A stretch of 64,000 nucleotides of DNA from an uncultured Phascolarctobacterium sp. (GTDB lineage: Bacteria; Bacillota; Negativicutes; Acidaminococcales; Acidaminococcaceae): assembly GCF_937920985.1 (NCBI RefSeq), contig NZ_CALDXR010000019.1, positions 31,268 through 95,267 of the forward strand. The letters are read 5' to 3'. How positions within the stretch are numbered: the first letter of the stretch is position 1; each line of letters opens with the position of its first letter. This document shows positions 1 to 64,000 of the stretch, piece after piece. Made by a program: the position numbers and the translations under genes. The notes below the pieces were generated by a model, which worked only from the letters and a program-made list of their open reading frames with translations, was not told where the DNA came from and made no database searches.

Positions 1-1024
1 TAGCCTCACGGCCCTTAAGATCAGGCAGCTCAACAGGAATACGGCGGTCAAAACGTCCCGGACGCAGCAGCGCCTTGTCCAAAGATTCCGGACGGTTGGT
101 AGCTGCTAAGATGACTACGCCCTTGCTGCCGTCAAAGCCGTCCATTTCGCTCAGCAGCTGATTCAACGTCTGCTCGCGTTCATCATTGCCGCCGAACTGA
201 CCGTTATCACGGCGTTTACCGATAGCATCAATTTCATCGATAAATACTATGCAAGGTGCCTTTTCCTGCGCCTGTTTGAACAAATCGCGCACACGGGCAG
301 CGCCCATGCCGACGAACATTTCTACAAATTCACTGCCGCTGATGCTGAAGAACGGCACCTTGGCTTCGCCTGCTACCGCACGCGCCAGCAAGGTTTTACC
401 CGTACCGGGAGGGCCTACCAGCAATGCACCCTTCGGCATGTTGGCACCGATATCCTTGTACTTGCCGGGATTATGCAGAAAATCTACCAGCTCCATCAGC
501 GCTTCTTTGGCCTCATCCTGACCTGCTACATCGGCAAAGCTTTTGCCAGTCTGCGCTTCCACATAGACCTTGGCATTACTCTTGCCGAAGCTCATAGCGT
601 TACCGCCCATACGCTTGCCCATGAAGTACATAAATAACTGTCCCAAGCCAAAGAAAATCAGAATCGGCAGTACCCAATTTGTGAAAAATGTTACAAGCGG
701 ACTTTGTTCCTTAGGCACAACCTGCGTAAATTCTACCTTACTCTTCATCAGGCGGTTGGCCAGCTCCGGGTCCTCCACCCTGCCGGTAACATAAATTTCC
801 TTTTCGTTGTTCTTATCAACCGCAGCCAGACGCTTATCGGTAATTTCTACCTTAGATACCTTGCCTTCATCCACCATCTGAAGAAAATTATTATAGGAAA
901 CCTCCTTCATTTTCGGGTTGAAGAACATTGGCATGATTACGGAATTGAATACCAGAATCAAAACCAGCATCAGCATATAATAATACGTCAATGGCCGTTT
1001 TTTATCATTGTTATCGTTCATCAT
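1..1024 (-). CDS. ftsH: ATP-dependent zinc metalloprotease FtsH, N-terminal ~341 codons; the 3' end lies beyond the left window edge
   Basis: Reverse frame reads [12 protein letters not shown]..., hydrophobic segments, Walker [19 protein letters not shown], Walker [10 protein letters not shown], ...[29 protein letters not shown] at 1030-1035. Absent from the ORF track only because it runs off the edge. Confidence 0.9.
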
Positions 1025-1187
1025 TTCATCTCCTCGCTATGCTTTATAAGTATTATTGTATACCTATTTATAGCAATAAACAAACGAAAAAAATGTGAAG
1101 CTGATTGTATAGTCAACACAAAAAGTGTTAAAAAATCACACTCTCCCAGTCCCCTGCAAGAATACTTGTATACATGCGTCCTATCCC

Positions 1188-1216
1188 TTGAATTTACATG
1201 CCGTTTTCTATACAAT
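1188..1216 (+). promoter_or_regulatory. sigma-70-like promoter of pyc
   Basis: TTGAAT (1188-1193), 17-nt spacer, TACAAT (1211-1216), ~30 nt upstream of the AAGGAGG RBS. Confidence 0.5.
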
Positions 1217-1247
1217 TAGCATGTAACTATCTAAGGAGGTCAAACTT

Positions 1248-4200
1248 ATGCCTAAAATCAATACAGTTTTAGTTGCTAACCGCGGCGAAATCGCCATCCG
1301 TGTTTTTCGCGCCTGCAACGAATTAGGAATCCGTACTGTTGCTATATATTCCAAGGAGGACACCCTGTCCCTGCATCGCAACAAAGCCGACGAGGCCTAC
1401 ATGGTAGGCGAAGGCAAAAGTCCGACCGACGCTTATCTTGATATCGAAGACATTCTGCGCGTAGCTAAGGAACACGACGTAGATGCCATCCATCCAGGTT
1501 ATGGCTTTTTATCTGAAAACAGCAATTTAGCTCGCCGCTGTGCTGAGGAAGGACTGATTTTCATAGGCCCCCGTCTGGAGCACCTGGTAATGTTCGGCGA
1601 CAAAATCAACGCCCGTAAACAGGCCGAGCTGGCAGGCATCCCCATGATTCCCGGCAGCAAGGGCACAGTAAACAGCCTCGATGAGGTACTGGCCTTTGGT
1701 GAAAAATGCGGCTATCCTATCATCATTAAAGCAGTCAACGGCGGCGGCGGCCGTGGTATGCGCGTTGTTCACAGCGCCGAAGAGGCTGTAACTGCCTACG
1801 ACATGGCTAAAAGTGAAGCTAAAAAAGCCTTTGGCAATGATGAAATATATCTGGAAAAATATCTGCAGAACCCCAAGCACATTGAAGTGCAGATCATCGG
1901 TGATACCCACGGCAATTTAATGCATCTGTTCGAGCGCGACTGCTCCGTACAGCGCCGCCACCAGAAGCTGGTTGAAATTGCTCCGGCCTTCGCTCTGCCT
2001 ATAGAACAACGCAAAGCTATCTGCGCCGCTGCTGTCAAGCTGATGAAAAATGTTGACTACATCAGCGCCGGCACTGTAGAATTTTTGGCTACGCCTGACG
2101 GCAAGTTCTACTTCATTGAGGTTAATCCCCGCATTCAGGTTGAGCACACCGTTACCGAGCAGATTACCGGTATAGACATTGTGCAGACACAAATCAAGAT
2201 TGCCGAGGGCTACAACCTGCACGGTCTGGAAATCGCCCTGCCGCAGCAAGATGAGCTGACCACTATCGGCCATGCTATCCAATGCCGTATTACCACTGAG
2301 GACCCGTCCAACAACTTTATGCCAGATACCGGCAAGCTGATTACCTACCGCAGCGGCGGCGGCTTCGGCATCCGTCTGGACGGTGGCAATGCCTTCACCG
2401 GCTCCGTCATTACTCCGTACTACGATTCTCTGCTGGTTAAGGCTACCACCTGGGGCCTTACGCACCAGATTGCAATTACCAAGATGCTACGCTGCTTAAA
2501 AGAATTCCGTATCCGCGGCGTTAAGACTAATATCAAATTTTTGGAAAATGTACTGCAGAACCCGCATTTCATCAAGGGCGATTACACAACCGACTTTGTT
2601 GACAATACACCGGAGCTGTTCGTCTTCGAAAAAACACTGGACCGTGGTAATAAGCTGCTGAACTATATTGCTGATATCACCGTCAACGGCTATTCCAACG
2701 TCGGCGTACAGCCGAAGCCGGACTTCGCCCCTCTGAATATGCCCAAACCCTACAACGGCATTCTGGCGTTGGGTGCTAAGCACGTTCTGGATACCCGCGG
2801 ACCTGAAGGTCTGGCTGAATGGGTACTGGCACAGCAGGAGGTTCTGCTCACCGACACCACCTTCCGTGATGCGCATCAGTCCCTCTTTGCAACCCGTCTG
2901 CGTACTGCCGATATGCTGCGCGTTATGCGCGACACCGCCGGCAAACTGCCCGGACTCTTCTCCTTTGAATGCTGGGGCGGCGCTACCTTTGACGTAGCAT
3001 ATCGCTTCCTCGATGAAAGCCCCTGGCAGCGTCTGGCACAGTTCCGTCAGGCTGCACCGAACATTCTCTTCCAGATGCTGCTGCGCGGTGCCAACGCCGT
3101 AGGCTACACCAGCTATCCGGATAATGTTGTTAAGCAGTTCATCAAGCTGGCAGCCAAGAACGGTATCGACGTTTTCCGTATCTTCGACAGCCTCAACGGT
3201 CTGGACAATATGCGCCTGTCCATTGACACCGTCCGCGAATGCGGTAAGGTGGCAGAGGCAGCACTGTGCTACACCGGTGATATTCTCGACCCCAACCGCG
3301 ATAAATACGATTTGCATTACTACATCAATATGGCTAAGGAGCTGGAAAAAGCCGGCGCCAACATCATCGCCATCAAGGATATGGCCGGCCTGCTGAAACC
3401 GGAAGCAGCTTACCGCCTTGTAAGCAGCCTCAAATCCTATGTCAACGTGCCTATTCATCTGCACACCCACGAGGGCAGCGGCAACGCTATCTACACCTAC
3501 GCGCGTGCAATTGATGCCGGCGTTGATATCGTAGATACTGCTATGAGCGCTATGAGCAACGGTACCTCCCAACCCAGCGGCAGCAGCCTGTACTACGCTC
3601 TCAGCGGCCATCCGCGCCAACCGCGTCTTGATGTAGATGCTATGAACGAGCTGTCCCGTTATTGGGAAACCGTGCGCCCCTACTACAAGGCAGCCGACAG
3701 AACCGAAAACTTCCCCAACCCCGAGGTCTACGTACACGAAATGCCTGGCGGACAATATACCAACCTCAAGCAGCAGGCGCAGGCTCTGGGCCTCATCCAT
3801 CGCTGGGAGGAAATCAAGGATATGTATCACCGCGTATCCATGATGTTCGGCGATTTAATCAAGGTTACTCCGTCCTCCAAGGTTGTCGGTGATATGGCAC
3901 TCTTCATGGTGCAGAACGACCTGACGGAAGAAGACGTTTACGCTAAGGGCGATATTCTGGACTTCCCGGCCTCCGTTGTGGAATTCTTCGAAGGACGCAT
4001 CGGCACTCCGTACCAGGGCTTCCCCGAAAAGCTGCAGAAGCTGGTGCTCAAGGGACGCACTCCCATCAGCGAGCGTCCGGGCGCTGTCCTGCCTCCGGTA
4101 GATTTTGAGGATGTACGTGCTAAGCTCAAGGAGCTGGATGCACCTACTACGGACGAAGCAGTGAGCGCTTACTGCCTCTATCCGAAAGTATTCACCGACT

Positions 4201-4688
4201 GGGTAAACCGTTACAACCAATTCGGTGATGTATCCGTTCTCGATACTCCTACCTTCTTCTTCGGCATGACGCCGGGCGAGGTTATCAAGGTTGAGATTGA
4301 ACAGGGCAAAGTGCTCGTTATCAAGCTGGACCACATCTCCGAAGCCAACGCTGCCGGTATGCGTACCGTCTTCTTCGAATTCAACGGTCTGCCGCGTGAA
4401 ATCGAAATCAAGGACCGCAACGCCAAAACTACCACTGTTACCCGCAAGAAAGCCGAAAAAGGCAATATGGGTGAAATCGGCGCTTCCCTTTCCGGCTCCG
4501 TTGTCAAGGTGCTGGTAGAAAAGGGCCAGTCCGTTACCAAAGGCACTCCGCTGATTGTTACCGAAGCTATGAAGATGGAAACCACGCTTTCGGCACCGAT
4601 TTCCGGCATCGTCAGCGCTATCCATGTAGCTGCAGGCGAACGCGTAGAAAGCGGCGACTGCCTCCTGGAAATCAAAACTCAAATGTAA
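1248..4688 (+). CDS. pyc: pyruvate carboxylase (biotin carboxylase + carboxyltransferase + biotinyl domain)
   Basis: 1146-aa ORF. N-terminus MPKINTVLVANRGEIAIRVFRACNELGI (biotin carboxylase), HLHTHEGSGN carboxyltransferase region, C-terminal EAMKMETT biotin attachment motif. Strong RBS. Confidence 0.95.
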   Translation: MPKINTVLVANRGEIAIRVFRACNELGIRTVAIYSKEDTLSLHRNKADEAYMVGEGKSPTDAYLDIEDILRVAKEHDVDAIHPGYGFLSENSNLARRCAEEGLIFIGPRLEHLVMFGDKINARKQAELAGIPMIPGSKGTVNSLDEVLAFGEKCGYPIIIKAVNGGGGRGMRVVHSAEEAVTAYDMAKSEAKKAFGNDEIYLEKYLQNPKHIEVQIIGDTHGNLMHLFERDCSVQRRHQKLVEIAPAFALPIEQRKAICAAAVKLMKNVDYISAGTVEFLATPDGKFYFIEVNPRIQVEHTVTEQITGIDIVQTQIKIAEGYNLHGLEIALPQQDELTTIGHAIQCRITTEDPSNNFMPDTGKLITYRSGGGFGIRLDGGNAFTGSVITPYYDSLLVKATTWGLTHQIAITKMLRCLKEFRIRGVKTNIKFLENVLQNPHFIKGDYTTDFVDNTPELFVFEKTLDRGNKLLNYIADITVNGYSNVGVQPKPDFAPLNMPKPYNGILALGAKHVLDTRGPEGLAEWVLAQQEVLLTDTTFRDAHQSLFATRLRTADMLRVMRDTAGKLPGLFSFECWGGATFDVAYRFLDESPWQRLAQFRQAAPNILFQMLLRGANAVGYTSYPDNVVKQFIKLAAKNGIDVFRIFDSLNGLDNMRLSIDTVRECGKVAEAALCYTGDILDPNRDKYDLHYYINMAKELEKAGANIIAIKDMAGLLKPEAAYRLVSSLKSYVNVPIHLHTHEGSGNAIYTYARAIDAGVDIVDTAMSAMSNGTSQPSGSSLYYALSGHPRQPRLDVDAMNELSRYWETVRPYYKAADRTENFPNPEVYVHEMPGGQYTNLKQQAQALGLIHRWEEIKDMYHRVSMMFGDLIKVTPSSKVVGDMALFMVQNDLTEEDVYAKGDILDFPASVVEFFEGRIGTPYQGFPEKLQKLVLKGRTPISERPGAVLPPVDFEDVRAKLKELDAPTTDEAVSAYCLYPKVFTDWVNRYNQFGDVSVLDTPTFFFGMTPGEVIKVEIEQGKVLVIKLDHISEANAAGMRTVFFEFNGLPREIEIKDRNAKTTTVTRKKAEKGNMGEIGASLSGSVVKVLVEKGQSVTKGTPLIVTEAMKMETTLSAPISGIVSAIHVAAGERVESGDCLLEIKTQM

Positions 4689-4707
4689 ATTATATACGCT
4701 TAAAATT

Positions 4708-4757
4708 AAGGCTGCTGACGTGGTGGATTTCCACCACTACAGCAGCCTTATTTTTTT
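4708..4757 (+). terminator. rho-independent terminator after pyc
   Basis: AAGGCTGCTG...CAGCAGCCTT stem with inner GTGGTGG/CCACCAC, followed by TATTTTTTT. Confidence 0.8.
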
Positions 4758-4859
4758 GCTGGTCATTATTTTTGCTCTATGTTATGATATAGTTATTCTT
4801 TGCTTTTTTAAGAACAGCATTATTTGCTGCAAGACATATTTTTATTACGAGGTGAGCAC

Positions 4860-6389
4860 ATGAAACAGACAATCTATCAATTCGTAAACAGCCATCTGGA
4901 CGAGCATGGCCGCTTTACAGCTACTGACCTGTGCGATGACCGCTACGCCACCATTCCCCGTCCCCTTGGCTCCGAAGATGCCTTTCACTATACAATGGGC
5001 AACCTGCCCAATCCCAATTCCGCCAGTGTGCTGCTCAAGCTTCTGCAAGCTTATATGCAGGAGCCTACAACCCAGCAACGCAGCAGACTGTACAATGAGC
5101 TGAAGGGCATGGCCTTCGCGGAATATTGCGACCCCTTTATTGAAGCCTTAGACCAAAATGACATTAACGCCGTAGCCTATGACCTGGCGCGCCGCTTTTT
5201 CTACAACGCAGATGGACGTGAGCAGGTAAAATTTGCTATCTTGATTTTCGGTATGTACGGCATGGAAAAAATTTGTCATCAGGATCAGAAGCTTTGGCAG
5301 GATTTGCTGCGCATAGCACACTGCGAAGAATTTACCTTCGCCTTTTTATATGCCTGCCGCATAACCAACTTTAACCCGCAAAACGCTATTTGGGAGCTTA
5401 TCCACTGCACCAGCGGCTGGGGTAAGGTTTTCAGCATTATCGACTGCCACTGCCGCGATGAGGAAGAACGCCTCTGGCTATTGCAAAACGGACCGGACAT
5501 CGACGTAGAATATCCACCGCTCTCCGTAAAATTCATCCGTGAAACACATTTGGAAGAACTGGTAGCGCAACCGCTCAGCTACGAGAATTATAAAAATGCA
5601 ATTTTCATCGTAGGCAATTATCTGGTTATGCTTAACCACTTCCCGGCAGAGGTGATTGAAGAGCAGTTCAATATCAGCGACATCCATCTGAACAAGCTGC
5701 TTACCTGTCTGCTTGACCAGGCTGAAGCGCATGTCAGCAAGCCGGAAGACGTGCTTGATTTAATCAGCTATGTTACAACACTGCAGGACCTTTGCAAAGA
5801 ACAGAATCATATGCAGTTGACCTTCAACCAATGTCAGGAGCAGATTGCAGCCTGCGAAAAAATCATCTACAGCAAGGACTGGCAGCCAGAAATTGACAGC
5901 GATTTAATCAAGGACGATAAGCTTGATTATCAGCTGTGCAATCTGGCAGTAGAGCTGGATATAGACGTATGGCCAAGGCTTTTCGATTTTTGGCTGGCGC
6001 ATCCGGATGAAACACCGCTGTTCCCCTACCTGCTTTCCTACGAGGGCGAAGGGCGTTCCGAGCGTGTGCTGCGGCAAATTGAAGCAGATCTGCCGCGCTA
6101 CTGCGTAGAGCAAAACGACCTGCTGGTACCGCTGCGCTATCTCAACACACATCCCGGCCAGAGTGATGCCATTATCTGCGCTGCCTTGGAATCCATCTTC
6201 GATTTGCCACGTGGCATCGCCTGCGGCATCATCGATGACTGGGGCCAGGAATTCATCACGCCTGCCATCCGCCACTCGCTGCTTAAGGCACGTCAGCTCA
6301 GCAACAATGAGGTGGTCACTGCACGTATCGACTGCCTGCTGGCAGGCAAGCATTTCGACATCGGCAAATTTCTCCACAACCGCAAATAA
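4860..6389 (+). CDS. hypothetical cytoplasmic protein, 509 aa, no family recognised
   Basis: Track ORF 4824-6389 trimmed to ATG 4860 (MKQTIYQF...), which follows GAGGTGAG. Host-like codon usage. No motifs I can name. Confidence 0.6.
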   Translation: MKQTIYQFVNSHLDEHGRFTATDLCDDRYATIPRPLGSEDAFHYTMGNLPNPNSASVLLKLLQAYMQEPTTQQRSRLYNELKGMAFAEYCDPFIEALDQNDINAVAYDLARRFFYNADGREQVKFAILIFGMYGMEKICHQDQKLWQDLLRIAHCEEFTFAFLYACRITNFNPQNAIWELIHCTSGWGKVFSIIDCHCRDEEERLWLLQNGPDIDVEYPPLSVKFIRETHLEELVAQPLSYENYKNAIFIVGNYLVMLNHFPAEVIEEQFNISDIHLNKLLTCLLDQAEAHVSKPEDVLDLISYVTTLQDLCKEQNHMQLTFNQCQEQIAACEKIIYSKDWQPEIDSDLIKDDKLDYQLCNLAVELDIDVWPRLFDFWLAHPDETPLFPYLLSYEGEGRSERVLRQIEADLPRYCVEQNDLLVPLRYLNTHPGQSDAIICAALESIFDLPRGIACGIIDDWGQEFITPAIRHSLLKARQLSNNEVVTARIDCLLAGKHFDIGKFLHNRK

Positions 6390-6446
6390 GCAAACTACAG
6401 CCCAAAAGCTGCCTATCCAGACAATAAAACTGCAGCGCATAAAGCA

Positions 6447-6491
6447 AAACCGGTTTCCTACTAGCTTAAAAGCCAAGGAAACCGGTTTTTT
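6447..6491 (+). terminator. hairpin terminator between convergent genes (probably bidirectional)
   Basis: AAAACCGGTTTCC...GGAAACCGGTTTTTT. An A-run upstream and a T-run downstream. Confidence 0.7.
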
Positions 6492-6509
6492 ATATGCACT
6501 TATTTACTT

Positions 6510-7499
6510 TTAGCCGCAATAGCCATGCGGATGGCCCTTATGCCACTTCCACGCAGTGCTGATAACCTCATCTACACTGCTGTGCTGCGGCTCCCAACCC
6601 AGCTCCTCACGAATTTTAGCCGAAGAAGCAATGAGCACTGCGGGATCACCGGCACGACGCGCCTCCTCCACAACGGGGAAGTCAACGCCGGTAACCTTTT
6701 TGGCGCTGTCAATCATCTGGCGTACACTGAAGCCGTTTTCACTGCCCAGATTATACACACGGCTGCTGCCGCCGCTCAAAAGATGTTTGAGTGCCAGCAC
6801 ATGTGCCTTCGCCAAATCGCAGACATGAATATAATCACGCACGCATGTACCGTCAGCCGTCGGATAGTCGGTACCGAAGATAGAAACCTGCTTACGCACG
6901 CCCTGCGCTGTTTTCAGAATCAGCGGAATCAGATGGCTTTCGGGACTGTGGTCCTCGCCGATATCGCGCGTCGGGGAAGCACCTGCAGCGTTAAAATAAC
7001 GCAAAGCCACATAACGCATATCATAGGCATTGTCATAATCCGCCAGCATGCCTTCAATCGCCAGTTTGGTACGGCCGTAAACGTTGGTCGGTGCCAGACG
7101 GCTGTCCTCGGTAATAGGTACTGCTTCCGGCTCACCGTAAACAGCTGCGGTAGAAGAAAATACCATGCGGTCCACACCGGCACCACGCATAGCCTCTAAA
7201 AGATGCAGGCTGCCTTCAACATTGTTAAAATAATATTTCGCCGGGTCGGTCATAGATTCACCTACCAGACTGCTGGCAGCAAAATGAATTACCGCGTCAA
7301 TTTTAAACTGCTCCATGATATGCTTGGCAAAACGCACATCATGGATATCACCCTCTACCAGCTGCACCTCGTCCGGCACAGCTGCCTCATGGCCGGTAGA
7401 AAAATTATCATAAACAATAGGAGTAAAGCCGCTCTTTTGCAGCTCCTCCACTACATGGGAGCCAATATAACCTGCTCCGCCGGTAACAAGGATATTCAT
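6510..7499 (-). CDS. galE: UDP-glucose 4-epimerase
   Basis: 329 aa. MNILVTGGAGYIGSHVV Rossmann N-terminus and a YGRTK catalytic motif typical of GalE. Confidence 0.9.
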   Translation of the reverse strand: MNILVTGGAGYIGSHVVEELQKSGFTPIVYDNFSTGHEAAVPDEVQLVEGDIHDVRFAKHIMEQFKIDAVIHFAASSLVGESMTDPAKYYFNNVEGSLHLLEAMRGAGVDRMVFSSTAAVYGEPEAVPITEDSRLAPTNVYGRTKLAIEGMLADYDNAYDMRYVALRYFNAAGASPTRDIGEDHSPESHLIPLILKTAQGVRKQVSIFGTDYPTADGTCVRDYIHVCDLAKAHVLALKHLLSGGSSRVYNLGSENGFSVRQMIDSAKKVTGVDFPVVEEARRAGDPAVLIASSAKIREELGWEPQHSSVDEVISTAWKWHKGHPHGYCG

Positions 7500-7502
7500 C
7501 GC

Positions 7503-8384
7503 TTATTTGCTCTCCTTGGCAACGATTCCCTGCAGATAATCCAGAAACTTGTCACGCAGGTCAGGACGCTTCAGCGCCATTTCTACAGTTGCCTCCAAGA
7601 AGCCCTGCTTATCACCCACATCATAGCGACGTCCTTCAAAATCATAAGCATACATTGCCTGCTCTTTAGCCAAAACCTTGAGTGCATCAGTCAATTGGAT
7701 TTCATTACCGCGACCAGGCTCAGTTTTTTCCAGAATCGGGAAAATTTCCGGGGTAATTACATAACGTCCCAAAACAGCCAGACGGGAAGGCGCTTCTTCT
7801 ACCGCAGGCTTTTCTACCATATCATTTACCTTAACAGTGCGTGCTTCACCAGTCGGTTCACCGGCAACAATGCCATAAGCAGATACTTTCTCCTGCGGCA
7901 CCTCCTGCACACCTAAAACGCTGGCACCGGTTTTATCATAGACATCGATCAGCTGCTTCAGCGCAGGCACCTGGCTGTCAACAACGTCGTCACCCAGCAA
8001 TACAGCAAAGGGTTCATCGCCCACAAAATGCTTAGCGCACAAAATAGCATGGCCAAGTCCACGCGGTTCCTTTTGGCGGATATAGTGAATGCGAATATCA
8101 GAAATTTTGCGAACCAGCTCCAGCTCCTTGATTTTGCCGCTGGCCTCCAGGTTCAGCTCCAGCTCGATGCTGCGGTCGAAATGGTCTTCAATGGCACGCT
8201 TGCTGCGGCCGGTAATAATCAGGATATCCTCAATGCCGGAAGCAAGAGCCTCTTCGATAATATATTGGATGGTCGGTTTATCAACAATAGGCAGCATCTC
8301 CTTCGGAGTTGCTTTGGTAGCAGGCAAAAAGCGTGTGCCCAGGCCTGCTGCCGGAATAACGGCTTTACGTACAGGTTTAAACAT
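7503..8384 (-). CDS. galU: UTP-glucose-1-phosphate uridylyltransferase
   Basis: 293 aa. KAVIPAAGLGTRFLPATKATPKEMLPIVDKPTIQYIIEEA is the GalU signature N-terminus. Confidence 0.9.
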   Translation of the reverse strand: MFKPVRKAVIPAAGLGTRFLPATKATPKEMLPIVDKPTIQYIIEEALASGIEDILIITGRSKRAIEDHFDRSIELELNLEASGKIKELELVRKISDIRIHYIRQKEPRGLGHAILCAKHFVGDEPFAVLLGDDVVDSQVPALKQLIDVYDKTGASVLGVQEVPQEKVSAYGIVAGEPTGEARTVKVNDMVEKPAVEEAPSRLAVLGRYVITPEIFPILEKTEPGRGNEIQLTDALKVLAKEQAMYAYDFEGRRYDVGDKQGFLEATVEMALKRPDLRDKFLDYLQGIVAKESK

Positions 8385-8479
8385 TTAATCTTATCTCCTT
8401 TACAGACTCAAATGAAATATATGCATAGCAGCAACGCTGCAGGCAGTGCTTTACGAAAAAACACGGATACTCAGGAAAG

Positions 8480-9850
8480 TTAAGCTTCTTCGCCGCCAAT
8501 AACTTCCAATAATTCTGCTGTCTTCGCAGCAAGCAGCTCCTTATCACCCTTAGTTTCTACGTTCAGGCGCATTACAGGCTCCGTATTGGATACACGCACA
8601 TTAAAGCGCCAGTTATCATAAGCAACGCTCAGGCCGTCCAGGTGATCCTGCTCGCCGTCAGCATATTTTTTGCCCAGCTCTGCCAGTACTGCTGCGGAAT
8701 CAGCAACCTTGCGGTTTATTTCACCGCTGCAGGGATACATAGCAACGCGCTCGCCTACCAGCTCGCTGAGCTTTTTACCGCTGCGGCACATCAGCTCAGT
8801 TACCAGTAGCCAGGGAATCATGCCGCTGTCGCAGCAGGAGAAATCGCGGAAATAATGATGCGCGCTCATTTCGCCACCGTACAGAACGTCATTATTACGC
8901 ATGCATTCCTTCATAAAGGCATGCCCGCTCTTGCAGCGCACAGGCACACCGCCGTCACGCTGTAAAATAGCTTCGGTGTTCCAGGTCAGGCGCGGGTCGA
9001 ACATAATCTTTGCGCCCGGCTCCTTGTGCAGGAAAACCTCCGCCAGCAGGCCGACAATGTAATAGCCTTCGATAAAATCTGCCTTCTCGTCAAAGAGGAA
9101 GCAGCGGTCGAAATCACCGTCCCAGGCAATACCCAAATCAGCACCGCTCTCACGCACAACCTTCGCTGTAGCCTCACGGTTGGGCAGCAGCAGCGGGTTG
9201 GGTACACCATTGGGGAAGGTGCCGTCCGGCGTTTCGTTCAGCGTAATAAATTCAAACGGCAAATGCTTTGCCAGCTCCTTTAAAATCGGACCAGCTCCGC
9301 CGTTGCCGGGGTTAGCAACAATCTTCATCGGTTTGAGCACACTCGTATCAACGTAGGTCAGCAAATGCTCAATATAAGCAGGCATAATATCCAGCTGCTC
9401 CAAAGCACCCATAGTCTTGCCTGCTACCACCTGATGCGCAAACTCTTTAGTTGTCGCAACCATCTCGCCAATTTCCTTCAGACCGGTATCACTGGAAACA
9501 GGACGTGCATCACGACGCACCAGCTTCATGCCATTGTATTCCTTAGGATTATGGCTGGCAGTAACCATAATACCGCCATCTGCTTTCAGATGCGCGGTAG
9601 CAAAATAAATCATTTCCGTACCACACTGACCGATATCAATAACCCTGGTGCCGCCATGGCGCAGACCTTCTGTCAGCGCATCAACCAATGCTCTGCCGCT
9701 CAGGCGGATATCATGGCCGACAACAACAGTTTCTGCAGCAAACATTGCTGAAAAAATGCGTCCCATACGGTAAGCCATTTCCTCATTAACCTCTGTAGGG
9801 TAAACGCCGCGTACATCGTAGGCCTTAAAAGCCTTATTCGTAACTTGCAT
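8480..9850 (-). CDS. phosphomannomutase/phosphoglucomutase (alpha-D-phosphohexomutase family)
   Basis: 456 aa. Active-site TASHNPKEYNGMKL and a metal loop GIAWDGDFDR. Confidence 0.85.
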   Translation of the reverse strand: MQVTNKAFKAYDVRGVYPTEVNEEMAYRMGRIFSAMFAAETVVVGHDIRLSGRALVDALTEGLRHGGTRVIDIGQCGTEMIYFATAHLKADGGIMVTASHNPKEYNGMKLVRRDARPVSSDTGLKEIGEMVATTKEFAHQVVAGKTMGALEQLDIMPAYIEHLLTYVDTSVLKPMKIVANPGNGGAGPILKELAKHLPFEFITLNETPDGTFPNGVPNPLLLPNREATAKVVRESGADLGIAWDGDFDRCFLFDEKADFIEGYYIVGLLAEVFLHKEPGAKIMFDPRLTWNTEAILQRDGGVPVRCKSGHAFMKECMRNNDVLYGGEMSAHHYFRDFSCCDSGMIPWLLVTELMCRSGKKLSELVGERVAMYPCSGEINRKVADSAAVLAELGKKYADGEQDHLDGLSVAYDNWRFNVRVSNTEPVMRLNVETKGDKELLAAKTAELLEVIGGEEA

Positions 9851-9929
9851 TTGTCTATACTCCTTTTTTACATTGTATTTAGCAAAATTTCATTGTTCAA
9901 GAACCATTTTATATTATTCTTCATCCAAC

Positions 9930-9962
9930 AAAAAAATCCTGCCTGCATTGCAGACAGGATTT
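9930..9962 (-). terminator. rho-independent terminator after ptuB
   Basis: Minus strand reads ATCCTGTCTGCAATGCAGGCAGGAT followed by TTTTTTT. Confidence 0.75.
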
Positions 9963-9967
9963 AAACG

Positions 9968-10747
9968 CTACAGCTTAGCACCACTCGAACGGATAACTTC
10001 TTCCGCTGCCTCTCCCAGATACCAACGGATAACAGAAAAGAACGGCAGCGTCACGCCATTATAATCAGGCAGCAGACAGATAGTTGCCAGCATTTCCAGC
10101 ACTTCATCCAGTTCACGGCCCTTACTAAGCTCCTCACTTATCTGGTCCTCCAGCGTATGGATAACCTCTCGGCGCATGCGCATCAAACGCGGCGCGTTCA
10201 AGTTCAGCTCGCGGATAGTGCTGCGCGCCTTGTTTTGCAGCTCCTTCGGGCAGGTATCTTCGTCTACATACATCCGCCCGCTATGCTCGGCATAACGGAA
10301 CAGGCGGATTTTGCCGGGAATCTTCAGCGGATTGAGAATATAGTTTGTAATTTCACGCCCACCCTTGGGCACATCGCAGCTGCGGTCACGCTTCTGGCTG
10401 GAATAGCGCCACTCGGGATCAGGCACGTAAGGCTGACTGCCGCCGTGGCACACGCCCAACAGATTGCGCCAATCCAGATGATAGTTGTGTCCATGCTCCT
10501 GCGTGGCATTTTTCGGATAAAAATGCTCTACGCGGAAGTCGTCAACCTCGCCTTCCTCCTCCGCCAGCTTAATGCCTACCTCACAATAGGCGCAAAGGCC
10601 GTGCTGGTCACGCAAGATTGCTTCCCGCACCTGTTTGTAGCCCTTGCGGCAGCGACGACGGAAATGCTCCCAGGTTTCCTCGGGATTACGCAGGCGATAC
10701 TGCCTAAGCATCTCCGGCTCTTCCTTGCTTTTATAAACACGTTTCAT
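9968..10747 (-). CDS. ptuB: HNH-type nuclease of a Septu-like defence pair (PtuB-like, TIGR02646-like)
   Basis: 259 aa. HGLCAYCE...RVEHFYPKN...NLLGVCHGG HNH-like Cys/His pattern. Its start overlaps the upstream ATPase stop (ATGA at 10744-10747). Confidence 0.65.
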   Translation of the reverse strand: MKRVYKSKEEPEMLRQYRLRNPEETWEHFRRRCRKGYKQVREAILRDQHGLCAYCEVGIKLAEEEGEVDDFRVEHFYPKNATQEHGHNYHLDWRNLLGVCHGGSQPYVPDPEWRYSSQKRDRSCDVPKGGREITNYILNPLKIPGKIRLFRYAEHSGRMYVDEDTCPKELQNKARSTIRELNLNAPRLMRMRREVIHTLEDQISEELSKGRELDEVLEMLATICLLPDYNGVTLPFFSVIRWYLGEAAEEVIRSSGAKL

Positions 10748-12060
10748 GAGCGCCTCCTGCGGAACTGACGCATACGGATATCCATATCCGCACGCAGCAG
10801 AGCAGGCTCCTTGCCTTTAGACCATTTATCTAGTTTTTTACGCAGCTCCAGCGCCTCCGGCGTATCCCAGGCATCCTCGCTCACCAGCTGCAGATAACGC
10901 TTTAAATCCTGCACAATCGGCAGAGCTTGCGGACGCGGGCTCACATTCTGGATATCCTGCAGCAGCTGATAGCTGTTGGCTCCTAAAGAAAAATCTACGT
11001 GACGCACTCCTTCAAACTGCTTGCCCCAGGCCAGCACGCGGATGCTCTCGGCCGGCACGCTGCTAAGCACCTGCGGACTATGCGTAGTAACAACAAACTG
11101 CACCATCGGGAATGTTTTCTGCAAATCAAGCAGCACCGTCTGCTGCCACAGAGGGTGCAGGTGCATTTCTACCTCATCAATCAATACAAGGCCCTGGGTC
11201 TTGGTTACCGCATCCTCACGCAGCTGCGGATTCAGACGCGCCATGCGATAGGCCAAATCAGCCACCATACTGATAATGCTGCGGAAGCCGTCGCTCAATT
11301 CATCTACCACCATCTCACCCATATCGGGATGGCTGACAACAAAGCATTTCAAGCGATAATTATAATACAAATCACGCAGACCGGTGCTTTCCAGACACAC
11401 ATCTACAGCGTTCTGAATAGCATTCTTCAGCATCACATTGCGCTTCACCTCTGCGCTATACTGCTGTTCTGTCTGCGCACATTTGGTAACGTACTCAAAC
11501 CATTTGCCAAAGGTGCTGTAGGAAGAAGACGGCTCCAGGCATTCCTCGTAGCCTACATTGCGTTCTGTCAGCGACTTGTGAAAATTCGTCATCAGCTTGC
11601 TGTCTACCCAAATGCGCTGAGTACCGTAATAGGCCAGCACCGGCAGCAGCCTGTTGCCGTTCTCCTTAGCATCGTGCGCCAATGCGCAACCACGCTCGCA
11701 CAGCTCATTAGCATCATCCTCGGGCACATTGCCCTCCAGCAGGCGGCGGGTACAGGTAAGCTTTTTGCCGTAAACCTCACCCTCCAGCTTAATTTCTACC
11801 GGATAATGACACTCCATACCTTCAATATGACGCATATCCTTTTTATAAACAGGCACACGCCGCACATCCTGGGGGGTAATGTGCCGACCACTGGCATCAA
11901 AGCTGCGCAGGTAAGGCTCCAGAGCAATTGCCAGCGCATCAAAAATCGCCGTCTTGCCCTTGCCGTTTTCACCTACAATAACTGTCAGCCTAGGTTCAAA
12001 ATCAATATCAAGCTCATCGTAACAACGGAAATTCTTCAGCCTTAATCTTTCTATCTGCAT
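10744..12060 (-). CDS. ptuA: ABC/SMC-like AAA ATPase of a Septu-like defence pair (PtuA-like)
   Basis: 438 aa. MQIERLRLKNFRCYDELDIDF...VGENGKGKT (Walker A), LVLIDEVEMHLHP (Walker B/D-loop), VVTTHSP (H-loop). Translationally coupled to the HNH gene. Confidence 0.65.
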   Translation of the reverse strand: MQIERLRLKNFRCYDELDIDFEPRLTVIVGENGKGKTAIFDALAIALEPYLRSFDASGRHITPQDVRRVPVYKKDMRHIEGMECHYPVEIKLEGEVYGKKLTCTRRLLEGNVPEDDANELCERGCALAHDAKENGNRLLPVLAYYGTQRIWVDSKLMTNFHKSLTERNVGYEECLEPSSSYSTFGKWFEYVTKCAQTEQQYSAEVKRNVMLKNAIQNAVDVCLESTGLRDLYYNYRLKCFVVSHPDMGEMVVDELSDGFRSIISMVADLAYRMARLNPQLREDAVTKTQGLVLIDEVEMHLHPLWQQTVLLDLQKTFPMVQFVVTTHSPQVLSSVPAESIRVLAWGKQFEGVRHVDFSLGANSYQLLQDIQNVSPRPQALPIVQDLKRYLQLVSEDAWDTPEALELRKKLDKWSKGKEPALLRADMDIRMRQFRRRRS

Positions 12061-12092
12061 AACCTGACCTCCGTTTCTGTATCTCTGCTTAC

Positions 12093-12101
12093 ATTATAGC
12101 A
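12093..12101 (-). promoter_or_regulatory. extended -10 element (TGCTATAAT) upstream of ptuA
   Basis: Minus strand TGcTATAAT lies ~30 nt upstream of the ptuA GGAGG RBS. The -35 is weak. Confidence 0.35.
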
Positions 12102-12235
12102 TTATTTGCATCCCATACTAAGATTTTTTACAGTTTTATTATGATTTTTTTGTGGCAGGGTGTATAATAAATAAACATCATCAGCAATTACTTGGTACTT
12201 GCCAACAATTACGCAACCGAAAGGAAAAACTGTTT

Positions 12236-13447
12236 ATGAATATATTTCTTCTGCTTACAATCGCCATGCTCATGATTATCCTCATGCTGCGGCGACACAT
12301 CCCCATCGGCCCCTGTATGCTCACCAGCGGTATTTTTATCTGGCTGATGAAAGCACCGGAGCTGCCGTATCTGGTGCAGGCATTACGCGAAACATTAACA
12401 ATGCCGCGCACCTATGATATTCTTTTTGCCCTCTATTTTGTCATGTGCCTGGAAATCGAGCTGCGCACCAGCGGTGCACTGGCCGGTATGGTGCAGGCGC
12501 TGCAACGCATCTTTTCCAGCGCTAAGGTAACCCTGGCCGTGATGCCTGCCTTCTTAGGCCTGCTACCGTCATTGGGCGGCGCGCGCTTTTCGGCTCCCAT
12601 TGTAGAGGAAGCCAGCAAAAATATCCCTATCGAACAGGACCACAAGGCAGCCATCAATTTCTGGTTCCGCCATATCTTTGAATTTTCCAGCCCGATTATC
12701 CCCGGTATGATAATGGCCTGCAACATCGCCGGTGTCAGCTACAGTGAATTCATCCTGCATCTGGCCTGGCTTACCGTACTAGCCTTCGCCGCCGGCTGGT
12801 TTGTCCTCATCCGCCCGATTAAAGCAGATAATAACCGTACCGAAACAATTGCCAATGACAGTCAGGGAATGCAGGATTTGTGGCTGGCGCTTTCGCCTGT
12901 CATTATCACCTTTATCCTGGTAGTCTTCTGCGGCTTTAATGCCTCAGCCGGCATGGGATTGGTAACAGCCTGCCTGTTTCTGGTACTTCGCTTTACTAAA
13001 CGCGAGGTCGGCCTCAAGGATGTTGTCATCGGTGCGCTGGATATCAAAATGTTTCTCAATGTGCTCTGCATCCTCTACTTCATTCAGATTCTGACTGTCA
13101 CCCATGTGCTGCAGGAAATCGTTGTAGCCTTTCAAAGCTCACCGCTGCCGGTGCCTGTCATCATCGCCTGCGTCAGCTTCATCATCGGCGTGCTCACCGG
13201 TATGTCGCAGGGACACGTGGCCATTGTCATGCCTATCGTCGCCGCTATGCAGACAGGCAGCCTGAACCTTGCCGGCGTTGCCATGGCCTTTGGTATTGCG
13301 GGGCAGATGCTCACACCGACGCATATGTGTCTTGTTATCACCGTCGATTATTTTAAAGCCAACTTTTTCAAAACTCTTAAGCCGGTCCTGCTTTGCGAAA
13401 TAATCATTTTGACTATCTTTACAGTTTATACTTATTTTACATGGTGA
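12236..13447 (+). CDS. polytopic membrane protein, putative transporter (DUF401-like)
   Basis: Track ORF 12152-13447 trimmed to ATG 12236 (MNIFLLLTIAMLMI...). About 10 or more hydrophobic segments. The LLPSLGGARFSAPIVEEA motif resembles DUF401 proteins (recalled from memory, unverified). Confidence 0.55.
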   Translation: MNIFLLLTIAMLMIILMLRRHIPIGPCMLTSGIFIWLMKAPELPYLVQALRETLTMPRTYDILFALYFVMCLEIELRTSGALAGMVQALQRIFSSAKVTLAVMPAFLGLLPSLGGARFSAPIVEEASKNIPIEQDHKAAINFWFRHIFEFSSPIIPGMIMACNIAGVSYSEFILHLAWLTVLAFAAGWFVLIRPIKADNNRTETIANDSQGMQDLWLALSPVIITFILVVFCGFNASAGMGLVTACLFLVLRFTKREVGLKDVVIGALDIKMFLNVLCILYFIQILTVTHVLQEIVVAFQSSPLPVPVIIACVSFIIGVLTGMSQGHVAIVMPIVAAMQTGSLNLAGVAMAFGIAGQMLTPTHMCLVITVDYFKANFFKTLKPVLLCEIIILTIFTVYTYFTW

Positions 13448-13604
13448 ATTTTTTGTGCTTGCTTAGCAACAGGAAATCTGTAGTTCAGACCTAAAAACGC
13501 TGTTATTTACAGATTAAACACTTTATTTTTATTATTTGCTTGCAGTAGCACAAAGATTAAGTGTATAATAATGTTATCTATTCTTAAATTTTGGAGGGGT
13601 GTTT

Positions 13605-15062
13605 GTGAATTATACAGAAATGGTAGTCTTCATTATCTACCTGCTATTCATGCTATCAATCGGTATCTGGTTCTTCTATAAAAATCGTCAGGGTGGTGAA
13701 AAGACCTACTTCCTCGGCGGCCGTCAGATGGGACCGTGGGTAACCGCTCTTTCTGCCGGTGCTTCTGATATGAGCGCCTGGGTGCTCATGGGCTTGCCGA
13801 CATCTATCTACGCTCTCGGCCTCGGTCAGGCCTGGATCAGTATCGGCCTGCTCACCGGCTATTCCTTAAGCTGGATTTTTCAGGCACCGCGCCTGCGCCG
13901 TTTTTCCATTGTGGCCAACGATGCCATCACTATTCCGCAGTACCTCAGCAACCGCTTTTTATCTAAGTCCCACGTGCTGCAGGTAATCTGTGCAATCGTC
14001 TTCCTCATTGCCTACACTATTTATTCCGCTTCCAGCATCAAGGCTTGCGGTACTCTGTTCAACACTGTTATCGGTATTGACCAGACCTACACCATGTATG
14101 TGGCAGCCTTCATCATCATCGGCTACACCTTCTTGGGTGGCTTTTCTGCCGTTTGCTGGACCGACTTCTATCAGGGCCTGATGATTTTAGGTTCTCTCCT
14201 GATTGCACCTATCTTCGCAGTATCCTTAATCAATCCGCAGGCTGTTGCCGGCATTCCTCCCGATTACTGGAATCCGGTTGCCAAAACCTCTGATATCATC
14301 TCCGGCTTCGGCTGGGGCCTGGGCTACTTCGGTATGCCGCATATCATCATCCGCTTCATGTCCCTCAAATCTCAAAAGGAAATGAAGAAATCCGCTGTTA
14401 TCGCTATCAGCTGGACCGCCCTCATCTGCTTCTTCGCTACTATGGTAGGCGTTGTTGGCCGTATGTATCTGGGCATGGATGAAAACATCAACCAAAACTC
14501 TCTGGTATTCATCGCCATGGTTCGCAGCATTTTCCCGGCTCTGATGAGCGGTATCCTGCTCTCCGGCGTATTGGCAGCTTCCATGAGTACTGCTTCCAGT
14601 CAGCTGCTCGCTTCCGCTTCTGCCTTTGCCAGCGACGTTTATAAGCCTGTAATCCGCAAATACCAGTCCGGTGACAAGGAAATGCTTTGGGCAGGCCGCA
14701 TCGTCGTACTCGTTATCTCCTTCGTTGCTCTGCTTATTGCCGATTCTCCGCGTGCAGGCAGCATTATGGAGCTTGTTGCCAACGCCTGGGGCGTATTCGG
14801 TGCAGCCTTCGGTTCTGCTATCATGCTCAGCCTTTTCTGGCGCGGCTTCACCTTCCAGGGTGCGGTAGCCTGCATCATCGTCGGTGCTGTTGTCGATATC
14901 GGCTGGTACCTGACTATGGCAGCCTCCACCGGCATCTACGAAATTATCCCCGGCTTTTTTGCCAGCCTTGTAGCAGGTGTCATTGTTTCCCTGCTCAGCG
15001 GCGGTCCTTCCAAAGAGGTTGCTGCGCTTTATGATAAAGCCAACAACTACGTTGAGGAATAA
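13605..15062 (+). CDS. putP: sodium:proline symporter (SSS family)
   Basis: YFLGGRQMGPWVTALSAGASDMSAWVLMGLP is the PutP signature. GTG at 13605 is 7 nt after GGAGG, and the track start 13599 overlaps the RBS. Confidence 0.85.
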   Translation: MNYTEMVVFIIYLLFMLSIGIWFFYKNRQGGEKTYFLGGRQMGPWVTALSAGASDMSAWVLMGLPTSIYALGLGQAWISIGLLTGYSLSWIFQAPRLRRFSIVANDAITIPQYLSNRFLSKSHVLQVICAIVFLIAYTIYSASSIKACGTLFNTVIGIDQTYTMYVAAFIIIGYTFLGGFSAVCWTDFYQGLMILGSLLIAPIFAVSLINPQAVAGIPPDYWNPVAKTSDIISGFGWGLGYFGMPHIIIRFMSLKSQKEMKKSAVIAISWTALICFFATMVGVVGRMYLGMDENINQNSLVFIAMVRSIFPALMSGILLSGVLAASMSTASSQLLASASAFASDVYKPVIRKYQSGDKEMLWAGRIVVLVISFVALLIADSPRAGSIMELVANAWGVFGAAFGSAIMLSLFWRGFTFQGAVACIIVGAVVDIGWYLTMAASTGIYEIIPGFFASLVAGVIVSLLSGGPSKEVAALYDKANNYVEE

Positions 15063-15091
15063 TTGTATAAGCCTAAAAAATTAGCCACATA

Positions 15092-15133
15092 AAAAAGTCC
15101 GATTTGTCATCACAGACGAATCGGACTTTTTAT
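15092..15133 (+). terminator. rho-independent terminator after putP
   Basis: AAAAAGTCCGATT...AATCGGACTTTTT hairpin plus a T-run. Confidence 0.8.
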
Positions 15134-15258
15134 ATTCTCAGCAAAATTTCAAGCTAATTTTACCCAAAGAGGCAAAAGCATAGCATTTTCCTCTCAATCA
15201 TATTATAATAAAAGTGACCAATAAATTTGCTTAATACATTATGTGAGGAGGTTCTGCC

Positions 15259-15852
15259 ATGCGTACTTTTCTGCCATTAGCCTTTTGGTACTGGCTCTAT
15301 AATCAGCTCTTCTTCTTTTTGGGGGCATTGGGCTTTTTTGTAATTCATTTTCTTGTTGCTTTCATCGGCTTCGGCGGCATGGATACTCTTGCCAGCGCTA
15401 TTTTGACAACACTTTATGCATTTATTCTTTACAAGCTCTTCGGGCGTTTTCTCTGGCGCAACAGGCTACAGCAATATAGTTTTAGCAGTACCACTCTCAT
15501 ATATGCCTCATTGCTGCCGCTGATTTTAGGCAGCGTCGTTCTCACCGCCAGCTTTGCCATAGCAGACGGCAAAATCTATAACACCATGACCGCTATGCCT
15601 GTGCTCGCAGCCATCAATCTCAGCCTTTCCTACCTGCCGCTTGCCAAAAGCGTCTGGACAATGCTCATTCTAGGCAGCATCTTCAACCTCTTTACGCTTA
15701 TCTGCTTCTGGCGCTACTGCCGCAAGTATCTGCAGCAGGAAATTCCCTGGCTGAGGCTACTCATACCACTGGCTATCTGTCTGGTAATCTGCACCATCAT
15801 TATCTATGGCATAACGATTACGTATCTGCCTGATGATAAAGCGGGAAGATGA
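15259..15852 (+). CDS. hypothetical integral membrane protein (197 aa)
   Basis: ORF with GAGGAGG RBS and about 6 hydrophobic helices. No family recognised. Confidence 0.55.
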   Translation: MRTFLPLAFWYWLYNQLFFFLGALGFFVIHFLVAFIGFGGMDTLASAILTTLYAFILYKLFGRFLWRNRLQQYSFSSTTLIYASLLPLILGSVVLTASFAIADGKIYNTMTAMPVLAAINLSLSYLPLAKSVWTMLILGSIFNLFTLICFWRYCRKYLQQEIPWLRLLIPLAICLVICTIIIYGITITYLPDDKAGR

Positions 15853-15977
15853 GATAGTCAAAATTTTATCATCATTAATCCAAACATCTTATGAAATTTT
15901 TGCAAATATACCTCTAACCATATTTTCTATGATATAATAAGTCTAACATACAAATTTAATACTGTTGTCGTTCTCTT

Positions 15978-16015
15978 AGGAGTATTGTAGTACCAACTGC
16001 AATACTCCTTTTTTA
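15978..16015 (+). terminator. rho-independent terminator
   Basis: 13-bp stem AGGAGTATTGTAG/CTGCAATACTCCT (one G-U pair), 6-nt loop, T-run 16010-16014. Confidence 0.75.
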
Positions 16016-16034
16016 ATAGCATCATCAATACGTA

Positions 16035-16063
16035 TTGTTTTTATACGTGTTAAATGATACAAT
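16035..16063 (+). promoter_or_regulatory. promoter of hicAB
   Basis: TTGTTT, 17-nt spacer, TACAAT, ~18 nt upstream of the hicA ATG. Confidence 0.4.
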
Positions 16064-16081
16064 TATGAAAGGAGCAATATC

Positions 16082-16276
16082 ATGAAATTTAAAGAACTGG
16101 AAAAGCTACTGAAAAAAGCCGGTTGGACATTATATTCTACCAGAGGCTCCCACTTTTATTACGTACATCCACGCCAACCTAATAAAGTAACTGTTCCTAA
16201 CCATAAGGGAGATATTCCCATAGGCACAGTTAAAGCTATTTTCAAACAAGCCGGTTTAGATTTTCAGAAAGGGTGA
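16082..16276 (+). CDS. hicA: type II toxin HicA (mRNA interferase)
   Basis: 64 aa. MKFKELEKLLKKAGWTLYSTRGSHFYYVHP...VPNHKGDIPIGTVKAIFKQAGL is a typical HicA fold signature. Confidence 0.9.
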   Translation: MKFKELEKLLKKAGWTLYSTRGSHFYYVHPRQPNKVTVPNHKGDIPIGTVKAIFKQAGLDFQKG

Positions 16277-16280
16277 TTTT

Positions 16281-16694
16281 ATGTTATCAATGTATCCTGC
16301 GTGCTTTTATAAAGAAAAAGACGGACAATACACCGTAATTTTTCCTGACCTTAACCACCTCGCAACCTGTGGTACGGATTTACAAGATGCTATGAAAATG
16401 GCAACAGACTGCCTTGCCGGCTTTCTTTACGAAGCAAAGCTCAGCAATGAAGCTGTTCCGGAACCATCTGAATTAAACACTATTGACGTTAACGAAGAAT
16501 ATAGCGATTACGCAGAAGCCTTTGTTAATATAGTAAGTGTTGATGTAGAAGCATATGCCAAAGAGCACTTTACCAAAGCAGTCAAAAAAACTCTCACCAT
16601 CCCCAAATGGTTAAATGATGCGGCGATTGCCAAAAAGCTGAACTTCTCCAAAATTTTACAGGATGCTCTCAAGCACGAGCTCAATATCGGATAA
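16281..16694 (+). CDS. hicB: type II antitoxin HicB
   Basis: 137 aa, 4 nt after hicA. YPACFYKEKDGQYTVIFPDLNHLATCGTDLQDAMKMATDCL HicB N-domain plus a C-terminal DNA-binding tail. Confidence 0.85.
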   Translation: MLSMYPACFYKEKDGQYTVIFPDLNHLATCGTDLQDAMKMATDCLAGFLYEAKLSNEAVPEPSELNTIDVNEEYSDYAEAFVNIVSVDVEAYAKEHFTKAVKKTLTIPKWLNDAAIAKKLNFSKILQDALKHELNIG

Positions 16695-16697
16695 AGC

Positions 16698-16742
16698 AAA
16701 AATCACAACCGGTTACATATATAACCGATTGTGATTTTTTAT
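16698..16742. terminator. bidirectional hairpin terminator between hicB and aguB
   Basis: AATCACAACCGGTTA...TAACCGATTGTGATT flanked by an A-run and a T-run. Confidence 0.75.
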
Positions 16743-16756
16743 TATAGTTTCAATAT

Positions 16757-17635
16757 TTACTTACCGGCAATTTTACCGTAGCATTCCGGTCTGCGATCGC
16801 GGAACAATCCCCAGCTCAGTCTGTCCTCAGCCAAGGCTGCCAAGTCATACTCCGCATAAAGAATCTCTTCCTGATCACGCGATGCGTCCTGCACAAGCGC
16901 ACCGGTACCGTCGGTCATAAAGGAAGAGCCGTAGAACAGCAGTGAGGACTGCTGGCCTGCATTGCCTTCGCAGGGCTCCACAGTTTCCAGACCGATGCGG
17001 TTTGCTGCTACCACAGGCATCAGATTGGCTGCGCTATGGCCTTGCATAACACGGCGCCAATGCGGCATGCTGTCGCAGTCTAAGATAGGCTCGGAGCCAA
17101 TCGCCGTCGGATAGAACAAAAGCTCTGCTCCGTTCAGCGCCAGGCAACGTGCTGTCTCAGGGAACCATTGGTCCCAACAGATACCGATACCGACACGGCC
17201 ATACTTGGTATTGAAAACCGTAAAGCCGCTGTTACCCGGTTTAAAGTAAAATTTTTCCTGATAAAAATGATCGTCAGGAATATGTGTTTTGCGATAAACG
17301 CCTAAAATCTCACCGTCAGCATCAATGCAGGCGATGGAATTATATAATTCGTTGACATCACGCTCAAAGAAGCTGATAGGCAGAACGATATTCAGCTCCT
17401 TTGCCAAACGCTTGCCCATCTGCACCGCAGGATTTTCTTCCGTAGGCAGTGCATACTGATAGAAATCATAGCGACGCTGCTGGCAGAAATACGGACGCTC
17501 CCACAGCTCCGGCAGCAGAATAATCTGCGCACCGTTCGCTGCAGCTTCGCGTACCAGCGCTTCAGCGTGCTGCAAATTTTCTTCTACGGTCGGCGCACAG
17601 CGCATCTGCACTGCTGCCACCTTTACCTTGCTCAT
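16757..17635 (-). CDS. aguB: N-carbamoylputrescine amidase
   Basis: CN-hydrolase family with VAAVQM..., ICWDQWFPE (catalytic Cys). ATG 17635 overlaps the aguA stop (ATGA). The track start 17641 is a GTG 2 codons upstream. Confidence 0.85.
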   Translation of the reverse strand: MSKVKVAAVQMRCAPTVEENLQHAEALVREAAANGAQIILLPELWERPYFCQQRRYDFYQYALPTEENPAVQMGKRLAKELNIVLPISFFERDVNELYNSIACIDADGEILGVYRKTHIPDDHFYQEKFYFKPGNSGFTVFNTKYGRVGIGICWDQWFPETARCLALNGAELLFYPTAIGSEPILDCDSMPHWRRVMQGHSAANLMPVVAANRIGLETVEPCEGNAGQQSSLLFYGSSFMTDGTGALVQDASRDQEEILYAEYDLAALAEDRLSWGLFRDRRPECYGKIAGK

Positions 17636-18765
17636 AAGCACACTCCCTTCGGAATTTGCTGTGTAATGCAGTGAATATTGCCGCCACCGGTCAAAATTGC
17701 CCGCGCCGGTATCTGCACTACCTTACGCTCCGGACAGAGCTTGGCAAGAATTTCCGCCGCCAGCGCATCGCTGCCCGCATTCTCACCGCCAAAGGCAGGC
17801 ACTACAACACTGTCATTACTGAAATAAAAGTTTACATACGAAGCTGCCAGACGTTCACCTGCTTCGCGCATATCCTCGCCTTCAACAAAGTCGAAGCCTG
17901 CTACCTCGTCTTCTGTGATGCACACCGGCACCGCAGGAACAGGCAGCTTATGCACGATGATTTTGCGCCCCTTAGCATCCGTCAGCTGCTCCAAAGCATC
18001 CAGGCTTGCCTTGCTCAAAGCATACTGCGGATCAGCCTCGTTATCGGTCCAAGCCAGAATTACTTCACCCGGACGTATAAATGCACACACATTATCTACA
18101 TGCTCGTTGGTTTCATCGTTATAAATACCGCGCGGAATCCACAAAACCTTTTCCACGCCCAGGTAAGTCTTAAGCTTTTGTTCAATCTGCTCCTTCGACA
18201 GGTCAGGATTGCGTCCTGCACTCAGCAGGCAGGCCTCCGTCACCAATGCCGTACCCTCGCCGTCGCAGTGAATAGAACCGCCCTCCAGCACGAAGGGAAC
18301 AGCATCATACAGGGCAGTACCATAATGCTCCGCAAACTTTTCCGCAAAAGCATCGTCCTGCTCATAATCGGGATACAGGCCGTCTACCTCGCCGCCCCAG
18401 GCATTGAAGCGCCAGTTCACACCGCGCAGCTCGCGTCCCTGTGCGCCGTCGCGCACAACAAAAGTCGGGCCGATGTCACGCGCCCAGCTGTCATCCGTTT
18501 CCATAGCAACCAGCTCAACATTGGCGACACCTGCAAGATATTTCTGCGCCACAGCAAAGTGCTTAGCACCGCAGATAACATAAACCTTTTCGCTCGCCGC
18601 AATCGCCTTAATCACAGCCGTAAACGCTTCGCAGGCCGCCACTGCGCCAAAGCTCCAGGAGCCCGGACGCTGCGGCCACACGATAATGCAGCCGTCATGC
18701 GATTCGTATTCGCCGGGCATGTGAAAGCCGTCAGCAGCGGGAGTAAAGTTTTTCTCTAACATCAT
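17632..18765 (-). CDS. aguA: agmatine deiminase
   Basis: 377 aa with a C-terminal GGGNIHCITQQ catalytic Cys motif. Its start overlaps the nspC stop. Confidence 0.9.
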   Translation of the reverse strand: MMLEKNFTPAADGFHMPGEYESHDGCIIVWPQRPGSWSFGAVAACEAFTAVIKAIAASEKVYVICGAKHFAVAQKYLAGVANVELVAMETDDSWARDIGPTFVVRDGAQGRELRGVNWRFNAWGGEVDGLYPDYEQDDAFAEKFAEHYGTALYDAVPFVLEGGSIHCDGEGTALVTEACLLSAGRNPDLSKEQIEQKLKTYLGVEKVLWIPRGIYNDETNEHVDNVCAFIRPGEVILAWTDNEADPQYALSKASLDALEQLTDAKGRKIIVHKLPVPAVPVCITEDEVAGFDFVEGEDMREAGERLAASYVNFYFSNDSVVVPAFGGENAGSDALAAEILAKLCPERKVVQIPARAILTGGGNIHCITQQIPKGVCL

Positions 18766-20000
18766 GACAAACGTCCTTTAAAATCTTCATAACCGAAACG
18801 GCGCACCAGCTCCGTAGTACCGTCCTTGTGCAGCAGCACAATATCAGGCAGCGGAATGCCGTTAAAGGTATTATTTTTAACCATGGAATAAATCGCCATA
18901 TCCTCAAAAATCAGCTTATCGCCAACCTTGATTTCCTTGTCAAAGCTGTAATCGCCAATCACGTCACCGGCCAGACAGGTCATCGAGGATAAACGGTATT
19001 TATATTGCTTTTCGTCAGCCTCATAACCGCCGCGCAGAGGCGGACGGTAAGGCATCTCCAGCACGTCAGGCATATGGCAGGCAGCCGAGGCATCAAGGAT
19101 AAGAATATCCAGACCGTTATGCACAATATCCAACACCTCGGTCACAAGATAGCCGGCATTGAGCGCCACAGCCTCACCTGGCTCCAGATATACCTCAACA
19201 TGATAGGTATTACGAATATATTTCACTAAATCAATCAGCGCTTCCACATCATAATCACTGCGCGTAATATGATGCCCGCCGCCCAGATTCAGCCATTTAA
19301 GTTGCTTAAAGTACTTGCTGAACTTCGCTTCGAACGCCTTCCATGTCGTCAGCAGATCATCAGAGTTCTGCTCACACAGCGTATGGAAATGCAGGCCTTC
19401 GATTTCCGGCGGCAAATCCTCCGGAAAGTTTGCCAGCGTTACGCCCAGACGTGAGCCATAGGCACAGGGGTCATAAATTGCATGCTCACCCTCTTGCGTC
19501 GAGCATTCCGGGTTTACGCGGATACCCACGCTCACACCGGCCTGAGCGCAGACAGCCTTATGCTTTTCAAACTGCGCAAAGCTGTTGAAAATGATATGGT
19601 CGCAGATTTGCACCAGCTCCTGCATATCCTGCTCCTTAAAAGCAGGTGCAAAAACATGGTTCTCCTTGCCCATCTCCTCATGACCGAGGCGCGCTTCATA
19701 AATGCCGCTTGCCGTCGTGCCTGCCAAATATTCGCCCATCAGCGGATACAGGCGGAACATAGAAAAGCATTTCTGTGCCAGCAGAATATGCGCACCGCTT
19801 TCATGCTGCACACGCTGTAAAAGGCGCAGATTATTCAGCAGCTTAGCCTCATCAACCACATAGCAGGGAGTCGGCAGCGCCTTCAGCGCCGCCTCCTCAC
19901 GCTCTGCGCGCAAATTCTTCTGCAAATCAGCCAGACGGGAAGCACCCTCAGCCTTGTCGACAACATATGCCGGCATCACAGTTTTCTTGGCGTCCGTCAT
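18762..20000 (-). CDS. nspC: carboxynorspermidine/carboxyspermidine decarboxylase
   Basis: 412 aa. Alanine-racemase-fold PLP decarboxylase with LLAQKCF, NLGGGHHIT, YLEPGEA, CLAGDVIGDY, closely resembling NspC. Confidence 0.85.
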   Translation of the reverse strand: MTDAKKTVMPAYVVDKAEGASRLADLQKNLRAEREEAALKALPTPCYVVDEAKLLNNLRLLQRVQHESGAHILLAQKCFSMFRLYPLMGEYLAGTTASGIYEARLGHEEMGKENHVFAPAFKEQDMQELVQICDHIIFNSFAQFEKHKAVCAQAGVSVGIRVNPECSTQEGEHAIYDPCAYGSRLGVTLANFPEDLPPEIEGLHFHTLCEQNSDDLLTTWKAFEAKFSKYFKQLKWLNLGGGHHITRSDYDVEALIDLVKYIRNTYHVEVYLEPGEAVALNAGYLVTEVLDIVHNGLDILILDASAACHMPDVLEMPYRPPLRGGYEADEKQYKYRLSSMTCLAGDVIGDYSFDKEIKVGDKLIFEDMAIYSMVKNNTFNGIPLPDIVLLHKDGTTELVRRFGYEDFKGRLS

Positions 20001-20001
20001 C

Positions 20002-21261
20002 TTATTCTACCGTAGCCGGGTTTTCGTCAACAACCCAAGGCAGGCCGAACTTATTCAGCATATCCATGTACGGATCCGGATCGAATTCTTCCACATTGAA
20101 TACGCCTTTGCCCTGCCATTGCTTAGTAATAACCAGAGCAGTACCGATCATTGCAGGAACGCCGGTGGTGTAGCTGATAGCCTGAGAGCCGACCTCTTTG
20201 TAGCATTCCTGATGGTCGCAGACATTATAAATATAAATGGTCTTTTTCTTGCCATCTTTGGTACCGGTGAAGATACAGCCGATGTTGGTTTTGCCTACGG
20301 TGCGAGGACCGAGGGAAGCAGGATCCGGCAGCAGTGCTTTGAGGAACTGAATAGGAACGATCTCCTTGCCTTCATAGTTAATCGGCTTGGTGGACAGCAT
20401 GCCAACGTTCTCCAGGCACTTCATATGTGTCAGATAGCTTTGACCGAAGGTCATGAAGAAGCGGATGCGTTTTACGCCGGGAATATTCTTCGCCAGAGAT
20501 TCAATTTCCTCATGGTGCAGCAGATACATATCCTTCATGCCTACCTCAGGGAAATCATACTCGCGTTTGATAGCCATAGCCGGGATTTCTACCCAATGGC
20601 CGTTTTCCCAATAGGAGCCGGGAGCAGAAACCTCACGCAGGTTAATTTCGGGGTTGAAGTTGGTAGCAAACGGATAACCGTGGTCGCCGCCGTTGCAGTC
20701 CAGAATATCAATAGTTTCGATTTCATCAAAATAATGCTTCAGTGCATAAGCAGAGAAAACACTGGTAACACCGGGGTCAAAGCCGGTGCCGAGCAGAGCC
20801 ATGATGCCGGCCTGCTCAAATTTTTCTTTATAAGCCCATTGCCAGGAATAATCGAAGTAAGCAGAGAAGCCCTCTTCCTTGCAGCGCTTGTCATAAACTG
20901 CACGCCATGCAGGATCGTCAATGTTTTCCGGCTCATAGTTAGCGGTATCGATGTAATCAACCTTGCATTCCAGGCAGGCATCCATAATAGTCAGGTCCTG
21001 ATAAGGCAGAGCAACATTCAGCACTGCGTCTGGCTGGTAAGCCTTAATCAGCTGTACAAGCTGTTCCTTGCTGTCAGCGTCAACCTGTGCTGTAGTAATC
21101 ACAGTAGAGGTCGTGGGCTGCAGCTTTTCCTTAACTGCGTCACATTTGGACTTCGTACGGCTGGCAATACACAGCTCGGTGAAAACATCACTGTTTTGGC
21201 AGCATTTTGCGATAGCTACGCCGGCAACACCGCCGCAGCCGATTACTAATAATTTACTCAT
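20002..21261 (-). CDS. carboxynorspermidine synthase/dehydrogenase (saccharopine dehydrogenase family)
   Basis: 419 aa. MSKLLVIGCGGVAGV Rossmann N-terminus. Positioned immediately upstream of nspC, as in the alternative spermidine pathway. Confidence 0.8.
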   Translation of the reverse strand: MSKLLVIGCGGVAGVAIAKCCQNSDVFTELCIASRTKSKCDAVKEKLQPTTSTVITTAQVDADSKEQLVQLIKAYQPDAVLNVALPYQDLTIMDACLECKVDYIDTANYEPENIDDPAWRAVYDKRCKEEGFSAYFDYSWQWAYKEKFEQAGIMALLGTGFDPGVTSVFSAYALKHYFDEIETIDILDCNGGDHGYPFATNFNPEINLREVSAPGSYWENGHWVEIPAMAIKREYDFPEVGMKDMYLLHHEEIESLAKNIPGVKRIRFFMTFGQSYLTHMKCLENVGMLSTKPINYEGKEIVPIQFLKALLPDPASLGPRTVGKTNIGCIFTGTKDGKKKTIYIYNVCDHQECYKEVGSQAISYTTGVPAMIGTALVITKQWQGKGVFNVEEFDPDPYMDMLNKFGLPWVVDENPATVE

Positions 21262-21297
21262 AATTCAAATCATCTCCTGTTCATAAATTTAAATCAA

Positions 21298-22152
21298 TTA
21301 TTTTTCTTCTTCTTCCAGCATATCTTCCACATACTTCGGCAGCATAAACGCTCCCTTATGCAGATGCTCGGAATAATACCATGTTTTAATACCACGCTCC
21401 AGCCACTTCTTGGCATCAAAATCCTTCAGCGGATGATATTTCTTAGAAGCAAAGCCAAACAGCCAGTAGCCGGAAGGACAGGTTGGAATATGCGCCTGAT
21501 ATACACGGCTGATAGGGAAGCTGTGGCTGGCCTTGCGGTGCATTGCTCGGCAGGTTTCCTCATCCTCATCGTAGAAGGGACTGCCATGCTGATAAACCAT
21601 GATGCCGTCCTCTTTGAGTGCGCGGAAACAGTTACCATAAAATTCCTTGGTAAACAGGCCCGCTGCATGACCTAAGGGATCAATAGCATCACTGATAATC
21701 AGATCGTATTCATCAACCTTAGTACGCAAAAAACGCAGACCGTTAGCGTTGAAAACAGTTACGCGCGGGTCATCAAGACCGCAGGCGTTGTCTGGAAAAT
21801 AGTCACGGCAGACATCGATAAAAACATGGTCCGTTTCTACTACGTCGATTTCCTCTATTTCATCATAATGCGTCAGCTCGCGCGCTACACCGCCGTCGCC
21901 GCCGCCGATTACCAGTACCTTGCGCACATGCGGATGCACTGCCATAGGCACATGGACAATCATTTCGTCATAAACAAATTCGTCCTTTTCCGAAAAGACT
22001 ATGGTACCGTCACAGCTGATAAAGCGACCGAATTCCTTGGATTCAAAAACGTCTATTCTTTGGAAATCCGTATCCGCACCGAAAAGCTGCTTTTCGATTT
22101 TGATATCCAGCTTCACATCTTCTGTATGATAGTCAGAAAACCATAGCTCCAT
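21298..22152 (-). CDS. speE: spermidine synthase / polyamine aminopropyltransferase
   Basis: 284 aa. MELWFSDYHT..., VLVIGGGDGGVAREL, DLIISDAIDP motifs. Confidence 0.8.
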   Translation of the reverse strand: MELWFSDYHTEDVKLDIKIEKQLFGADTDFQRIDVFESKEFGRFISCDGTIVFSEKDEFVYDEMIVHVPMAVHPHVRKVLVIGGGDGGVARELTHYDEIEEIDVVETDHVFIDVCRDYFPDNACGLDDPRVTVFNANGLRFLRTKVDEYDLIISDAIDPLGHAAGLFTKEFYGNCFRALKEDGIMVYQHGSPFYDEDEETCRAMHRKASHSFPISRVYQAHIPTCPSGYWLFGFASKKYHPLKDFDAKKWLERGIKTWYYSEHLHKGAFMLPKYVEDMLEEEEK

Positions 22153-22165
22153 TTAATCACGTCCT

Positions 22166-23614
22166 TTATACTAGTACATTGATATTATTAACATCCGGAT
22201 CTTCAGGTCCCTGCATGGAGCAACCCTTTTCCTTAGCGTAAATAATATAATCGATAATATCCTTGGTAATAACCTCACCCGGCGCCAAAATAGGAATTCC
22301 CGGCGGGTAGCACATTACAAACTCACTGCAGATGCGTCCCGCAGTTTCGCGTATAGGCAAAGATTCGTCCTTGGCATAAAAAGCCTTCTGCGGCGAAACA
22401 ACAACCTTAGGCGCGATATATTCGGTATTGAGCATTTGCGACGGATCCTTGGAATACAGGCGCTTGATATCCGCCAAAGCACCTACAAGACGTTCAATAT
22501 CCTGAATACGGTCACCGATAGAAATATAAGCAAGAATATTGGCGATATCACCGAACTCAATCTGGATATCATATTCATCGCGCAGCAAATCATAAACCTC
22601 GATGCCTGCAAGACCAATATCACGCGTATAGACCGAAAGCTTGGTAACATCAAAATCATAAATACTGCTGCCGTTTTTCAGCTCGCGTCCGTAAGCATAA
22701 AAGCCGCCGATAGAATTGATTTCCTCACGGGCATATTCCGCCATCTCCTGCACTTTGCCGAAGGATGCCTCACCGCGCATATACAGGTTACGGCGGGAAA
22801 TATCCAAGCTGGAAAGCAGAAGATACGAAGCACTGGTAGTCTGCGTCAGATTAATAATCTGGCTTACATACTCCCAGTTAACATTCGGGCCCGTCAGCAA
22901 AAGGCTGCTCTGCGTCAGGCTGCCGCCTGATTTGTGCATGGAAACAGATGCCATGTCAGCGCCGGCCGCCATCGCATTAACAGGCATATTTTTTCCGAAA
23001 TAAAAATGTGTACCGTGTGCCTCATCTACCAGGCAAAGCATGTTATGCTCATGCGCCAGCTTGACGATAGAACGCAAATCCGAACAGATACCATAATAAG
23101 TAGGATTGTTTACGAGCACTGCCGTAGCATCGGGATTTGCCTTAATCGCCTTAGCTACCTCGCCGATCTCCATCCCCAGAGAAATTCCCAGCTTACTGTC
23201 AACCTGCGGATTGATATAAACCGGAATCGCGCCATTAAGCACCAGCGCGTTAATCACACTTTTGTGTACATTGCGCGGCAGGATAATTTTATCGCCTGCC
23301 TTGCAGGAGGACAACACCATGCTTTGCACGGACGAGGTCGTACCTCCTACCATAAAGAATGCGTGTGCCGCACCGAAGGCCTCCGCTGCCAGCTCCTCTG
23401 CGTCACGGATTACCGAAACAGGATGGCAGAGATTATCAAGAGGCTTCATGGAATTGACATCCAGGTTTACGCATTTTTCTCCCAGCAGCTCGCGAAGCTC
23501 CGGGTTGCCACGACCGCGCTTATGACCTGGTACATCAAATGGTACAACGCGTTTTTTACGAAAACGCTCCAGTGCCTCGTACACCGGAGCAGAAGTTTGT
23601 GATAAATTTCCCAT
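22166..23614 (-). CDS. speA: PLP-dependent arginine (Orn/Lys/Arg family) decarboxylase
   Basis: Track ORF trimmed to ATG 23614 (MGNLSQTSAPVYEAL...) behind GGAGAAG. SMHKSGGSLTQSS PLP-lysine motif. Confidence 0.8.
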   Translation of the reverse strand: MGNLSQTSAPVYEALERFRKKRVVPFDVPGHKRGRGNPELRELLGEKCVNLDVNSMKPLDNLCHPVSVIRDAEELAAEAFGAAHAFFMVGGTTSSVQSMVLSSCKAGDKIILPRNVHKSVINALVLNGAIPVYINPQVDSKLGISLGMEIGEVAKAIKANPDATAVLVNNPTYYGICSDLRSIVKLAHEHNMLCLVDEAHGTHFYFGKNMPVNAMAAGADMASVSMHKSGGSLTQSSLLLTGPNVNWEYVSQIINLTQTTSASYLLLSSLDISRRNLYMRGEASFGKVQEMAEYAREEINSIGGFYAYGRELKNGSSIYDFDVTKLSVYTRDIGLAGIEVYDLLRDEYDIQIEFGDIANILAYISIGDRIQDIERLVGALADIKRLYSKDPSQMLNTEYIAPKVVVSPQKAFYAKDESLPIRETAGRICSEFVMCYPPGIPILAPGEVITKDIIDYIIYAKEKGCSMQGPEDPDVNNINVLV

Positions 23615-23624
23615 TTTCTTCTCC

Positions 23625-23671
23625 AAAGCATAAAAAAATAAAAGGACAGATGATATTTTCTTCTGTCCCTT
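23625..23671 (-). terminator. hairpin plus U-run after ilvB, only ~10 nt from the speA RBS
   Basis: Minus strand GGACAGAAGAAAATATCATCTGTCC followed by TTTTATTTTTTT. Confidence 0.7.
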
Positions 23672-23737
23672 TATCGTAACATTTTTAACCTGTTTCAGCA
23701 AGAGTTTTAAGAGTAACTAAGCAAAATCTTAGCCAAT

Positions 23738-25399
23738 TCAGTTTATCTCATCGTTAGCGAATTTTACAAAATCATTAATTCCCAGTCCCGGAGCTACCAT
23801 CGGGAGCACCATATTTTTAGGATTAATGCAAACCTCTATAAGATAAGGCTTCCTGCATTCCCACGCCTTGGTCACTGCCTGAGCCAAAGCCTCCGGCGTA
23901 TCCGCATGCTCACCTTCAATTCCGAAGGCAGCAGCATATTTTACAAAGTCAACATAGCCCGGCAGCTCGCAGGACGTAAAGCGTTTGGCAAACTGCACCG
24001 TCTGCAGCTGGCGTATCATTCCCAGTCCGCTATTATTGAACACTATAGCGATAACAGGCACATTATTGCTTGCAATAGTAAAAAGCTCGCTGCCTGTCAT
24101 CTTAAAGCCGCCGTCACCGCTTATACTGATGACACGGCTCTGCGGACGCGCCAGCTGTGCGCCCAACGCAGCAGGCAGACCGAATCCCATCGTTCCCAAT
24201 CCGCCGCTTGTCAGCCACTGGCGGGCAAACTGTATCTTCAAATGCTGCGCTGCCCACATCTGATGCTGGCCTACGTCCGTAGTAATAATATAATCCTTGT
24301 CCTTGAGCACCGGATTCAATGCTTTAAAAAACTTGGGCGCCTCCTCATTTCCAAAATCATCGTCCATCCCCGGCCAGGAGTTTATTTTGTCCCACCACGA
24401 GCTCAAATCGTGCGGCTGCGCTGCCTTTTCCAACGCATTCAGCGTTGCCACCATATCTCCAGTGATTCCTATGCCCGAATCAATATTTTTATCTACCTCA
24501 GCAGGGTCGATATCCAAATGGATAATAAGCTTGTTGGCACTATAGCTGCTGCGCTCGCCTGTAACGCGGTCATTAAAGCGGCTGCCAACAGCCAAAATCA
24601 GGTCGGCTTCCTTAACGGCATTATTGGCACGTTCATGTCCATGCAGGCCTGTCATTCCCAAAAACAGCTGTCTGTAGGCACTAATCGCACCAAGCCCCAT
24701 CAACGTGCTGACAACCGGAATATGCAGCTTTTCACACAAATGCATGGCATCATATTCTGCATTGGCATTGATAACGCCACCGCCGACCAGCATTACCGGA
24801 CGCTGTGCCTTATTGATAGCCGCTGCAGCCGCTGCCACACGTTCAGCATCAGGCTCCAACGGCTGCAACTCCGCCAAACGGGCTTCCTCAAAATCTATCA
24901 GCGCCGTCTGCACATCGCGCGGCACATCTACCAACACCGGTCCAGGGCGTCCTTCACGCGCCAGCTGGAAGGCAAGACGCAATGTCTGCGCCAGGTTTTC
25001 CGGCTTTTTAACTAAAAAATTATGCTTGGTAATAGGCATTGTAATACCGGTGATATCTACCTCCTGGAACGCGTCATGGCCGATAAGCGCCCTGTTTACC
25101 TGACCTGTAATGGCCACCACCGGTACGGAATCCAAAAATGCCGTTGCCAGGCCTGTGACCAGGTTGGTTGCACCGGGACCTGATGTAGCTATACACACGC
25201 CCACCTTACCTGAAGCACGCGCAAAGCCGTCTGCCGCATGCGCAGCACCCTGCTCATGCGCCGTTAATATGTGTTGTATCGGACTTTGCCGCAATGCATC
25301 ATAAAAAGGGAGAATCGCACCCCCGGGATATCCGAAAACCGTTGTTACCCCTTCTTCTGCCAGTATTCTGCACATAATCTCTGCGCCGCTTAACTGCAT
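23738..25399 (-). CDS. ilvB: acetolactate synthase large subunit
   Basis: Track ORF trimmed to ATG 25399 (MQLSGAEIMCRILAEEGV...). ThDP motif GDGGFKMTGSEL. The trimmed start removes the overlap with the ilvN stop. Confidence 0.9.
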   Translation of the reverse strand: MQLSGAEIMCRILAEEGVTTVFGYPGGAILPFYDALRQSPIQHILTAHEQGAAHAADGFARASGKVGVCIATSGPGATNLVTGLATAFLDSVPVVAITGQVNRALIGHDAFQEVDITGITMPITKHNFLVKKPENLAQTLRLAFQLAREGRPGPVLVDVPRDVQTALIDFEEARLAELQPLEPDAERVAAAAAAINKAQRPVMLVGGGVINANAEYDAMHLCEKLHIPVVSTLMGLGAISAYRQLFLGMTGLHGHERANNAVKEADLILAVGSRFNDRVTGERSSYSANKLIIHLDIDPAEVDKNIDSGIGITGDMVATLNALEKAAQPHDLSSWWDKINSWPGMDDDFGNEEAPKFFKALNPVLKDKDYIITTDVGQHQMWAAQHLKIQFARQWLTSGGLGTMGFGLPAALGAQLARPQSRVISISGDGGFKMTGSELFTIASNNVPVIAIVFNNSGLGMIRQLQTVQFAKRFTSCELPGYVDFVKYAAAFGIEGEHADTPEALAQAVTKAWECRKPYLIEVCINPKNMVLPMVAPGLGINDFVKFANDEIN

Positions 25400-25430
25400 A
25401 TGCTCACTTCCTTCCGCAAATCTATCTCTC

Positions 25431-25970
25431 TTATATTGCCGCATGCCCATCATCCAAAGGCGGCCATTCAAAACGCGATTTTTCCACAGCCAATGACGTA
25501 TCGCCGCGCTCTAAAGCAACAAGGCCGGTCTGCACCATTTCGGTTACGCCGTACGGGCGCATGACATCAACAAAAGCCCGCAGCTTGCCTTCATCACCTG
25601 TAGCAACAAATATCAATGACTCACCGGTTACATCCACTGCATGCGCACGGAACACTTCCGCCAGCTGCAGCAGCTCCGGACGTTTATTACCGGCCTTTAC
25701 CTTAACCAGAATCATACTGCGGGTAGCACTGGATTTAGGAGGCAGTACCTTGACACGCTCTACCTCAACCAGCTTCGCCAGCTGTTTGGTAACTTGGATA
25801 ATGGTCGGCTCGTCAGCCTCCATCGTCACTGTCATACGTGAGAACTCCGGGTTTTGCGTCGTGCCTACAGCCAAGCTGTCAATATTGAAGCCACGGCGTG
25901 AAAACATACCTGCTACACGCATCAGTACGCCAGGCTGATTACGTACAACAATCGATAAAATCTGCTCCAT
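25431..25970 (-). CDS. ilvN: acetolactate synthase small (regulatory) subunit
   Basis: 179 aa. ILSIVVRNQPGVLMRVAGMFSRRGFNIDSLAVG ACT-domain signature. Confidence 0.9.
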   Translation of the reverse strand: MEQILSIVVRNQPGVLMRVAGMFSRRGFNIDSLAVGTTQNPEFSRMTVTMEADEPTIIQVTKQLAKLVEVERVKVLPPKSSATRSMILVKVKAGNKRPELLQLAEVFRAHAVDVTGESLIFVATGDEGKLRAFVDVMRPYGVTEMVQTGLVALERGDTSLAVEKSRFEWPPLDDGHAAI

Positions 25971-26059
25971 ATCTTTCCCTCCTGCAATAACATGTCTACA
26001 GTTCTGATGCTCTTACAAATCTGTCAGGCTTGCCGGCATCATCTAATCAGTGTTTTTTT

Positions 26060-26088
26060 ATTATTTCAGCAAGCAGTTTTTTTGTCAA
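26060..26088 (-). promoter_or_regulatory. promoter of ilvNB
   Basis: Minus strand TTGACA (26083-26088), 17-nt spacer, AATAAT (26060-26065). Confidence 0.45.
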
Positions 26089-26163
26089 CAGAAAGTGTAA
26101 TATTTGCAAATTATTTTTCGATTGCAGCTTATTAGTGTAAACACTATTACAGATTTCAGTGTA

Positions 26164-26197
26164 CAAAAAAGCCCACGTAGCTATTACTACGTGAGCA
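26164..26197 (-). terminator. second terminator downstream of the tRNA cluster
   Basis: CTCACGTAG...CTACGTGGG hairpin followed by TTTTTT on the minus strand. Confidence 0.7.
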
Positions 26198-26243
26198 GTA
26201 AAACCTCCAACAGCATTCTTTTGTTTAACAGTTGGACCAAATA

Positions 26244-26279
26244 ATCAAAAAGCTCACGCAGCAAATTCCACGTGAGCCT
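26244..26279 (-). terminator. terminator directly after tRNA-Leu
   Basis: GCTCACG...CGTGAGC hairpin followed by TTTTT on the minus strand. Confidence 0.7.
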
Positions 26280-26291
26280 GATTTATAAAGT

Positions 26292-26376
26292 TGGTGCGAG
26301 TGACAGGAATCGAACCTGCACGCCGAAAGGCGCTAGATCCTAAGTCTAGTGCGTCTGCCAGTTCCGCCACACTCGC
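26292..26376 (-). tRNA. tRNA-Leu (anticodon UAG), CCA encoded
   Basis: Reverse complement GCGAGTG...CTAGA-CTTAGGA-TCTAG..., long variable arm, GGTTCGATTCC T-loop, CACTCGC-A-CCA. Confidence 0.9.
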
Positions 26377-26385
26377 ATATAGAAT

Positions 26386-26415
26386 ATTATATCATAACAA
26401 GAACATCTATGGCAA
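26386..26415 (-). promoter_or_regulatory. possible internal promoter for tRNA-Leu
   Basis: Minus strand TTGCCA, 18-nt spacer, TATAAT, lying between the internal terminator and tRNA-Leu. Confidence 0.4.
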
Positions 26416-26428
26416 CTGTCCATGTAAA

Positions 26429-26461
26429 CAAAAAGCCGTCCTTCTTTCGAAGAACGGCCTT
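26429..26461 (-). terminator. hairpin terminator between tRNA-Lys and tRNA-Leu
   Basis: Minus strand AGGCCGTTCTTC-GAAA-GAAGGACGGCT followed by TTTTG. Confidence 0.6.
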
Positions 26462-26468
26462 AAATTCG

Positions 26469-26544
26469 TGGTGATCCACCCGAGACTCGAACTCGGGACA
26501 CCCTGATTAAAAGTCAGGTGCTCTACCAACTGAGCTAGTGGATC
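26469..26544 (-). tRNA. tRNA-Lys (anticodon UUU), CCA encoded
   Basis: GATCCACTAGCTCAGTTGGTAGAGC...CCTGA-CTTTTAA-TCAGG...GTTCGAGTC...GTGGATC-A-CCA. Confidence 0.9.
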
Positions 26545-26546
26545 AT

Positions 26547-26622
26547 TGGCTGGGGCGGCTGGACTCGAACCAACGCATGCGGGAGTCAAAGTCCCGTGCC
26601 TTACCGACTTGGCTACGCCCCA
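26547..26622 (-). tRNA. tRNA-Gln (anticodon UUG), CCA encoded
   Basis: TGGGGCGTAGCCAAGTCGGTAAGGC-ACGGGA-CTTTGAC-TCCCG...GGTTCGAGTCC...CGCCCCA-G-CCA. Confidence 0.9.
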
Positions 26623-26664
26623 AGCTTATTAGTGGTTATTCAGATTCATCCAAATCTGAAAAGG

Positions 26665-26741
26665 TGGGGTGACTGGTGGGAGTCGAACCCACGCGTAACG
26701 GAGCCACAATCCGCCGTGTTAACCACTTCACCACAGCCACC
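26665..26741 (-). tRNA. tRNA-His (anticodon GUG) with extra 5' G, CCA encoded
   Basis: GGTGGCTGTGGTGAAGTGGTTAACAC-GGCGGA-TTGTGGC-TCCGT...GGTTCGACTCC...CCA. Confidence 0.9.
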
Positions 26742-26779
26742 ATCTTGTTTCCAAGCTGAATAGCTTGGCGACGAATAGT

Positions 26780-26808
26780 ATTATACTATATTCCCGGCAC
26801 TGCGTCAA
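26780..26808 (-). promoter_or_regulatory. promoter of the tRNA cluster
   Basis: Minus strand TTGACG (26803-26808), 17-nt spacer, TATAAT (26780-26785), with an AT-rich UP-like tract upstream. Confidence 0.6.
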
Positions 26809-26883
26809 TAGGAAAATTTAATTTTTATAAAAAATTTTACGGCAATCACCGGACATAGTCAAAAATTGCTTTGCAGCAGTTAA

Positions 26884-27258
26884 TTAGCGGCGGGCAATAA
26901 CTTCAATTTCTACATGAGCGCCTTTAGGCAGAGCTGCTACCTGTACAAAGGAGCGTGCCGGCGGCTCAATCTTAAAGGTTTTTGCATAAACAGCATTAAT
27001 AGCATCAAAATTCTTGATGTCATCTACAAAAATAGTAGTTTTTACAACATCCATGAATCTGAAGCGTGCTTCCGTCAGGATAGCCTCAATATTGTCTAAA
27101 ACCTGCTGAGTTTCAGCTTCGATAGAGCTTTGAACCATTTCACCTGTTTCCGGATTGATAGCAATCTGACCGGATACAAACAGAATAGAACCTGCCAATA
27201 CAGCTTGAGAATAAGGACCTAAAGCTTTGGGTGCATTTGTTGTTGCAATAACTTCCAT
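26884..27258 (-). CDS. ridA: RidA family reactive-intermediate (enamine/imine) deaminase
   Basis: 124 aa. TNAPKALGPYSQAV...GQIAINPETGEMV YjgF/RidA signature. Confidence 0.9.
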   Translation of the reverse strand: MEVIATTNAPKALGPYSQAVLAGSILFVSGQIAINPETGEMVQSSIEAETQQVLDNIEAILTEARFRFMDVVKTTIFVDDIKNFDAINAVYAKTFKIEPPARSFVQVAALPKGAHVEIEVIARR

Positions 27259-27282
27259 GATTAAAGTCTCCTTTGCTATTTT

Positions 27283-28170
27283 TTATTTACGGGCAAAGTA
27301 TTTTGCTGCCCACTCTATAGCCGAAGGCGTTGCGGCCATACCGCCGCCTGCGGTTTCCTTCAAAGCACAGGGAAGTGCATCCCCCACGCTCTTCATGGCA
27401 TCAATTGCTTCATCAGCATTAATAAAGCTGCTGATTCCGGCCAACGCCAGCTCTGCTGCCAACAGCGCCTGCAAAGCACAGGCTCCGTTACGTTTAATGC
27501 AAGGTACTTCTACCAGGCCTGCCACAGGATCGCAAACAAGGCCCAGCACGTTTTTAAAAACGACTGCTACTGCCGTACCTACCTGCTGCGGTGTGCCGCC
27601 CAGCATAGAAACCGCAGCACCTGCTGCCATCGCTGCAGCACTGCCGCATTCTGCCTGACAGCCACCCATAGCACCTGCCAGAGAAGCGCGCTCGTTGATT
27701 ACCATACCGATACTGCCGGCAACCACCATACCGCGCTGCAAGGTTGCAGCATCCAGTCCGCAGTGCTTTTTCATGGTGAAGAACACTCCCGGAAGTACGC
27801 CGCTGGCACCTGCGGTAGGAGCAGCAACTATACGGCCCATAGCCGCGTTGCATTCACCAACTGCTGTAGCATAGATAACGGCGTCCAAAGCCTTCTCGCC
27901 CAAAAGATTGACAAAGCCTTCGGCGCCTGCAGCTGCAGCCAGCTTTTTGGCATCACCGCCGGTCAGACCACTGTGCGAGCGGACACCTGATAAACCATGC
28001 TCTACTGATTTCTCCATGACGTCCAGCATTTCCTGCATCTTCGCCAATAAATCTTCCTGACTGCATTCCAGCTCGCGCATATTGTAGTCTATGAGAAATT
28101 CGTCTAATGGTTGCTGCCATTCAGCAGCCTCTTTAATCCAGCTGTTCAAAGACAGCATTTCTTTTTTCAT
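27283..28170 (-). CDS. sdaAA: L-serine dehydratase, iron-sulfur type, alpha subunit
   Basis: Track ORF trimmed to ATG 28170 (MKKEMLSLNSW...) behind AAGGGG. GGCQAECGSAAAMAA cluster-ligand region. Confidence 0.85.
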   Translation of the reverse strand: MKKEMLSLNSWIKEAAEWQQPLDEFLIDYNMRELECSQEDLLAKMQEMLDVMEKSVEHGLSGVRSHSGLTGGDAKKLAAAAGAEGFVNLLGEKALDAVIYATAVGECNAAMGRIVAAPTAGASGVLPGVFFTMKKHCGLDAATLQRGMVVAGSIGMVINERASLAGAMGGCQAECGSAAAMAAGAAVSMLGGTPQQVGTAVAVVFKNVLGLVCDPVAGLVEVPCIKRNGACALQALLAAELALAGISSFINADEAIDAMKSVGDALPCALKETAGGGMAATPSAIEWAAKYFARK

Positions 28171-28180
28171 GCTGCACCCC

Positions 28181-28846
28181 TTACAAAACACTGGCGATAA
28201 AACGCACCGATTCTATCTGCTGCAGCGCGCTGATAAGATTGATAATCTCCTGCGGCACTGCCTCATCACATTCAATAACCATAGATGCCATGCCACCCTT
28301 GTCGCTGCGGAACAAGCGCATTGTAGCGATATTTACGCCGGCATTGGCCAATGTACTGGTAACCAGCGCAATAACACCTCTGGTATCAATATGCACTGTC
28401 AAAATAGCAGGCAGGCGTCCAGTGAGCTCCACAGGAAAGCCGTCAATTTCCGTAACCTGTACCTGACCGCCGCCAACAGAAGAACCGACGATATCACAAC
28501 GGGCACCATTTTCTGCAGTCAGCTTGAAAAGTACAGTGTTGGGATGAGCCTTATTGCCCAAATCAATTTTATGATAAGAATATTCTAAGCCATTTTTCTC
28601 CGCATAGCTGTCAGCCTGCGGAATGCGTTCATCATCCGGCAGCCAGCCCATCAGGCCGGCAAGCAGCGCCATATCCGTGCCGTGTCCCTTATAGGTTTCG
28701 GCAAAGGAGCCATGCAGATAAATTTCTGCCTTTACCGGCTTATCGCCAAGAATACTGGCGGCCAAAAGTCCCAGACGAACAGCACCGGCAGTATGCGAGC
28801 TGGAGGGACCTATCATCACCGGTCCGATAATATCCAAAATACTCAT
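28181..28846 (-). CDS. sdaAB: L-serine dehydratase, iron-sulfur type, beta subunit
   Basis: 221 aa. MSILDIIGPVMIGPSSSHTAGAVRLG N-terminus and a C-terminal ACT-like domain. Confidence 0.85.
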   Translation of the reverse strand: MSILDIIGPVMIGPSSSHTAGAVRLGLLAASILGDKPVKAEIYLHGSFAETYKGHGTDMALLAGLMGWLPDDERIPQADSYAEKNGLEYSYHKIDLGNKAHPNTVLFKLTAENGARCDIVGSSVGGGQVQVTEIDGFPVELTGRLPAILTVHIDTRGVIALVTSTLANAGVNIATMRLFRSDKGGMASMVIECDEAVPQEIINLISALQQIESVRFIASVL

Positions 28847-28855
28847 AAAGCACCT

Positions 28856-29296
28856 CTATTCATCACTGGCCAGCGAACGATGCGCCAAACCGACACACAG
28901 CTCATTGAGATTCAGCACGCCAACGCCCATATAAATAGCAACACAAAGATGCTCTCCGGCGCGAGCAATACCGATTTTGCCACCGACGTTGAAGCCAAAG
29001 GCCTTAACCTTCACCTGTTCCAATGCTTCGTGCGCCGCACCCGCCACAGCACCCGCACCTACATGTGATTCGGTTACAAGTCCCTGACGCTGCGCAGCCA
29101 CTACGGCGCGCTCGACAATTTTTACAATAGAAGGAATAAATTCACCGCCGAAATCAACAGCTGTCGAACGGATACCATGCTCCGCTAAGCGTTCCTTTAC
29201 CTTCGTTTCCTCCACGCGACTGGAGGTAAGTGCAATACGCAAGGCAGCACGGCCGATTTCGATGCTGTTGATGCAGCTTTTACCACATTCATGCAT
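28856..29296 (-). CDS. HutP-family RNA-binding (anti-terminator-like) protein
   Basis: 146 aa from ATG 29296 behind GAGGGG. IGRAAL..., ESHVGAGAVAGAAHEALEQV and ...LCVAIYMGVGVLNLNELCVGLAH align by eye with B. subtilis HutP (IGRLSV..., ESHALYHATMEALHGV, ...IAVSLYGTIGAPIKGLEHETFGVGINH). Confidence 0.55.
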   Translation of the reverse strand: MHECGKSCINSIEIGRAALRIALTSSRVEETKVKERLAEHGIRSTAVDFGGEFIPSIVKIVERAVVAAQRQGLVTESHVGAGAVAGAAHEALEQVKVKAFGFNVGGKIGIARAGEHLCVAIYMGVGVLNLNELCVGLAHRSLASDE

Positions 29297-29344
29297 GTTA
29301 GTCACACCCCTCACAAAACATTTTTCTATCAGCAGGCGCAGAAA

Positions 29345-30787
29345 TTATTCCTCTTCTTCGGGAACCTCTACAACCTCTTTGATTTTATTTTTATCCAGCA
29401 TTGCTACCAGCAGGAAGGTAATAATGCAGATAGGCCATTCAAAGTAAATTACTTCGTTGGCAAAAAGCGGTTTGATGCCTGCCAGCGGGCTGCCGGGAAC
29501 AAACCAGAGAGCAATGCCGATAAGGCTCACCAATGTAGTCCAGAAAGCAGAGCTGCGACGGCACAGGCCGGGAGCGAACATCGTAAAGAAGAATACACAG
29601 GTCAGGCCGCAGGTCATAGACAAACCGGCAATCATCGTCTTAACAATACCCGCTGCATTGAAGGCAAACCACAGAGTAATCAGGCCGACAGCAAAAACAG
29701 ACAGACGATTGATGATGACAAATTTATTTTCCGCAACAGCAGGATTAATAAAACGTTTGTAAATATCATTACTGAAGAGCGTAGCCGCACCCAGCAGAAT
29801 AGTGCAGGCAGTAGATACATCCGCAGCCCACAAAGCAGCCAGAGTTACACCGCCGGCAAGAGGATCCAGAGTCATAACAACCTTAGGCATAGCAAGTGCA
29901 GCCTGCGCCACCGGCATTTCCGGATACATTGCCTTGCAGACAACACCCAATACAGCGCAGATGAAGCCTACAGGGAAAATCATCAGGCCGGCCAGAACAT
30001 AACCGTTGCGGGCAGCCTTGGCATTTTTCGCACCGCAGGCAATCTGTACAGGGCCCTGCGCAGTAATAGTCTGGGTAATCATAACGATAATCCAGCCAAG
30101 AATAGTAGCAAAAGCCAGGCCTGCTACCGGACTGCCCATAACCTCGGGGTTAGGCAGCTTACTGAGCACTGCGTCCCAACCACCTACGTTGGATACAGAT
30201 TGGATTGCAGAGTAGATAATACCGATATAAATCAAGGTAACGCTGACAATATTTGCCAGACCGCTGGACCAAAGACCGCCAATCAGCGTAATGCCGATAA
30301 ATACCACGGCACTCATAATCATACCGCCATGGAAGGAGAAAATCTCCGGCAACAACGAGGATAAAATCGCACCGCCTGCCATATACTGCAAAGCAGTAAT
30401 AACGCACATAATGATAACAAGACCGATTGCAGCGATTGCACGGCCTTTAGTATCATAATAGAACTCAAAGAATTCCGGGATAGTAGAAACCTTCATGGAA
30501 CGCAGCTTACCTGCTGCCAAAAGGCCCATAACCAAAGCACCGATAGACCAGGCGCCGTTATACCAGCCTGCTGCCAGACCAACACTGAAAGCACGCTGAG
30601 CTACACCGACTGTAGAAGCAGCGCCGACTGCCAGACCGGTAACGTTGACCGCTACCAGAATTGTGTTCAGCTTACGTCCGGCCAGCAAAAATGCTGTCGA
30701 ACCAGAATCAGCCTTGTGCTTCACCCACAAGCTGATGCCAAAAAGCAACGCGATGTACACTACGACAATTACCAACTGAATAGACAT
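29345..30787 (-). CDS. sodium:solute symporter family transporter, first gene of the hutP-like/sda operon
   Basis: Track ORF trimmed to ATG 30787 (MSIQLVIVVVYIALLF...). About 13 TM segments and SSS-like organisation. Substrate unknown. Confidence 0.75.
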   Translation of the reverse strand: MSIQLVIVVVYIALLFGISLWVKHKADSGSTAFLLAGRKLNTILVAVNVTGLAVGAASTVGVAQRAFSVGLAAGWYNGAWSIGALVMGLLAAGKLRSMKVSTIPEFFEFYYDTKGRAIAAIGLVIIMCVITALQYMAGGAILSSLLPEIFSFHGGMIMSAVVFIGITLIGGLWSSGLANIVSVTLIYIGIIYSAIQSVSNVGGWDAVLSKLPNPEVMGSPVAGLAFATILGWIIVMITQTITAQGPVQIACGAKNAKAARNGYVLAGLMIFPVGFICAVLGVVCKAMYPEMPVAQAALAMPKVVMTLDPLAGGVTLAALWAADVSTACTILLGAATLFSNDIYKRFINPAVAENKFVIINRLSVFAVGLITLWFAFNAAGIVKTMIAGLSMTCGLTCVFFFTMFAPGLCRRSSAFWTTLVSLIGIALWFVPGSPLAGIKPLFANEVIYFEWPICIITFLLVAMLDKNKIKEVVEVPEEEE

Positions 30788-30898
30788 AAAAACTACACTA
30801 CCTTTCTTCCATGCTACAAAAGCATAATACTTGTGCTGTAAGAATATAAACCATGCTACCATCCTACAACGTACGATAATTTGTCTTATATTATACCA
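30788..30898 (-). promoter_or_regulatory. promoter (extended -10 TGGTATAAT, 30890-30898) and ~95-nt GUAG-rich leader of the symporter/hutP-like/sda operon
   Basis: Five GUAG motifs on the minus strand (TAG at 30864-66, 30856-58, 30814-16, 30798-800, 30793-95). Direct repeat GTAGCATGG twice. AGCAUGGU/AUUAUGCU hairpin followed by UUUG. Confidence 0.45.
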
Positions 30899-31063
30899 AC
30901 TTTTTTTAGTAAATTAAAGCTCCCGTCAAAACTTTTCTGCAGTGGGAAAATTTTTGAAATAAAAATTACGTAAAATCTTTCTTGCGCAAGCGTAAGAAAA
31001 AGGATTTTATTTATTTTTGTCGAATTGTCTAATGTATGTTGTAATACAATGGAGGAAAGAAAT

Positions 31064-31303
31064 ATGTTTACTTATAAAACCAGCGGAGTCTGCTCCCGCG
31101 AGATTCATTTTGATATAGTTGACGGCAAGCTGCACAATGTAAGCTTTGACGGCGGCTGCCCCGGAAATCTGGCTGCTATCGGCAAGCTGGTAGAAGGCCA
31201 GGATGCCAAAGCAGTTGCTGATTTGCTCAAGGGCAATGACTGCCGCGGCCGCGGCACCAGCTGCGCCGACCAATTGGCCAAAGCTATCGCCGAGCATCTG
31301 TAA
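31064..31303 (+). CDS. TSCPD-domain small protein (TIGR03905-like four-Cys family)
   Basis: 79 aa from ATG 31064 behind GGAGGAAAG. MFTYKTSGVCSREIHFDI.DGKLHNVSFDGGCPGNL..DCRGRGTSCADQLAKAI. Confidence 0.75.
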   Translation: MFTYKTSGVCSREIHFDIVDGKLHNVSFDGGCPGNLAAIGKLVEGQDAKAVADLLKGNDCRGRGTSCADQLAKAIAEHL

Positions 31304-31319
31304 ATAATATATAAAGATC

Positions 31320-31585
31320 GTTGTGACGCAGACGGTGCTTTGTCGCAATGTTAAACAAACAGGCGTGAGAGAAAGTGCCGGATGCCAAGCAATATACTAA
31401 TCGTACGTCTAGGAGCTATTGCGACGCAGACGGTGCTTTATCGCAGTGCCAAACTTATATAGGCGTGGGAGAAAGTGCCGGATGCTAGGCAATGGCGACG
31501 ACGGCGTACTTCTTGTACGTCTAGGAGCCGTTGTGACGCAGACGGTGCTTTATATCACGCCTGCCAGGAAAGAGGAAAGGAGGAA
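31320..31585 (+). repeat. 2.5 tandem copies of a ~100-nt element forming the corA 5' leader (A 31320-31416, B 31417-31528, partial C 31529-31585)
   Basis: Invariant GACGCAGACGGTGCTTT in all three copies. GAGAAAGTGCCGGATGC and GTACGTCTAGGAGC in A and B. Each copy starts with a hairpin whose stem varies compensatorily. Confidence 0.85.
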
Positions 31586-31592
31586 CCCTACT

Positions 31593-32543
31593 ATGTACAA
31601 AATTTTAAAAAGTACCGACCAAGGACTGGACGAGCTGGAGCTGGAACATCTGGAAAAGGGCTACTGGCTTGACATAGTGGCTCCTTCTGTAGAAGAGCTG
31701 CAGGAAATAGCAGCAGCGACAAAAATCCAGATGGATTTTTTGAGTGCCGCACTGGACGAAGAAGAAAAATCCCGTATCGAAGTGGAAGATGACCAGATTC
31801 TGATTTTGGTCGATATTCCTTTTTTACGCAGCAATAAAGATTACGACACGTTGCCTTTAGGCATCGTAGTAACCGAAGAAGGTATTGCCACTATCTGTTT
31901 GGAGCCAAACGCCGTAACTGCAGACTTTGGCACGCACAACAGTAAAATGTTCAGCACCTTCAAAAAAACGCGCTTTTTGTTCCAGATTCTTTATAAATCC
32001 GCTACTCTCTATCTGAAATATATCCGTATCATCATCCGCCGTACGGATGAGCTGGAAATTCACCTGCGCCAGTCCATGGAAAACAGCGAGCTCTTCAACC
32101 TGCTTGATCTGCAGAAGTCCTTAACCTACTTTTCTACCTCTCTGCGCAGCAATTCCATTGTACTGGAAAGATTGCTGCGTCTGCGTAATGCTACGCAATC
32201 CCAGCATCTGATAAAGGTGTATGAGGAAGATGAGGATTTGCTGGACGATGTTATTATCGAATATAAGCAGGCTGTAGAGATGGTTGAGATGTATAGCCAC
32301 ATTCTTAACAGCATGATGGAAGTTTTTGCCAGCATCATCAGCAACAACCTGAACCTGGTCATGAAATTTTTGGCATCCGTCACCATTATTTTGGCGATTC
32401 CTACACTTATCAGCGGTTTATGGGGCATGAACGTACCTGTTCCCTTTGCAGAAAACCCCTTCGGGTTCCTTATCGTCATCAGTCTGGCGGCATGTATTGC
32501 CATCGGCACTGCCTTCCTGCTGTGGAAGAAGAGAATGTTCTGA
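31593..32543 (+). CDS. corA: CorA-family divalent metal (Mg2+/Co2+) transporter
   Basis: 316 aa from ATG 31593 behind AAAGGAGGA. C-terminal two TM helices with the LWGMNVPVPF (GMN) signature. The track start 31419 lies inside the leader repeats and is rejected. Confidence 0.85.
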   Translation: MYKILKSTDQGLDELELEHLEKGYWLDIVAPSVEELQEIAAATKIQMDFLSAALDEEEKSRIEVEDDQILILVDIPFLRSNKDYDTLPLGIVVTEEGIATICLEPNAVTADFGTHNSKMFSTFKKTRFLFQILYKSATLYLKYIRIIIRRTDELEIHLRQSMENSELFNLLDLQKSLTYFSTSLRSNSIVLERLLRLRNATQSQHLIKVYEEDEDLLDDVIIEYKQAVEMVEMYSHILNSMMEVFASIISNNLNLVMKFLASVTIILAIPTLISGLWGMNVPVPFAENPFGFLIVISLAACIAIGTAFLLWKKRMF

Positions 32544-32552
32544 GGTTAGAAA

Positions 32553-32783
32553 ATGTCTAAAGTTACGCAAGAAAAACTGCTCGCCGGAATTATTTTCGGC
32601 GACAATGATAACGAAGAATATATTTACCTGCCCGGCGGAGAGGTTGGCAGCGAAGCGCCTCTTTGCGTGCTGGAACGCGGCGGCAGCCGTGAGGACCTGC
32701 CTCTTGAAGAAGCGGCACAGCAGGTTCATCGTCTTGCGCTGCGCCCCTGCGCTCATCCTCTGTGGGGCAAGCGTTCATACTAA
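32553..32783 (+). CDS. hypothetical small acidic protein (76 aa)
   Basis: ATG 8 nt after GAGGT and host-like codon usage. No recognisable domain, so coding status is uncertain. Confidence 0.3.
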   Translation: MSKVTQEKLLAGIIFGDNDNEEYIYLPGGEVGSEAPLCVLERGGSREDLPLEEAAQQVHRLALRPCAHPLWGKRSY

Positions 32784-32811
32784 ATCTTAATGCCGCGAGG
32801 AGGAATGCAAG

Positions 32812-34404
32812 ATGTATATCCCTAAACTGCATAAAATCTGGCTTTGTCAAAATGACAAGGGCGGTATCTATATGTATCCCAAAATGGCAAATCGTCACGG
32901 CCTGATTGCCGGTGCTACCGGTACAGGCAAAACCGTTACGCTCAAGGTACTGGCAGAAAGCTTCAGTGAAATGGGCGTACCTGTTTTTCTGGCTGATATC
33001 AAGGGCGACGTTTCCGGTATGTGCCTGCCCGGTGAGGACAGCGAAGGCTTCCGCAAGCGTTTGAGAAATAAGCTTGGGCTGGAAACAGAATGGAAATTTG
33101 CCGGTTATCCGGTACGCTTCTGGGACGTTTACGGCAAGGGAGGCATTCCCGTGCGCGCAACCGTTTCGGAAATGGGACCGGATCTGCTCAGCCGTCTGCT
33201 GGAGCTGAACGAAACTCAAAGCGGTGTAATGAATATTGTTTTCCGCGTAGCAGATGACCAAGGCCTGCTACTGTTGGATTTTAAGGATTTGCGCAGCATG
33301 GTGCAATACGTCGGTGATAATGCTGCCCAGTTCAAAACAAGCTACGGCAACATCACTCCCGCCAGCATCGGTGCTATCCAAAGAGCTTTGCTGCGTCTGG
33401 AGGACCAGGGTGCGGATATCTTCTTCGGTGAACCGGCACTCGATATCAAGGACTGGTTTGCTACGGCAGAAGACGGCCGCGGTGTTATCAACCTGCTGCA
33501 CGCTACCGAACTGTTCCAACGCCCGCTGCTCTACTCCACCTTCCTGCTGTGGATGCTTTCCGAGCTCTACGAAATGATGCCGGAAGCAGGCGATTTGGAT
33601 AAACCCAAGATGGTTTTTTTCTTTGACGAAGCACATCTGATTTTTAAGGATGCGCCGCAATCCCTTTTGGATAAGATTGAACAGATTGTCCGCCTCATCC
33701 GTTCCAAGGGCATCGGTATTTACTTTATCACCCAACAGCCGACCGACGTACCGGAAAGCGTACTGGCACAGCTCGGCAACAAGCTGCAGCATGCACTGCG
33801 CGCCTACACTCCTAAAGAACGCAAGAGCCTTAAAGCTACCGCGCAATCCTTCCGCGCAAACCCGGCATTAGACGCCGAAGCTGCCTTAAGCGAGCTTGGT
33901 ACAGGCGAGGTGCTTGTTTCCACGTTGGACCCCGAAGGTATTCCTTCTATCGTACAGCGTGCCTATGTTATGCCGCCGCGCAGCTATCTTGGCGTGTGCG
34001 ACGATGCTAAACGCCAACAGCTGATTAAAAACTGCCCGCTCTACAGCAAATATGCAGAAGCTGTTGACCGCGAATCCGCCTACGAGCTGCTAACACAAAA
34101 GGCAGAAGAGGCACATGCGGAAGCCGAAGCGGCAGCGAAGGCTAAAGCTGAAGCCAAGGAAGCAGCGCTGAGAGCAAAAGAAGAAGCCAAGCAGGCCAAG
34201 GAAGCAGAACGTGCCGCCAAAGCAGCGGAACGCGAGCGTATGACAGCAGAACGTGCTGCACAAAGAAGCAGCGGCCGCCAACCTAAAGGCATATTGGACA
34301 AGGTATTTGACAGCGCCGTCAATTCCGCTACCCGCACAGTCGGCAGCCAAATCGGCAGCAGGCTGGTACGCGGTATTTTAGGAAGTCTTTTCAAAGGTAA
34401 ATAA
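32812..34404 (+). CDS. DUF853 / HerA-like P-loop ATPase (YjgR family)
   Basis: 530 aa. [43 protein letters not shown], Walker B VFFFDEAH, Lys/Ala/Glu-rich low-complexity tail. Confidence 0.8.
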
Positions 34405-34412
34405 AAAATATA

Positions 34413-34446
34413 GGACTGACGCACAGCCAAGGCGTCAGTCCTTTTA
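34413..34446. terminator. hairpin terminator between convergent DUF853 and cupin genes
   Basis: GGACTGACGC...GCGTCAGTCC followed by TTTT. Confidence 0.75.
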
Positions 34447-34467
34447 GTTTAGACATAAAAGCTATAA

Positions 34468-34815
34468 TTATTTTTTGATTACCAGAGCCTGCAGCAGCAA
34501 ATCCTCGGCAGCATCTGCCGGATTGCCGATAGCATGACCTTCGCCGCTGGGACAATGCACCTTGTCACCTGCGTGCAGCGTTATTGCCTGACCGTTATCA
34601 TTGTAGTCGGCAGTTCCCTGCAACACCACGATAGTTTCACTGTTGCCGTCATGGATATGATAGCCAAGGCTGCAGCCAGGTTTAAGAGTTACCTTAGCGT
34701 ACATTACTACGCTGTCATTAAGCATGCTTTCGTCAAGATAATGTTCAATAATTACGTCACCATTGCCACCGAAGCGGTTGGCGCAGATATCTGTTTTGCT
34801 GTTCGTTATTTTCAT
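34468..34815 (-). CDS. cupin domain protein
   Basis: 115 aa from ATG 34815 behind AGAGGGGGA. GYHIHDGNSETIVVLQG...H.G.GH cupin motifs. Confidence 0.7.
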   Translation of the reverse strand: MKITNSKTDICANRFGGNGDVIIEHYLDESMLNDSVVMYAKVTLKPGCSLGYHIHDGNSETIVVLQGTADYNDNGQAITLHAGDKVHCPSGEGHAIGNPADAAEDLLLQALVIKK

Positions 34816-34908
34816 AAGCGAATCCCCCTCTTTTTTTACTGCTTCCATTATATGCCTATTTCGTGCTGCAGGCAAATATTTCTCTGCCAGCATACATAAG
34901 TTATCTCC

Positions 34909-34937
34909 TTGACACTTACTGACAAAAACATTATACT
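34909..34937 (+). promoter_or_regulatory. promoter of the thiS operon
   Basis: TTGACA (34909-34914), 17-nt spacer, TATACT (34932-34937). Confidence 0.6.
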
Positions 34938-34983
34938 TATGCTAACAACTTCATAAACAAAGCTTAGAGTGAGTCTGAAATTT

Positions 34984-35036
34984 AGCTCATGAAGGGGTAC
35001 ACCACCACGGGTGTAGCTTTTTCATGAGCTTTTTTA
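34984..35036 (+). ncRNA. terminator-embedded structured leader upstream of thiS (candidate thiS-motif / HMP-PP riboswitch)
   Basis: 10-bp outer stem AGCTCATGAA/TTCATGAGCT, G-rich internal loop (GGGG vs GCTTT), inner stem TACACC/GGTGTA with loop ACCACG, then TTTTT. Lies 20 nt upstream of the thiS ATG. No CUGAGA or THI-box. Confidence 0.45.
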
Positions 35037-35056
35037 TTACCCGAAAGGAGAAAATC

Positions 35057-35251
35057 ATGCTTATCAACGGAGAAGAAAAGGCTTTAGCCTGCCCCACCGC
35101 TCTCAGCGAGCTGCTTACGCAGCTTGGCTATCGCACTGCGTTTGTTGCCGTAGAACTTAACGGCAATATCATCAAGCAGGCAGACTTTGGCAGTACAACA
35201 ATTACCGACGCCGATAAATTGGAAATCGTCAGCTTTGTAGGAGGTGGCTGA
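35057..35251 (+). CDS. thiS: sulfur carrier protein ThiS
   Basis: 64 aa from ATG 35057, ending in ...VSFVGGG (C-terminal GG). Confidence 0.85.
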   Translation: MLINGEEKALACPTALSELLTQLGYRTAFVAVELNGNIIKQADFGSTTITDADKLEIVSFVGGG

Positions 35252-35881
35252 ATGATTAGCAAGGAGGAAATCAATGCCGCACTTGGCAAAGGACTGACAC
35301 AGGCGCAGCTTGACGCTCTGCATAACGCGCGCGTTGCTGTCGTCGGACTCGGAGGACTCGGCAGCAATATCGCCGTCGCCTTAACCCGTCTTGGCATAGC
35401 TCATCTTTATCTTTATGATTTTGACAAGGTAGAGCTCTCCAATCTCAACCGCCAATATTATTTTCTTGACGATATAGGACAATACAAAGCAGACGCCCTT
35501 GTGAAGCATTTGCGCCAGATTAACCCCTACGCAGCTTTGCATTCGCAGGTAATCAAGGTAACAGAGGATAACATCCCCACGCTTTTAGGTGACTGTGACA
35601 TCATCTGCGAAGCGCTTGATGATGCTGCCAGCAAGGCTATGCTCGTGAGCACCGTATTGAGCACCTGGAGCGACATAAAGGTTATCGCCGGCAGCGGCAT
35701 TGCAGGCTTCGGCAAAGCAGAAGAAATCACCAGTAAAAAAATCACAAAAAATCTTTATCTTTGCGGCGACGGCAGCAGCGATTTTCACGATTTACCGCTC
35801 TGCGGCGCGCGCGTCGCACTCTGCGCCATGCAGCAGGCACTGCTTGCCGCACGCATTATTTTAAACTTGGAGGAGAATTAA
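35252..35881 (+). CDS. thiF: ThiS adenylyltransferase ThiF
   Basis: 209 aa. [23 protein letters not shown]1-like nucleotide-binding motif. Confidence 0.8.
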
Positions 35882-35882
35882 G

Positions 35883-36650
35883 ATGACTAACGATACATGG
35901 ACTTTAGGCGGACACGAATTTCATTCCCGTTTTATTTTAGGCAGCGGCAAATATTCGCTGAACTTAATCAAAGCAGCCGTAGAGCAGGCCGGTGCGGAAA
36001 TCCTTACTCTCGCTCTGCGCCGCGCCAACAGCGGTGCTCTTGCCAACATTCTTGATTATGTGCCGGAAAACGTTACTTTACTGCCCAACACCAGCGGTGC
36101 GCGTAATGCCAAAGAAGCAGTGCGCATTGCCCGCCTTGCACGCGAGCTTTGCCACACCGACTTCGTAAAAATCGAAGTAATCAAAGACAGCAAATATCTG
36201 CTGCCCGACAACCATGAAACCCTCAAGGCAACAGAAATTCTTGCCAAAGAAGGCTTCATTGTTATGCCCTATATGTACCCTGATCTGCAAAGTGCACGTG
36301 ACATACGTGATGCCGGTGCTGCCTGCATCATGCCGCTGGGCGCACCGATTGGCAGCAATAAAGGCCTTTGCACCAAGGACTTCATCCAAATTTTAATTAA
36401 CGAAATCGACCTGCCTATTATCGTCGACGCAGGCATCGGCAAACCGTCACAGGCCTGCGAGGCTATCGAAATGGGCGCAGCGGCAATTATGGCCAACACA
36501 GCGATTGCCAGCGCCGGCAACCTTCCGCTTATGGCAAGTGCCTTCCGTGATGCTATCAACGCCGGCCGCAAGGCTTATCTTGCAGGCTGCGGCAGTGTCC
36601 GCGACACTGCCAGCGCCAGCTCCCCGCTGACAGGCTTTTTGCATGATTGA
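35883..36650 (+). CDS. thiG: thiazole synthase
   Basis: 255 aa. [17 protein letters not shown]...[15 protein letters not shown] ThiG signatures. Confidence 0.9.
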
Positions 36651-36659
36651 GGTGGCCGC

Positions 36660-37877
36660 ATGAAGAACGAAGATAAATTTTTTAACAACAGTATTTATGA
36701 TGAGCAGGCAGCAGCCTTCAGCGAAAAACAGCTGACCGATCCGATGCAATATCAGGAGGGCATGGAAATCATCGACTCCGATATTTTTGATAAGGTGCAG
36801 ACTGCCCGTGCCGCTTATGATTACACAAAATATACAGAAGCAGACGTGCGTGCGGCACTCGCTCACAGCGAGCGCACGCCCGAGGACTTTGCCGCCCTGC
36901 TTTCGCCTGCCGCTCTGCCGCTTCTGGAGAAAATTGCCCGCGCCGCACAGGTCGAGCGCCAGCGTTACTTCGGCAATAACGTCACCTTTTTCACGCCGCT
37001 GTATATCGCCAACTACTGCGAAAATTATTGTATCTACTGCGGCTTCAACAGTCACAATAAAATTCAGCGCGCCTGCCTGAGCAGTGAGCAGATTGCGGCC
37101 GAAATGCAAGCTATTGCCGCCACCGGTCAGCAGGAGATTCTTATTCTTACCGGCGAAAGCCGCAAGATGAGCGACGTGCATTACATCGGCGAAGCCTGCA
37201 AGCAGGCACGCCAATACTTTAAGGTTGTAGGCGTAGAAATCTATCCTCTCAACAGCGATGAATACGCTTATCTGCATGAATGCGGCGTAGATTACGTAAC
37301 TGTTTTCCAGGAAACCTATAACAAGGATAAATACGCTCAGCTGCATCTGGCAGGCCATAAGCGCGTTTTCCCCTACCGTTTTTACGCGCAGGAGCGCGCC
37401 CTGCGCGGCAAAATGCGCGGCGTCGGCTTCGCCGCTCTGCTCGGTCTCGACGACTTCCGTCGCGATGCCCTCGCTACCGGCCTGCATGCCTACCTGCTGC
37501 AAAAGAAATATCCGCATGCGGAAATCGCCTTCTCCTGCCCCCGCCTGCGCCCCATCATCAACAATGACAAAATTAAACCGATGGACGTGCACGAACGCCA
37601 GCTGCTGCAAGTTGTCTGTGCCTACCGTCTGTTCATGCCTTTCGCCTCGATTACCGTTTCCAGCCGTGAATGCGCGCGCGTGCGTGATAACCTGATGCTT
37701 ATTGCCGCCAACAAAATTTCCGCCGGCGTCAACACCGGCATCGGTGCGCACAGCAAAAAGCAGGAGCTGGGTGACGAGCAGTTTGAGATTGATGACAGCA
37801 GAAGCCTGCAGGAAATCTACGATGCTCTGCTGAAAATCGGCCTGCAGCCGGTAATGTCGGAGTACGTTTATGTCTGA
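36660..37877 (+). CDS. thiH: 2-iminoacetate synthase (tyrosine lyase), radical SAM
   Basis: 405 aa with the CENYCIYCGF CxxxCxxC motif, in thi operon context. Confidence 0.85.
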   Translation: MKNEDKFFNNSIYDEQAAAFSEKQLTDPMQYQEGMEIIDSDIFDKVQTARAAYDYTKYTEADVRAALAHSERTPEDFAALLSPAALPLLEKIARAAQVERQRYFGNNVTFFTPLYIANYCENYCIYCGFNSHNKIQRACLSSEQIAAEMQAIAATGQQEILILTGESRKMSDVHYIGEACKQARQYFKVVGVEIYPLNSDEYAYLHECGVDYVTVFQETYNKDKYAQLHLAGHKRVFPYRFYAQERALRGKMRGVGFAALLGLDDFRRDALATGLHAYLLQKKYPHAEIAFSCPRLRPIINNDKIKPMDVHERQLLQVVCAYRLFMPFASITVSSRECARVRDNLMLIAANKISAGVNTGIGAHSKKQELGDEQFEIDDSRSLQEIYDALLKIGLQPVMSEYVYV

Positions 37878-38448
37878 GCTGCCGCTGATTGCCGTTACGG
37901 ACAGCGCCACCTGTCCCCGTCCGCTGGCGGAGCAAATTGAGCGTCTGGCAAAGCTTACGGAGCTGCGGCCGCAGGCTGTTATTCTGCGTGCGAAGTTTTT
38001 AGACAAAGCAGCCTATCGCACGCTCGCGCTGCAAGCACAGCAAAGCTGCGAAGCTACAGGCATACCGCTTATTTTGCACAGCGATTGGCAGCTGGCACGC
38101 GAACTAGGCATAAAAAATTTGCATCTGCCGCTTGCTCTGCTGCGCCAACTGCCAACTTGCGAGCGTGCGCATTTCACCTGGCTTTCTACATCTGTTCACA
38201 GCGTAGACGAAGCAATCGAAGCACAAGCGCTTGGTGCTACTGTGCTCATCGCCGGACACATCTACACTACACAGTGCAAGGCAGGCCTTGCGCCGCGCGG
38301 CCTTGGCTTTCTGCAGGCTGTCTGCAGCGCTGTAAGCTTGCCGGTTTACGCCATTGGCGGCATAGGCTTAGATGCTGCGCAGCACGCCGAACTCAAAGCG
38401 AATGGAGCACGCGGAGCGTGCGTAATGAGCGCGTATATGAGATTGTAA
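37870..38448 (+). CDS. thiE: thiamine-phosphate synthase
   Basis: 192 aa, 8-nt overlap with thiH. TIM-barrel ThiE-like ...LHLP...STSVHS...IAGHIY...AIGGI. Confidence 0.7.
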   Translation: MSELPLIAVTDSATCPRPLAEQIERLAKLTELRPQAVILRAKFLDKAAYRTLALQAQQSCEATGIPLILHSDWQLARELGIKNLHLPLALLRQLPTCERAHFTWLSTSVHSVDEAIEAQALGATVLIAGHIYTTQCKAGLAPRGLGFLQAVCSAVSLPVYAIGGIGLDAAQHAELKANGARGACVMSAYMRL

Positions 38449-38488
38449 TAACGTTTGGTAAAAGTTATGCAAAATCACCCTGCAAAAG

Positions 38489-38517
38489 TTGACATCGGCC
38501 TCCATAACATCTATGAT
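38489..38517 (+). promoter_or_regulatory. promoter of ppa
   Basis: TTGACA (38489-38494), 17-nt spacer, TATGAT (38512-38517). Confidence 0.55.
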
Positions 38518-38583
38518 TAAGAGAGGAATTTGTGAGCAACATATTTATTTCTGTCCCAAAGCACAAGAGGAGGCAAAAACGAA

Positions 38584-39117
38584 ATGACTATGAATATCTG
38601 GCATGACATTGATCCCAAACGTATCTCTCCTGACGATTTTATTGCAGTTATCGAAATCCCCAAAGGCTGCAAGGTTAAGTACGAGCTGGACAAGGAAACA
38701 GGTCTGCTCAAAATGGACCGCATCCTGTACACCGCAACTCACTATCCTGCCAACTACGGCTTTATTCCCCGTACCTACGCAGCAGATAATGACCCGTTGG
38801 ATGTATTGGTTTTATGCTCCGAAAACGTTGTACCGATGACCTTGATGCGCTGCTACCCCATCGGCGTTATCATCATGGAGGACAGCGGTGATATGGACGA
38901 AAAGATCATTGCGATTCCTTTCGGTGACCCGATGTATAATTCCTACAAATCCATCAGCGAGCTGCCGCAGCATATCAGCGATGAAATGATTCACTTCTTC
39001 AGCGTGTATAAATCGCTCGAGGGCAAAAGCACCGCTCTTGAAGAGGCACATGATGTAGACAAGGCAAAGGAAATCATCAAGCAGTGCCAACAGCGCTATA
39101 AAGATACCTTTTGCTGA
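38584..39117 (+). CDS. ppa: family I inorganic pyrophosphatase
   Basis: 177 aa. [18 protein letters not shown]...[10 protein letters not shown]...[10 protein letters not shown]. Confidence 0.9.
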
Positions 39118-39136
39118 AAAATAACCATGTAAAAAA

Positions 39137-39175
39137 AGGCTATTGCGTAAAATTGCTTACGCAGTAGCCTTTTTA
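39137..39175. terminator. bidirectional hairpin terminator
   Basis: AGGCTATTGCGTAA...TTACGCAGTAGCCT flanked by an A-run and a T-run. Confidence 0.8.
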
Positions 39176-39182
39176 GGTTGGG

Positions 39183-40760
39183 TTAAAATGGATTTTGCCA
39201 AGGCATTACTGTATTCCAGTCATCGCTTTCTTCATATGGTCCTAATTCCCTTCCTTCATGCCTTATCTGTATTCTTTGACCATATTCATTGGTTGCATTC
39301 TCATAGATTGATGTATTTCTAGGAATATACTTATAACCGTTAATCCAGATTCCCAAAACATTTCCAGACTCTTCCGCCTGCATTGTTATACGAATATTTG
39401 CCGGTAATTCCAATTGCCTTGCTTTAGCACGATTCTCCGAAGAAACAATCCTATCGTAAACAACTTCATAAGAAATTTTTCCATCAAGATTTTTGGCGGT
39501 AGGAACTTTTTTACGTGCAAAATTCAGCTTATAATATTCATGCATAATATCATAAGGCAGAAATGTTTTCGTTAAAGCTATAGCTTCAGCTAAAGATACC
39601 TGTTTTTCATCTCGCAACTTAGCTAAATCCAGGAAAATGACAAAGACATAATTACTTTTATCTGCACGACTCATGCTTTCTATAGACAGCAAACATTTTT
39701 TGCCATTTATACCATATTTTTCATTTGTACTCGTCTTATTAAAATAAACAGCTTCCTCAATGAACTTCTTGCCAAAGGTCAGCATATCATCATAATTGTC
39801 TAAAAGCCGCGGATGTTCAGAAGCCGACAATAACTCCCAGCTTTTTTCTAAATACGGTGCTTCCTTAGGTGATTGATGCCAATTTGCAGGTTTCCATTCC
39901 GTAAATTTATAGTTATTGTCCAATCGTCCGCCTAACTGATTCAGCAGTATCGCAATGCGTATATTCTTTACTCGGTTGTTTGTATCTGCTTCAAATCTTA
40001 TCGTTATACTTCCCGGATAGCCATGTACCATATACTTAGATTGATATTTTTCTTTTAAATGATATCTGATATCATAATACCTTTTATTATTTGCAGCACT
40101 CAAATAATCTGCACACTTGGTTTCAGCAAGCTCATAATACTCGTCCATGATTTCCCAAGGGATAAATGTTTCCGCTATATCTACTGCTTCATCAATCTTA
40201 ATATTATTTGTTTCCTGCGCATTAGAAAGATAAATTTGAATATCCCTTACTTTAGCATCGTCATCTTGAGAATCTGTAAATATATTCTCAGGCACTGTTT
40301 CAAAACAAAGAACAGTCTTATCATCGTATTTTGAAGAATCTAGCTTAACAATCCGTCCCTGTCCCTCGTAAAATCTTTTCACATCAGCTCTGGAAGAAAA
40401 TAGTTTAGGATGATTGGCTTTAGTAATTAATTCCTTTACTTCATTTTTTGGAGGCACAACAGATGACGAAACATCTACCTTGTTTGCCAAAAACATACAA
40501 CTGCTAAATAACATAATAAAGCCAACAAAAACAAACAGCAGATTTCTTAAGCACCCTCCTTTGGCCTGAGGAGGCTCTTCTTCATAATCATTTGTATAAT
40601 ACATCGAATCATCGAAATTAATATTATAGTTATAGATAATATAGTTTCCATCATTTGCAAGAACATATTTTGTTCCGCAATGTCTGCAGGTGTATATATT
40701 GTCCTGATAACTAAAATCACTGCTGCCGCAGTTTTCGCAAACCAGTTTTTTTAATTCCAT
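39183..40760 (-). CDS. hypothetical zinc-ribbon / single-pass membrane protein with an internally duplicated exo-domain (525 aa)
   Basis: N-terminal CENCG...CRHCG zinc ribbon, TM LLFVFVGFIMLFSSCMFLA, and two related ~200-aa modules (..AVDIAETFIPWEIMDEYYEL.. and ..AIALTKTFLPYDIMHEYYKL..). Markedly lower G+C than its neighbours. Confidence 0.6.
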   Translation of the reverse strand: MELKKLVCENCGSSDFSYQDNIYTCRHCGTKYVLANDGNYIIYNYNINFDDSMYYTNDYEEEPPQAKGGCLRNLLFVFVGFIMLFSSCMFLANKVDVSSSVVPPKNEVKELITKANHPKLFSSRADVKRFYEGQGRIVKLDSSKYDDKTVLCFETVPENIFTDSQDDDAKVRDIQIYLSNAQETNNIKIDEAVDIAETFIPWEIMDEYYELAETKCADYLSAANNKRYYDIRYHLKEKYQSKYMVHGYPGSITIRFEADTNNRVKNIRIAILLNQLGGRLDNNYKFTEWKPANWHQSPKEAPYLEKSWELLSASEHPRLLDNYDDMLTFGKKFIEEAVYFNKTSTNEKYGINGKKCLLSIESMSRADKSNYVFVIFLDLAKLRDEKQVSLAEAIALTKTFLPYDIMHEYYKLNFARKKVPTAKNLDGKISYEVVYDRIVSSENRAKARQLELPANIRITMQAEESGNVLGIWINGYKYIPRNTSIYENATNEYGQRIQIRHEGRELGPYEESDDWNTVMPWQNPF

Positions 40761-40990
40761 CTCAGCACCTCAAACCTTAGCATATAAGCATCTATCTCTA
40801 ACTTATTACCATGCCTTACACTATTATTATACAACGTCAAGCATCATAAATCCTCTTCAGAAAATATTTATATGCTACAGCTCTTCCACCCACAAAAAAA
40901 GGACTGCCTTTCGCAAATGCGTCCAGCAGCCATAAAATAAGGGAAAGCGTATTTAGTTAAGAAGCAGCGGCTCACGCCAATGCTTCTTTT

Positions 40991-42109
40991 TTAGTTGCCG
41001 CGTACATACTCGCGCGGCACACGCGGGCTCACGTCGCAGATAATTTCATAGCAGATAGTATCTGCCCATTCCGCAACCAGCTCCATTGGCAGCTCACGAC
41101 CGCCAAACACGATGACCTCACTGCCCAGCTTGACGTCCGGAATATCCGTCACGTCCAGCATCGTCTGGTCCATGCATACGCGTCCGATAATCGGCGCCTT
41201 TTTGCCGTTGACCAGCATATACCCGCGGTTAGACAAGCGGCGGCTCACGCCGTCAGCATAACCGATAGGCACAGTAGCAATAACACTAGGTCTCGTCAAT
41301 GTATAGGTTCTGCCATAGCCGATGGTTTCACCGGGTGGCAGTGTTTTCACAAAAGCAACCTGCGTCTTCACAGTCATAACAGGCTCAAAATCCTTGTAGC
41401 AGTCAATCATATGCGCCGGGTGCAGGCCATACAGGGTGATTCCCTGACGCACCATATCCAGCTGATATTCCTGCAGCTCCGTCAGCGCAGCACTGTTGGC
41501 GATATGACGGATAGGGATATGCACTCCCTCCGCTTCAATCAGGCGCAGCGCCTCCTGAAAGCGTTCAAATTGATAGGCAGCATACTGCTTATCATCGGCG
41601 TCAGCAGTCGCAAAGTGACTGAATACGCCCTCGATATAGATACCGGGCAAGGACGCTGCCAGCTTGGCAAACCTGCCGGCATCACGCACATGCACACCGA
41701 TACGATGCATACCTGTATCAATCTTAATATGTATTTTAGCCTTCGTATGCAGCTTCAAAGCCGCCGCATTCAAAGCATATAAGCGTTCTTCATCAAATAC
41801 TGCATGGCTGATATCATAGCGCACACAGATTTCCGCAACCTCCGGCAGCATTGAGCCAAGCACCAGAATCGGTTTTTCAATACCGGCCTCGCGCAGCTTC
41901 ACGCCCTCCTGCAGGAGAGCTACCGCAAAAAAGTCTGCACCATTACGCGCTGCCTCCTGCGCTACGCGCACAGCGCCATGACCATAGGCATCTGCCTTGA
42001 CGACAGCACATAATTTGGTTGTCGGCTTCAGATTGGCCTTAGCCATCTGCACGTTATGTGCAATTGCATCTAAATTTATTTCTGCCCACGCACCACGTTG
42101 AATATGCAC
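40991..42109 (-). CDS. alr: alanine racemase
   Basis: 372 aa with a GTG start behind AGGAGGA. VVKADAYGHG PLP-lysine motif. Confidence 0.9.
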   Translation of the reverse strand: MHIQRGAWAEINLDAIAHNVQMAKANLKPTTKLCAVVKADAYGHGAVRVAQEAARNGADFFAVALLQEGVKLREAGIEKPILVLGSMLPEVAEICVRYDISHAVFDEERLYALNAAALKLHTKAKIHIKIDTGMHRIGVHVRDAGRFAKLAASLPGIYIEGVFSHFATADADDKQYAAYQFERFQEALRLIEAEGVHIPIRHIANSAALTELQEYQLDMVRQGITLYGLHPAHMIDCYKDFEPVMTVKTQVAFVKTLPPGETIGYGRTYTLTRPSVIATVPIGYADGVSRRLSNRGYMLVNGKKAPIIGRVCMDQTMLDVTDIPDVKLGSEVIVFGGRELPMELVAEWADTICYEIICDVSPRVPREYVRGN

Positions 42110-42265
42110 AATGGCATCCTCCTAAGCTTATCGTCCATAAAATAAGCCGCAGGCAAAGCATCGTTGCTGCGGCATCAAACTTACCCTGGAATTTTGTTTA
42201 GCATACATTATATTTTACAAAACTCTAGTATTAGCATATAACCAACAGGGGATTTTGTCAATATT

Positions 42266-42409
42266 TTATTTTTTTATCGAGGTACAGTTTTTAGCATGCG
42301 GACAGCCGGAACAGCCGTTACAGCCGCCACGATACTTTTTGCCAAAATAACTGCGCACCGCCAAAATCACCAGTACCACTAACAAACCACCAATAATATA
42401 GGTTGCCAT
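42266..42409 (-). CDS. FeoB-associated Cys-rich small membrane protein
   Basis: 47 aa from ATG 42409. One TM (YIIGGLLVVLVILAV) followed by GGCNGCSGCPHAKNC. No feoB adjacent. Confidence 0.55.
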   Translation of the reverse strand: MATYIIGGLLVVLVILAVRSYFGKKYRGGCNGCSGCPHAKNCTSIKK

Positions 42410-42446
42410 CAGTCTGCTCACTTTACAATTATCATTATTCACTATA

Positions 42447-42692
42447 TTAGCCAAGAATTCTAGCTATAGTGTAAACTAAAATTGCCTTTTTTACAAATGA
42501 ATTCTTTGTGAAAGAGTGACACAGACAGTAAGAATTTTTGCCTGCCTTTATTTTGCTGTAATGGTTGGTCAGGTCTTTGTCCAGATCAATGTCGATGTTA
42601 CCACTGGCAATGATATTCGCATCAGCAGTCTCTTTATCGATCTGCGCAGTCAAAATCTGCCTGTCAAACTTGCGCACTGCATCATAATAATA
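42447..42692 (-). pseudogene. start-less hemagglutinin-repeat-like fragment at the left border of the AT-rich island
   Basis: Open frame ...RQILTAQIDKETADANIIASGNIDIDLDKDL... bounded upstream by TAG, with no ATG. Intermediate G+C. Confidence 0.35.
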
Positions 42693-42705
42693 CTAAGAAA
42701 CAACG

Positions 42706-43110
42706 CTACAATAATATATCATTTGTTATACCAAAAGCATATAATAATAGTAAAAGTAAAGTTGCAATATATATGTATATAATTTTTTCTTTAATTACAT
42801 TATATACTTTATAATCTTCTTCCTCAGCTTTTCCCATAAATATTTTTATCATCGCTCTTCTTTTTATTCCATATAGCATTAATGATAACCCAAGCCCCCA
42901 CAAAGGAAAAAAATACCTTATAAAGTCGCTAATATCAAAAATATCTAAAATACATCCTATCATAAAGATAACTATCATAAAAGCTCCAGCATTAAGCGAA
43001 ATAAAATACTTTTTATCACTTATTGATTTGAAATCCAAATTTTTACAGTAGACATTTATAATTCCTATCGTAAAAAAAGCTACCATTGTTGCTAAAATAT
43101 AACATCCCAT
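42706..43110 (-). CDS. small polytopic membrane protein (134 aa), immunity-like
   Basis: About 4 hydrophobic helices. Its ATG overlaps the stop (TAATG) of a short upstream frame ending ...GYDILATTDKEMGLK. Confidence 0.5.
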   Translation of the reverse strand: MGCYILATMVAFFTIGIINVYCKNLDFKSISDKKYFISLNAGAFMIVIFMIGCILDIFDISDFIRYFFPLWGLGLSLMLYGIKRRAMIKIFMGKAEEEDYKVYNVIKEKIIYIYIATLLLLLLYAFGITNDILL

Positions 43111-43183
43111 TATTTTAACCCCATCTCTTTATCAGTAGTTGCTAAAATATCGTAACCATCAAATATGACGCGGATATAAAATC

Positions 43184-43537
43184 TCAATTCAATAATATAA
43201 AGAATAAATCCACTTTATATTTTAGCTTAATCACTGAAACAATCCACGGAAAAACAAATACACCCAAAATAGTAAATAATATAAATCTTATAGTATTGCT
43301 AAATATAAATCTACGTTTCATTAATTCTAATTGATCTTTGCTTATTATGTATTTTTGTTCTAACATCTTTTTAAATTCCACATGGATATTCATCCAAACG
43401 TAAGCTAACATTAACAATATTAATTTTATTGGGAAATACTATTTCCATAATGGAACACTAACTGGAACATCGCACATTACAACATATACGAAGTATAAGA
43501 CTAAATAATAAAATAATAAAATTTTTATTTTCCGCAT
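43184..43537 (-). pseudogene. homologue of the 123-aa membrane protein (45729-46100), interrupted by an in-frame TAG (43439-43441)
   Basis: ATG 43537 MRKIKILLFYYLVLYFVYVVMCDVPVSVPLWK-TAG-YFPIKLILLMLAYVW... The track lists only the 3' part (43184-43417). Confidence 0.6.
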
Positions 43538-43539
43538 GA

Positions 43540-43937
43540 TCAATTGTCCTTTTCAACTAAGTCATATAAATTCTTTATATCCATGCCTAATACTAAAGGA
43601 TCTAATAATACTTCTGCTTTACTACGTTCTATTGAATCAGTTGCAACTTTATTCTCGCAATTTAAATTTATCTTTATTTTACCACTCTCTATTTTTCAGT
43701 GCTGAAATAACAACATACTTAAAATCAACTAACTCTTTAGCTTTTTCCTTCTCTTCTGTTGTAATATCTTGAAATAATACCGCCTTTAAGGTCAGTGTTT
43801 TCACCTACATTAATCTTAAAGCCATCTTTGCCTGCGTAAATACCGCTTTGGTCTGTAACGCTTTCATATTTACTATCAACATTATCCTTGCTTACATTGC
43901 CACTAATTCCAGCAAAATCAGCTTTGATATTCCTCAA
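43540..43937 (-). pseudogene. CdiA/FhaB-like FHA-2/pretoxin stub plus frameshifted C-terminal (toxin-tail) remnant
   Basis: ...ADFAGISGNVSKDNVDSKYESVTDQSGIYAGKDGFKINVGENTDLKGGII..., then two further frames (..EEKEKAKELVDFKYVVISALKNRE.., ..GKIKINLNCENKVATDSIERSKAEVLLDPLVLGMDIKNLYDLVEKDN*). No ATG. Confidence 0.6.
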
Positions 43938-44442
43938 GATTATCCATTATTTTTTTAATTATACCATCAAATTGAGAATCAAAGTCTTCCCTCTTTATTT
44001 TAAATTCAAAACCACTTACAGTATTACCGAATGATTTAGTTATTCTGTCACGTTCAGGCATTGCAATTTCATATTCTTTCAATTCTTCTCTATAAATGAC
44101 CTCAATAAGATAGTGCATATTAAAAAAATGATTCCATATTTTATATTTTGTTTTTTTAAATGGATCAACAAATTCTTCTTTATCATATTTGTAATTTTCT
44201 AAGCTAAGCATTAGGCATCTAAATACTCTTTCTTTCAATGATTTAATATCAACATTTTCAATAATACTACCCATGCTCCTACTAAATCCAATACTTGTAA
44301 CATGCAATGTCAAAATAGATATTTCACCTGTGTTTTTTTCTATATATATGTTTAATAATCCTTTCATTTTGCCACCTACTCTACAATAGCGATATTTGTA
44401 TTATTTTCGGCAATCAGGTCTGCTTTTTCTGCTTCACTAGCT
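43770..44442 (-). repeat. direct repeat copy 1 (stub / 149-codon ORF / stub cassette)
   Basis: Blocks 43831-44020 and 44311-44442 are near-identical to 46746-46935 and 47226-47357 at a constant offset of 2915 nt. The core is diverged but has the same length. Confidence 0.8.
43918..44367 (-). CDS. 149-aa cytoplasmic hypothetical protein, copy 1 (immunity-like cassette ORF)
   Basis: Intact ORF with no TM and GTAGGTGG upstream. Paralogue at 46833-47282. Confidence 0.6.
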   Translation of the reverse strand: MKGLLNIYIEKNTGEISILTLHVTSIGFSRSMGSIIENVDIKSLKERVFRCLMLSLENYKYDKEEFVDPFKKTKYKIWNHFFNMHYLIEVIYREELKEYEIAMPERDRITKSFGNTVSGFEFKIKREDFDSQFDGIIKKIMDNLEEYQS

Positions 44443-44450
44443 TTATAACC
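44376..44450 (-). pseudogene. 24-codon hemagglutinin-repeat stub (GYKASEAEKADLIAENNTNIAIVE*)
   Basis: Same sequence and frame as the 3' end of the 47291-47461 stub. Begins directly after the stop of the 147-aa ORF. Confidence 0.5.
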
Positions 44451-44882
44451 TTACCTACTTAAAGGTAAACCATATAAAAAAGATACTATCTGATCACGAC
44501 AATCAACAAACAATAAAGAATATACATCTCTACTATCATCAAAAATCAATAAAACCTTACCTTTTTTACATATTGTTTTCTTTGCATTTGACTCTATTAT
44601 TATCCAACCATTTTTATTGATACTTTCCTTTAACTGTTCAGATATATCTATATTTTTGCAACTCAAAACACAGTTTAAAGTACAATCTCCTAAAATATAT
44701 CTTTGCGTTTCGAGCTTAACTACCTTTGCTTCAGTCGGCACACTCAAATGAATCAATTGCAAATACATAGCTCTTTCTTTGTTTATTACATCATTGCTGT
44801 ATTTTAACAAAGCATTTGAATATACCAATACTGCAGCACAAAACAAACTTAAAACTGCTGTTACAATAAACTGTTTCTTCAT
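44451..44882 (-). CDS. signal-anchored small protein (143 aa from ATG 44882)
   Basis: MKKQFIVTAVLSLFCAAVLVYSN N-terminal hydrophobic segment. GGGGGA RBS before the second ATG (the track starts at 44894). Confidence 0.5.
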   Translation of the reverse strand: MKKQFIVTAVLSLFCAAVLVYSNALLKYSNDVINKERAMYLQLIHLSVPTEAKVVKLETQRYILGDCTLNCVLSCKNIDISEQLKESINKNGWIIIESNAKKTICKKGKVLLIFDDSRDVYSLLFVDCRDQIVSFLYGLPLSR

Positions 44883-44896
44883 ATTATCCCCCATGT

Positions 44897-45313
44897 TTAC
44901 AGAAGCGTTACCATTATATTGTACTTATGAATATCTTTTATGTATTGTATTCTATACTCTAATCTGTTATCTATATATACTCTTGAGGTATCTCCATTTC
45001 GCTTGCTCAATTTATATCCGTCGTGCTTATTAAAAATTGCTTCCGAAAGCTCCTCAAATCCCATATTAGAATTAAAGCTCATATTAATCACTGCCACTCT
45101 ACCACTACTCTTACCAGGATTAAAAGAAATGTAGAAATTACTTATATCACTTTTAGGTAAGTCTAACCTTAAAACCTTTTCAAGAGCAATATCCATATGT
45201 GAAATAGCGTAATCCTCCTCTACCAAATTTCTAGTATTTGGGGAAAAAATGCATAAACAAAATACAATTACCTCTGTTAGCAAAATATATACTATCGACT
45301 TATGTATTACCAT
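44897..45313 (-). CDS. signal-anchored small protein (138 aa)
   Basis: N-terminal IVYILLTEVIVFCLCIF hydrophobic segment and AAGGAG RBS. No family recognised. Confidence 0.5.
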   Translation of the reverse strand: MVIHKSIVYILLTEVIVFCLCIFSPNTRNLVEEDYAISHMDIALEKVLRLDLPKSDISNFYISFNPGKSSGRVAVINMSFNSNMGFEELSEAIFNKHDGYKLSKRNGDTSRVYIDNRLEYRIQYIKDIHKYNIMVTLL

Positions 45314-45728
45314 AACCGAACTCCTTTACATCACCATGTAATCGAATAATCAACAATTGCACCTACTGAAAATCCAACCCCAATCATTAATATTTTATAA
45401 TTATCAGGTGTAATACCATAATAAACACCGTCAAATGCTTCTAACTTTCCGCCAACAGAAACTCCCCTCAATATGTAAAGCCTTTGCTACTGACTAGCGA
45501 CCTTGTTTCGAAACTATACTACGCTTACATTCAAACCACAGGAAGTTGTACGTTCACCAATCACAAGCTCTCACCTGCGATAGAACTATTTCTGAAATTT
45601 TTTTAAGAATGATGGAGTAAGCAAAAATGCCAACAACAGCTTTTGACAAAGACAAAGACAAATTATAGCCGCTTTTGCAGTCTTCATATCAACATTAAGG
45701 ATACCCTATTGGGAGCGGAATAGTACTT

Positions 45729-46100
45729 TTAGTTTGTAACCAAAAAACTTAAGTTTACTCCATATACATCACGTATTAAGAGTAATATATATGGTGCTAT
45801 AAATACAAAAAAAACTGCAATCAACATAAAAATCAAGGTGTTTTGATAAACAAACTTTTTTCCTAAATGTTCAAACTTGATTTTATCTTTATCTCTATAA
45901 TACATCATTTTTTTAGCATCATTAAAAATTTTAGTCCATAAAAATGCCATAAATATAAGCAATAACTTTATTGGAAAATATGCTTTCCACGCCTCTTCAT
46001 TTATACCACACTCTTTATTCGGTAAGATTATATATATAAGATAGAATATAGAATAGAATATCATGTAGTTCTTTATGTAGCGACTAGTTATCTGTTTCAT
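45729..46100 (-). CDS. 123-aa polytopic membrane protein, immunity-like (intact family member)
   Basis: Three hydrophobic helices and the W-K-A-YFPI motif shared with 43184-43537 and 46365-46478. Its start lies inside the 3' end of the upstream toxin-tail frame. Confidence 0.55.
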   Translation of the reverse strand: MKQITSRYIKNYMIFYSIFYLIYIILPNKECGINEEAWKAYFPIKLLLIFMAFLWTKIFNDAKKMMYYRDKDKIKFEHLGKKFVYQNTLIFMLIAVFFVFIAPYILLLIRDVYGVNLSFLVTN

Positions 46101-46374
46101 GATTTTGTTTTAACTCCTCTATGGTTTTTACATCCATTAAAATTCCTATATCATTTAACATCTCTTTTACTCTTATTCTTTCAAAATCATCTGTAATTAC
46201 TTTATCCCAATTTATATTATCAACTCTCCCTTTCTTAATTGCAATAGCGAAGGAACTAGCATCGCCATATATACTAATTACTTTAGCTGTTATATCTAAT
46301 TTATTATAAAAATTATTTCCTAAATTATCTTTAATAACATTATATTTTTGGCTATCGTTATCAATCAGATCATG
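46084..46374 (-). pseudogene. 96-codon open frame without a start codon: toxin C-terminal-domain-like remnant
   Basis: HDLIDNDSQKYNVIKDNLGNNFYNKLDITAKVISIYGDASSFAIAIKKGRVDNINWDKVITDDFERIRVKEMLNDIGILMDVKTIEELKQNHETDN*. Its tail resembles the copy-1 remnant tail. Not in the ORF track. Confidence 0.45.
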
Positions 46375-46478
46375 TTAGCTATAGGAAAATATCGCTGCCA
46401 CAATGGAATATTAATCATATCATTGTAATAAAACCCAAGAATCATTATAAACAGAAAATATATTATTACTCTTCTCAT
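46365..46478 (-). pseudogene. truncated 37-codon member of the small membrane protein family
   Basis: MRRVIIYFLFIMILGFYYNDMINIPLWQRYFPIANMI*. ATGA overlap with the preceding remnant frame. Confidence 0.45.
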
Positions 46479-46852
46479 TTGTTTAAGATACCACCTGCTG
46501 TTTTTATATAAAATAATAGACCTGCATAATCTAATGTATCTTTCAATTTTTCTTGTTCAAAGTTGATTGTTACTTATATTAGTAGTATTGCCAAAGACAT
46601 CTTCTCTCTTTAAAGTAACAGTATGATTTTCAAGAGATATTTCTTTGATAAGGCATTAATGTACCTATACTATTTTCTTCATATTGTGCTGGAAATTACC
46701 TCGCCTTCTAAATCAGTATTTTTTCCAATGCCAAAGCCACCTTTACCTGCGTAAATACCGCTTTGGTCTGTAACGCTTTCATATTTGCTATCAACATTAT
46801 CCTTGCTAACATTGCCACTAATTCCAACAAATTTAGCTTTGATATTCCTCAA
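46475..46852 (-). pseudogene. CdiA/FhaB-like stub plus multiply frameshifted C-terminal remnant (copy 2)
   Basis: ...KFVGISGNVSKDNVDSKYESVTDQSGIYAGKGGFGIGKNTDLEGEVISSTI*, then three more short frames ending ...DYAGLLFYIKTAGGILNK*. Confidence 0.55.
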
Positions 46853-47357
46853 GATTATCCATTATTTTTTTAATTATACTATCAAATTGAGAATCAAAGT
46901 CTTCCCTCTTTATTTTAAATTCAAAACCACTTACTGCACTTCCGAAAGACTTGGTAGCTTTTTTCCTTTGAAGCATTTTTATATAATATTCTTGGTTTTC
47001 TTCTATATAAGTCACCTCAACAATATAGTGCATATTAAAAAAACGATTCCATGTTTTGTATTTTGTGAGTTTAAATGGATCAAGATTTTCTTTATCTTCA
47101 CTTTTATATTCAGCTAAACTGAATTTTATGCATTTAATTACTGTCTCCTTTAAAGATTCATTGCTGATATTATCGATAATTTTTCCTATGCTTCTGCTAA
47201 ACCCAATAGTAGTAACGTGATATATCAAAATAGATATTTCACCTGTGTTTTTTTCTATATATATGTTTAATAATCCTTTCATTTTGCCACCTACTCTACA
47301 ATAGCGATATTTGTATTATTTTCGGCAGCAAGGTCGGCTTTTCCTGCTTCACTGGCT
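46685..47357 (-). repeat. direct repeat copy 2
   Basis: See copy 1. Same offset on both flanks, so there is no indel within the ORF. Confidence 0.8.
46833..47282 (-). CDS. 149-aa cytoplasmic hypothetical protein, copy 2
   Basis: The first 19 aa are identical to copy 1. The last 40 aa are near-identical (3 differences). About 40 of the central ~90 residues differ. Confidence 0.6.
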   Translation of the reverse strand: MKGLLNIYIEKNTGEISILIYHVTTIGFSRSIGKIIDNISNESLKETVIKCIKFSLAEYKSEDKENLDPFKLTKYKTWNRFFNMHYIVEVTYIEENQEYYIKMLQRKKATKSFGSAVSGFEFKIKREDFDSQFDSIIKKIMDNLEEYQS

Positions 47358-47461
47358 ACGTTGCCACCTTTTATATTAATATCGTTACCACTTGCAATGC
47401 TGGTAGCAAAAGTATTTTCCCTATTGCTAAAATCACTGCGGTATACTACAATAAGTCTAAA
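47291..47461 (-). pseudogene. 56-codon start-less hemagglutinin (Fil_haemagg-like) repeat stub at the right border of the island
   Basis: FRLIVVYRSDFSNRENTFATSIASGNDINIKGGNVASEAGKADLAAENNTNIAIVE*, bounded upstream by TAA, with no start codon. Confidence 0.55.
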
Positions 47462-47485
47462 TTAAAACAGAAAGCAGGGTTCACT

Positions 47486-48124
47486 ATGCAATTACCGGAA
47501 AAAAAATACATTGCCTCCTTTGATATTGACGCACAAAACACCTTCACCCCGGTCTGCCCCGACGAGCTGCCGGTTTCCGAAGGCGACACCATCGCTCCCG
47601 AGCTGAACGCCCAGGCGCAATTCGCCAGCCTGCGCCTCGCTTCCCGCGACGCGCACAGCCGTTGCGCGCTCTGGATCAGCGACGCTGAGCACGCTCCGCT
47701 CACTCCCATCAGCGGCTATCCCGATCTTGATATCCGTTGGCCGGCACACGCTATTATCGGCACCAAAGGCTTTGACTTCATCGACGGCCTCGATGAAGCG
47801 GCTTATGATTATCAGGTGTTCAAGGGCATTGAAGCAGATAAGCATCCCTACGGCGCCTGCTACCATGACCTGAAGGACACTCTTTCCACCGGTGCCATCG
47901 AATATCTGCGCTGCCATGGTATTACCACCGTTATCTGCGGCGGTCTGGCAACCGATTATTGTGTAAAAAACACTGTACTGCAGCTGAAGGCTGCTGGCTT
48001 CGATGTTATCCTGAACAAGGCTGCCTGCCGCGGCATTGCTCCCGAAACCATCGCAAGCGCTATGCAGGAAATGGCTGCTGCCGAAGTAAAATTCGTAGAA
48101 TGCGCCAAGGAATTAGCTGAATAA
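47486..48124 (+). CDS. pncA: nicotinamidase/pyrazinamidase (isochorismatase family)
   Basis: 212 aa. FDIDAQNTF, WPAHAI.GT.G, GLATDYCV catalytic Cys motif. Confidence 0.75.
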   Translation: MQLPEKKYIASFDIDAQNTFTPVCPDELPVSEGDTIAPELNAQAQFASLRLASRDAHSRCALWISDAEHAPLTPISGYPDLDIRWPAHAIIGTKGFDFIDGLDEAAYDYQVFKGIEADKHPYGACYHDLKDTLSTGAIEYLRCHGITTVICGGLATDYCVKNTVLQLKAAGFDVILNKAACRGIAPETIASAMQEMAAAEVKFVECAKELAE

Positions 48125-48134
48125 GAAACTTACA

Positions 48135-48170
48135 AAAAATGCTGCTGGCTTATGCCCGCAGCATTTTTGT
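48135..48170. terminator. bidirectional hairpin terminator
   Basis: AAATGCTGC...GCAGCATTT followed by TTTGTTTT, with an A-run upstream. Confidence 0.75.
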
Positions 48171-48182
48171 TTTAACGTAATA

Positions 48183-49409
48183 CTATTCAATTTCACGCAG
48201 TGCGTGTGAGCGACCGGTCAGCGAACGTGCGCCCTTTTCCGTAACCACATAGGTATTTTCCGTGCCTACCAGGCCTAAGCCCGGCAAAGCAATTTTAGGC
48301 TCTACGGCAAAGGTCATGCCGGGCTCCAGCGGCTGCTTAAAGCCTTTGGCTATAGCCGGCGCTTCATCCATCACCAGACCAATGCTGTGACCCAAGAATT
48401 TACCGCCGTTCATAAACGCATCACCGTAGACATTATCAAACTTTTCCATAGTGCGCAAATACAGGTTTTCAATCGGCTCACCAGGAACCATCATGGACAC
48501 TACCTCTTGCTCCAGCTCCAGGCAACGCTCCTGTGCCGCCAAAAGCCTTGCACATTGCTCATCCTTTTGCAGACTGCCGAAATAATATACAACAGTCTTA
48601 TCCGTATGATAACCATCAAAGCCGCAGGGAACATCAAGATAAACCAATCGACCGGACTGCAGCTTGCGGAAAGCATTGCCTATGGATTGCACCGCTATAC
48701 AGGTGCCACCGGTACCGCCGGGGCCGTCAAAGCCGGTGCGTACTAAACCGCTCTTGCCAAAAGAAGCCAAACCGACAACCTCCTCGCCCAAGGACTGGTT
48801 AAAGCGCGCCGTTCCGTGTGAACCGCGCTGCACCATCTCGCTATAAAGCTCAATGGCCAGCTGCGCTTCACTGATGCCTGCATGAATCAGCTTCGGAGCA
48901 ACAACGTCCAGCACTGTTTCGTGAATAGCGCCGGAGTGTTCCATCTGCTTCAGCTCATAAGCACTCTTGCGCAGACGCAGCTCCTGCAGCACTGCGTCAA
49001 AGGAGCCAACCTCTTCAAAAGCAAAATACTTATGCAGCATGCGCTCCCAATCAAGGGTAGCCTTCTTCGTTTCTACATACATAATGCGTGGCGCACTGCC
49101 ATAATAGGCAGCAGCCTCACGAAAGCTGTGCATCGGACGGATATCGCTGAAATGCGATTCATTCACTGCGCGCTCATAATTACGGCGCACCCAGAAAATT
49201 GCATCCTGCGGACGAATCAGCAGCACGCCCTCCTGCATCGTACCCGTAAAATAATACATTGCAATCTTATGATTGACTGCAGCCATCTCCCAACCGGGAT
49301 GCATTTCATCCATCAGGTGGCGAAACTTCTCCATACGCGCCTCCAGCTCACTGGCAGGCACAGGACGAATAGCATCAGTCAATACAGCAGTCTGCTCCAA
49401 AACAGCCAT
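48183..49409 (-). CDS. M24 family Xaa-Pro aminopeptidase
   Basis: 408 aa. Creatinase-like N-domain plus a pita-bread fold (DGYHTD, HSIGL, EPG..). Confidence 0.8.
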   Translation of the reverse strand: MAVLEQTAVLTDAIRPVPASELEARMEKFRHLMDEMHPGWEMAAVNHKIAMYYFTGTMQEGVLLIRPQDAIFWVRRNYERAVNESHFSDIRPMHSFREAAAYYGSAPRIMYVETKKATLDWERMLHKYFAFEEVGSFDAVLQELRLRKSAYELKQMEHSGAIHETVLDVVAPKLIHAGISEAQLAIELYSEMVQRGSHGTARFNQSLGEEVVGLASFGKSGLVRTGFDGPGGTGGTCIAVQSIGNAFRKLQSGRLVYLDVPCGFDGYHTDKTVVYYFGSLQKDEQCARLLAAQERCLELEQEVVSMMVPGEPIENLYLRTMEKFDNVYGDAFMNGGKFLGHSIGLVMDEAPAIAKGFKQPLEPGMTFAVEPKIALPGLGLVGTENTYVVTEKGARSLTGRSHALREIE

Positions 49410-49452
49410 AGCAATACTCCTTTCGTTATCAAAGCAAAGTATTTATACGTTA

Positions 49453-50262
49453 TTAACCAAGATATTGCAAAATTTCCTTAGCATGCTGTAAAATAATATC
49501 CGGCTTAATAGAACCATTTTCCACATCTTCCATGGTTGCCTCACCGGTCAGCACCATCACAGAAAGAATATCGTTGTTCAGGCCAAAGGCAATATCTGTC
49601 GCCAGGCGGTCACCCACCATAGCAATTTCCTCTTTTTTATAACCGGTTTTATCCAAAACCACATCTACCATATACTTATAAGGCTTACCGAAAATCAGCT
49701 GCGGCTTTTTGCCGGTAGCAGTTTTAATCAGCTCCAGCATTGCACCGGTATCAGGAATGAACTCGCCGCCTTCAATCGGACAGCGTACATCAGGATGCGT
49801 TGCAACATACGGCACACCCTTGTCAATCAGGCGGCAGGCGGTAGTAAGGCGGTCATAGGTAAGTGTCTGGTCAAAGCCGACAACTACATAATCGGCGCCC
49901 TCCTCCAGCGTATTCGTCAGCGTAAAGCCTGCTTCCTCAATCGTTGCCAACAGCTGCGGCGTTCCCAGCACAAACAGCTTCGCACCGGGTTTGTTCTTCT
50001 GCATCCAGTTGGTCAGTGCGTCTGATGAAATCAGGATATTCTCACGCGTAACCGGCACGCCCAGTCCATTCATTTTCTGCACATAATGCTCGTGGCTGCG
50101 GGAAGAATTATTCGTCAGCAGATAATATTCCTTGCCTGCTGCCTTTAATTTATCAAAAAAGCCTTCCATACCAGGAATCAGTTCGTTGCCCAAATTAATT
50201 GTTCCGTCCATATCAAAAAGAAAACATTTAATTTTCGCTAAGCGAGCGTAATCATAAGTCAT
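49453..50262 (-). CDS. HAD-IIA family phosphatase (NagD-like)
   Basis: 269 aa. FLFDMDGT motif I, LTNNS motif II, MVGDRLATDI motif IV. Confidence 0.8.
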   Translation of the reverse strand: MTYDYARLAKIKCFLFDMDGTINLGNELIPGMEGFFDKLKAAGKEYYLLTNNSSRSHEHYVQKMNGLGVPVTRENILISSDALTNWMQKNKPGAKLFVLGTPQLLATIEEAGFTLTNTLEEGADYVVVGFDQTLTYDRLTTACRLIDKGVPYVATHPDVRCPIEGGEFIPDTGAMLELIKTATGKKPQLIFGKPYKYMVDVVLDKTGYKKEEIAMVGDRLATDIAFGLNNDILSVMVLTGEATMEDVENGSIKPDIILQHAKEILQYLG

Positions 50263-50448
50263 GCCTTATCCTCCAAACTTAAATATAATAATATTATAAA
50301 GCATTTGCCTTTTTTGTGCTACAATAGACAAGGAAGAAAATCTGAAGCTCAAAAGGATGTTGACAGACATGAAAAATGATTGACAAAAAAATCTTTAGAT
50401 TACTTCTGACCTATGTGCTGCTTGCTGATAGCTAATTACGGCAAATCT

Positions 50449-50544
50449 AGAAAAATATGCATTTTCTACAGAAAAACATCCTGAAAATCTGCATTTTTCT
50501 CTCTGAAATACCATGAAAATCTGCATTTTTGTTGAAGGTATGTA
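50449..50544 (+). repeat. three iteron-like direct repeats with 32-bp periodicity (core GAAAAT-N-TGCATTTT)
   Basis: Cores at about 50450-50466, 50483-50499 and 50515-50531. The third abuts the -35 of the downstream promoter. Confidence 0.7.
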
Positions 50545-50560
50545 ATAATACTGTTATAAT
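50532..50560 (+). promoter_or_regulatory. promoter of the DUF4143 ATPase gene
   Basis: TTGAAG, 17-nt spacer, TGtTATAAT (extended -10). Followed by the palindrome AAGCATAA-AC-TTATGCTT (50563-50580). Confidence 0.6.
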
Positions 50561-50594
50561 AAAAGCATAAACTTATGCTTTGAGGAGGATGAAA

Positions 50595-51893
50595 ATGCTT
50601 AAGCGGAAGTTTTTGGATGCACTTGTACAGTGGAAAGAAAATAAACAGCAAGAATGTTTATTAGTCAAAGGTGCACGCCAAATAGGTAAAACTTATATCA
50701 TAGATTATTTTGGACGGAAGCATTATCGTAGTTATATTTATATAAATTTTATCGAGATGCCAAAGTTCAAAGAAATATTTTTGGGTGATTTGTCAGCAGA
50801 TGAGATATATAAAAGAATTTCTTTGCTGCTTCCTGAAAGCCGCTTTCTTGAGCATGAAACATTGATTTTTTTAGATGAAATCCAAGCATGTCCTGAGGCA
50901 AGAACGGCATTGAAATTTTTAGCGCTGGATAATCGTTATGATGTTATTGCTTCTGGTTCACTTTTAGGTATCAGCTATAAAGAGGTCGACTCTATTCCTG
51001 TTGGCTATGAGAAGCAGATTACAATGTATGCTCTGGACTTTGAGGAATATTTATGGGCCTTGGGTTACACTGATGAGAAAATAGCGATTTTGCAAGATTA
51101 TTTTTTGCTGAAAGAAGCAGTACCGCCTGCTGTACATGAGCAGATGTTAAAGCTGTTGCGTGAGTACATGGCGGTAGGCGGTATGCCTGCTGTAGTTAAT
51201 AAGTTTGTCGAAACGCAGCATTTTGGCCTTGTACAGCAAGAACAGGAGAAAATACTTGCCAGTTATCAGGAGGACGTTTCTAAATATGCCAGCAATACAG
51301 AGAAGCCTAAGGTAAAAAATTGCTATTTTTCTATTCCTAAGCAGTTGGCTAAAGAAAATAAAAAATTTCAGTTCTCTGTTGTAGAGAAAAAGGGAACGGC
51401 TCGTAAATTCGAAAACAGCATTGAGTGGCTACGGGATGCAAATCTTGTTTATTTGTGTTATAACGTTAGTACGCCTGCTTTTCCTTTAGCTGCTTATGAA
51501 AAAGAGGATATGTATAAGTTGTATTTAGCAGATATTGGCCTGCTCATATCTATGTATGGGTATGATATGAAAAAGGCTATTATTGATGATACGCTTACCG
51601 GAGCGGCTAAGGGAGGTATTTATGAAAATCTCATTGCTGATATGTTGGTAAAGGGAGGACATAAGCTAAACTATTTCCGATCTCAAAATGGTGAAACAGA
51701 AATAGAGTTTCTTATTACTAAGGAGGCGCAGATTATTCCTGTGGAAGTGAAGGCTAATAGGGGGTCTACCGTATCGTTGAATAGAATCTTAGAGCAGACA
51801 CAGATTCCTTATGGCTATAAGCTTATTTCCGGGAATGTTGGCGTTAATGACAAAAAAATAGTATTGCCATTGTATATGGCTATGTTTTTATAA
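50595..51893 (+). CDS. AAA ATPase with DUF4143 domain (AAA_14/DUF4143 family)
   Basis: 432 aa from ATG 50595 behind GAGGAGGA. VKGARQIGKT Walker A and LIFLDEIQ Walker B. Confidence 0.75.
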   Translation: MLKRKFLDALVQWKENKQQECLLVKGARQIGKTYIIDYFGRKHYRSYIYINFIEMPKFKEIFLGDLSADEIYKRISLLLPESRFLEHETLIFLDEIQACPEARTALKFLALDNRYDVIASGSLLGISYKEVDSIPVGYEKQITMYALDFEEYLWALGYTDEKIAILQDYFLLKEAVPPAVHEQMLKLLREYMAVGGMPAVVNKFVETQHFGLVQQEQEKILASYQEDVSKYASNTEKPKVKNCYFSIPKQLAKENKKFQFSVVEKKGTARKFENSIEWLRDANLVYLCYNVSTPAFPLAAYEKEDMYKLYLADIGLLISMYGYDMKKAIIDDTLTGAAKGGIYENLIADMLVKGGHKLNYFRSQNGETEIEFLITKEAQIIPVEVKANRGSTVSLNRILEQTQIPYGYKLISGNVGVNDKKIVLPLYMAMFL

Positions 51894-51965
51894 GCTGTTG
51901 CATTTTTTGTTTACCCACAAACTGTGATAAAAAGCCAATTTAAAGATATTATAGGGAGTTAAACC

Positions 51966-52613
51966 ATGAAATATACAACAATTATTTTCGATCTTGACGG
52001 TACCTTACTCAACACATTGGCAGATTTAGCTGCCGCTACCAACTATGCTTTAGCAGAGCACAAGCTGCCAAAGCGCACCACAGACGAGGTGCGCCTGTTT
52101 GTCGGCAATGGCATCCGCAAGCTGATTGAGCGTGCAGTACCGGCTGACACACCTGCAGAGCTGCAGGAGGAGGTCTTTGCCAGCTTCAACAGATACTATA
52201 AGCAGCACTGCGCCGACAGCACCCGCCCCTATGACGGCGTGCCGCAGCTTTTGCAGCAGCTGCGCGCTGCAGGCTGCCGCACCGCCATTGTTTCCAACAA
52301 AGCGAATTACGGCGTACAGGCGCTGGCTAAGCAATATTTTGACGGCCAGCTCGACGCTGCCTGCGGCGAGCGCGCCGGCATCGCCAAAAAGCCTGCGCCG
52401 GATATGCTGCTGGCAATCATGCAGCAATTAAACGCTAAGCCTGCAAGCACTATCTATATCGGTGATTCGGATACCGACATTGCCACAGCAAGCAATGCAG
52501 GCGTAGCCTGCATCGGCGCCTGCTGGGGCTTCAGAGGCCGCGCCTTTTTAGAAGCGCACGGTGCCAAGCTGCTGGCTGAAAACGTGAGCGATATCTGGGA
52601 GCTTATAAAGTAA
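51966..52613 (+). CDS. HAD family phosphatase (phosphoglycolate phosphatase-like)
   Basis: 215 aa. IIFDLDGTLLNT motif I, VSNK motif II, IGDSDTDI motif IV. Confidence 0.75.
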   Translation: MKYTTIIFDLDGTLLNTLADLAAATNYALAEHKLPKRTTDEVRLFVGNGIRKLIERAVPADTPAELQEEVFASFNRYYKQHCADSTRPYDGVPQLLQQLRAAGCRTAIVSNKANYGVQALAKQYFDGQLDAACGERAGIAKKPAPDMLLAIMQQLNAKPASTIYIGDSDTDIATASNAGVACIGACWGFRGRAFLEAHGAKLLAENVSDIWELIK

Positions 52614-52644
52614 AAGAGACTGCCGCAAGGCAGTCTCTTTTACT
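52613..52644. terminator. bidirectional hairpin terminator
   Basis: AAAGAGACTGCC-GCAA-GGCAGTCTCTTT followed by a T-run. Confidence 0.8.
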
Positions 52645-52655
52645 TTATAACTAAT

Positions 52656-53582
52656 TTACGCCAAGCAATCATCCATAAATTTAATCAGACCAGCTTCTAC
52701 TTCATCGCGCAAGCACAGCTCATTGTGAATCTCATGACGGAAGCCCGGATATGGCTTTACAGAAACCTTATGTCCGGTTTTTGCCAGCAGATTTGCTACA
52801 TGATACAAGCCCTCGCCGTAATTACCGCAAGGATCCTGATCACCGGCAATCAGATAGCTGGGAATATTTTGCGGCACCTTGGCAGCCCACTCATCATTTT
52901 CAATATAATGATACAGCTGCACGAAATCATAGCACAGCTCCAGCGTAGTATCAAAGGTATTGAACATATCGCCTGCATGGTCCTCAACAATGCGTGGATC
53001 TGTTGCAATCCAGTCTGCCGGACCGTTGGGATTTTCCACTCTGTCCGTCATCCCGCAGAAAACACGCTCAAACCAGACCCCGCAGGGTTGATACGGATCT
53101 GCCTCATAGGCAGCCTTGAATTCCGCATTAACATAGGCATCCTCACAGCCCTGCCACTGCGAGCAGACACCGCACAGCATCATACCTTTGATATCCTCAC
53201 CGTAGATTGACGCATAAGCACGCGCCAGCATAGAACCCCAGCTATGGCCGAAAACGAAATACGGCAGCTCAGGATAAGCCTCTTTAGCAATATCATGCAA
53301 AGCCTTTTCATCCTTCAGGTAAGTCATATAGCCACCGGAATGCGGGTCACCCAAGGTGCCTCCGTCATAGCCGGTTTTACCGTGACCGAGATGGTCATCA
53401 GCAAACACTACAAAGCCTGCTTCGTTAAATTTGCTAATCATATGCAGATAGCGGCGTGAATGCTCACCATAGCCGTGAATCAGCTGTACAATAGCTTTCG
53501 GTTGACCTAAAGGACTGTAGGACCAGGCCTTGATGGTATCTCTGCCGTTGGCAGAAGGGAAGGAAATTTCTCTGATAGACAT
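52656..53582 (-). CDS. alpha/beta hydrolase (lysophospholipase/monoacylglycerol lipase-like)
   Basis: 308 aa with a GHSWGS nucleophile elbow. Confidence 0.75.
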   Translation of the reverse strand: MSIREISFPSANGRDTIKAWSYSPLGQPKAIVQLIHGYGEHSRRYLHMISKFNEAGFVVFADDHLGHGKTGYDGGTLGDPHSGGYMTYLKDEKALHDIAKEAYPELPYFVFGHSWGSMLARAYASIYGEDIKGMMLCGVCSQWQGCEDAYVNAEFKAAYEADPYQPCGVWFERVFCGMTDRVENPNGPADWIATDPRIVEDHAGDMFNTFDTTLELCYDFVQLYHYIENDEWAAKVPQNIPSYLIAGDQDPCGNYGEGLYHVANLLAKTGHKVSVKPYPGFRHEIHNELCLRDEVEAGLIKFMDDCLA

Positions 53583-53829
53583 AATGCGGACCTCCTCGCC
53601 TGTAATTATTTATAATATTAAGATAATAATAACACCTGCATTTGCTGCTGTAAAGCAATAATAGCGCATAGAAGCATGTTTTACGTATTTTTTACAATCT
53701 GCTGCAACCATAGTTTCAACCAACGCCTACAAAAAACCACTACAACAATCCTGTCATAGTAGCTCACAAAAATCTATTTTTAATTTTACTGCTCAGCTAT
53801 CTGCCGCAGATAGCAGCAATTGCCAGCCT

Positions 53830-54768
53830 TTACCTGTTTTTCAGCACATAGAACGGATCAATATTCTGCCCATCTGCCAGCACCTCGTAATGTACATGGG
53901 GACCGGTGCTATAGCCTGTACTGCCGACAAAGCCGATGATTTCGCCTTTAATGACCTTCTGTCCTGCAGCAACAGCAATGCCGCTCATATGTCCATAGGC
54001 TGTTTCATAGCCATTGCCATGATTGATACGCACATAGCGTCCGTAGCCGCCATTCCAGCCTGCCTGCTCAATCGTACCGGCAGCAGTCGCATAAATCGGC
54101 GTGCCAAAATCAACCGCTATATCCAGACCAGGATGCCAATCATAACCGCCCTCAATCGGACCGGTGCGCACACCGTAATTACTGCTGATAGTGCCGCCGT
54201 CTGTAGGCCATTTATCAGGGAAGGATGACATACCGCCACCGGAACCTTCAACCTCACTCAAAAGCTCACTGACAGATTTTTTTGTGCCATCAAGCATTTT
54301 TTGGATATTCGCATTCTGGGCTGTCAGCACAGCCATAGTACCATTGATATCCATTTTAGCAGGACCGCCCTTGCCTGTATAAGACGTACTGGCAGACGTT
54401 TCCTTGGCTGCTGTCGAATCCACCATACTGGTACTCTCGCCCAGCTTACTGCTGTCTACATCACGGATAATAGCACGACGCAGCTTTTTCTCCAGATTAG
54501 AGATTTCTGCCATATCGCGCAGCATTTTTTCATTGTCCTGCAAAAGCTTCTGCAGCTTTGTCTGCTGCTCAGCCTTATTTTGCTTATAAGCAGCATAATC
54601 AGCTGCTTCGCTGCGATAATCTGCCAGCTGATGATATAAATAGCCGGCTCCGCCGACCGCTCCAACCAGCACCAAGGCAGCAACAGCAACGCCAGCCTTG
54701 AGCTTAGCATACGAAAAACTTACTACCTTGCCATTAGGCAAGCGCAGCTCACAATTCCTTTCCTCCAT
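53830..54768 (-). CDS. M23 (LytM) family metallopeptidase with N-terminal TM and coiled coil
   Basis: ATG 54768 (MEERNCELRL...) avoids overlap with the upstream gene. HPGLDIA...GHMS...GPHVHYEV zinc-site motifs. Confidence 0.8.
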   Translation of the reverse strand: MEERNCELRLPNGKVVSFSYAKLKAGVAVAALVLVGAVGGAGYLYHQLADYRSEAADYAAYKQNKAEQQTKLQKLLQDNEKMLRDMAEISNLEKKLRRAIIRDVDSSKLGESTSMVDSTAAKETSASTSYTGKGGPAKMDINGTMAVLTAQNANIQKMLDGTKKSVSELLSEVEGSGGGMSSFPDKWPTDGGTISSNYGVRTGPIEGGYDWHPGLDIAVDFGTPIYATAAGTIEQAGWNGGYGRYVRINHGNGYETAYGHMSGIAVAAGQKVIKGEIIGFVGSTGYSTGPHVHYEVLADGQNIDPFYVLKNR

Positions 54769-54781
54769 TATTTTTATTACC

Positions 54782-56392
54782 TCACTTGAAAAGACCAAAG
54801 CGTTGGCCTACTGCCAACAATCTACGTCCCACAAAGGGCACGTTGTCCAAATCCTCTTTATTCAGACCACCGCAGGCCAGCAACGCCAGCGCGTAGACAG
54901 GTACAGCCGCCACCATAGCAAACAGTACGCACCACATACCCATGCTTTCCGTCAACATCAGCACGCCGTAAATTGCAGCGCCCATCACGCCAGAAGCAAA
55001 ACAAGGGCGGATAATGCTGCCAACAGAGAAGCTATAGCCTGTCAGCTTATAAATAAAGCCCATATTGATAATCGCTGCCACGGCGAAATCTGCCACCGTC
55101 GCCATCGAAGCACCACGGATGCCCAGCTCCGGCACAGCAGTAAGATACCAGCTCATAGCAATTTTTACAATGCAGGCAATAATCATATTGATTACAGGGA
55201 TTGCTGTGCGGCCCAGGCCTTGCAGAATACCTGTACTGATCTGATGCATACCTAAGAACAGAATACCGATACTCATCGTCTGAATCGCAGGTGCCGCACC
55301 GGGAGCGTTGTACACAAGCGCCGCAACCTTTTCTGCCAGACAATACAAGCCCATAAAGCAGGGGAAAGTGATAATCATCGCTACACGGAAGGCGATACGG
55401 ATTTTATCACGAATTGCATCAAAGCTGCCCAACGCACGAGATTCGGAAATAGACGGCACCAGACTGATGGTCATTGCCGCAGTAAAAATTGTTGCCAGAT
55501 TAACCAGTGGCACTGCCATGCCGGTCAGATAACCGAACAGCTCTGTCGCATGATGAATATCAAAGCCGGCTGCTTCCAAGCGCTGCGGTACAATCAGAAG
55601 GTCCAGGTTGGCACCAATCGGAAGCATCAGGCTGGTCAGCGATACAGGCAACGCCAGCTTCAGCAGACGCTTGATAATATGTCCGGCGCTTTCTACCGGC
55701 GCACTGTCATCCTGCTCCGCCATTTCCTTTTGCAGGTGCTGCTTCAGGCGACGATAGAACCACATCAGCACCAAAAGTGCACAGAACGCGCCTACGCCGG
55801 CGCCCATGCTGGCACCGCCTGCAGCGAACGCCAGACCGTACGGCATAAAGAGGTCGGCAAAAATGAGCATGGTAATAACACGCGTCAGCTGCTCGACAAT
55901 CTCACTGACCGCCGTCGGCGTCATAATCTGCCAGCCCTGCAGGTAACCGCGGAAGCTTGCCAGAAAGGTTACAAAGAAAACAGCCGGAGCCAAAGCAATA
56001 ATAGAATAATAAGCACGGCTGTCACGGATGATATGGTTATTAATCAACCAGTCCGCACCGAAAAACAGCGAGGACGAAAACAAAAGGCCACTTAACAGCA
56101 GCACTCGCAACGAAACATTAAAGACTCGCTTTGCACCGCGATAGTCCTTATTCGCCAGCTTTTCAGACGTGATGATGGAAATAGCCACCGGCACACCGGC
56201 ACTCGATACAGTAATTGCCATCAGATAGATGGGAAAGCCCATCTGATACAGGCCAATGCCTTCGCCACCCAATACACGTGACAAAATAATCCAGTTTAAG
56301 GAACCGATAACCTTGACCACAATACTGGAAGCTGTAAGGATTAAGGTTCCCTTTAAAAATTTGCTATTAGAAGCTTTATTATCTGCGCTCAT
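54782..56392 (-). CDS. MOP-superfamily flippase (SpoVB/MurJ-like polysaccharide biosynthesis protein)
   Basis: 536 aa with about 14 TM helices. N-terminus FLKGTLILTASSIVVKVIGSLNWIILSRVLGGEGIGLYQMGFPIY. Confidence 0.75.
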   Translation of the reverse strand: MSADNKASNSKFLKGTLILTASSIVVKVIGSLNWIILSRVLGGEGIGLYQMGFPIYLMAITVSSAGVPVAISIITSEKLANKDYRGAKRVFNVSLRVLLLSGLLFSSSLFFGADWLINNHIIRDSRAYYSIIALAPAVFFVTFLASFRGYLQGWQIMTPTAVSEIVEQLTRVITMLIFADLFMPYGLAFAAGGASMGAGVGAFCALLVLMWFYRRLKQHLQKEMAEQDDSAPVESAGHIIKRLLKLALPVSLTSLMLPIGANLDLLIVPQRLEAAGFDIHHATELFGYLTGMAVPLVNLATIFTAAMTISLVPSISESRALGSFDAIRDKIRIAFRVAMIITFPCFMGLYCLAEKVAALVYNAPGAAPAIQTMSIGILFLGMHQISTGILQGLGRTAIPVINMIIACIVKIAMSWYLTAVPELGIRGASMATVADFAVAAIINMGFIYKLTGYSFSVGSIIRPCFASGVMGAAIYGVLMLTESMGMWCVLFAMVAAVPVYALALLACGGLNKEDLDNVPFVGRRLLAVGQRFGLFK

Positions 56393-56569
56393 AAAATCCC
56401 CTTGTTTATAGATAGATATACATTATAATTATCCTCTTTTCCGCGCGAATTTACAAGTACTTTTAACAGATTTGTCATAAACACATCACTGCTTTTTGCT
56501 TGCATAACTATCTTTATATGCTAAAATTAAGTTAAGAGCAAAATTATGTTGTAAAAGGAGTGATACAAG

Positions 56570-57181
56570 ATGAAATCCACACATGCTTTATTAGCTTTCG
56601 GCGCTGCAATCTGCCTGGCTGCTACCTGCAGCCTGAGCGCTTATGCTTCTCCGCTCAAAAATTATGATGCAGGCAAGGTAGCTATTGATGCAGGCATTAC
56701 GTTGCCTTCCAGTCTCAAGGGTGACAACTACAAATTCAGCAAGTCCAACAGCACCTATCTTGGCGCAACTGTTGGTCTCGGTCAAAATACTGCCTTAAAT
56801 TACAAATGGAACAACTACAAGGCTGACGAAGCGAAAACCCGCGCCCAGCAATTCAACCTTATGTACAAGGTGCTGCCGGGTATTTCCGCTTACGCAGGTT
56901 ATCTGAATGCTGATACCTCCGGTTATGTTGGCGGCAAAACCAAAAACTCCGGCCAGGTTGGCCTGCAGGCAGCCTATGATATTCCCGCACTCTTCACCGT
57001 TTGGGGTAATGTAGGCTACGGCAACAGAAACAGCGGCTACGAAATCGGCATCAGCAAGCCTATCCTGAACAATCTGGAAGTAAACGCTTCCTACTATAAT
57101 CAGACATTTGATGATGCCTTCGGCGAAGACCTCGACATGAAGGCTAAAGGTGTTAACCTGGGCTTAACTCTCAAATTTTAA
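56570..57181 (+). CDS. small outer-membrane beta-barrel protein (OMP-like)
   Basis: 203 aa. Signal peptide ...CSLSAYA-SP, alternating amphipathic strands rich in Y/G/N, C-terminal ...GLTLKF. Confidence 0.6.
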   Translation: MKSTHALLAFGAAICLAATCSLSAYASPLKNYDAGKVAIDAGITLPSSLKGDNYKFSKSNSTYLGATVGLGQNTALNYKWNNYKADEAKTRAQQFNLMYKVLPGISAYAGYLNADTSGYVGGKTKNSGQVGLQAAYDIPALFTVWGNVGYGNRNSGYEIGISKPILNNLEVNASYYNQTFDDAFGEDLDMKAKGVNLGLTLKF

Positions 57182-57233
57182 TTTGTCAGCTACGGCTAAC
57201 TAAATTAAAATGAAAACTAACGGATAATTATTA

Positions 57234-57262
57234 TTGACAACTCTTACAGCTTGTGTTATTAT
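57234..57262 (+). promoter_or_regulatory. promoter of rubrerythrin
   Basis: TTGACA (57234-57239), 17-nt spacer, TATTAT (57257-57262). Confidence 0.55.
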
Positions 57263-57342
57263 ATAAGTGTCAAGGGCACACAAGTTGTGCAAGTAAAAAA
57301 TAAAATTAAGCAATGCAATATAAAATCATGGAGGGAAATAAT

Positions 57343-57888
57343 ATGAAAAAATTTGTATGTCAAGTATGTGGTTATGTATATGAAGGCGAAGCTGCTCCGG
57401 CAAAATGCCCGCAATGTGGTGCTCCCGCTTCCAAATTCCAGGAAATGGCTGCTGAAATGGGCTGGGCTGCTGAACACGTTGTAGGTATCGCTTCCGACGT
57501 TCCTGAAGATATCAAAGCTGACCTGCGTGCTAACTTCAACGGCGAATGCTCCGAAGTTGGTATGTACCTGGCTATGAGCCGCGTAGCTTTCCGCGAAGGC
57601 TATCCGGAAATCGGCCTGTACTGGGAAAAAGCTGCTTTCGAAGAAGCTGAACATGCTGCTAAATTTGCAGAACTGCTGGGCGAAGTTGTAACCGACTCCA
57701 CCAAAAAGAACCTGGAAATGCGTGTAGAAGCTGAAAACGGTGCAACCGCTGGTAAAACCGACCTGGCTAAACGCGCTAAAGCTCTGAACTTGGATGCTAT
57801 CCATGACACCGTTCATGAAATGGCTCGTGACGAAGCTCGCCATGGCAAAGCTTTCGCTGGCCTGCTGAAAAGATACTTCGGCAAATAA
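57343..57888 (+). CDS. rbr: reverse rubrerythrin (N-terminal rubredoxin-like domain + ferritin-like diiron domain)
   Basis: 181 aa from ATG 57343 behind GGAGGG. CQVCGY...CPQCG, then the E..H diiron motifs EEAEHAAKF and DEARHGKAF. Confidence 0.85.
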
Positions 57889-57919
57889 TTAACCAATAAA
57901 AATTAATAAGACTTAATAA

Positions 57920-57962
57920 GGCTCCCGCTGGCAATCCAAATAGATTGCGGCGGGAGTTTTTG
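57920..57962 (+). terminator. rho-independent terminator after rbr
   Basis: CTCCCGC...GCGGGAG stem followed by TTTTTG. Confidence 0.7.
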
Positions 57963-58157
57963 TGCGTTCAAGTCCCTCTTTTTTATCTTTTCCTGAATTA
58001 TTTCACTCTTCTTCTATGTTCTATGCATTTTCTTATGTTTTTCGCACTTACAAAGCCTTTAATATCTTTATAATTTGCTTCAGATATGATATTATATAAA
58101 GGTTAGGAAACATCTTTAATGACACTCATTATCACGTTCCTAAAGGTGGTTAATTAT

Positions 58158-58820
58158 ATGCTTAATAAAACTAATTTTCATTATCCTGCAATGCTGCGTG
58201 TAGCGGACAAACGCTGTGTAATTATCGGCGGCGGCACTGTTGCCGCCCGTAAGCTTGCCACGCTTTTGGATGCCGGTGCCAATGTAACCGTTGTCGCTCC
58301 CATCTTCTGCGACGATGTGCAAGAGCTTGCCTCTGCGCAAGGCTGCACGCTCATCAAGGATTACTACAAACCTGAATATCTGCAGAACGCCTTTGTGGTT
58401 ATTGCCGCCACAGATAATAAGGTCGTCAACAGGCAGATTTCAGACGCTGCTCCCTGCCTTATCAACAATATTACTGAACCGGAGCTGAGTAATTTCACTG
58501 TCCCCTCAGCTATCAGCGAAGGTGATATTACCATAGCGCTGGCAACAGGCGGTATGCCTGCCTTCACACGCTTGCTGAAAAAGCAGCTGGAGCATATCCT
58601 GACACCGGAGCTGGCTAACTTCAACAGCTTCCTGCTGCTGCAGAGAGAAGAAGTAAAGAGTATCGACAGCACGCCAGAGGAACGGACACAATTCTGGCGC
58701 AGTGTTTTAAAACAGGATTTACTAAATTTAGTTATAGCAGGTAAGCCTGCTCAAGCAAAGGAGAAGGTATTAGATGCAGTTAACAGTTTTAGGACTCAAT
58801 CACAGAACCGCCCCCGTTGA
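58158..58820 (+). CDS. precorrin-2 dehydrogenase / sirohydrochlorin ferrochelatase (SirC / CysG N-domain-like)
   Basis: 220 aa from ATG 58158. VIIGGGTVAARKLATLLDAGANVTVVAP Rossmann motif. Confidence 0.75.
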   Translation: MLNKTNFHYPAMLRVADKRCVIIGGGTVAARKLATLLDAGANVTVVAPIFCDDVQELASAQGCTLIKDYYKPEYLQNAFVVIAATDNKVVNRQISDAAPCLINNITEPELSNFTVPSAISEGDITIALATGGMPAFTRLLKKQLEHILTPELANFNSFLLLQREEVKSIDSTPEERTQFWRSVLKQDLLNLVIAGKPAQAKEKVLDAVNSFRTQSQNRPR

Positions 58821-60078
58821 GATCCGTGAACGTTTTAATTTTTCCAATGACAGGGTGGCAAGTATTCTGCGCCGTCTGCGCAATTACGATAATATTCCCG
58901 AAGCCATGCTGCTTTCCACCTGCAACCGCACCGAGCTGTACATGGTGATTGAAAATCCGCATGAAGCAATCCCCTTTATCAAATCATTGCTCAAGCATTT
59001 GGCAGGTGAACATTATCAAAGTGAATATTTTTATAATCTGAACGGTACGAACTGCGTAAAGCATCTGTTCCGCGTAGCATCCAGTCTGGACTCCCTGATT
59101 GTCGGTGAAGGCCAGATTCTCAGCCAGATTAAAAATGCTTATCAGATTGCCCGCAATAACGGTATGACAGATACGATTCTCAATACCATTATGAATAAGG
59201 CTATTGCCGTCGGCAAGCGCGTGCGTACCGAAACAAAAATTGCCTACAGCAGCGTATCTGTTTCCAGTGCAGCTGTTGACCTGGCCATCAAAATTTTAGG
59301 CGACTTGAGCAAGGCGCAGATTTTGGTAGTCGGTGCCGGTCATATGAGTGAGCTTACTGCACAGCATCTGTTGGACAAGGGTGCGCAGACTATTTGCGTC
59401 AGCAACCGTCACTACGAAAGAGCGCAGGATCTGGCAGGCAAATTCCACGGCACGGCTATTCCCTACCGTGCCATGTTCGAGCATGCCGCTGATGCCGATA
59501 TTATCATTACCTCTACCGGTGCGCCGCATTACGTGCTTACCGTAGAAAATTTAGGACCGCTGCTGCCCAAGCGCAACGGCAGACCGCTGATTCTGATTGA
59601 TATTGCCGTTCCGCGTGACGTCGACCCCAGACTGGCCGATGTTGCCGGCGTAACTATTTATAACATTGACGATCTGGAAGGCGTTGTTGATACCAATAAA
59701 AACTTCCGTGAAAAGGAAGCTCACGTTGCTGAACAGATTATCAGCGAAGAAATCGGTGCCCTCAAGGAGCGCCTGCGTTATTACACCATGCGCCCCGTTA
59801 TGGTACAGCTGCATGATAAAATGAATTTCCTGCGCCAGAAGGTTTTGAAGAAGGCCTTCATTAAAATGCCGGAGCTTACCGACCATGAAAAGCGCATTAT
59901 TGACCTAATGACTCAACGTCTGGAGCATAAATTTCTGCGCGAGCCTATGAAAGCTATGAATGCTGTAGCAGGTACTTCTGAAGAAGAACGCTATAAAAAA
60001 ATGATGTGTGATTTATTTTTATTGAACGAAACCGGAGAGGAGTTTGGTGATGAAAGCAAAATTGACGATTGGGACTAG
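58774..60078 (+). CDS. hemA: glutamyl-tRNA reductase
   Basis: 434 aa. MQLTVLGLNHRTAPVEIRERF, STCNRTELY (catalytic Cys), VVGAGHMSEL. Confidence 0.9.
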   Translation: MQLTVLGLNHRTAPVEIRERFNFSNDRVASILRRLRNYDNIPEAMLLSTCNRTELYMVIENPHEAIPFIKSLLKHLAGEHYQSEYFYNLNGTNCVKHLFRVASSLDSLIVGEGQILSQIKNAYQIARNNGMTDTILNTIMNKAIAVGKRVRTETKIAYSSVSVSSAAVDLAIKILGDLSKAQILVVGAGHMSELTAQHLLDKGAQTICVSNRHYERAQDLAGKFHGTAIPYRAMFEHAADADIIITSTGAPHYVLTVENLGPLLPKRNGRPLILIDIAVPRDVDPRLADVAGVTIYNIDDLEGVVDTNKNFREKEAHVAEQIISEEIGALKERLRYYTMRPVMVQLHDKMNFLRQKVLKKAFIKMPELTDHEKRIIDLMTQRLEHKFLREPMKAMNAVAGTSEEERYKKMMCDLFLLNETGEEFGDESKIDDWD

Positions 60079-60970
60079 ACAAAGTCTTTTAGCGCTTTGG
60101 CAAAGTAATCATATTGCAGCCTTACTGCGCAAGGAATATCCTGAATGTGAGGTTGTACTGAAAAAAATTGTCACCAAAGGCGACCGTATTTTAGACGTAC
60201 CCCTGGCGCAAATCGGCGGCAAGGGCTTGTTTACCAAAGAAATTGAAGAGGATCTTTTAGACGGCACTGTTGACTTGGCAGTACATAGCCTGAAGGATAT
60301 GCCTACCGTTCTGCCGGAAGGCCTGTGCCTGACAGCAATTACCGAGCGTGCCAACGTCGGCGATGCTTTTGTCAGCAACAAATACGGCAGCTTCGAAGAG
60401 CTGCCGCTCGGCGCTGTAGTCGGCACCAGCAGCCTGCGCCGCAAGGCGCAGCTGTTAGCTAAGCGTCCGGATTTGGAAATCCGTGACCTGCGCGGCAACG
60501 TTGATACCCGCCTGCGTAAGCTGGACGAAGGACTGTATGATGCTATTATTCTGGCAGCTGCAGGCCTGGAGCGTCTGGGCCATGGCGACCGCATCTCCAG
60601 CCTGATTCCTGCTGATGTCTGCCTGCCGGCTGTAGGCCAGGGCGCATTGGCAATCGAAGCACGTACCGAGGATAAGGACGTACGCGATATGCTGAGCTTC
60701 TTAAACGACCTGAACACCAAGCAGGCTACCGACGCTGAACGTGCCTTCTTAGGCTTACTGGAAGGCGGCTGTCAGGTTCCTATCGGTGTACATGCCGACG
60801 TTGAAGGTGAAAACATTCGCATTGAAGCAATCATTGCTGCTTTAGACGGCAGCACTATTCTGCGTGATACAATTAACGGCAAAGCTGATGATGCTGTCAG
60901 CCTCGGCCAACAGCTGGGCAAAAAAATGCTGGCTGCCGGTGGTCAGGAAATTCTGGCCGCAATTCTTTAA
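60050..60970 (+). CDS. hemC: hydroxymethylbilane synthase (porphobilinogen deaminase)
   Basis: ATG 60050 (MKAKLTIGTRQSLLALWQ...) behind GGAGAGGAG. GGCQVPIG cofactor Cys motif. Confidence 0.9.
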   Translation: MKAKLTIGTRQSLLALWQSNHIAALLRKEYPECEVVLKKIVTKGDRILDVPLAQIGGKGLFTKEIEEDLLDGTVDLAVHSLKDMPTVLPEGLCLTAITERANVGDAFVSNKYGSFEELPLGAVVGTSSLRRKAQLLAKRPDLEIRDLRGNVDTRLRKLDEGLYDAIILAAAGLERLGHGDRISSLIPADVCLPAVGQGALAIEARTEDKDVRDMLSFLNDLNTKQATDAERAFLGLLEGGCQVPIGVHADVEGENIRIEAIIAALDGSTILRDTINGKADDAVSLGQQLGKKMLAAGGQEILAAIL

Positions 60971-60983
60971 GGAGAGTGACATC

Positions 60984-62501
60984 ATGACGAAACAAGGTAA
61001 AGTATATTTAATCGGTGCAGGCCCCGGCGACCCGGGACTTTTGGGACTCAAGGCTAAGGAATGCCTGCAGACTGCTGACGCTGTTGTTTATGACCGCCTG
61101 GCAGATCCGCGTATTCTGGCCTTCGCCCGCAAGGACGCAGAAATGGTTTATGTTGGCAAAGCCAGCGCTAACCACACCATGCGCCAGCCCGATATCAACA
61201 AGCTGCTGGTAAAGCTGGCTGCTGAGGGCAAGGTTGTAGCACGTTTAAAGGGTGGCGACCCCTTTGTATTCGGTCGCGGTGGCGAAGAAGCCATCGAACT
61301 GCGTGAAGCAGGCCTGCCGTTTGAATTCGTTCCCGGCGTAACCAGTGCTATTGCCGTTGCTGAATATGCAGGCATTCCTGTTACCCATCGCCATGTAGCA
61401 ACCTCCTTCGCTGTTATTACCGGCCACGAGGATCCTACTAAAGGCGAATCCACCATCCATTGGAAGGGCCTGGCAACCTCTGTTGACACCCTCGTCTTCC
61501 TCATGGGCGTAGAAAACATTGAAAAAATCAGCCGCGAGCTCATCGCTAACGGCCGCAGTGCCGACTGCCCGGCTGCCGTTATCCGTTGGGGCACTCATCC
61601 TGAACAGCGCACTCTTATTACCACCTTGGGCAGAGCTGCCGCTGACGTTAAGGCAACCGGTATGAAACCGCCTGCTATCTTCCTCGTCGGCGAGGTTGTA
61701 CGCCTGCGTGAGCAGCTGCAATGGTTCGATAACAAACCGCTCTTCGGCAAAACTGTTATCGTTACCCGCGCACGTGCACAAGCCAGCGCTCTCACCAAAA
61801 AGCTGGAAGCACAAGGCGCTAAAGTTATCGAAGCTCCGGCAATCAAAATTGTTCCGGCGGCAGATTACACTCCGCTGGACAACGCTATTGCCAGCATCAA
61901 TGACTACAAATGGCTCGTCTTCACCAGCGCTAACGGCGTAGACTACTTCTTTGAGCGTCTTGGAGCAGCTAAGAAGGATGCCCGCGCCCTGGCTAACGTT
62001 AAGCTTGCCGCTATTGGCAGCGCCACCGCCAAGGCTCTGGCAGAGCACGGCCTCACCGCCGACCTCATTCCTTCCGCTTACAAAGCAGAAGAGCTGGCTG
62101 AAGCACTGGCAGGCGAAATCACCGCCGGTGACAAAATCCTGCTGGCACGCGCTAAGGTTGCACGCGAAGTATTGCCAGAATCCCTGCGTAAAATCGGCGC
62201 TATCGTTGACGTTGTAACTGCTTACGAAACCGTTGCCGACTGCGAAACCAAGGACGAGCTCATCGAAGCCCTTGAAAGCGGCGAAGCAAGCATCGTAACC
62301 TTCACTAGCAGCAGCACCGTAACTAACCTGCTCGAGGTTCTCGGTGACAAGAAGGAGCTGCTGAACAAGGCTGCTCTGGCTGCTATCGGCCCCGTAACTG
62401 CTGATACTCTGAAAAAGCATGGCTATACTCCGGCTATCAATGCCGCTGAATATACAATCGACGGCCTCATGACCGCTATCACAAATTTTTATAATAAATA
62501 A
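60984..62501 (+). CDS. fused uroporphyrinogen-III C-methyltransferase / uroporphyrinogen-III synthase (CobA-HemD)
   Basis: 505 aa from ATG 60984. [23 protein letters not shown]-domain plus a HemD-like C-domain. Confidence 0.85.
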
Positions 62502-62515
62502 GGAAGTGTATCAAG

Positions 62516-63505
62516 ATGAGTATTACCGGTTTTCCTGTATACCGTCCGCGCCGCACACGCGCTACTGAAAATCTGCGTGCAATGATCCGTGAAACCGAGG
62601 TTTCCGTAAAGGACTTAATCTATCCGCTTTTCGTCGTTCCCGGTGAAAACGTTAAACATGAAATTGAATCTCTGCCAGGCAACTACCATTGGTCTATCGA
62701 CCGCGTTATGGAATGCGTTGACGAGGTTGTAGAGCTTGGTATTCCCGCTGTCCTGCTCTTCGGCGTACCGTCCTTCAAGGACGCTGTCGGCAGCAGCGGC
62801 TGGGATATGAACGAGCCTGTACAGCAGGCCTGCAAGCTGATTAAGGAAAAATATCCTGAGCTGGTTATCATTACCGACGTCTGCCTGTGCGAATACACCG
62901 AGCATGGTCATTGCGGCGTGCTGCAAAACGGCTGCACCGTCAACAACGATGAAACTCTGCCGCTGCTGGCTAAGGTTGCTGTTTCCCACGCTCAGGCCGG
63001 TGCTGACATGATTGCTCCATCCAACATGATGGACGGTTATGTTAAAGCTATCCGCGAAGCACTTGATGCTGCAGGCTTCAACCATATTCCTATTATGGCT
63101 TATTCCGCAAAATTTGCTTCCGCATACTATGGCCCCTTCCGTGCTGCAGCAGACTCTGCTCCATCCGCAGGTGACCGCAAAGGCTACCAGATGGACCCCG
63201 CCAACAGTGACGAGGCTCTGCGCGAAGTTGCTCTGGATATTGAAGAAGGCGCAGATATCGTTATGGTTAAACCGGCGCTGGCCTTCCTCGACATTGTACA
63301 ACGTGTACACGAAACCTTTAACCGTCCGCTGTGTGTTTATAATGTCAGCGGCGAATATGCTATGGTTAAGGCTGCAGCTGAAAAAGGCTGGATTGACGAA
63401 AAACGTATCGTTATGGAAACCATGCTGGGCTTCAAGCGTGCCGGTGCTAAAATGATTATTACCTACCATGCGCTTGACGTAGCAAAATGGCTGCAAGGCA
63501 AATAA
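62516..63505 (+). CDS. hemB: porphobilinogen synthase (ALA dehydratase)
   Basis: 329 aa. [14 protein letters not shown] zinc-site cysteines and VMVKPA active-site Lys. Confidence 0.9.
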
Positions 63506-63517
63506 GGAGATATAACA

Positions 63518-64000
63518 ATGGAACATACAAAATCTCAGGCTGCTTTTGAAGAAGCACGCCAATATATCCCCGGCGGCGTTAACAGCCCCGTGCGCTCCTT
63601 CCGCAGTGTCGGCGGTGTACCGCCGTTCATCTCCGGCGGCAAGGGCAGCAAAATCTATGACATCGACGGCAACGAATACATCGACTACGTTATGTCCTAT
63701 GGTCCGCTGCTCATGGGCCATGTACCTGACTGCGTAACCGACGCTATCAAGGCTGCTGCTGAAAAGGGCACCTCCTACGGCGCTCCGACAGTTGCCGAAA
63801 CCGAGCTGGCAAAATTAGTCTGCCGCCTCGTTCCGTCTATGGATATGGTCCGCATGGTCAACAGCGGTACCGAAGCAACCATGAGCGCTCTGCGCTTAGC
63901 ACGTGCCTACACCGGCCGTGATTGCATCATCAAATTCATCGGCTGCTACCATGGTCATCATGACAGCCTGCTTGTAAAAGCAGGCAGCGGCGGCGCTACC
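63518..64000 (+). CDS. hemL: glutamate-1-semialdehyde 2,1-aminomutase, N-terminal 161 codons (runs off the right edge)
   Basis: ATG 63518 behind [40 protein letters not shown]... is the HemL signature. Not in the track because it has no stop in the window. Confidence 0.9.

Follow-up and report, generated by a model that had tools for sequence, protein, structure and literature searches.

The CdiA-CT/CdiI pairs of E. coli EC869/TA271 (PDB 4G6U) and Yersinia pseudotuberculosis YPIII (4ZQU) consist of a Zn-dependent PD-(D/E)XK DNase that is neutralized by beta-augmentation, and the acquired interbacterial defence clusters of the Bacteroidales hold orphan immunity genes against T6SS effectors on mobile elements with recombinases. 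[quoted passage not shown]

The island described here lies within a window (the whole stretch of DNA analyzed) of 64 kb, and we regard it as likely to be a degenerate array of six orphan cdiA-CT/cdiI cassettes, unlinked from cdiBAI and retained as an immunity repertoire. The contact-dependent growth inhibition (CDI) system to which these cassettes belong, of the two-partner secretion (TPS) type, would be that of Phascolarctobacterium succinatutens or of a species very close to it. Like the Bacteroidales clusters, the island holds strain-variable, toxin-less immunity genes of a human-gut commensal that are thought to protect against neighbors, but its toxins are CDI toxins rather than T6SS effectors, and apparently no recombinase or mobility gene accompanies it. 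As with the 4G6U and 4ZQU pairs, the toxin domains of the cognate-type CdiA proteins of relatives (L021, L065, and L066) match the Pfam family CDI_toxin_EC869_like above threshold and the models of the small protein ORF149 have a predicted CdiI fold, whereas ORF149 forms a small separate sequence family.

The start-less cdiA 3′ fragments with homology to the conserved stretch preceding the toxin, the small immunity gene that follows each fragment within a few bases and has a ribosome-binding site of its own, the arraying of cassettes and the occurrence of modules common to strains at different positions are all as described by Poole et al. (PMC3150448), who also found orphan fragments without VENN (in Klebsiella variicola and Erwinia pyrifoliae). 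Unlike those modules, the island lies between the housekeeping genes pncA and alr, in 64 kb that contain neither a cdiB nor a cdiA gene, all of its toxin parts appear to be non-functional, a mid-gene cdiA fragment is included, and the host is a Negativicute, in which the CdiA boundary ...SGTKNN(Y/F)L... stands in place of VENN. This boundary was observed in L019, L021, and L013, and we read it as the putative equivalent of VENN. Like the S. Typhi islet, as summarized in PMC9086364, the island has EC869-type cdiI away from a cdi locus, which is read as protection against competitor toxins. It differs from that islet in having two diverged EC869-type cdiI together with four immunity-type genes of other kinds and numerous cdiA relics, in that the species has cdiBAI loci, some with a matching toxin (L065), and in being unrelated to it at the sequence level (10–13% identity in structural alignments). 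The kind of element is already known, as orphan modules (PMC3150448) and as stand-alone orphan cdiI islets (PMC9086364), and is found here in an under-studied human-gut bacterium.

Composition of the island and its CdiA fragments

The island (~4.9 kb, with parts spanning 42524–47405) is flanked by pncA on one side and by a FeoB-associated gene and alr on the other. Its G+C content is 0.293 (42517–47405) compared with 0.525 for alr and 0.549 for pncA, and 500-nt windows over 42.5–47.3 kb give 0.25–0.32 vs. about 0.5 on either side. This G+C collapse had been reported in the original prediction, whose 60-nt counts (16 G+C at 43201–43260 and 29 at 41041–41100) are exact, as had the restriction of all coding potential to the minus strand, which was confirmed for ORFs of at least 100 codons.

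Five start-less CdiA-like fragments (stubs) drawn from three CdiA regions are present, together with remnants of toxin tails and eight small ORFs, of which six are intact and two broken. The window has no intact toxin and the island no VENN or TKNN motif, and no cdiB or full-length cdiA was found in the 64 kb. When the TpsB and CdiA of a congener were searched against the window by tblastn, only four short CdiA pieces were matched, with no trace of a TPS domain or cdiB remnant, in agreement with the earlier statement that TpsB and a full-length exoprotein are absent here. No tRNA is close to the island, and a promoter scan of this AT-rich DNA gave a result no better than chance. It is unlikely that the island is the misassembled 3′ end of a cdiBAI locus placed beside pncA, because the pncA junction recurs in six independent metagenome and genome contigs.

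The full-length parent that had been sought elsewhere does exist in the species, as cdiB-cdiA on other contigs (L015 and L065). L015, from P. succinatutens CAG:287, encodes TpsB (ShlB plus POTRA) and a 2711-aa CdiA with TPS and Fil_haemagg_2, and the stubs map to its residues 1088–1139, 1689–1721, and 2169–2221 with 66–98% identity. A genome scan with the stub alignment matched CdiA-like genes in Phascolarctobacterium, Lucifera, Pectinatus, and Dialister, and also in Enterobacterales, Cupriavidus, and Cardiobacterium.

Stub 1 (47294–47405; this and all features below are on the minus strand) is an FHA-repeat fragment (~residues 1689–1721) that matches L015 cdiA 6983–7089 at 85% aa and 87% nt identity and, weakly, Pfam Fil_haemagg_2 (E 0.0058). 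It stops after ...AENNTNIAIVE, compared with ...NINIKITIVE for the L065 toxin, and is probably joined to the final codons of a deleted EC869-like toxin. A shorter second copy, stub 1′ (44379–44450), precedes ORF149b and has 83% aa identity to stub 1 residues 33–56 and 89–92% nt identity to the cdiA of L015, L019, and L021. Two stubs come from the pretoxin region: stub 2 (46682–46852; ~residues 2169–2221), which overlaps the 3′ end of ORF149a, has 66% aa identity to L015 CdiA and, in the pretoxin region, 50–72% identity to CdiA-like genes of Negativicutes and Proteobacteria, and stub 3 (43740–43937) has 73% aa identity to L015 CdiA residues 2169–2219 and 84–90% nt identity to the cdiA of L015 and L019. 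Stub 4 (42524–42692), a mid-cdiA fragment (residues 1088–1139) that stands last on the 3′ side of the array, out of its order in cdiA, matches 52 aa of L015 CdiA at 98% identity (E about 1e-25) and has 93.5–95.8% nt identity to the cdiA of L015 and L019, the match breaking after ...KIKAGKN. The hemagglutinin/CdiA similarity first suspected from the letters alone is thus far beyond chance, and these alignments show that the stubs are, as judged from sequence, pieces of the FHA-repeat, mid-protein, and pretoxin regions of the species' CdiA. The four peptides originally quoted were all found in place; the one said to occur twice (ISGNVSKDNV...) does have a second copy, but this diverges after ...GIYAGK. 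The stubs lack starts, as had been noted; they follow in-frame stops and have neither TPS domain nor signal sequence. Chance TTG or GTG codons occur inside some of them.

Predicted immunity genes and their broken toxin partners

All of the toxin-coding parts are truncated, internally deleted, or frameshifted, while comparison with relatives shows that each of the six intact small ORFs has a homologue at the predicted immunity position behind a CdiA toxin. ORF149a (46833–47282), a soluble protein of 149 aa with AGGTGG 6 nt upstream of its ATG, is a predicted CdiI of the EC869 DNase-toxin type, and ORF149b (43918–44367), also intact, is its paralogue (71% identical). The ends of the ORF149 repeat unit are 96–100% identical and its core 66–72%, and the ORF149 alleles are mosaic among strains. 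Two models of ORF149a were obtained, with pLDDT of 82 and 92.3 (AF2), and the top five Foldseek matches in the PDB were CdiI proteins of the EC869 family (2gkp, 4g6u_B, 4zqw_B, 4zqv, and 4zqu_B; E 7e-5 to 2.5e-3, TM 0.45–0.60), the next match having a TM of 0.23. The fold match is moderate (TM 0.52–0.60, rmsd about 6 Å, 10–13% identity in the structural alignments), and the models show that ORF149a and ORF149b have a predicted EC869-type CdiI fold. At the sequence level, ORF149 could be linked to no CdiI family and to no entry of Pfam, NCBIfam, or the PDB, and its sequence family is small, amounting to 24 clusters (50% identity) in a set of 1.84 billion representatives. The gut metagenome contig L065 contains a complete locus with cdiB and a 2682-aa cdiA matching CDI_toxin_EC869_like (50 bits), and the gene directly 3′ of this cdiA is a cdiI 91% identical to ORF149a; in L066–L069, an EC869-like toxin domain is followed by a cdiI 88–90% identical to ORF149b.

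The toxin remnant of module 1 (46478–46655) is internally deleted, frameshifted, and broken by stops, and its 'KEISLENHTVTLKRE...' aligns to the mid-part of a 468-aa orphan toxin of L019 (57% for L066). The accompanying membrane immunity gene (46368–46478) is truncated after ~36 codons. L004 and L054 have an intact 94-aa membrane ORF whose first 62 residues it matches at 90–95% identity; in P0129, the N-terminus of the module 1 gene is fused in frame to the next toxin tail. That tail, CT96 of module 2 (46087–46374), represents the last 96 codons of a ~320-aa toxin and is 95% identical to the C-terminus of the 468-aa orphan cdiA-CT of L019 (92% for L069), and a search with CT96 recovered only one fused fragment. 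ORF123 (45729–46100), intact with two TM, is the predicted immunity protein cognate to CT96. It is 95–98% identical to the ORFs of L019 and L069 that overlap a CT96-type toxin at its stop and has a dN/dS of 0.08–0.22, but is not kept everywhere, having a stop codon in L054 and being broken in L052. The spacer beyond it (45557–45705), made of short broken frames, is conserved among strains, with 88–100% identity to L019, L052, L054, and L069 directly past the ORF123 homologue.

In module 3, the toxin tail (45334–45486), a C-terminus both glycine-rich and hydrophobic that ends ...DYSITW, is 41% identical to the C-terminus of a 1140-aa CdiA fragment of L017 (...GDYSITW). It is followed by an immunity-position pair of intact genes, each with an N-terminal TM anchor. 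The first, ORF138 (44897–45313), with AAGGAG upstream and a dN/dS of 0.10–0.24, shows 29% full-length identity (E 4e-23) to a 138-aa ORF that stands directly behind the CdiA of L017, and the second, ORF147 (44451–44894; dN/dS 0.14–0.24), is 34% identical to the second ORF (151 aa) past the same CdiA. ORF147 probably starts at its second ATG, giving 143 aa, the length at which its homologue is called in L001. Module 4 consists of toxin remnants in two frames with two frameshifts (43543–43804), of which 'EEKEKAKELVDFKYVVISALKNREW' matches the post-TKNN linker in the orphan toxin of L019 at 71% identity, and a frameshifted membrane immunity gene (43187–43537; 37 + 84 codons). This gene is a paralogue of ORF123 and shares 33–38% identity with ORF123 and with the ORF123 homologue of L019, and 44% with L066 and L068. 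The module 5 tail remnant (43113–43214) is a 34-codon frame of which, in an unscored by-eye comparison, only the last codons (...ATTDKEMGLK) resemble the end (...ADTDTQKGIR) of a 117-aa glycine-zipper toxin fragment of L013, which likewise overlaps an immunity ATG. The adjoining ORF134 (42706–43110), intact and polytopic (3–4 TM), is a predicted immunity protein with homologues in L013 (4218–4625, 36.5% identity), L003 (8183–8440, 35%), and L009 (31%). Those of L013 and L003 lie in CdiA toxin/immunity arrays, directly past the toxin tail and about 360 nt past the pretoxin/CT ORF, respectively. The toxins matching modules 2, 3, and 5 were assigned to no named family. All four junctions of the original prediction (TAATG at 43110, TGAtcATG at 43537, ATGA at 46478, and the 17-nt overlap at 46100) are present.

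Strain variation, selection, and alternative explanations

Comparison of the pncA-alr interval in relatives, as had been proposed, showed that module content differs by strain. The interval ranges from 1.5 to 4.9 kb, being 1.5 kb with two modules in L004–L007 and L053, while L052 and L054 have other combinations and diverge from the window inside stub 3, at 43818–43821. The dN/dS values are 0.08–0.40 for the intact ORFs vs. 0.5–1.8 for the stubs, and the pooled synonymous/non-synonymous changes, although small in number, are 20/10 vs. 2/13 (Fisher p = 0.0012). Since every toxin is broken and six immunity-type genes are intact, the island most likely guards the cell against toxins from rival conspecific strains. 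The cassettes may have been displaced or captured through homologous recombination at conserved cdiA segments and afterwards trimmed by microhomology deletions. The toxin halves, neither translatable nor secretable, would then drift to neutral decay, while selection would keep the cdiI genes because they neutralize the toxins of neighboring conspecific CDI+ strains, with ORF149a and ORF149b perhaps blocking two EC869-like DNase variants and the membrane ORFs blocking membrane-acting toxins.

That a complete cdiB-cdiA once stood between pncA and alr and decayed there, leaving the ORFs as neutral leftovers, is improbable. The fragments do come from three parts of cdiA, including the mid-gene stub 4, of a kind rarely retained in orphan cassettes, and certain strains have broken immunity ORFs, but the order of the stubs along the island (1689–1721, 2169–2221, 1689–1721, 2169–2219, and 1088–1139 of the parent CdiA) is not collinear with cdiA, and tblastn gave no sign of cdiB or TPS in the window. 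Moreover, the island has six or more distinct immunity-type genes, of which two are duplicated and have diverged cores, the dN/dS of the intact ORFs is well below 1, unlike that of the stubs, and the cdiBAI of the species is located elsewhere, adjoining wecG and psd in L065.

We consider it quite doubtful that the island is a functional toxin reservoir, in which silent cdiA-CT cassettes could be loaded onto the main cdiA by recombination to switch its toxin. This model was put forward for orphan modules (PMC3150448), and here stubs 2 and 3 retain 81–90% nt identity to the cdiA pretoxin region, within which the strain breakpoints lie. However, an intact toxin is missing from every cassette: module 0 lacks a toxin altogether, that of module 1 is internally deleted and frameshifted, modules 2 and 3 retain 96 of ~320 residues and 51 residues, respectively, module 4 is frameshifted twice, and in module 5 the likeness to a toxin tail is confined to the final codons of a 34-codon frame. 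The TKNN/VENN-equivalent boundary is missing as well, and for this island allele the model is largely refuted. Judged by its sequence, the island reads as an immunity-only relic with no usable toxin reservoir, because truncation or frameshifting has affected all of its toxin parts and no VENN-equivalent motif is left.

The original prediction had allowed for an orphan cdiA-CT/cdiI or an rhs-CT array, and the CDI half stands, given the TPS/Fil_haemagg_2 parent, the immunity-position homologues, and the predicted CdiI(EC869) fold, whereas the Rhs half does not. That the cassettes stem from a different polymorphic-toxin system (Rhs/T6SS, MafB, or T7SS-LXG) is scarcely credible: the tail/immunity architecture with overlapping stop and start is common to all of these systems, but the Pfam scans that were run revealed no domain of another polymorphic-toxin family and the stubs are 85–98% identical to TPS/Fil_haemagg_2 proteins encoded beside a ShlB-type transporter.

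The AT-rich island between pncA and alr

The AT-rich island (42517-47405) is likely a degenerate orphan cdiA-CT/cdiI array that is unlinked to a cdiBAI locus and in which immunity genes have been retained as protection against the toxins of contact-dependent growth inhibition (CDI) of conspecific strains. This reading draws on the homology of its fragments to CdiA, the anatomy of the array, the fold of one immunity-type protein, the positional conservation of the small genes in relatives, the variability of the island among strains and a difference in substitution pattern between fragments and intact ORFs. The array would have originated by recombination through conserved cdiA segments, its cassettes would have been trimmed by microhomology deletions, and the immunity genes that were kept would have a protective function.

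Between 42.5 and 47.3 kb of the window the G+C content is 0.25-0.32, with both flanks at ∼0.5 (0.293 for the island proper, 0.525 for alr and 0.549 for pncA), which confirms the collapse described in the original prediction, including both of its 60-nt counts exactly. The island is bounded on one side by pncA (47486-48124, plus strand, Isochorismatase) and on the other by a gene for a 62-aa FeoB-associated Cys-rich protein (42266-42454, minus strand, Pfam 38 bits) and alr (40991-42109, minus strand). The island adjoins these genes in seven independent contigs, and the housekeeping proteins flanking the island are 97-100% identical to their counterparts on other Phascolarctobacterium contigs. 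The sizeable ORFs of the island are on the minus strand without exception, as was predicted for its coding potential. A megablast search of the island against plasmids gave no match, and Rfam, tRNA and tandem-repeat scans found nothing inside or adjoining it, hence there is no tRNA-linked integration site. A promoter and terminator scan of the island gave 31 promoter-like sites where 33.6 were expected and is therefore uninformative. A four-tRNA cluster (Leu-tag, Lys-ttt, Gln-ttg, His-gtg) is present at 26292-26740 (minus strand) and is unrelated to the island.

The hemagglutinin/CdiA-like peptides quoted previously are present as described, except that the pretoxin peptide departs from the quoted sequence after GIYAGK in its second copy. 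The fragments begin after in-frame stops, without a TPS (two-partner secretion) domain or signal sequence, and TTG or GTG codons occur in them by chance only. When the pretoxin stub was used as the query, a word-indexed homologue search returned only short ORFs of 49-110 aa, one of which (P0035) runs on into '...TDLKGGIIFSEAEKDKNKISTGTLTYEDIK' and is from a contig (L003) with Fil_haemagg_2 fragments and many small ORFs. This outcome was due to gene calling and the word index rather than to the absence of a parent, since scanning 185,579 species genomes for the pattern of the stub alignment gave 49 loci and revealed full-length parents, ruling out the idea that no parent gene exists. The loci form a first group from Phascolarctobacterium, Lucifera, Pectinatus, Dialister and Avacidaminococcus, and a second from Enterobacterales, Cupriavidus, Massilia, Moraxella and Cardiobacterium.

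The full-length exoprotein whose existence had been left to be checked was found in P. succinatutens CAG:287 (L015), where the motif lies inside a 2711-aa CdiA with a TPS secretion domain and Fil_haemagg_2 repeats, preceded by a 566-aa ShlB/POTRA transporter and followed by a 141-aa ORF and then by more orphan fragments, one ending in a TatD DNase domain. A tblastn search of the window with this TpsB found none, and the CdiA query found four pieces only, namely stub 4 (residues 1088-1139 of CdiA, 98% identity), stub 1 (residues 1689-1721, 85%) and stubs 2 and 3 (both residues 2169-2221, 66 and 73%, respectively). Hence the stubs are genuine CdiA fragments, as proposed, and their parent is in the species but outside the window; the 64-kb window contains neither cdiB nor a full-length cdiA, which agrees with the earlier report of no transporter and no exoprotein gene.

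Toxin/immunity modules and the ORF149 family

The modules are described here in minus-strand order. Fragments and small ORFs are separated by stop/start overlaps or 2-20-nt gaps at 43110, 43537, 45313, 46100, 46478 and 47282, and the four junctions noted originally are all present. Module 0 consists of stub 1 followed by ORF149a. The stub ends ...AENNTNIAIVE* and the EC869-like toxin of a gut-metagenome cdiB-cdiA locus (L065) ends ...NINIKITIVE*, which suggests a deletion that brought the FHA repeats next to the final codons of cdiA. In module 1, stub 2 (pretoxin) is followed by a toxin remnant that is internally deleted and frameshifted and by a membrane immunity gene cut after ∼36 codons, which is intact in the related contig L004 (94 aa). 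Module 2 contains the last 96 codons of a toxin (CT96) and ORF123. The protein P0129 is an in-frame fusion of the module 1 immunity N-terminus to the module 2 toxin tail, and thus one deletion took both halves. A homologue search with CT96 gave a single fused fragment and nothing more. In L019 the CT96-type toxin forms the C-terminus of a 468-aa orphan whose stop is overlapped by an ORF123 homologue (95% identity).

Module 3 begins with a glycine-rich tail of 51 codons whose last residues are DYSITW*, after which come ORF138 and ORF147; similarly, in L017 a CdiA fragment with the terminus GDYSITW* precedes two ORFs, of 138 aa (29% identity, E 4e-23) and 151 aa (34%). Module 4 comprises stub 1′, ORF149b, stub 3, toxin remnants in two frames and a frameshifted ORF123 paralogue. 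Module 5 has a toxin-tail remnant, of which only the last codons resemble the tail in L013, and ORF134, and in L013 the ORF134 homologue (36.5%) lies behind a glycine-zipper toxin fragment with the same stop/start overlap. The array ends with stub 4, a mid-gene piece of cdiA that abuts strain-common sequence upstream of the FeoB-associated gene.

Homologues of the small ORFs occupy the same position behind intact toxins in relatives. ORF123 and ORF134 are polytopic, ORF138 and ORF147 each have one N-terminal transmembrane (TM) segment, and ORF149 is soluble. None of the small ORFs gave a significant match in Pfam, NCBIfam or PADLOC, and a reading of them as anti-phage defence genes is unsupported. 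Several toxin tails are followed by two single-TM small proteins rather than one (44451-45313 of the window; L017 11336-12225), and further two-protein cases are seen at L019 10059-10905 and 12336-13203 and at L054 13109-13865. The arrangement suggests two-component immunity, or an immunity protein with an accessory protein, and the toxins that precede these pairs, a glycine-rich class without a Pfam family, are probably membrane-acting.

NCBI has proteins identical to ORF149a under the name of uncultured Phascolarctobacterium, and proteins named from P. succinatutens are 94-99% identical to it. Relatives of ORF149a lie directly behind an EC869-like toxin domain, which has been deleted in the window. 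In L021 a 614-aa orphan contains Pfam CDI_toxin_EC869_like (54 bits) and the ORF149 homologue starts 9 nt past its stop, and overall in L065, L021 and L066-L069 PF21111 matches at 50-63 bits and an ORF149 homologue of 44-91% identity follows 8-9 nt on. AlphaFold2 models of ORF149a had a pLDDT of 82 with one alignment (A2) and a pLDDT of 92.3 and pTM of 0.88 with a wider one (A3). The top Foldseek matches of these models in the PDB are all EC869-family immunity proteins, 2gkp (NMB0488, on which no paper was found in our literature search), 4g6u_B and 4zqw_B (E. coli EC869/TA271 CdiI), 4zqv (Y. kristensenii CdiI) and 4zqu_B (Y. pseudotuberculosis CdiI), with E values of 7e-5 to 2.5e-3, probability 1.0 and TM 0.45-0.60; the next match has E 0.046 and TM 0.23. 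Neither phmmer nor hmmsearch with ORF149 and two family profiles found a CdiI among PDB sequences, ORF149 has no match in Pfam or NCBIfam, and its family profile recovered only 24 clusters from 1.84 billion representatives, none reaching known CdiI families. The link to characterised CdiI proteins thus comes from fold comparison only, as sequence methods see none. From the models and from the position of their homologues behind EC869-like toxin domains, ORF149a and ORF149b are predicted to be EC869-type CdiI immunity proteins, and ORF149 a new sequence family with the predicted CdiI(EC869) fold. One family member, P0133 (330 aa), has ∼180 unrelated N-terminal residues, which by eye resemble a transposase fragment, fused to a complete ORF149-family domain (residues 183-325); the fusion could stem from erroneous gene calling or from an IS insertion beside a cdiI gene.

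Strain variation and alternative readings

Comparison of the alr-pncA interval in related strains, which had been suggested as a check, showed that its module content differs between them. In L004-L007 and L053 the interval is 1.5 kb and has only modules 0 and 1 and a different pretoxin stub, L052 (CAG:287) has modules 1-4, L054 has modules 0-4, a further immunity-like pair of genes and ORF149 in a third copy, and the window, L001 and L002 have modules 0-5 and stub 4. Between strains, dN/dS is 0.08-0.40 for the intact ORFs and 0.5-1.8 for the stubs, and pooled synonymous/non-synonymous changes are 20/10 for the ORFs versus 2/13 for the stubs (Fisher p = 0.0012, with small counts). Two of the strains, L052 and L054, have a broken ORF123.

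Both ends of the two ORF149 units are 96-100% identical, against 66-72% for the core, reciprocal mosaics are found among ORF149 alleles, and L052 and L054 part from the window at 43818-43821, within stub 3. All three observations would be explained if the island were an integrase-free capture site for immunity genes, with the conserved cdiA stubs as homology anchors, a reading that we consider possible but rather doubtful. Each ORF149 has an FHA-repeat piece in front and a pretoxin piece behind, and these would be the anchors at which DNA from conspecific CDI+ strains would recombine such that cdiI cassettes are swapped or added; strains would in that case keep pace with the repertoire of toxins in circulation in the gut population.

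Complete loci were among the 16 found when metagenomes were scanned with the toxin domain of L021. L061, L064 and L065 have a complete cdiB whose product shares 94-96% identity with the TpsB of CAG:287, and a 2682-aa cdiA with TPS, Fil_haemagg_2 and CDI_toxin_EC869_like domains (Pfam check on L065), and in L065 a cdiI 91% identical to ORF149a lies 9 nt past the cdiA stop. In L066-L069 the gene behind the toxin domain is a cdiI with 88-90% identity to ORF149b. The two EC869-like toxin types are 88% identical to each other and their immunities 68%, a pattern that would be expected of diverging cognate pairs. The CT96/ORF123 module lies downstream of the cdiA 3′ end in L019, and in L069, a contig that begins inside cdiA-like sequence, a CT96-type toxin (92%) and ORF123 (98%) are just upstream of the EC869-like orphan. 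Hence modules of the window recur in an orphan-array context. The main cdiBAI locus of L065 adjoins wecG and psd, which argues against the island being the in-situ wreck of a former main cdiBAI locus, as the main locus is elsewhere; since, in addition, the island's fragments are not collinear with cdiA, there is no trace of cdiB and many different immunities are present, this reading was rejected as improbable.

In intact relatives the conserved CdiA region ends ...A(S/A)SGTKNN(Y/F/E/D)... before the variable toxin (L019 6683-8089; L021 9803-11647; L013 24-3521). Judged from these sequences, SGTKNN is the apparent Phascolarctobacterium counterpart of the VENN of enterobacterial CdiA; Pfam made no PT-VENN call at this boundary and DUF637 matched weakly. 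The minus-strand frames of the island contain neither [VT][EDK]NN nor G[TM]K[NH]N. With no intact toxin and no boundary motif left, it is very improbable that the island serves as a functional toxin reservoir. An origin from another polymorphic-toxin system, Rhs in particular, was considered and rejected as having hardly any likelihood, because the stubs match TPS proteins.

Orphan islands also occur elsewhere, including in other Phascolarctobacterium species. In L021 (9803-12105) a large orphan cdiA fragment with an immunity gene is flanked by genes for a radical-SAM/BATS protein and an M20 peptidase, and in L011 (8612-11674) such a fragment lies beside a Ppx/GppA gene, with no cdiB near either, and dispersed orphan cdiA islands beside housekeeping genes thus seem to be a genus-wide habit in Phascolarctobacterium. 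The contig L003 has a long metagenome array (1-15300) of cdiA 3′ fragments, each with hundreds of FHA-repeat codons and with small ORFs between them. The cdiA fragments have numerous frameshifts, possibly through assembly errors, and a phage-type integrase gene (16582-17682) is directly downstream.

Relation to known orphan modules

To our knowledge, nearly all work on CDI has been on Proteobacteria. The host of the island is an abundant human-gut commensal, and our search for literature on CDI in Phascolarctobacterium found incidental co-mentions only and no dedicated paper. In the Negativicutes, TPS/CdiA proteins have been noted computationally and the presence of CDI is known from comparative genomics only (PMC3482391, PMC8510554). 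Orphan cdiA-CT/cdiI modules were defined as start-less fragments followed by an expressible cdiI (Poole et al., 2011; PMC3150448), work that is also the source of the idea of a 'repertoire of immunity genes'. The island likewise has fragments with homology to the 3′ portion of a CdiA secreted by TPS, and start-less toxin fragments closely before small immunity ORFs. Unlike those modules it does not lie downstream of a cdiBAI locus and it lacks the toxin-start motif (VENN or equivalent), VENN-less orphan fragments being also listed by Poole et al. (PMC3150448). S. Typhi, which has no cdi genes, has a stand-alone orphan cdiI islet of the EC869 type, as summarised in PMC9086364. The island differs from such known modules and islets in its position between housekeeping genes, the complete loss of toxin function, the predicted new sequence family with the CdiI(EC869) fold and the TKNN boundary of Phascolarctobacterium.

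The island therefore reveals no new kind of system and is not surprising to a specialist; as a degenerate orphan array, it is a concrete, testable case of CDI immunity hoarding in a gut commensal. Conspecific strains have complete cdiBAI with an EC869-like DNase toxin, and the window strain has two matching immunity alleles and four others. Immunities without their own toxin at a hypervariable site are the pattern that strain-level arms races in the gut would produce. The analysis also yields, for toxins without a name, candidate immunity modules of the two-gene and membrane kinds, as well as an apparent TKNN variant of the VENN boundary.

Two other AT-rich patches lie near the island. An AT-rich 525-aa ORF (39183-40760, minus strand, G+C ∼0.35) between alr and the inorganic pyrophosphatase gene (ppa) encodes an N-terminal CxxC zinc-ribbon, with weak Pfam/NCBIfam matches only, and a hydrophobic segment. 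L004-L007 and L052 lack this gene and have alr directly beside ppa; it is therefore a second strain-specific insertion beside the island. The third patch (50250-51900, plus strand, G+C 0.30-0.40) contains the ORF of a 437-aa AAA_14/DUF4143 ATPase (50580-51893) between two HAD-hydrolase genes that are adjacent to each other in L004-L007, and a 32-nt tandem repeat of 2.5 copies (50452-50530) is located just upstream of the ATPase ORF.

Follow-up and report, generated by a model that had tools for sequence, protein, structure and literature searches.

Probable orphan cdiI alleles between recombining arms in a Phascolarctobacterium toxin/immunity island

Described orphan immunity systems and the Phascolarctobacterium island

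[quoted passage not shown] Members of the EC869-o11/TA271 - YPIII family of CdiI proteins (PDB 4G6U, 4ZQU, 4ZQV and 2GKP) neutralise a Zn-dependent DNase CdiA-CT by beta-augmentation, as summarised from Morse et al. (2012, 2015) in PMC9086364. Orphan cdiA-CT/cdiI modules have been described downstream of cdiBAI loci (Poole et al., 2011; PMC3150448), an EC869-like cdiI, t0728, occurs in the cdi-less genome of S. Typhi (PMC7400221), and gut Bacteroidales carry the orphan immunity arrays known as rAID (PMC12247911). Orphan immunity genes are already established as a defence against neighbours for CDI, Rhs and T6SS systems.

We analysed a stretch of 64,000 nucleotides from an uncultured Phascolarctobacterium sp. 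(hereafter the window), in which a 149-codon ORF (ORF149) is present twice. The pair very probably represents two alleles of an orphan cdiI directed against an EC869-like Zn-dependent DNase toxin (PF21111), with the toxin deleted and the alleles lying between recombining arms. Such a pair of orphan cdiI genes, within an island of orphan toxin/immunity modules that stands alone, is a fresh instance of an arrangement that is already known.

ORF149 shares with the EC869-family CdiI proteins its predicted fold and a size of ~150-175 aa; its homologues likewise lie directly behind a PF21111-bearing cdiA end (loci L008, L029, L031, L036 and L038), and the C-terminal part of the linked toxin diverges together with the immunity protein. 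Identity to that family in structural alignments, however, is only 11-12%, with no sequence or profile match. As in the orphan modules of Poole et al. (2011), the island is an array of cdiA fragments that lack start signals, and behind each of them comes a small immunity ORF with a separate ribosome-binding site (RBS); the remnant behind each ORF149 copy (stub B below) and further remnants match CdiA pre-toxin regions, with intact versions in L003 and L008, and a role as an immunity repertoire is proposed in both cases. Unlike those arrays, the one in the window is isolated, with housekeeping genes on either side and neither cdiB nor cdiA within 64 kb, whereas in the relatives L035 and L038 the array lies downstream of a CDI cluster, as in Poole et al. 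(2011). Two further differences are that the first module of the island lacks its toxin through a clean internal deletion and that the arms reach into both ends of the immunity gene, so that immunity cores, and not just toxin/immunity pairs, are exchanged. Like t0728 and rAID, the island is a case of a gut bacterium retaining immunity genes whose cognate toxin is missing, with strain-variable content and presumed protection from neighbours. t0728 is nevertheless recognisable by sequence (cd13445), unlike ORF149, and rAID arrays are related to T6SS and come with a tyrosine recombinase or mobile element, whereas the island has no recombinase and owes its variation to homologous recombination between repeats; its resemblance to rAID is a functional analogy only.

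Repeat anatomy and toxin deletion

Pairwise comparison defines an ungapped repeat at an offset of 2915 (window positions ~43812-44442 versus 46727-47357), with all of its genes on the minus strand. The 3' arm (43812-44019) is matched at 197/208 positions (94.7%), the 291-nt core (44020-44310) at 205/291 (70.4%) and the 5' arm (44311-44442) at 126/132 (95.5%), and outside the repeat identity drops to ~22-25%, the random level. These segment identities (arms versus core, Fisher p = 2e-17) reproduce the original prediction of a 149-codon ORF duplicated at a constant 2915-nt offset with near-identical ends and a diverged core of equal length, and divergence is not uniform along the repeat (arms ~95%, core 70%). 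The two proteins are identical at 107/149 positions and, as first counted by eye, differ nowhere in residues 1-19 and at 3 positions in the last 40, leaving 39 differences between. Third codon positions differ at 39/97 sites in the core and 0/52 in the arms.

Between copy 1 and copy 2 the core has a dS of 0.92 with a dN/dS of 0.32, values that point to old alleles rather than rapid change after duplication; the diversifying selection on the core that had been suggested is therefore not borne out. A recent tandem duplication followed by strong positive selection limited to the immunity-protein core would account for the concentration of amino-acid differences in residues 20-116, and diversifying selection is known to act on immunity proteins, with a T6SS analogue described in PMC12247911. 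We nevertheless regard such a history as very improbable, given that synonymous sites in the core are saturated at a low dN/dS, that in other strains each core type is found in an allele of its own heading the island and that a chimera of the two exists. On this comparison, two old alleles sit between arms that appear recently homogenised.

The immunity genes, both with 149 intact codons, occupy 43918..44367 (copy 1, allele type I) and 46833..47282 (copy 2, allele type II), each with the RBS AGGTGG 4 nt 5' of the ATG. Both are preceded by a reading frame ending in ...AENNTNIAIVE, whose stop codon lies 8 nt 5' of the ATG. This upstream stub A spans 47291..47405 in copy 2, where a cdiA filamentous-hemagglutinin (FHA) repeat fragment (...SIASGNDINIKGGNVASEAGKADLAAENNTNIA) meets the final codons (IVE) of an EC869-like toxin at a fusion point at ~47299-47304, with the stop codon at 47291-47293; in copy 1 (44376..44442, ending ...KASEAEKADLIAENNTNIAIVE, stop codon at 44376-44378) less of this fragment is present, the deletion junction is identical and the repeat homology begins at 44442. 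A reading frame encoding ISGNVSKDNVDSKYESVTDQSGIYAG... overlaps the 3' end of both immunity ORFs. In copy 2 the next orphan cdiA-CT module begins with this stub B (46679..46852; ISGNVSKDNVDSKYESVTDQSGIYAGKGGFGIGKNTDLEGEVIS...), a truncated 5' end whose frame shares 20 nt with the 3' end of the immunity gene; in copy 1 (43737..43937) an orphan cdiA-CT module likewise begins with stub B (...SGIYAGKDGFKINVGENTDLKGGIIS), beyond which lies an internal deletion, with a toxin remnant at 43655-43765. The 5' arm of the repeat accordingly comprises the deletion scar and the first 57 nt of the ORF, and the 3' arm the last ~100 nt of the ORF and the beginning of the next module.

By tblastn, stub A of copy 2 (47303-47401) corresponds to CdiA residues 313-345 of L011 and 1207-1239 of L035 (94% identity), and stub B of copy 2 (46685-46825) to residues 796-843 of L011 and 1668-1715 of L035 as well as to residues 1-58 of an intact 599-aa orphan in L008; stub B of copy 1 (43770-43910) maps to the same CdiA region. 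The recognition that the same two hemagglutinin-like stubs flank both copies thus holds, and the stubs are genuinely cdiA-derived. That both are true cdiA sequence and lie tight against the ORF could be taken to mean that a mobile, inserted or nested small gene had replaced ~100 residues of hemagglutinin repeat, with the stubs as halves of one gene, but we find this scarcely credible. In contiguous CdiA proteins the stubs are 429-447 residues apart, which does not support the proposed ~100-residue replacement, and no locus was found in which ...AENNTNIA and ISGNVSKDN... stand ~100 residues apart in a full-length cdiA. Moreover, the toxin domain ahead of the ORF is complete in L008, L029 and L038 and ends in its stop codon, the RBS spacing being unchanged, stub A holds the last toxin codons, and no recombinase, integrase or transposase ORF occurs within 42450-47450. 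The stubs were rejected as parts of one interrupted gene: stub A is a deletion scar and stub B the start of a separate orphan cdiA-CT module.

Alignment to the DNA of L038 locates the deletion, since the 5' side of stub A matches nt 8831-8937 and the 3' side nt 11792-11840, the match jumping to nt ~11808-11840, which hold the toxin end, RBS and ATG. By this alignment stub A is a mid-cdiA fragment fused to the last toxin codons by loss of ~2.9 kb (~958 codons), the whole toxin included; what is left of the toxin in the window at this site is its last three codons and stop, with identical spacing. The 'LIAENN' variant of stub A in copy 1 matches the L038 orphan. The same scar in both window copies points to descent from one deletion event. 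Other strains carry a second, independent junction that joins cdiA codon ~265 straight to the toxin stop codon, and these two deletions, both sparing the RBS and the gene, provide a natural case of toxin loss with immunity kept.

The inter-repeat cargo (44451..46478, minus strand) holds remnants of more orphan toxin/immunity modules: a truncated 94-aa-type immunity gene (46371-46478), an orphan toxin 3' end (46087-46374; 98% identity by tblastn to residues 350-445 of the 445-aa orphan toxin of the intact L003/L008 modules), a 123-aa membrane immunity candidate (45729-46100), a toxin tail ending ...YSITW (45331-45471), a 138-aa ORF (44897-45313) and a 147-aa ORF (44451-44894). The cargo gene order is intact in L003 and L008. 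The distal island end (42534..43537, minus strand) consists of a disrupted 117-aa-type membrane immunity gene (43187-43537; 93% identity to a 117-aa ORF of L004 by tblastn), a 134-aa membrane ORF from the ORF list (42706-43110) and an out-of-order cdiA fragment (42534-42689; 98% over 52 aa to residues 606-657 of L035 CdiA by tblastn).

Fold and toxin linkage of the immunity gene

Single-sequence and profile searches of Pfam, NCBIfam and the PDB with ORF149 returned no match, and its membership in the CdiI family therefore rests on fold and gene context. The AlphaFold2 model of copy 1 (pLDDT 86, pTM 0.84) was compared as a predicted model with solved structures, and in this Foldseek search of the PDB the only matches with E <= 1e-3 were 2gkp, 4zqv, 4g6u_B and 4zqu_B, all EC869-family CdiI structures (probability 1.0, TM 0.55-0.64), the next match being 100-fold worse. 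Structure prediction, which had been recommended as a check, thus leads to a toxin-system family.

Gene context agrees with the fold. An ORF149 homologue begins 8-13 nt past the end of a toxin that carries the EC869-like nuclease domain PF21111 in L008 (toxin of 979 aa), L029 (614 aa), L038 (1272 aa) and L031, the last from Selenomonas noxia, and L036 has the same arrangement behind a frameshifted PF21111 toxin. The allele behind the intact L038 toxin is of type I and shares 88% identity with copy 1, and upstream of the L035 and L038 loci there are full-length cdiA genes that include a TPS domain. Comparison of the Phascolarctobacterium toxins gives 87-92% identity over the N-terminal 101 aa and 48-58% over the C-terminal 62 aa, in step with immunity identities of 47-61%. 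Fold and upstream toxin together uphold the original prediction that the ORF is an immunity or specificity determinant of a toxin system, and we infer that ORF149 would be expressed and would neutralise its toxin. To judge from their divergence alone, the two alleles probably cover two putative toxin specificities.

The ORF149 family has 24 representatives among 1.84 billion proteins and is confined to the Negativicutes (Phascolarctobacterium and Selenomonas). These findings give a functional assignment to a small family of proteins in gut Negativicutes that was without annotation and has no Pfam or NCBIfam model, and document CDI toxin/immunity loci in Phascolarctobacterium and Selenomonas; a literature search found no paper on CDI loci in Phascolarctobacterium.

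Alleles and recombination among strains

In every strain the island occupies one chromosomal position, flanked by an isochorismatase gene on one side and by the FeoB-associated and alanine racemase genes on the other, and the search for further copies recovered 1-3 of ORF149 per island among other Phascolarctobacterium strains. Tblastn with cdiB and full-length CdiA found no toxin, cdiB or long cdiA in the 64-kb window and only four short cdiA fragments, so that the threat to be guarded against is not observed there, a point against the immunity reading. Both ORF149 copies could be functionless, decaying relics of a dead CDI locus, with arms whose likeness stems from a recent duplication of the segment or from similarity at the assembly level: the toxin fragments nearby are mostly truncated or frameshifted, and the window has no cdiB or cdiA. 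We consider this improbable, because both window ORFs are intact with a good RBS and because 31 of the 32 near-full-length copies (23 sources, comprising 22 loci and the window, with the 33-aa fragments of L003 and L006 left out) are intact, the exception being L001_11523 with stop codons near its start, while the toxins are deleted, frameshifted or truncated. The low dN/dS, the two independent deletions that left RBS and immunity gene untouched, and the persistence of ORF149 as the sole remaining island gene in L002, L005, L014, L016 and L018 likewise favour retained immunity genes over relics.

The type II allele (copy 2) heads the island in L001-L006, and both core types occur as separate head-position alleles in other strains. 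L020_7911 (protein P0006) is chimeric, its left core 100% type II and its right core 96% type I, and type III alleles combine cores 50-59% identical to the window copies with a 3' arm at 99%. L004 corresponds to the window except that the 2915-nt inter-repeat segment is missing and one copy is left, and such an island looks like the product of crossing-over between the repeats. These chimeric, type III and single-copy forms lend substance to the earlier proposal that the flanks act as recombination arms, and record the reshuffling of immunity alleles by recombination inside a human-gut species.

Conservation of the arms could instead reflect mainly their function as DNA or RNA, as a promoter, in translational coupling, as the start of the downstream frame or as a regulatory RNA. 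In keeping with this, the 3' arm is 88% identical in L008 despite cores at 51-66%, and the stub B frame begins inside the end of the ORF. We think this unlikely as the main cause, although constraint on the nucleotide sequence may contribute to the likeness of the arms, as there are clear recombinants and structural variants with breakpoints in or at the arms, a promoter and terminator scan found no enrichment (promoter sites no more numerous than in shuffled sequence), and in the more distant L011 allele the 3' arm is only 61% identical.

In the history that we propose, the ancestral unit would have been a long orphan cdiA fragment ending in a toxin, with the immunity gene 8 nt on and then the next orphan cdiA-CT module. 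A deletion between imperfect short repeats would have removed the ~2.9 kb and with it the toxin, sparing stub A (the mid-cdiA piece, IVE and stop), the RBS and the intact immunity gene. The cores would then be separately evolved alleles, with arms kept near-identical by homologous recombination or gene conversion, and these arms would let strains change copy number, replace alleles and form chimeras. Cells retaining the immunity proteins, with no deliverable toxin, could thereby survive CDI-positive relatives with varied EC869-like toxins. More speculatively, and in our estimation rather doubtful, the arms might be more than passive homology and constitute a maintained cassette-exchange device that shuffles immunity cores in a gut Negativicute with no toxin in the window, yields chimeras like P0006 and stacked alleles, and tracks the diversifying EC869-like toxins of the community. 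Such a device would represent a CDI immunity-repertoire system operating by homologous recombination without a dedicated recombinase, and it would imply a defined module boundary in cdiA, because the orphan 5' ends cluster within ~50 nt.

Fold and gene context of the ORF149 pair

The 149-codon ORF present twice on the minus strand of the window (ORF149; copy 1, 43918-44367; copy 2, 46833-47282) is very probably a pair of orphan immunity alleles of contact-dependent inhibition (CDI) systems. Pfam, NCBIfam and PADLOC returned nothing significant for both copies and the neighbouring small ORFs, two family profiles run against PDB sequences gave only noise (dynein light chain, E 0.02; botulinum HA, E 0.6), and an exhaustive HMM search of 1.84 billion representatives with the family profile recovered only 24 relatives, none of which linked ORF149 to proteobacterial CdiI. 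A 30-sequence alignment gave an AlphaFold2 model (pLDDT 86, pTM 0.84) with only four significant Foldseek matches in the PDB: 2gkp (NMB0488), 4zqv (CdiI of Yersinia kristensenii), 4g6u_B (CdiI of an E. coli CdiA-CT/CdiI complex) and 4zqu_B (CdiI of a Y. pseudotuberculosis complex), with probability 1.0 and TM 0.55-0.64, the fifth match being 100-fold weaker. These structures are immunity proteins of the EC869-o11/TA271 family, the toxins of which are Zn-dependent DNases inactivated by beta-augmentation (PMC9086364). The predicted structure was decisive for the identity of ORF149, which gene context confirms; a reading as an anti-phage defence gene was rejected.

In three related loci (L008, L009 and L010), the gene after a ShlB-type cdiB encodes a 979-aa protein with hemagglutinin repeats, and an ORF149 homologue starts 8 nt past its stop. 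The C-terminus of that protein is the EC869-like nuclease toxin domain CDI_toxin_EC869_like (PF21111; 53.9 bits against a Pfam cut-off of 27). Toxin likewise precedes ORF149 in L029 (a 614-aa orphan fragment with toxin), in L031 (Selenomonas noxia) and in L036, where a frameshifted toxin precedes an allele resembling copy 1. Locus L038 contains, in order, a full-length cdiA (2642 aa, with TPS domain), a 264-aa ORF, a 1272-aa orphan cdiA fragment whose PF21111 toxin is intact, and an ORF149 allele 88% identical to copy 1. The linked toxins end in ...KIT(I/V)(I/V)E*, followed by AGGTG and ATG, a layout matched in the window by IVE*, AGGTGG and ATG. The original suggestion of an immunity determinant is thus supported by both the CdiI fold and the PF21111 toxins upstream of homologues.

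Three Phascolarctobacterium toxins share 87-92% identity over the N-terminal 101 residues of the nuclease region and 48-58% over the C-terminal 62, comparable to the 47-61% among their immunity partners. At the sequence level, this co-variation is in keeping with separate specificity types of toxin and immunity protein, under which stacking two alleles would be of benefit. With the L008 toxin domain as query, a word-indexed homologue search yielded three fragments only, precluding a survey of toxin variants, and a later search for CdiA homologues gave no match longer than 1294 aa. The cdiB of L008 and L009 (L008 5656-7056) is truncated, covering Pfam ShlB positions 1-242 of 311, and is fused to a 5'-truncated cdiA, because of which the L008 locus is likewise unable to secrete its intact EC869-like toxin. 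ORF149 homologues with a source name are labelled Phascolarctobacterium succinatutens; a scan of GTDB genomes gave P. succinatutens CAG:287 and a MAG of an uncultured Phascolarctobacterium as carriers of close copies, and Selenomonas noxia and S. artemidis as carriers of relatives at 35-39% identity.

Deletion scars and orphan modules

Two cdiA-derived stubs accompany each copy, as originally described: stub A (...AENNTNIAIVE*), whose stop lies 8 nt ahead of the ATG in both copies, and stub B, a frame encoding ISGNVSKDNVDSKYESVTDQSGIYAG... that overlaps the 3' end of each ORF149. They had been taken for two halves of one gene, with about 100 residues of hemagglutinin repeat missing between them. 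Stub A corresponds to residues 313-345 of the contiguous 1388-aa L011 CdiA, 1207-1239 of the L035 CdiA (numbered over the 1943 residues contained in that locus) and 279-311 of the L038 orphan, and stub B to residues 792-851, 1668-1715 and 740-784, respectively. The stubs are therefore 429-447 residues apart in the intact protein, not about 100, and insertion of ORF149 into a hemagglutinin repeat was rejected.

Stub A is instead a deletion scar. Its DNA tracks L038 to nt ~8935 (...GAAAATAATATAAATATCGCTA) and resumes at nt ~11808 (TTGTAGAGTAGGTGG...), so that relative to L038 the junction is a 2.87-kb deletion (~958 codons) between imperfect repeats. The deletion took the remaining FHA sequence, the pre-toxin domain and the toxin except its last three codons, sparing the ribosome-binding site and the immunity gene, and the junction is identical in both window copies. 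In L007, L001 and L021, a second, independent junction joins cdiA codon ~265 straight to the toxin TAG, and the stub frame in these strains reads through into the immunity ORF. The in-frame fusion proteins P0083 and P0084, which would make ORF149 a C-terminal effector domain of a hemagglutinin, are read-through across this second junction, and that reading was rejected as well. Across the related loci, toxin-encoding DNA has been lost repeatedly, through deletion or frameshift, and the immunity gene is intact in 31 of the 32 near-full-length copies extracted, L001_11523 having stop codons near its start.

Stub B is the 5'-terminal part of the orphan cdiA-CT module that follows. This module is intact in L008 as a 599-aa ORF, and L003 has comparable intact orphan toxins (425- and 445-aa ORFs) that carry TKNNYL as the VENN-equivalent motif. 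Orphan cdiA fragments (5' ends at L008 7036, L011 10467, window 47405 and 44442) start close together, within ~50 nt of a single cdiA site (L038 nt 8831-8879, around NIKGSNVASEAGK); the L008 orphan, which follows the truncated cdiB, starts at L038 nt 8860 and the L011 orphan, which follows an ORF149 homologue, at 8859. Such clustering may reflect a recombination hotspot or a defined boundary of the modules.

Conserved arms, diverged cores and mosaic alleles

An ungapped comparison at the constant offset of 2915 nt bore out the description of a duplicated ORF with like ends and a diverged middle. The repeat spans about 43812-44442 and 46727-47357, with all genes of the region on the minus strand, and consists of a 3' arm (43812-44019; 94.7% identity between copies), a 291-nt core (44020-44310; 70.4%) and a 5' arm (44311-44442; 95.5%; arms versus core, Fisher p = 2e-17); just beyond it, identity falls to the random level of 22-25%. 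ORF149 is intact in both copies, and the two 149-codon products have 42 differences, of which none falls within the first 19 residues and three fall within the last 40. Within the ORF, 39 of 97 third codon positions differ in the core and 0 of 52 in the arms. Since core dS is 0.92 and dN/dS is 0.32, the cores are old, purified alleles; the same values and the unchanged third positions of the arms rule out recent positive selection after duplication, and the dN/dS speaks against the diversifying selection first suggested for the core.

Exchange through the flanks, the other process proposed, accords with the mosaic structure of the population. In 22 related loci the island occupies one chromosomal site with very different content and one to three gene copies, which fall into type I (resembling copy 1), type II (resembling copy 2), type III (148 aa, beginning with MLGLLD) and more distant types. 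L020_7911 (protein P0006) is cleanly chimeric, with a core that is 100% type II on the left and 96% type I on the right, and L015_6308, a type III allele at the head position, has a core 50-59% identical to the window copies and a last 102 nt at 99%. L004 equals the window less the 2915-nt inter-repeat segment, L002 and L014 have one copy only, which is joined to the distal end of the island, and in L003 and L006 a copy is truncated at window 44269/44270. The chimera, the type III arm and these structural variants are what homologous recombination or gene conversion through the arms would be expected to produce.

Setting and remaining content of the island

The island (roughly 42450-47450, ~5 kb) has ~28% G+C in a genome of ~50%, and is bounded by an isochorismatase gene (47486-48124, plus strand) on one side and by genes for a FeoB-associated peptide (42266-42454, minus) and alanine racemase (40991-42109, minus) on the other. 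The window contains no cdiB or long cdiA. The island stands alone as an array of orphan CDI immunity genes and toxin remnants; its remainder consists of further decayed toxin ends and of candidate immunity proteins that are small and of membrane or lipoprotein-like type. A promoter and terminator scan counted 31 promoter-like sites in the island, where shuffled sequence predicted 33. We infer that ORF149 is expressed, neutralises toxin and confers allele-specific protection: the two proteins, as modelled, would bind incoming EC869-like DNase domains from CDI-positive relatives and so protect the cell, and the conserved arms would permit allele gain, loss, replacement and recombination.

This kind of arrangement is already known. 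Orphan cdiA-CT/cdiI modules, expressed orphan immunity proteins and a recombination model have been described (Poole et al., 2011; PMC3150448), the cdi-less genome of S. Typhi harbours an EC869-like orphan cdiI that stands alone (PMC7400221), and the orphan immunity arrays of gut Bacteroidales (rAID; PMC12247911) are a T6SS analogue. Our literature searches found no paper describing Phascolarctobacterium CDI loci. What sets this case apart is that its immunity family escapes recognition by sequence searches, that the toxin deletions are clean, and that the ends of the immunity gene itself lie within the homology arms.

Several minor features were also noted. Small membrane proteins of 94-, 117- and 123-aa types (43187-43543 and 46365-46478, minus strand) share the motif PLWQRYFPIK and are a second family of immunity candidates, paired with orphan toxins ending ...DVKTIEELKQNHETDN or ...DIKTVGDILNK; of the three copies in the window, two are disrupted. 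A 52-aa cdiA fragment (42534-42689, minus) at the island's distal end shares 98% identity with L035 CdiA residues 606-657, in the same numbering. This region lies upstream of stub A in intact cdiA but downstream of all orphan modules here, an order that simple linear decay of one locus does not explain. Adjoining the alanine racemase gene, in a block of 35-37% G+C, a 525-aa ORF (39183-40760, minus), which has a zinc-ribbon-like motif at its N-terminus and is unassigned to any family, is present in L002, L005 and L016 but absent from L001, L003 and L004, and is therefore a separate presence/absence polymorphism. A 437-aa ORF (50580-51893, plus), flanked by two HAD-hydrolase genes in a block of low G+C, resembles an insertion that varies between strains; at the corresponding position L015 has a 432-aa AAA_14/DUF4143 gene on the opposite strand relative to its flanking genes, and the other related loci have no such gene. 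In two strains, an ISL3-family transposase (L018 5662-6963; L019 128-1429) lies directly past the isochorismatase gene, on its far side from the island, which the transposase adjoins without being part of it.
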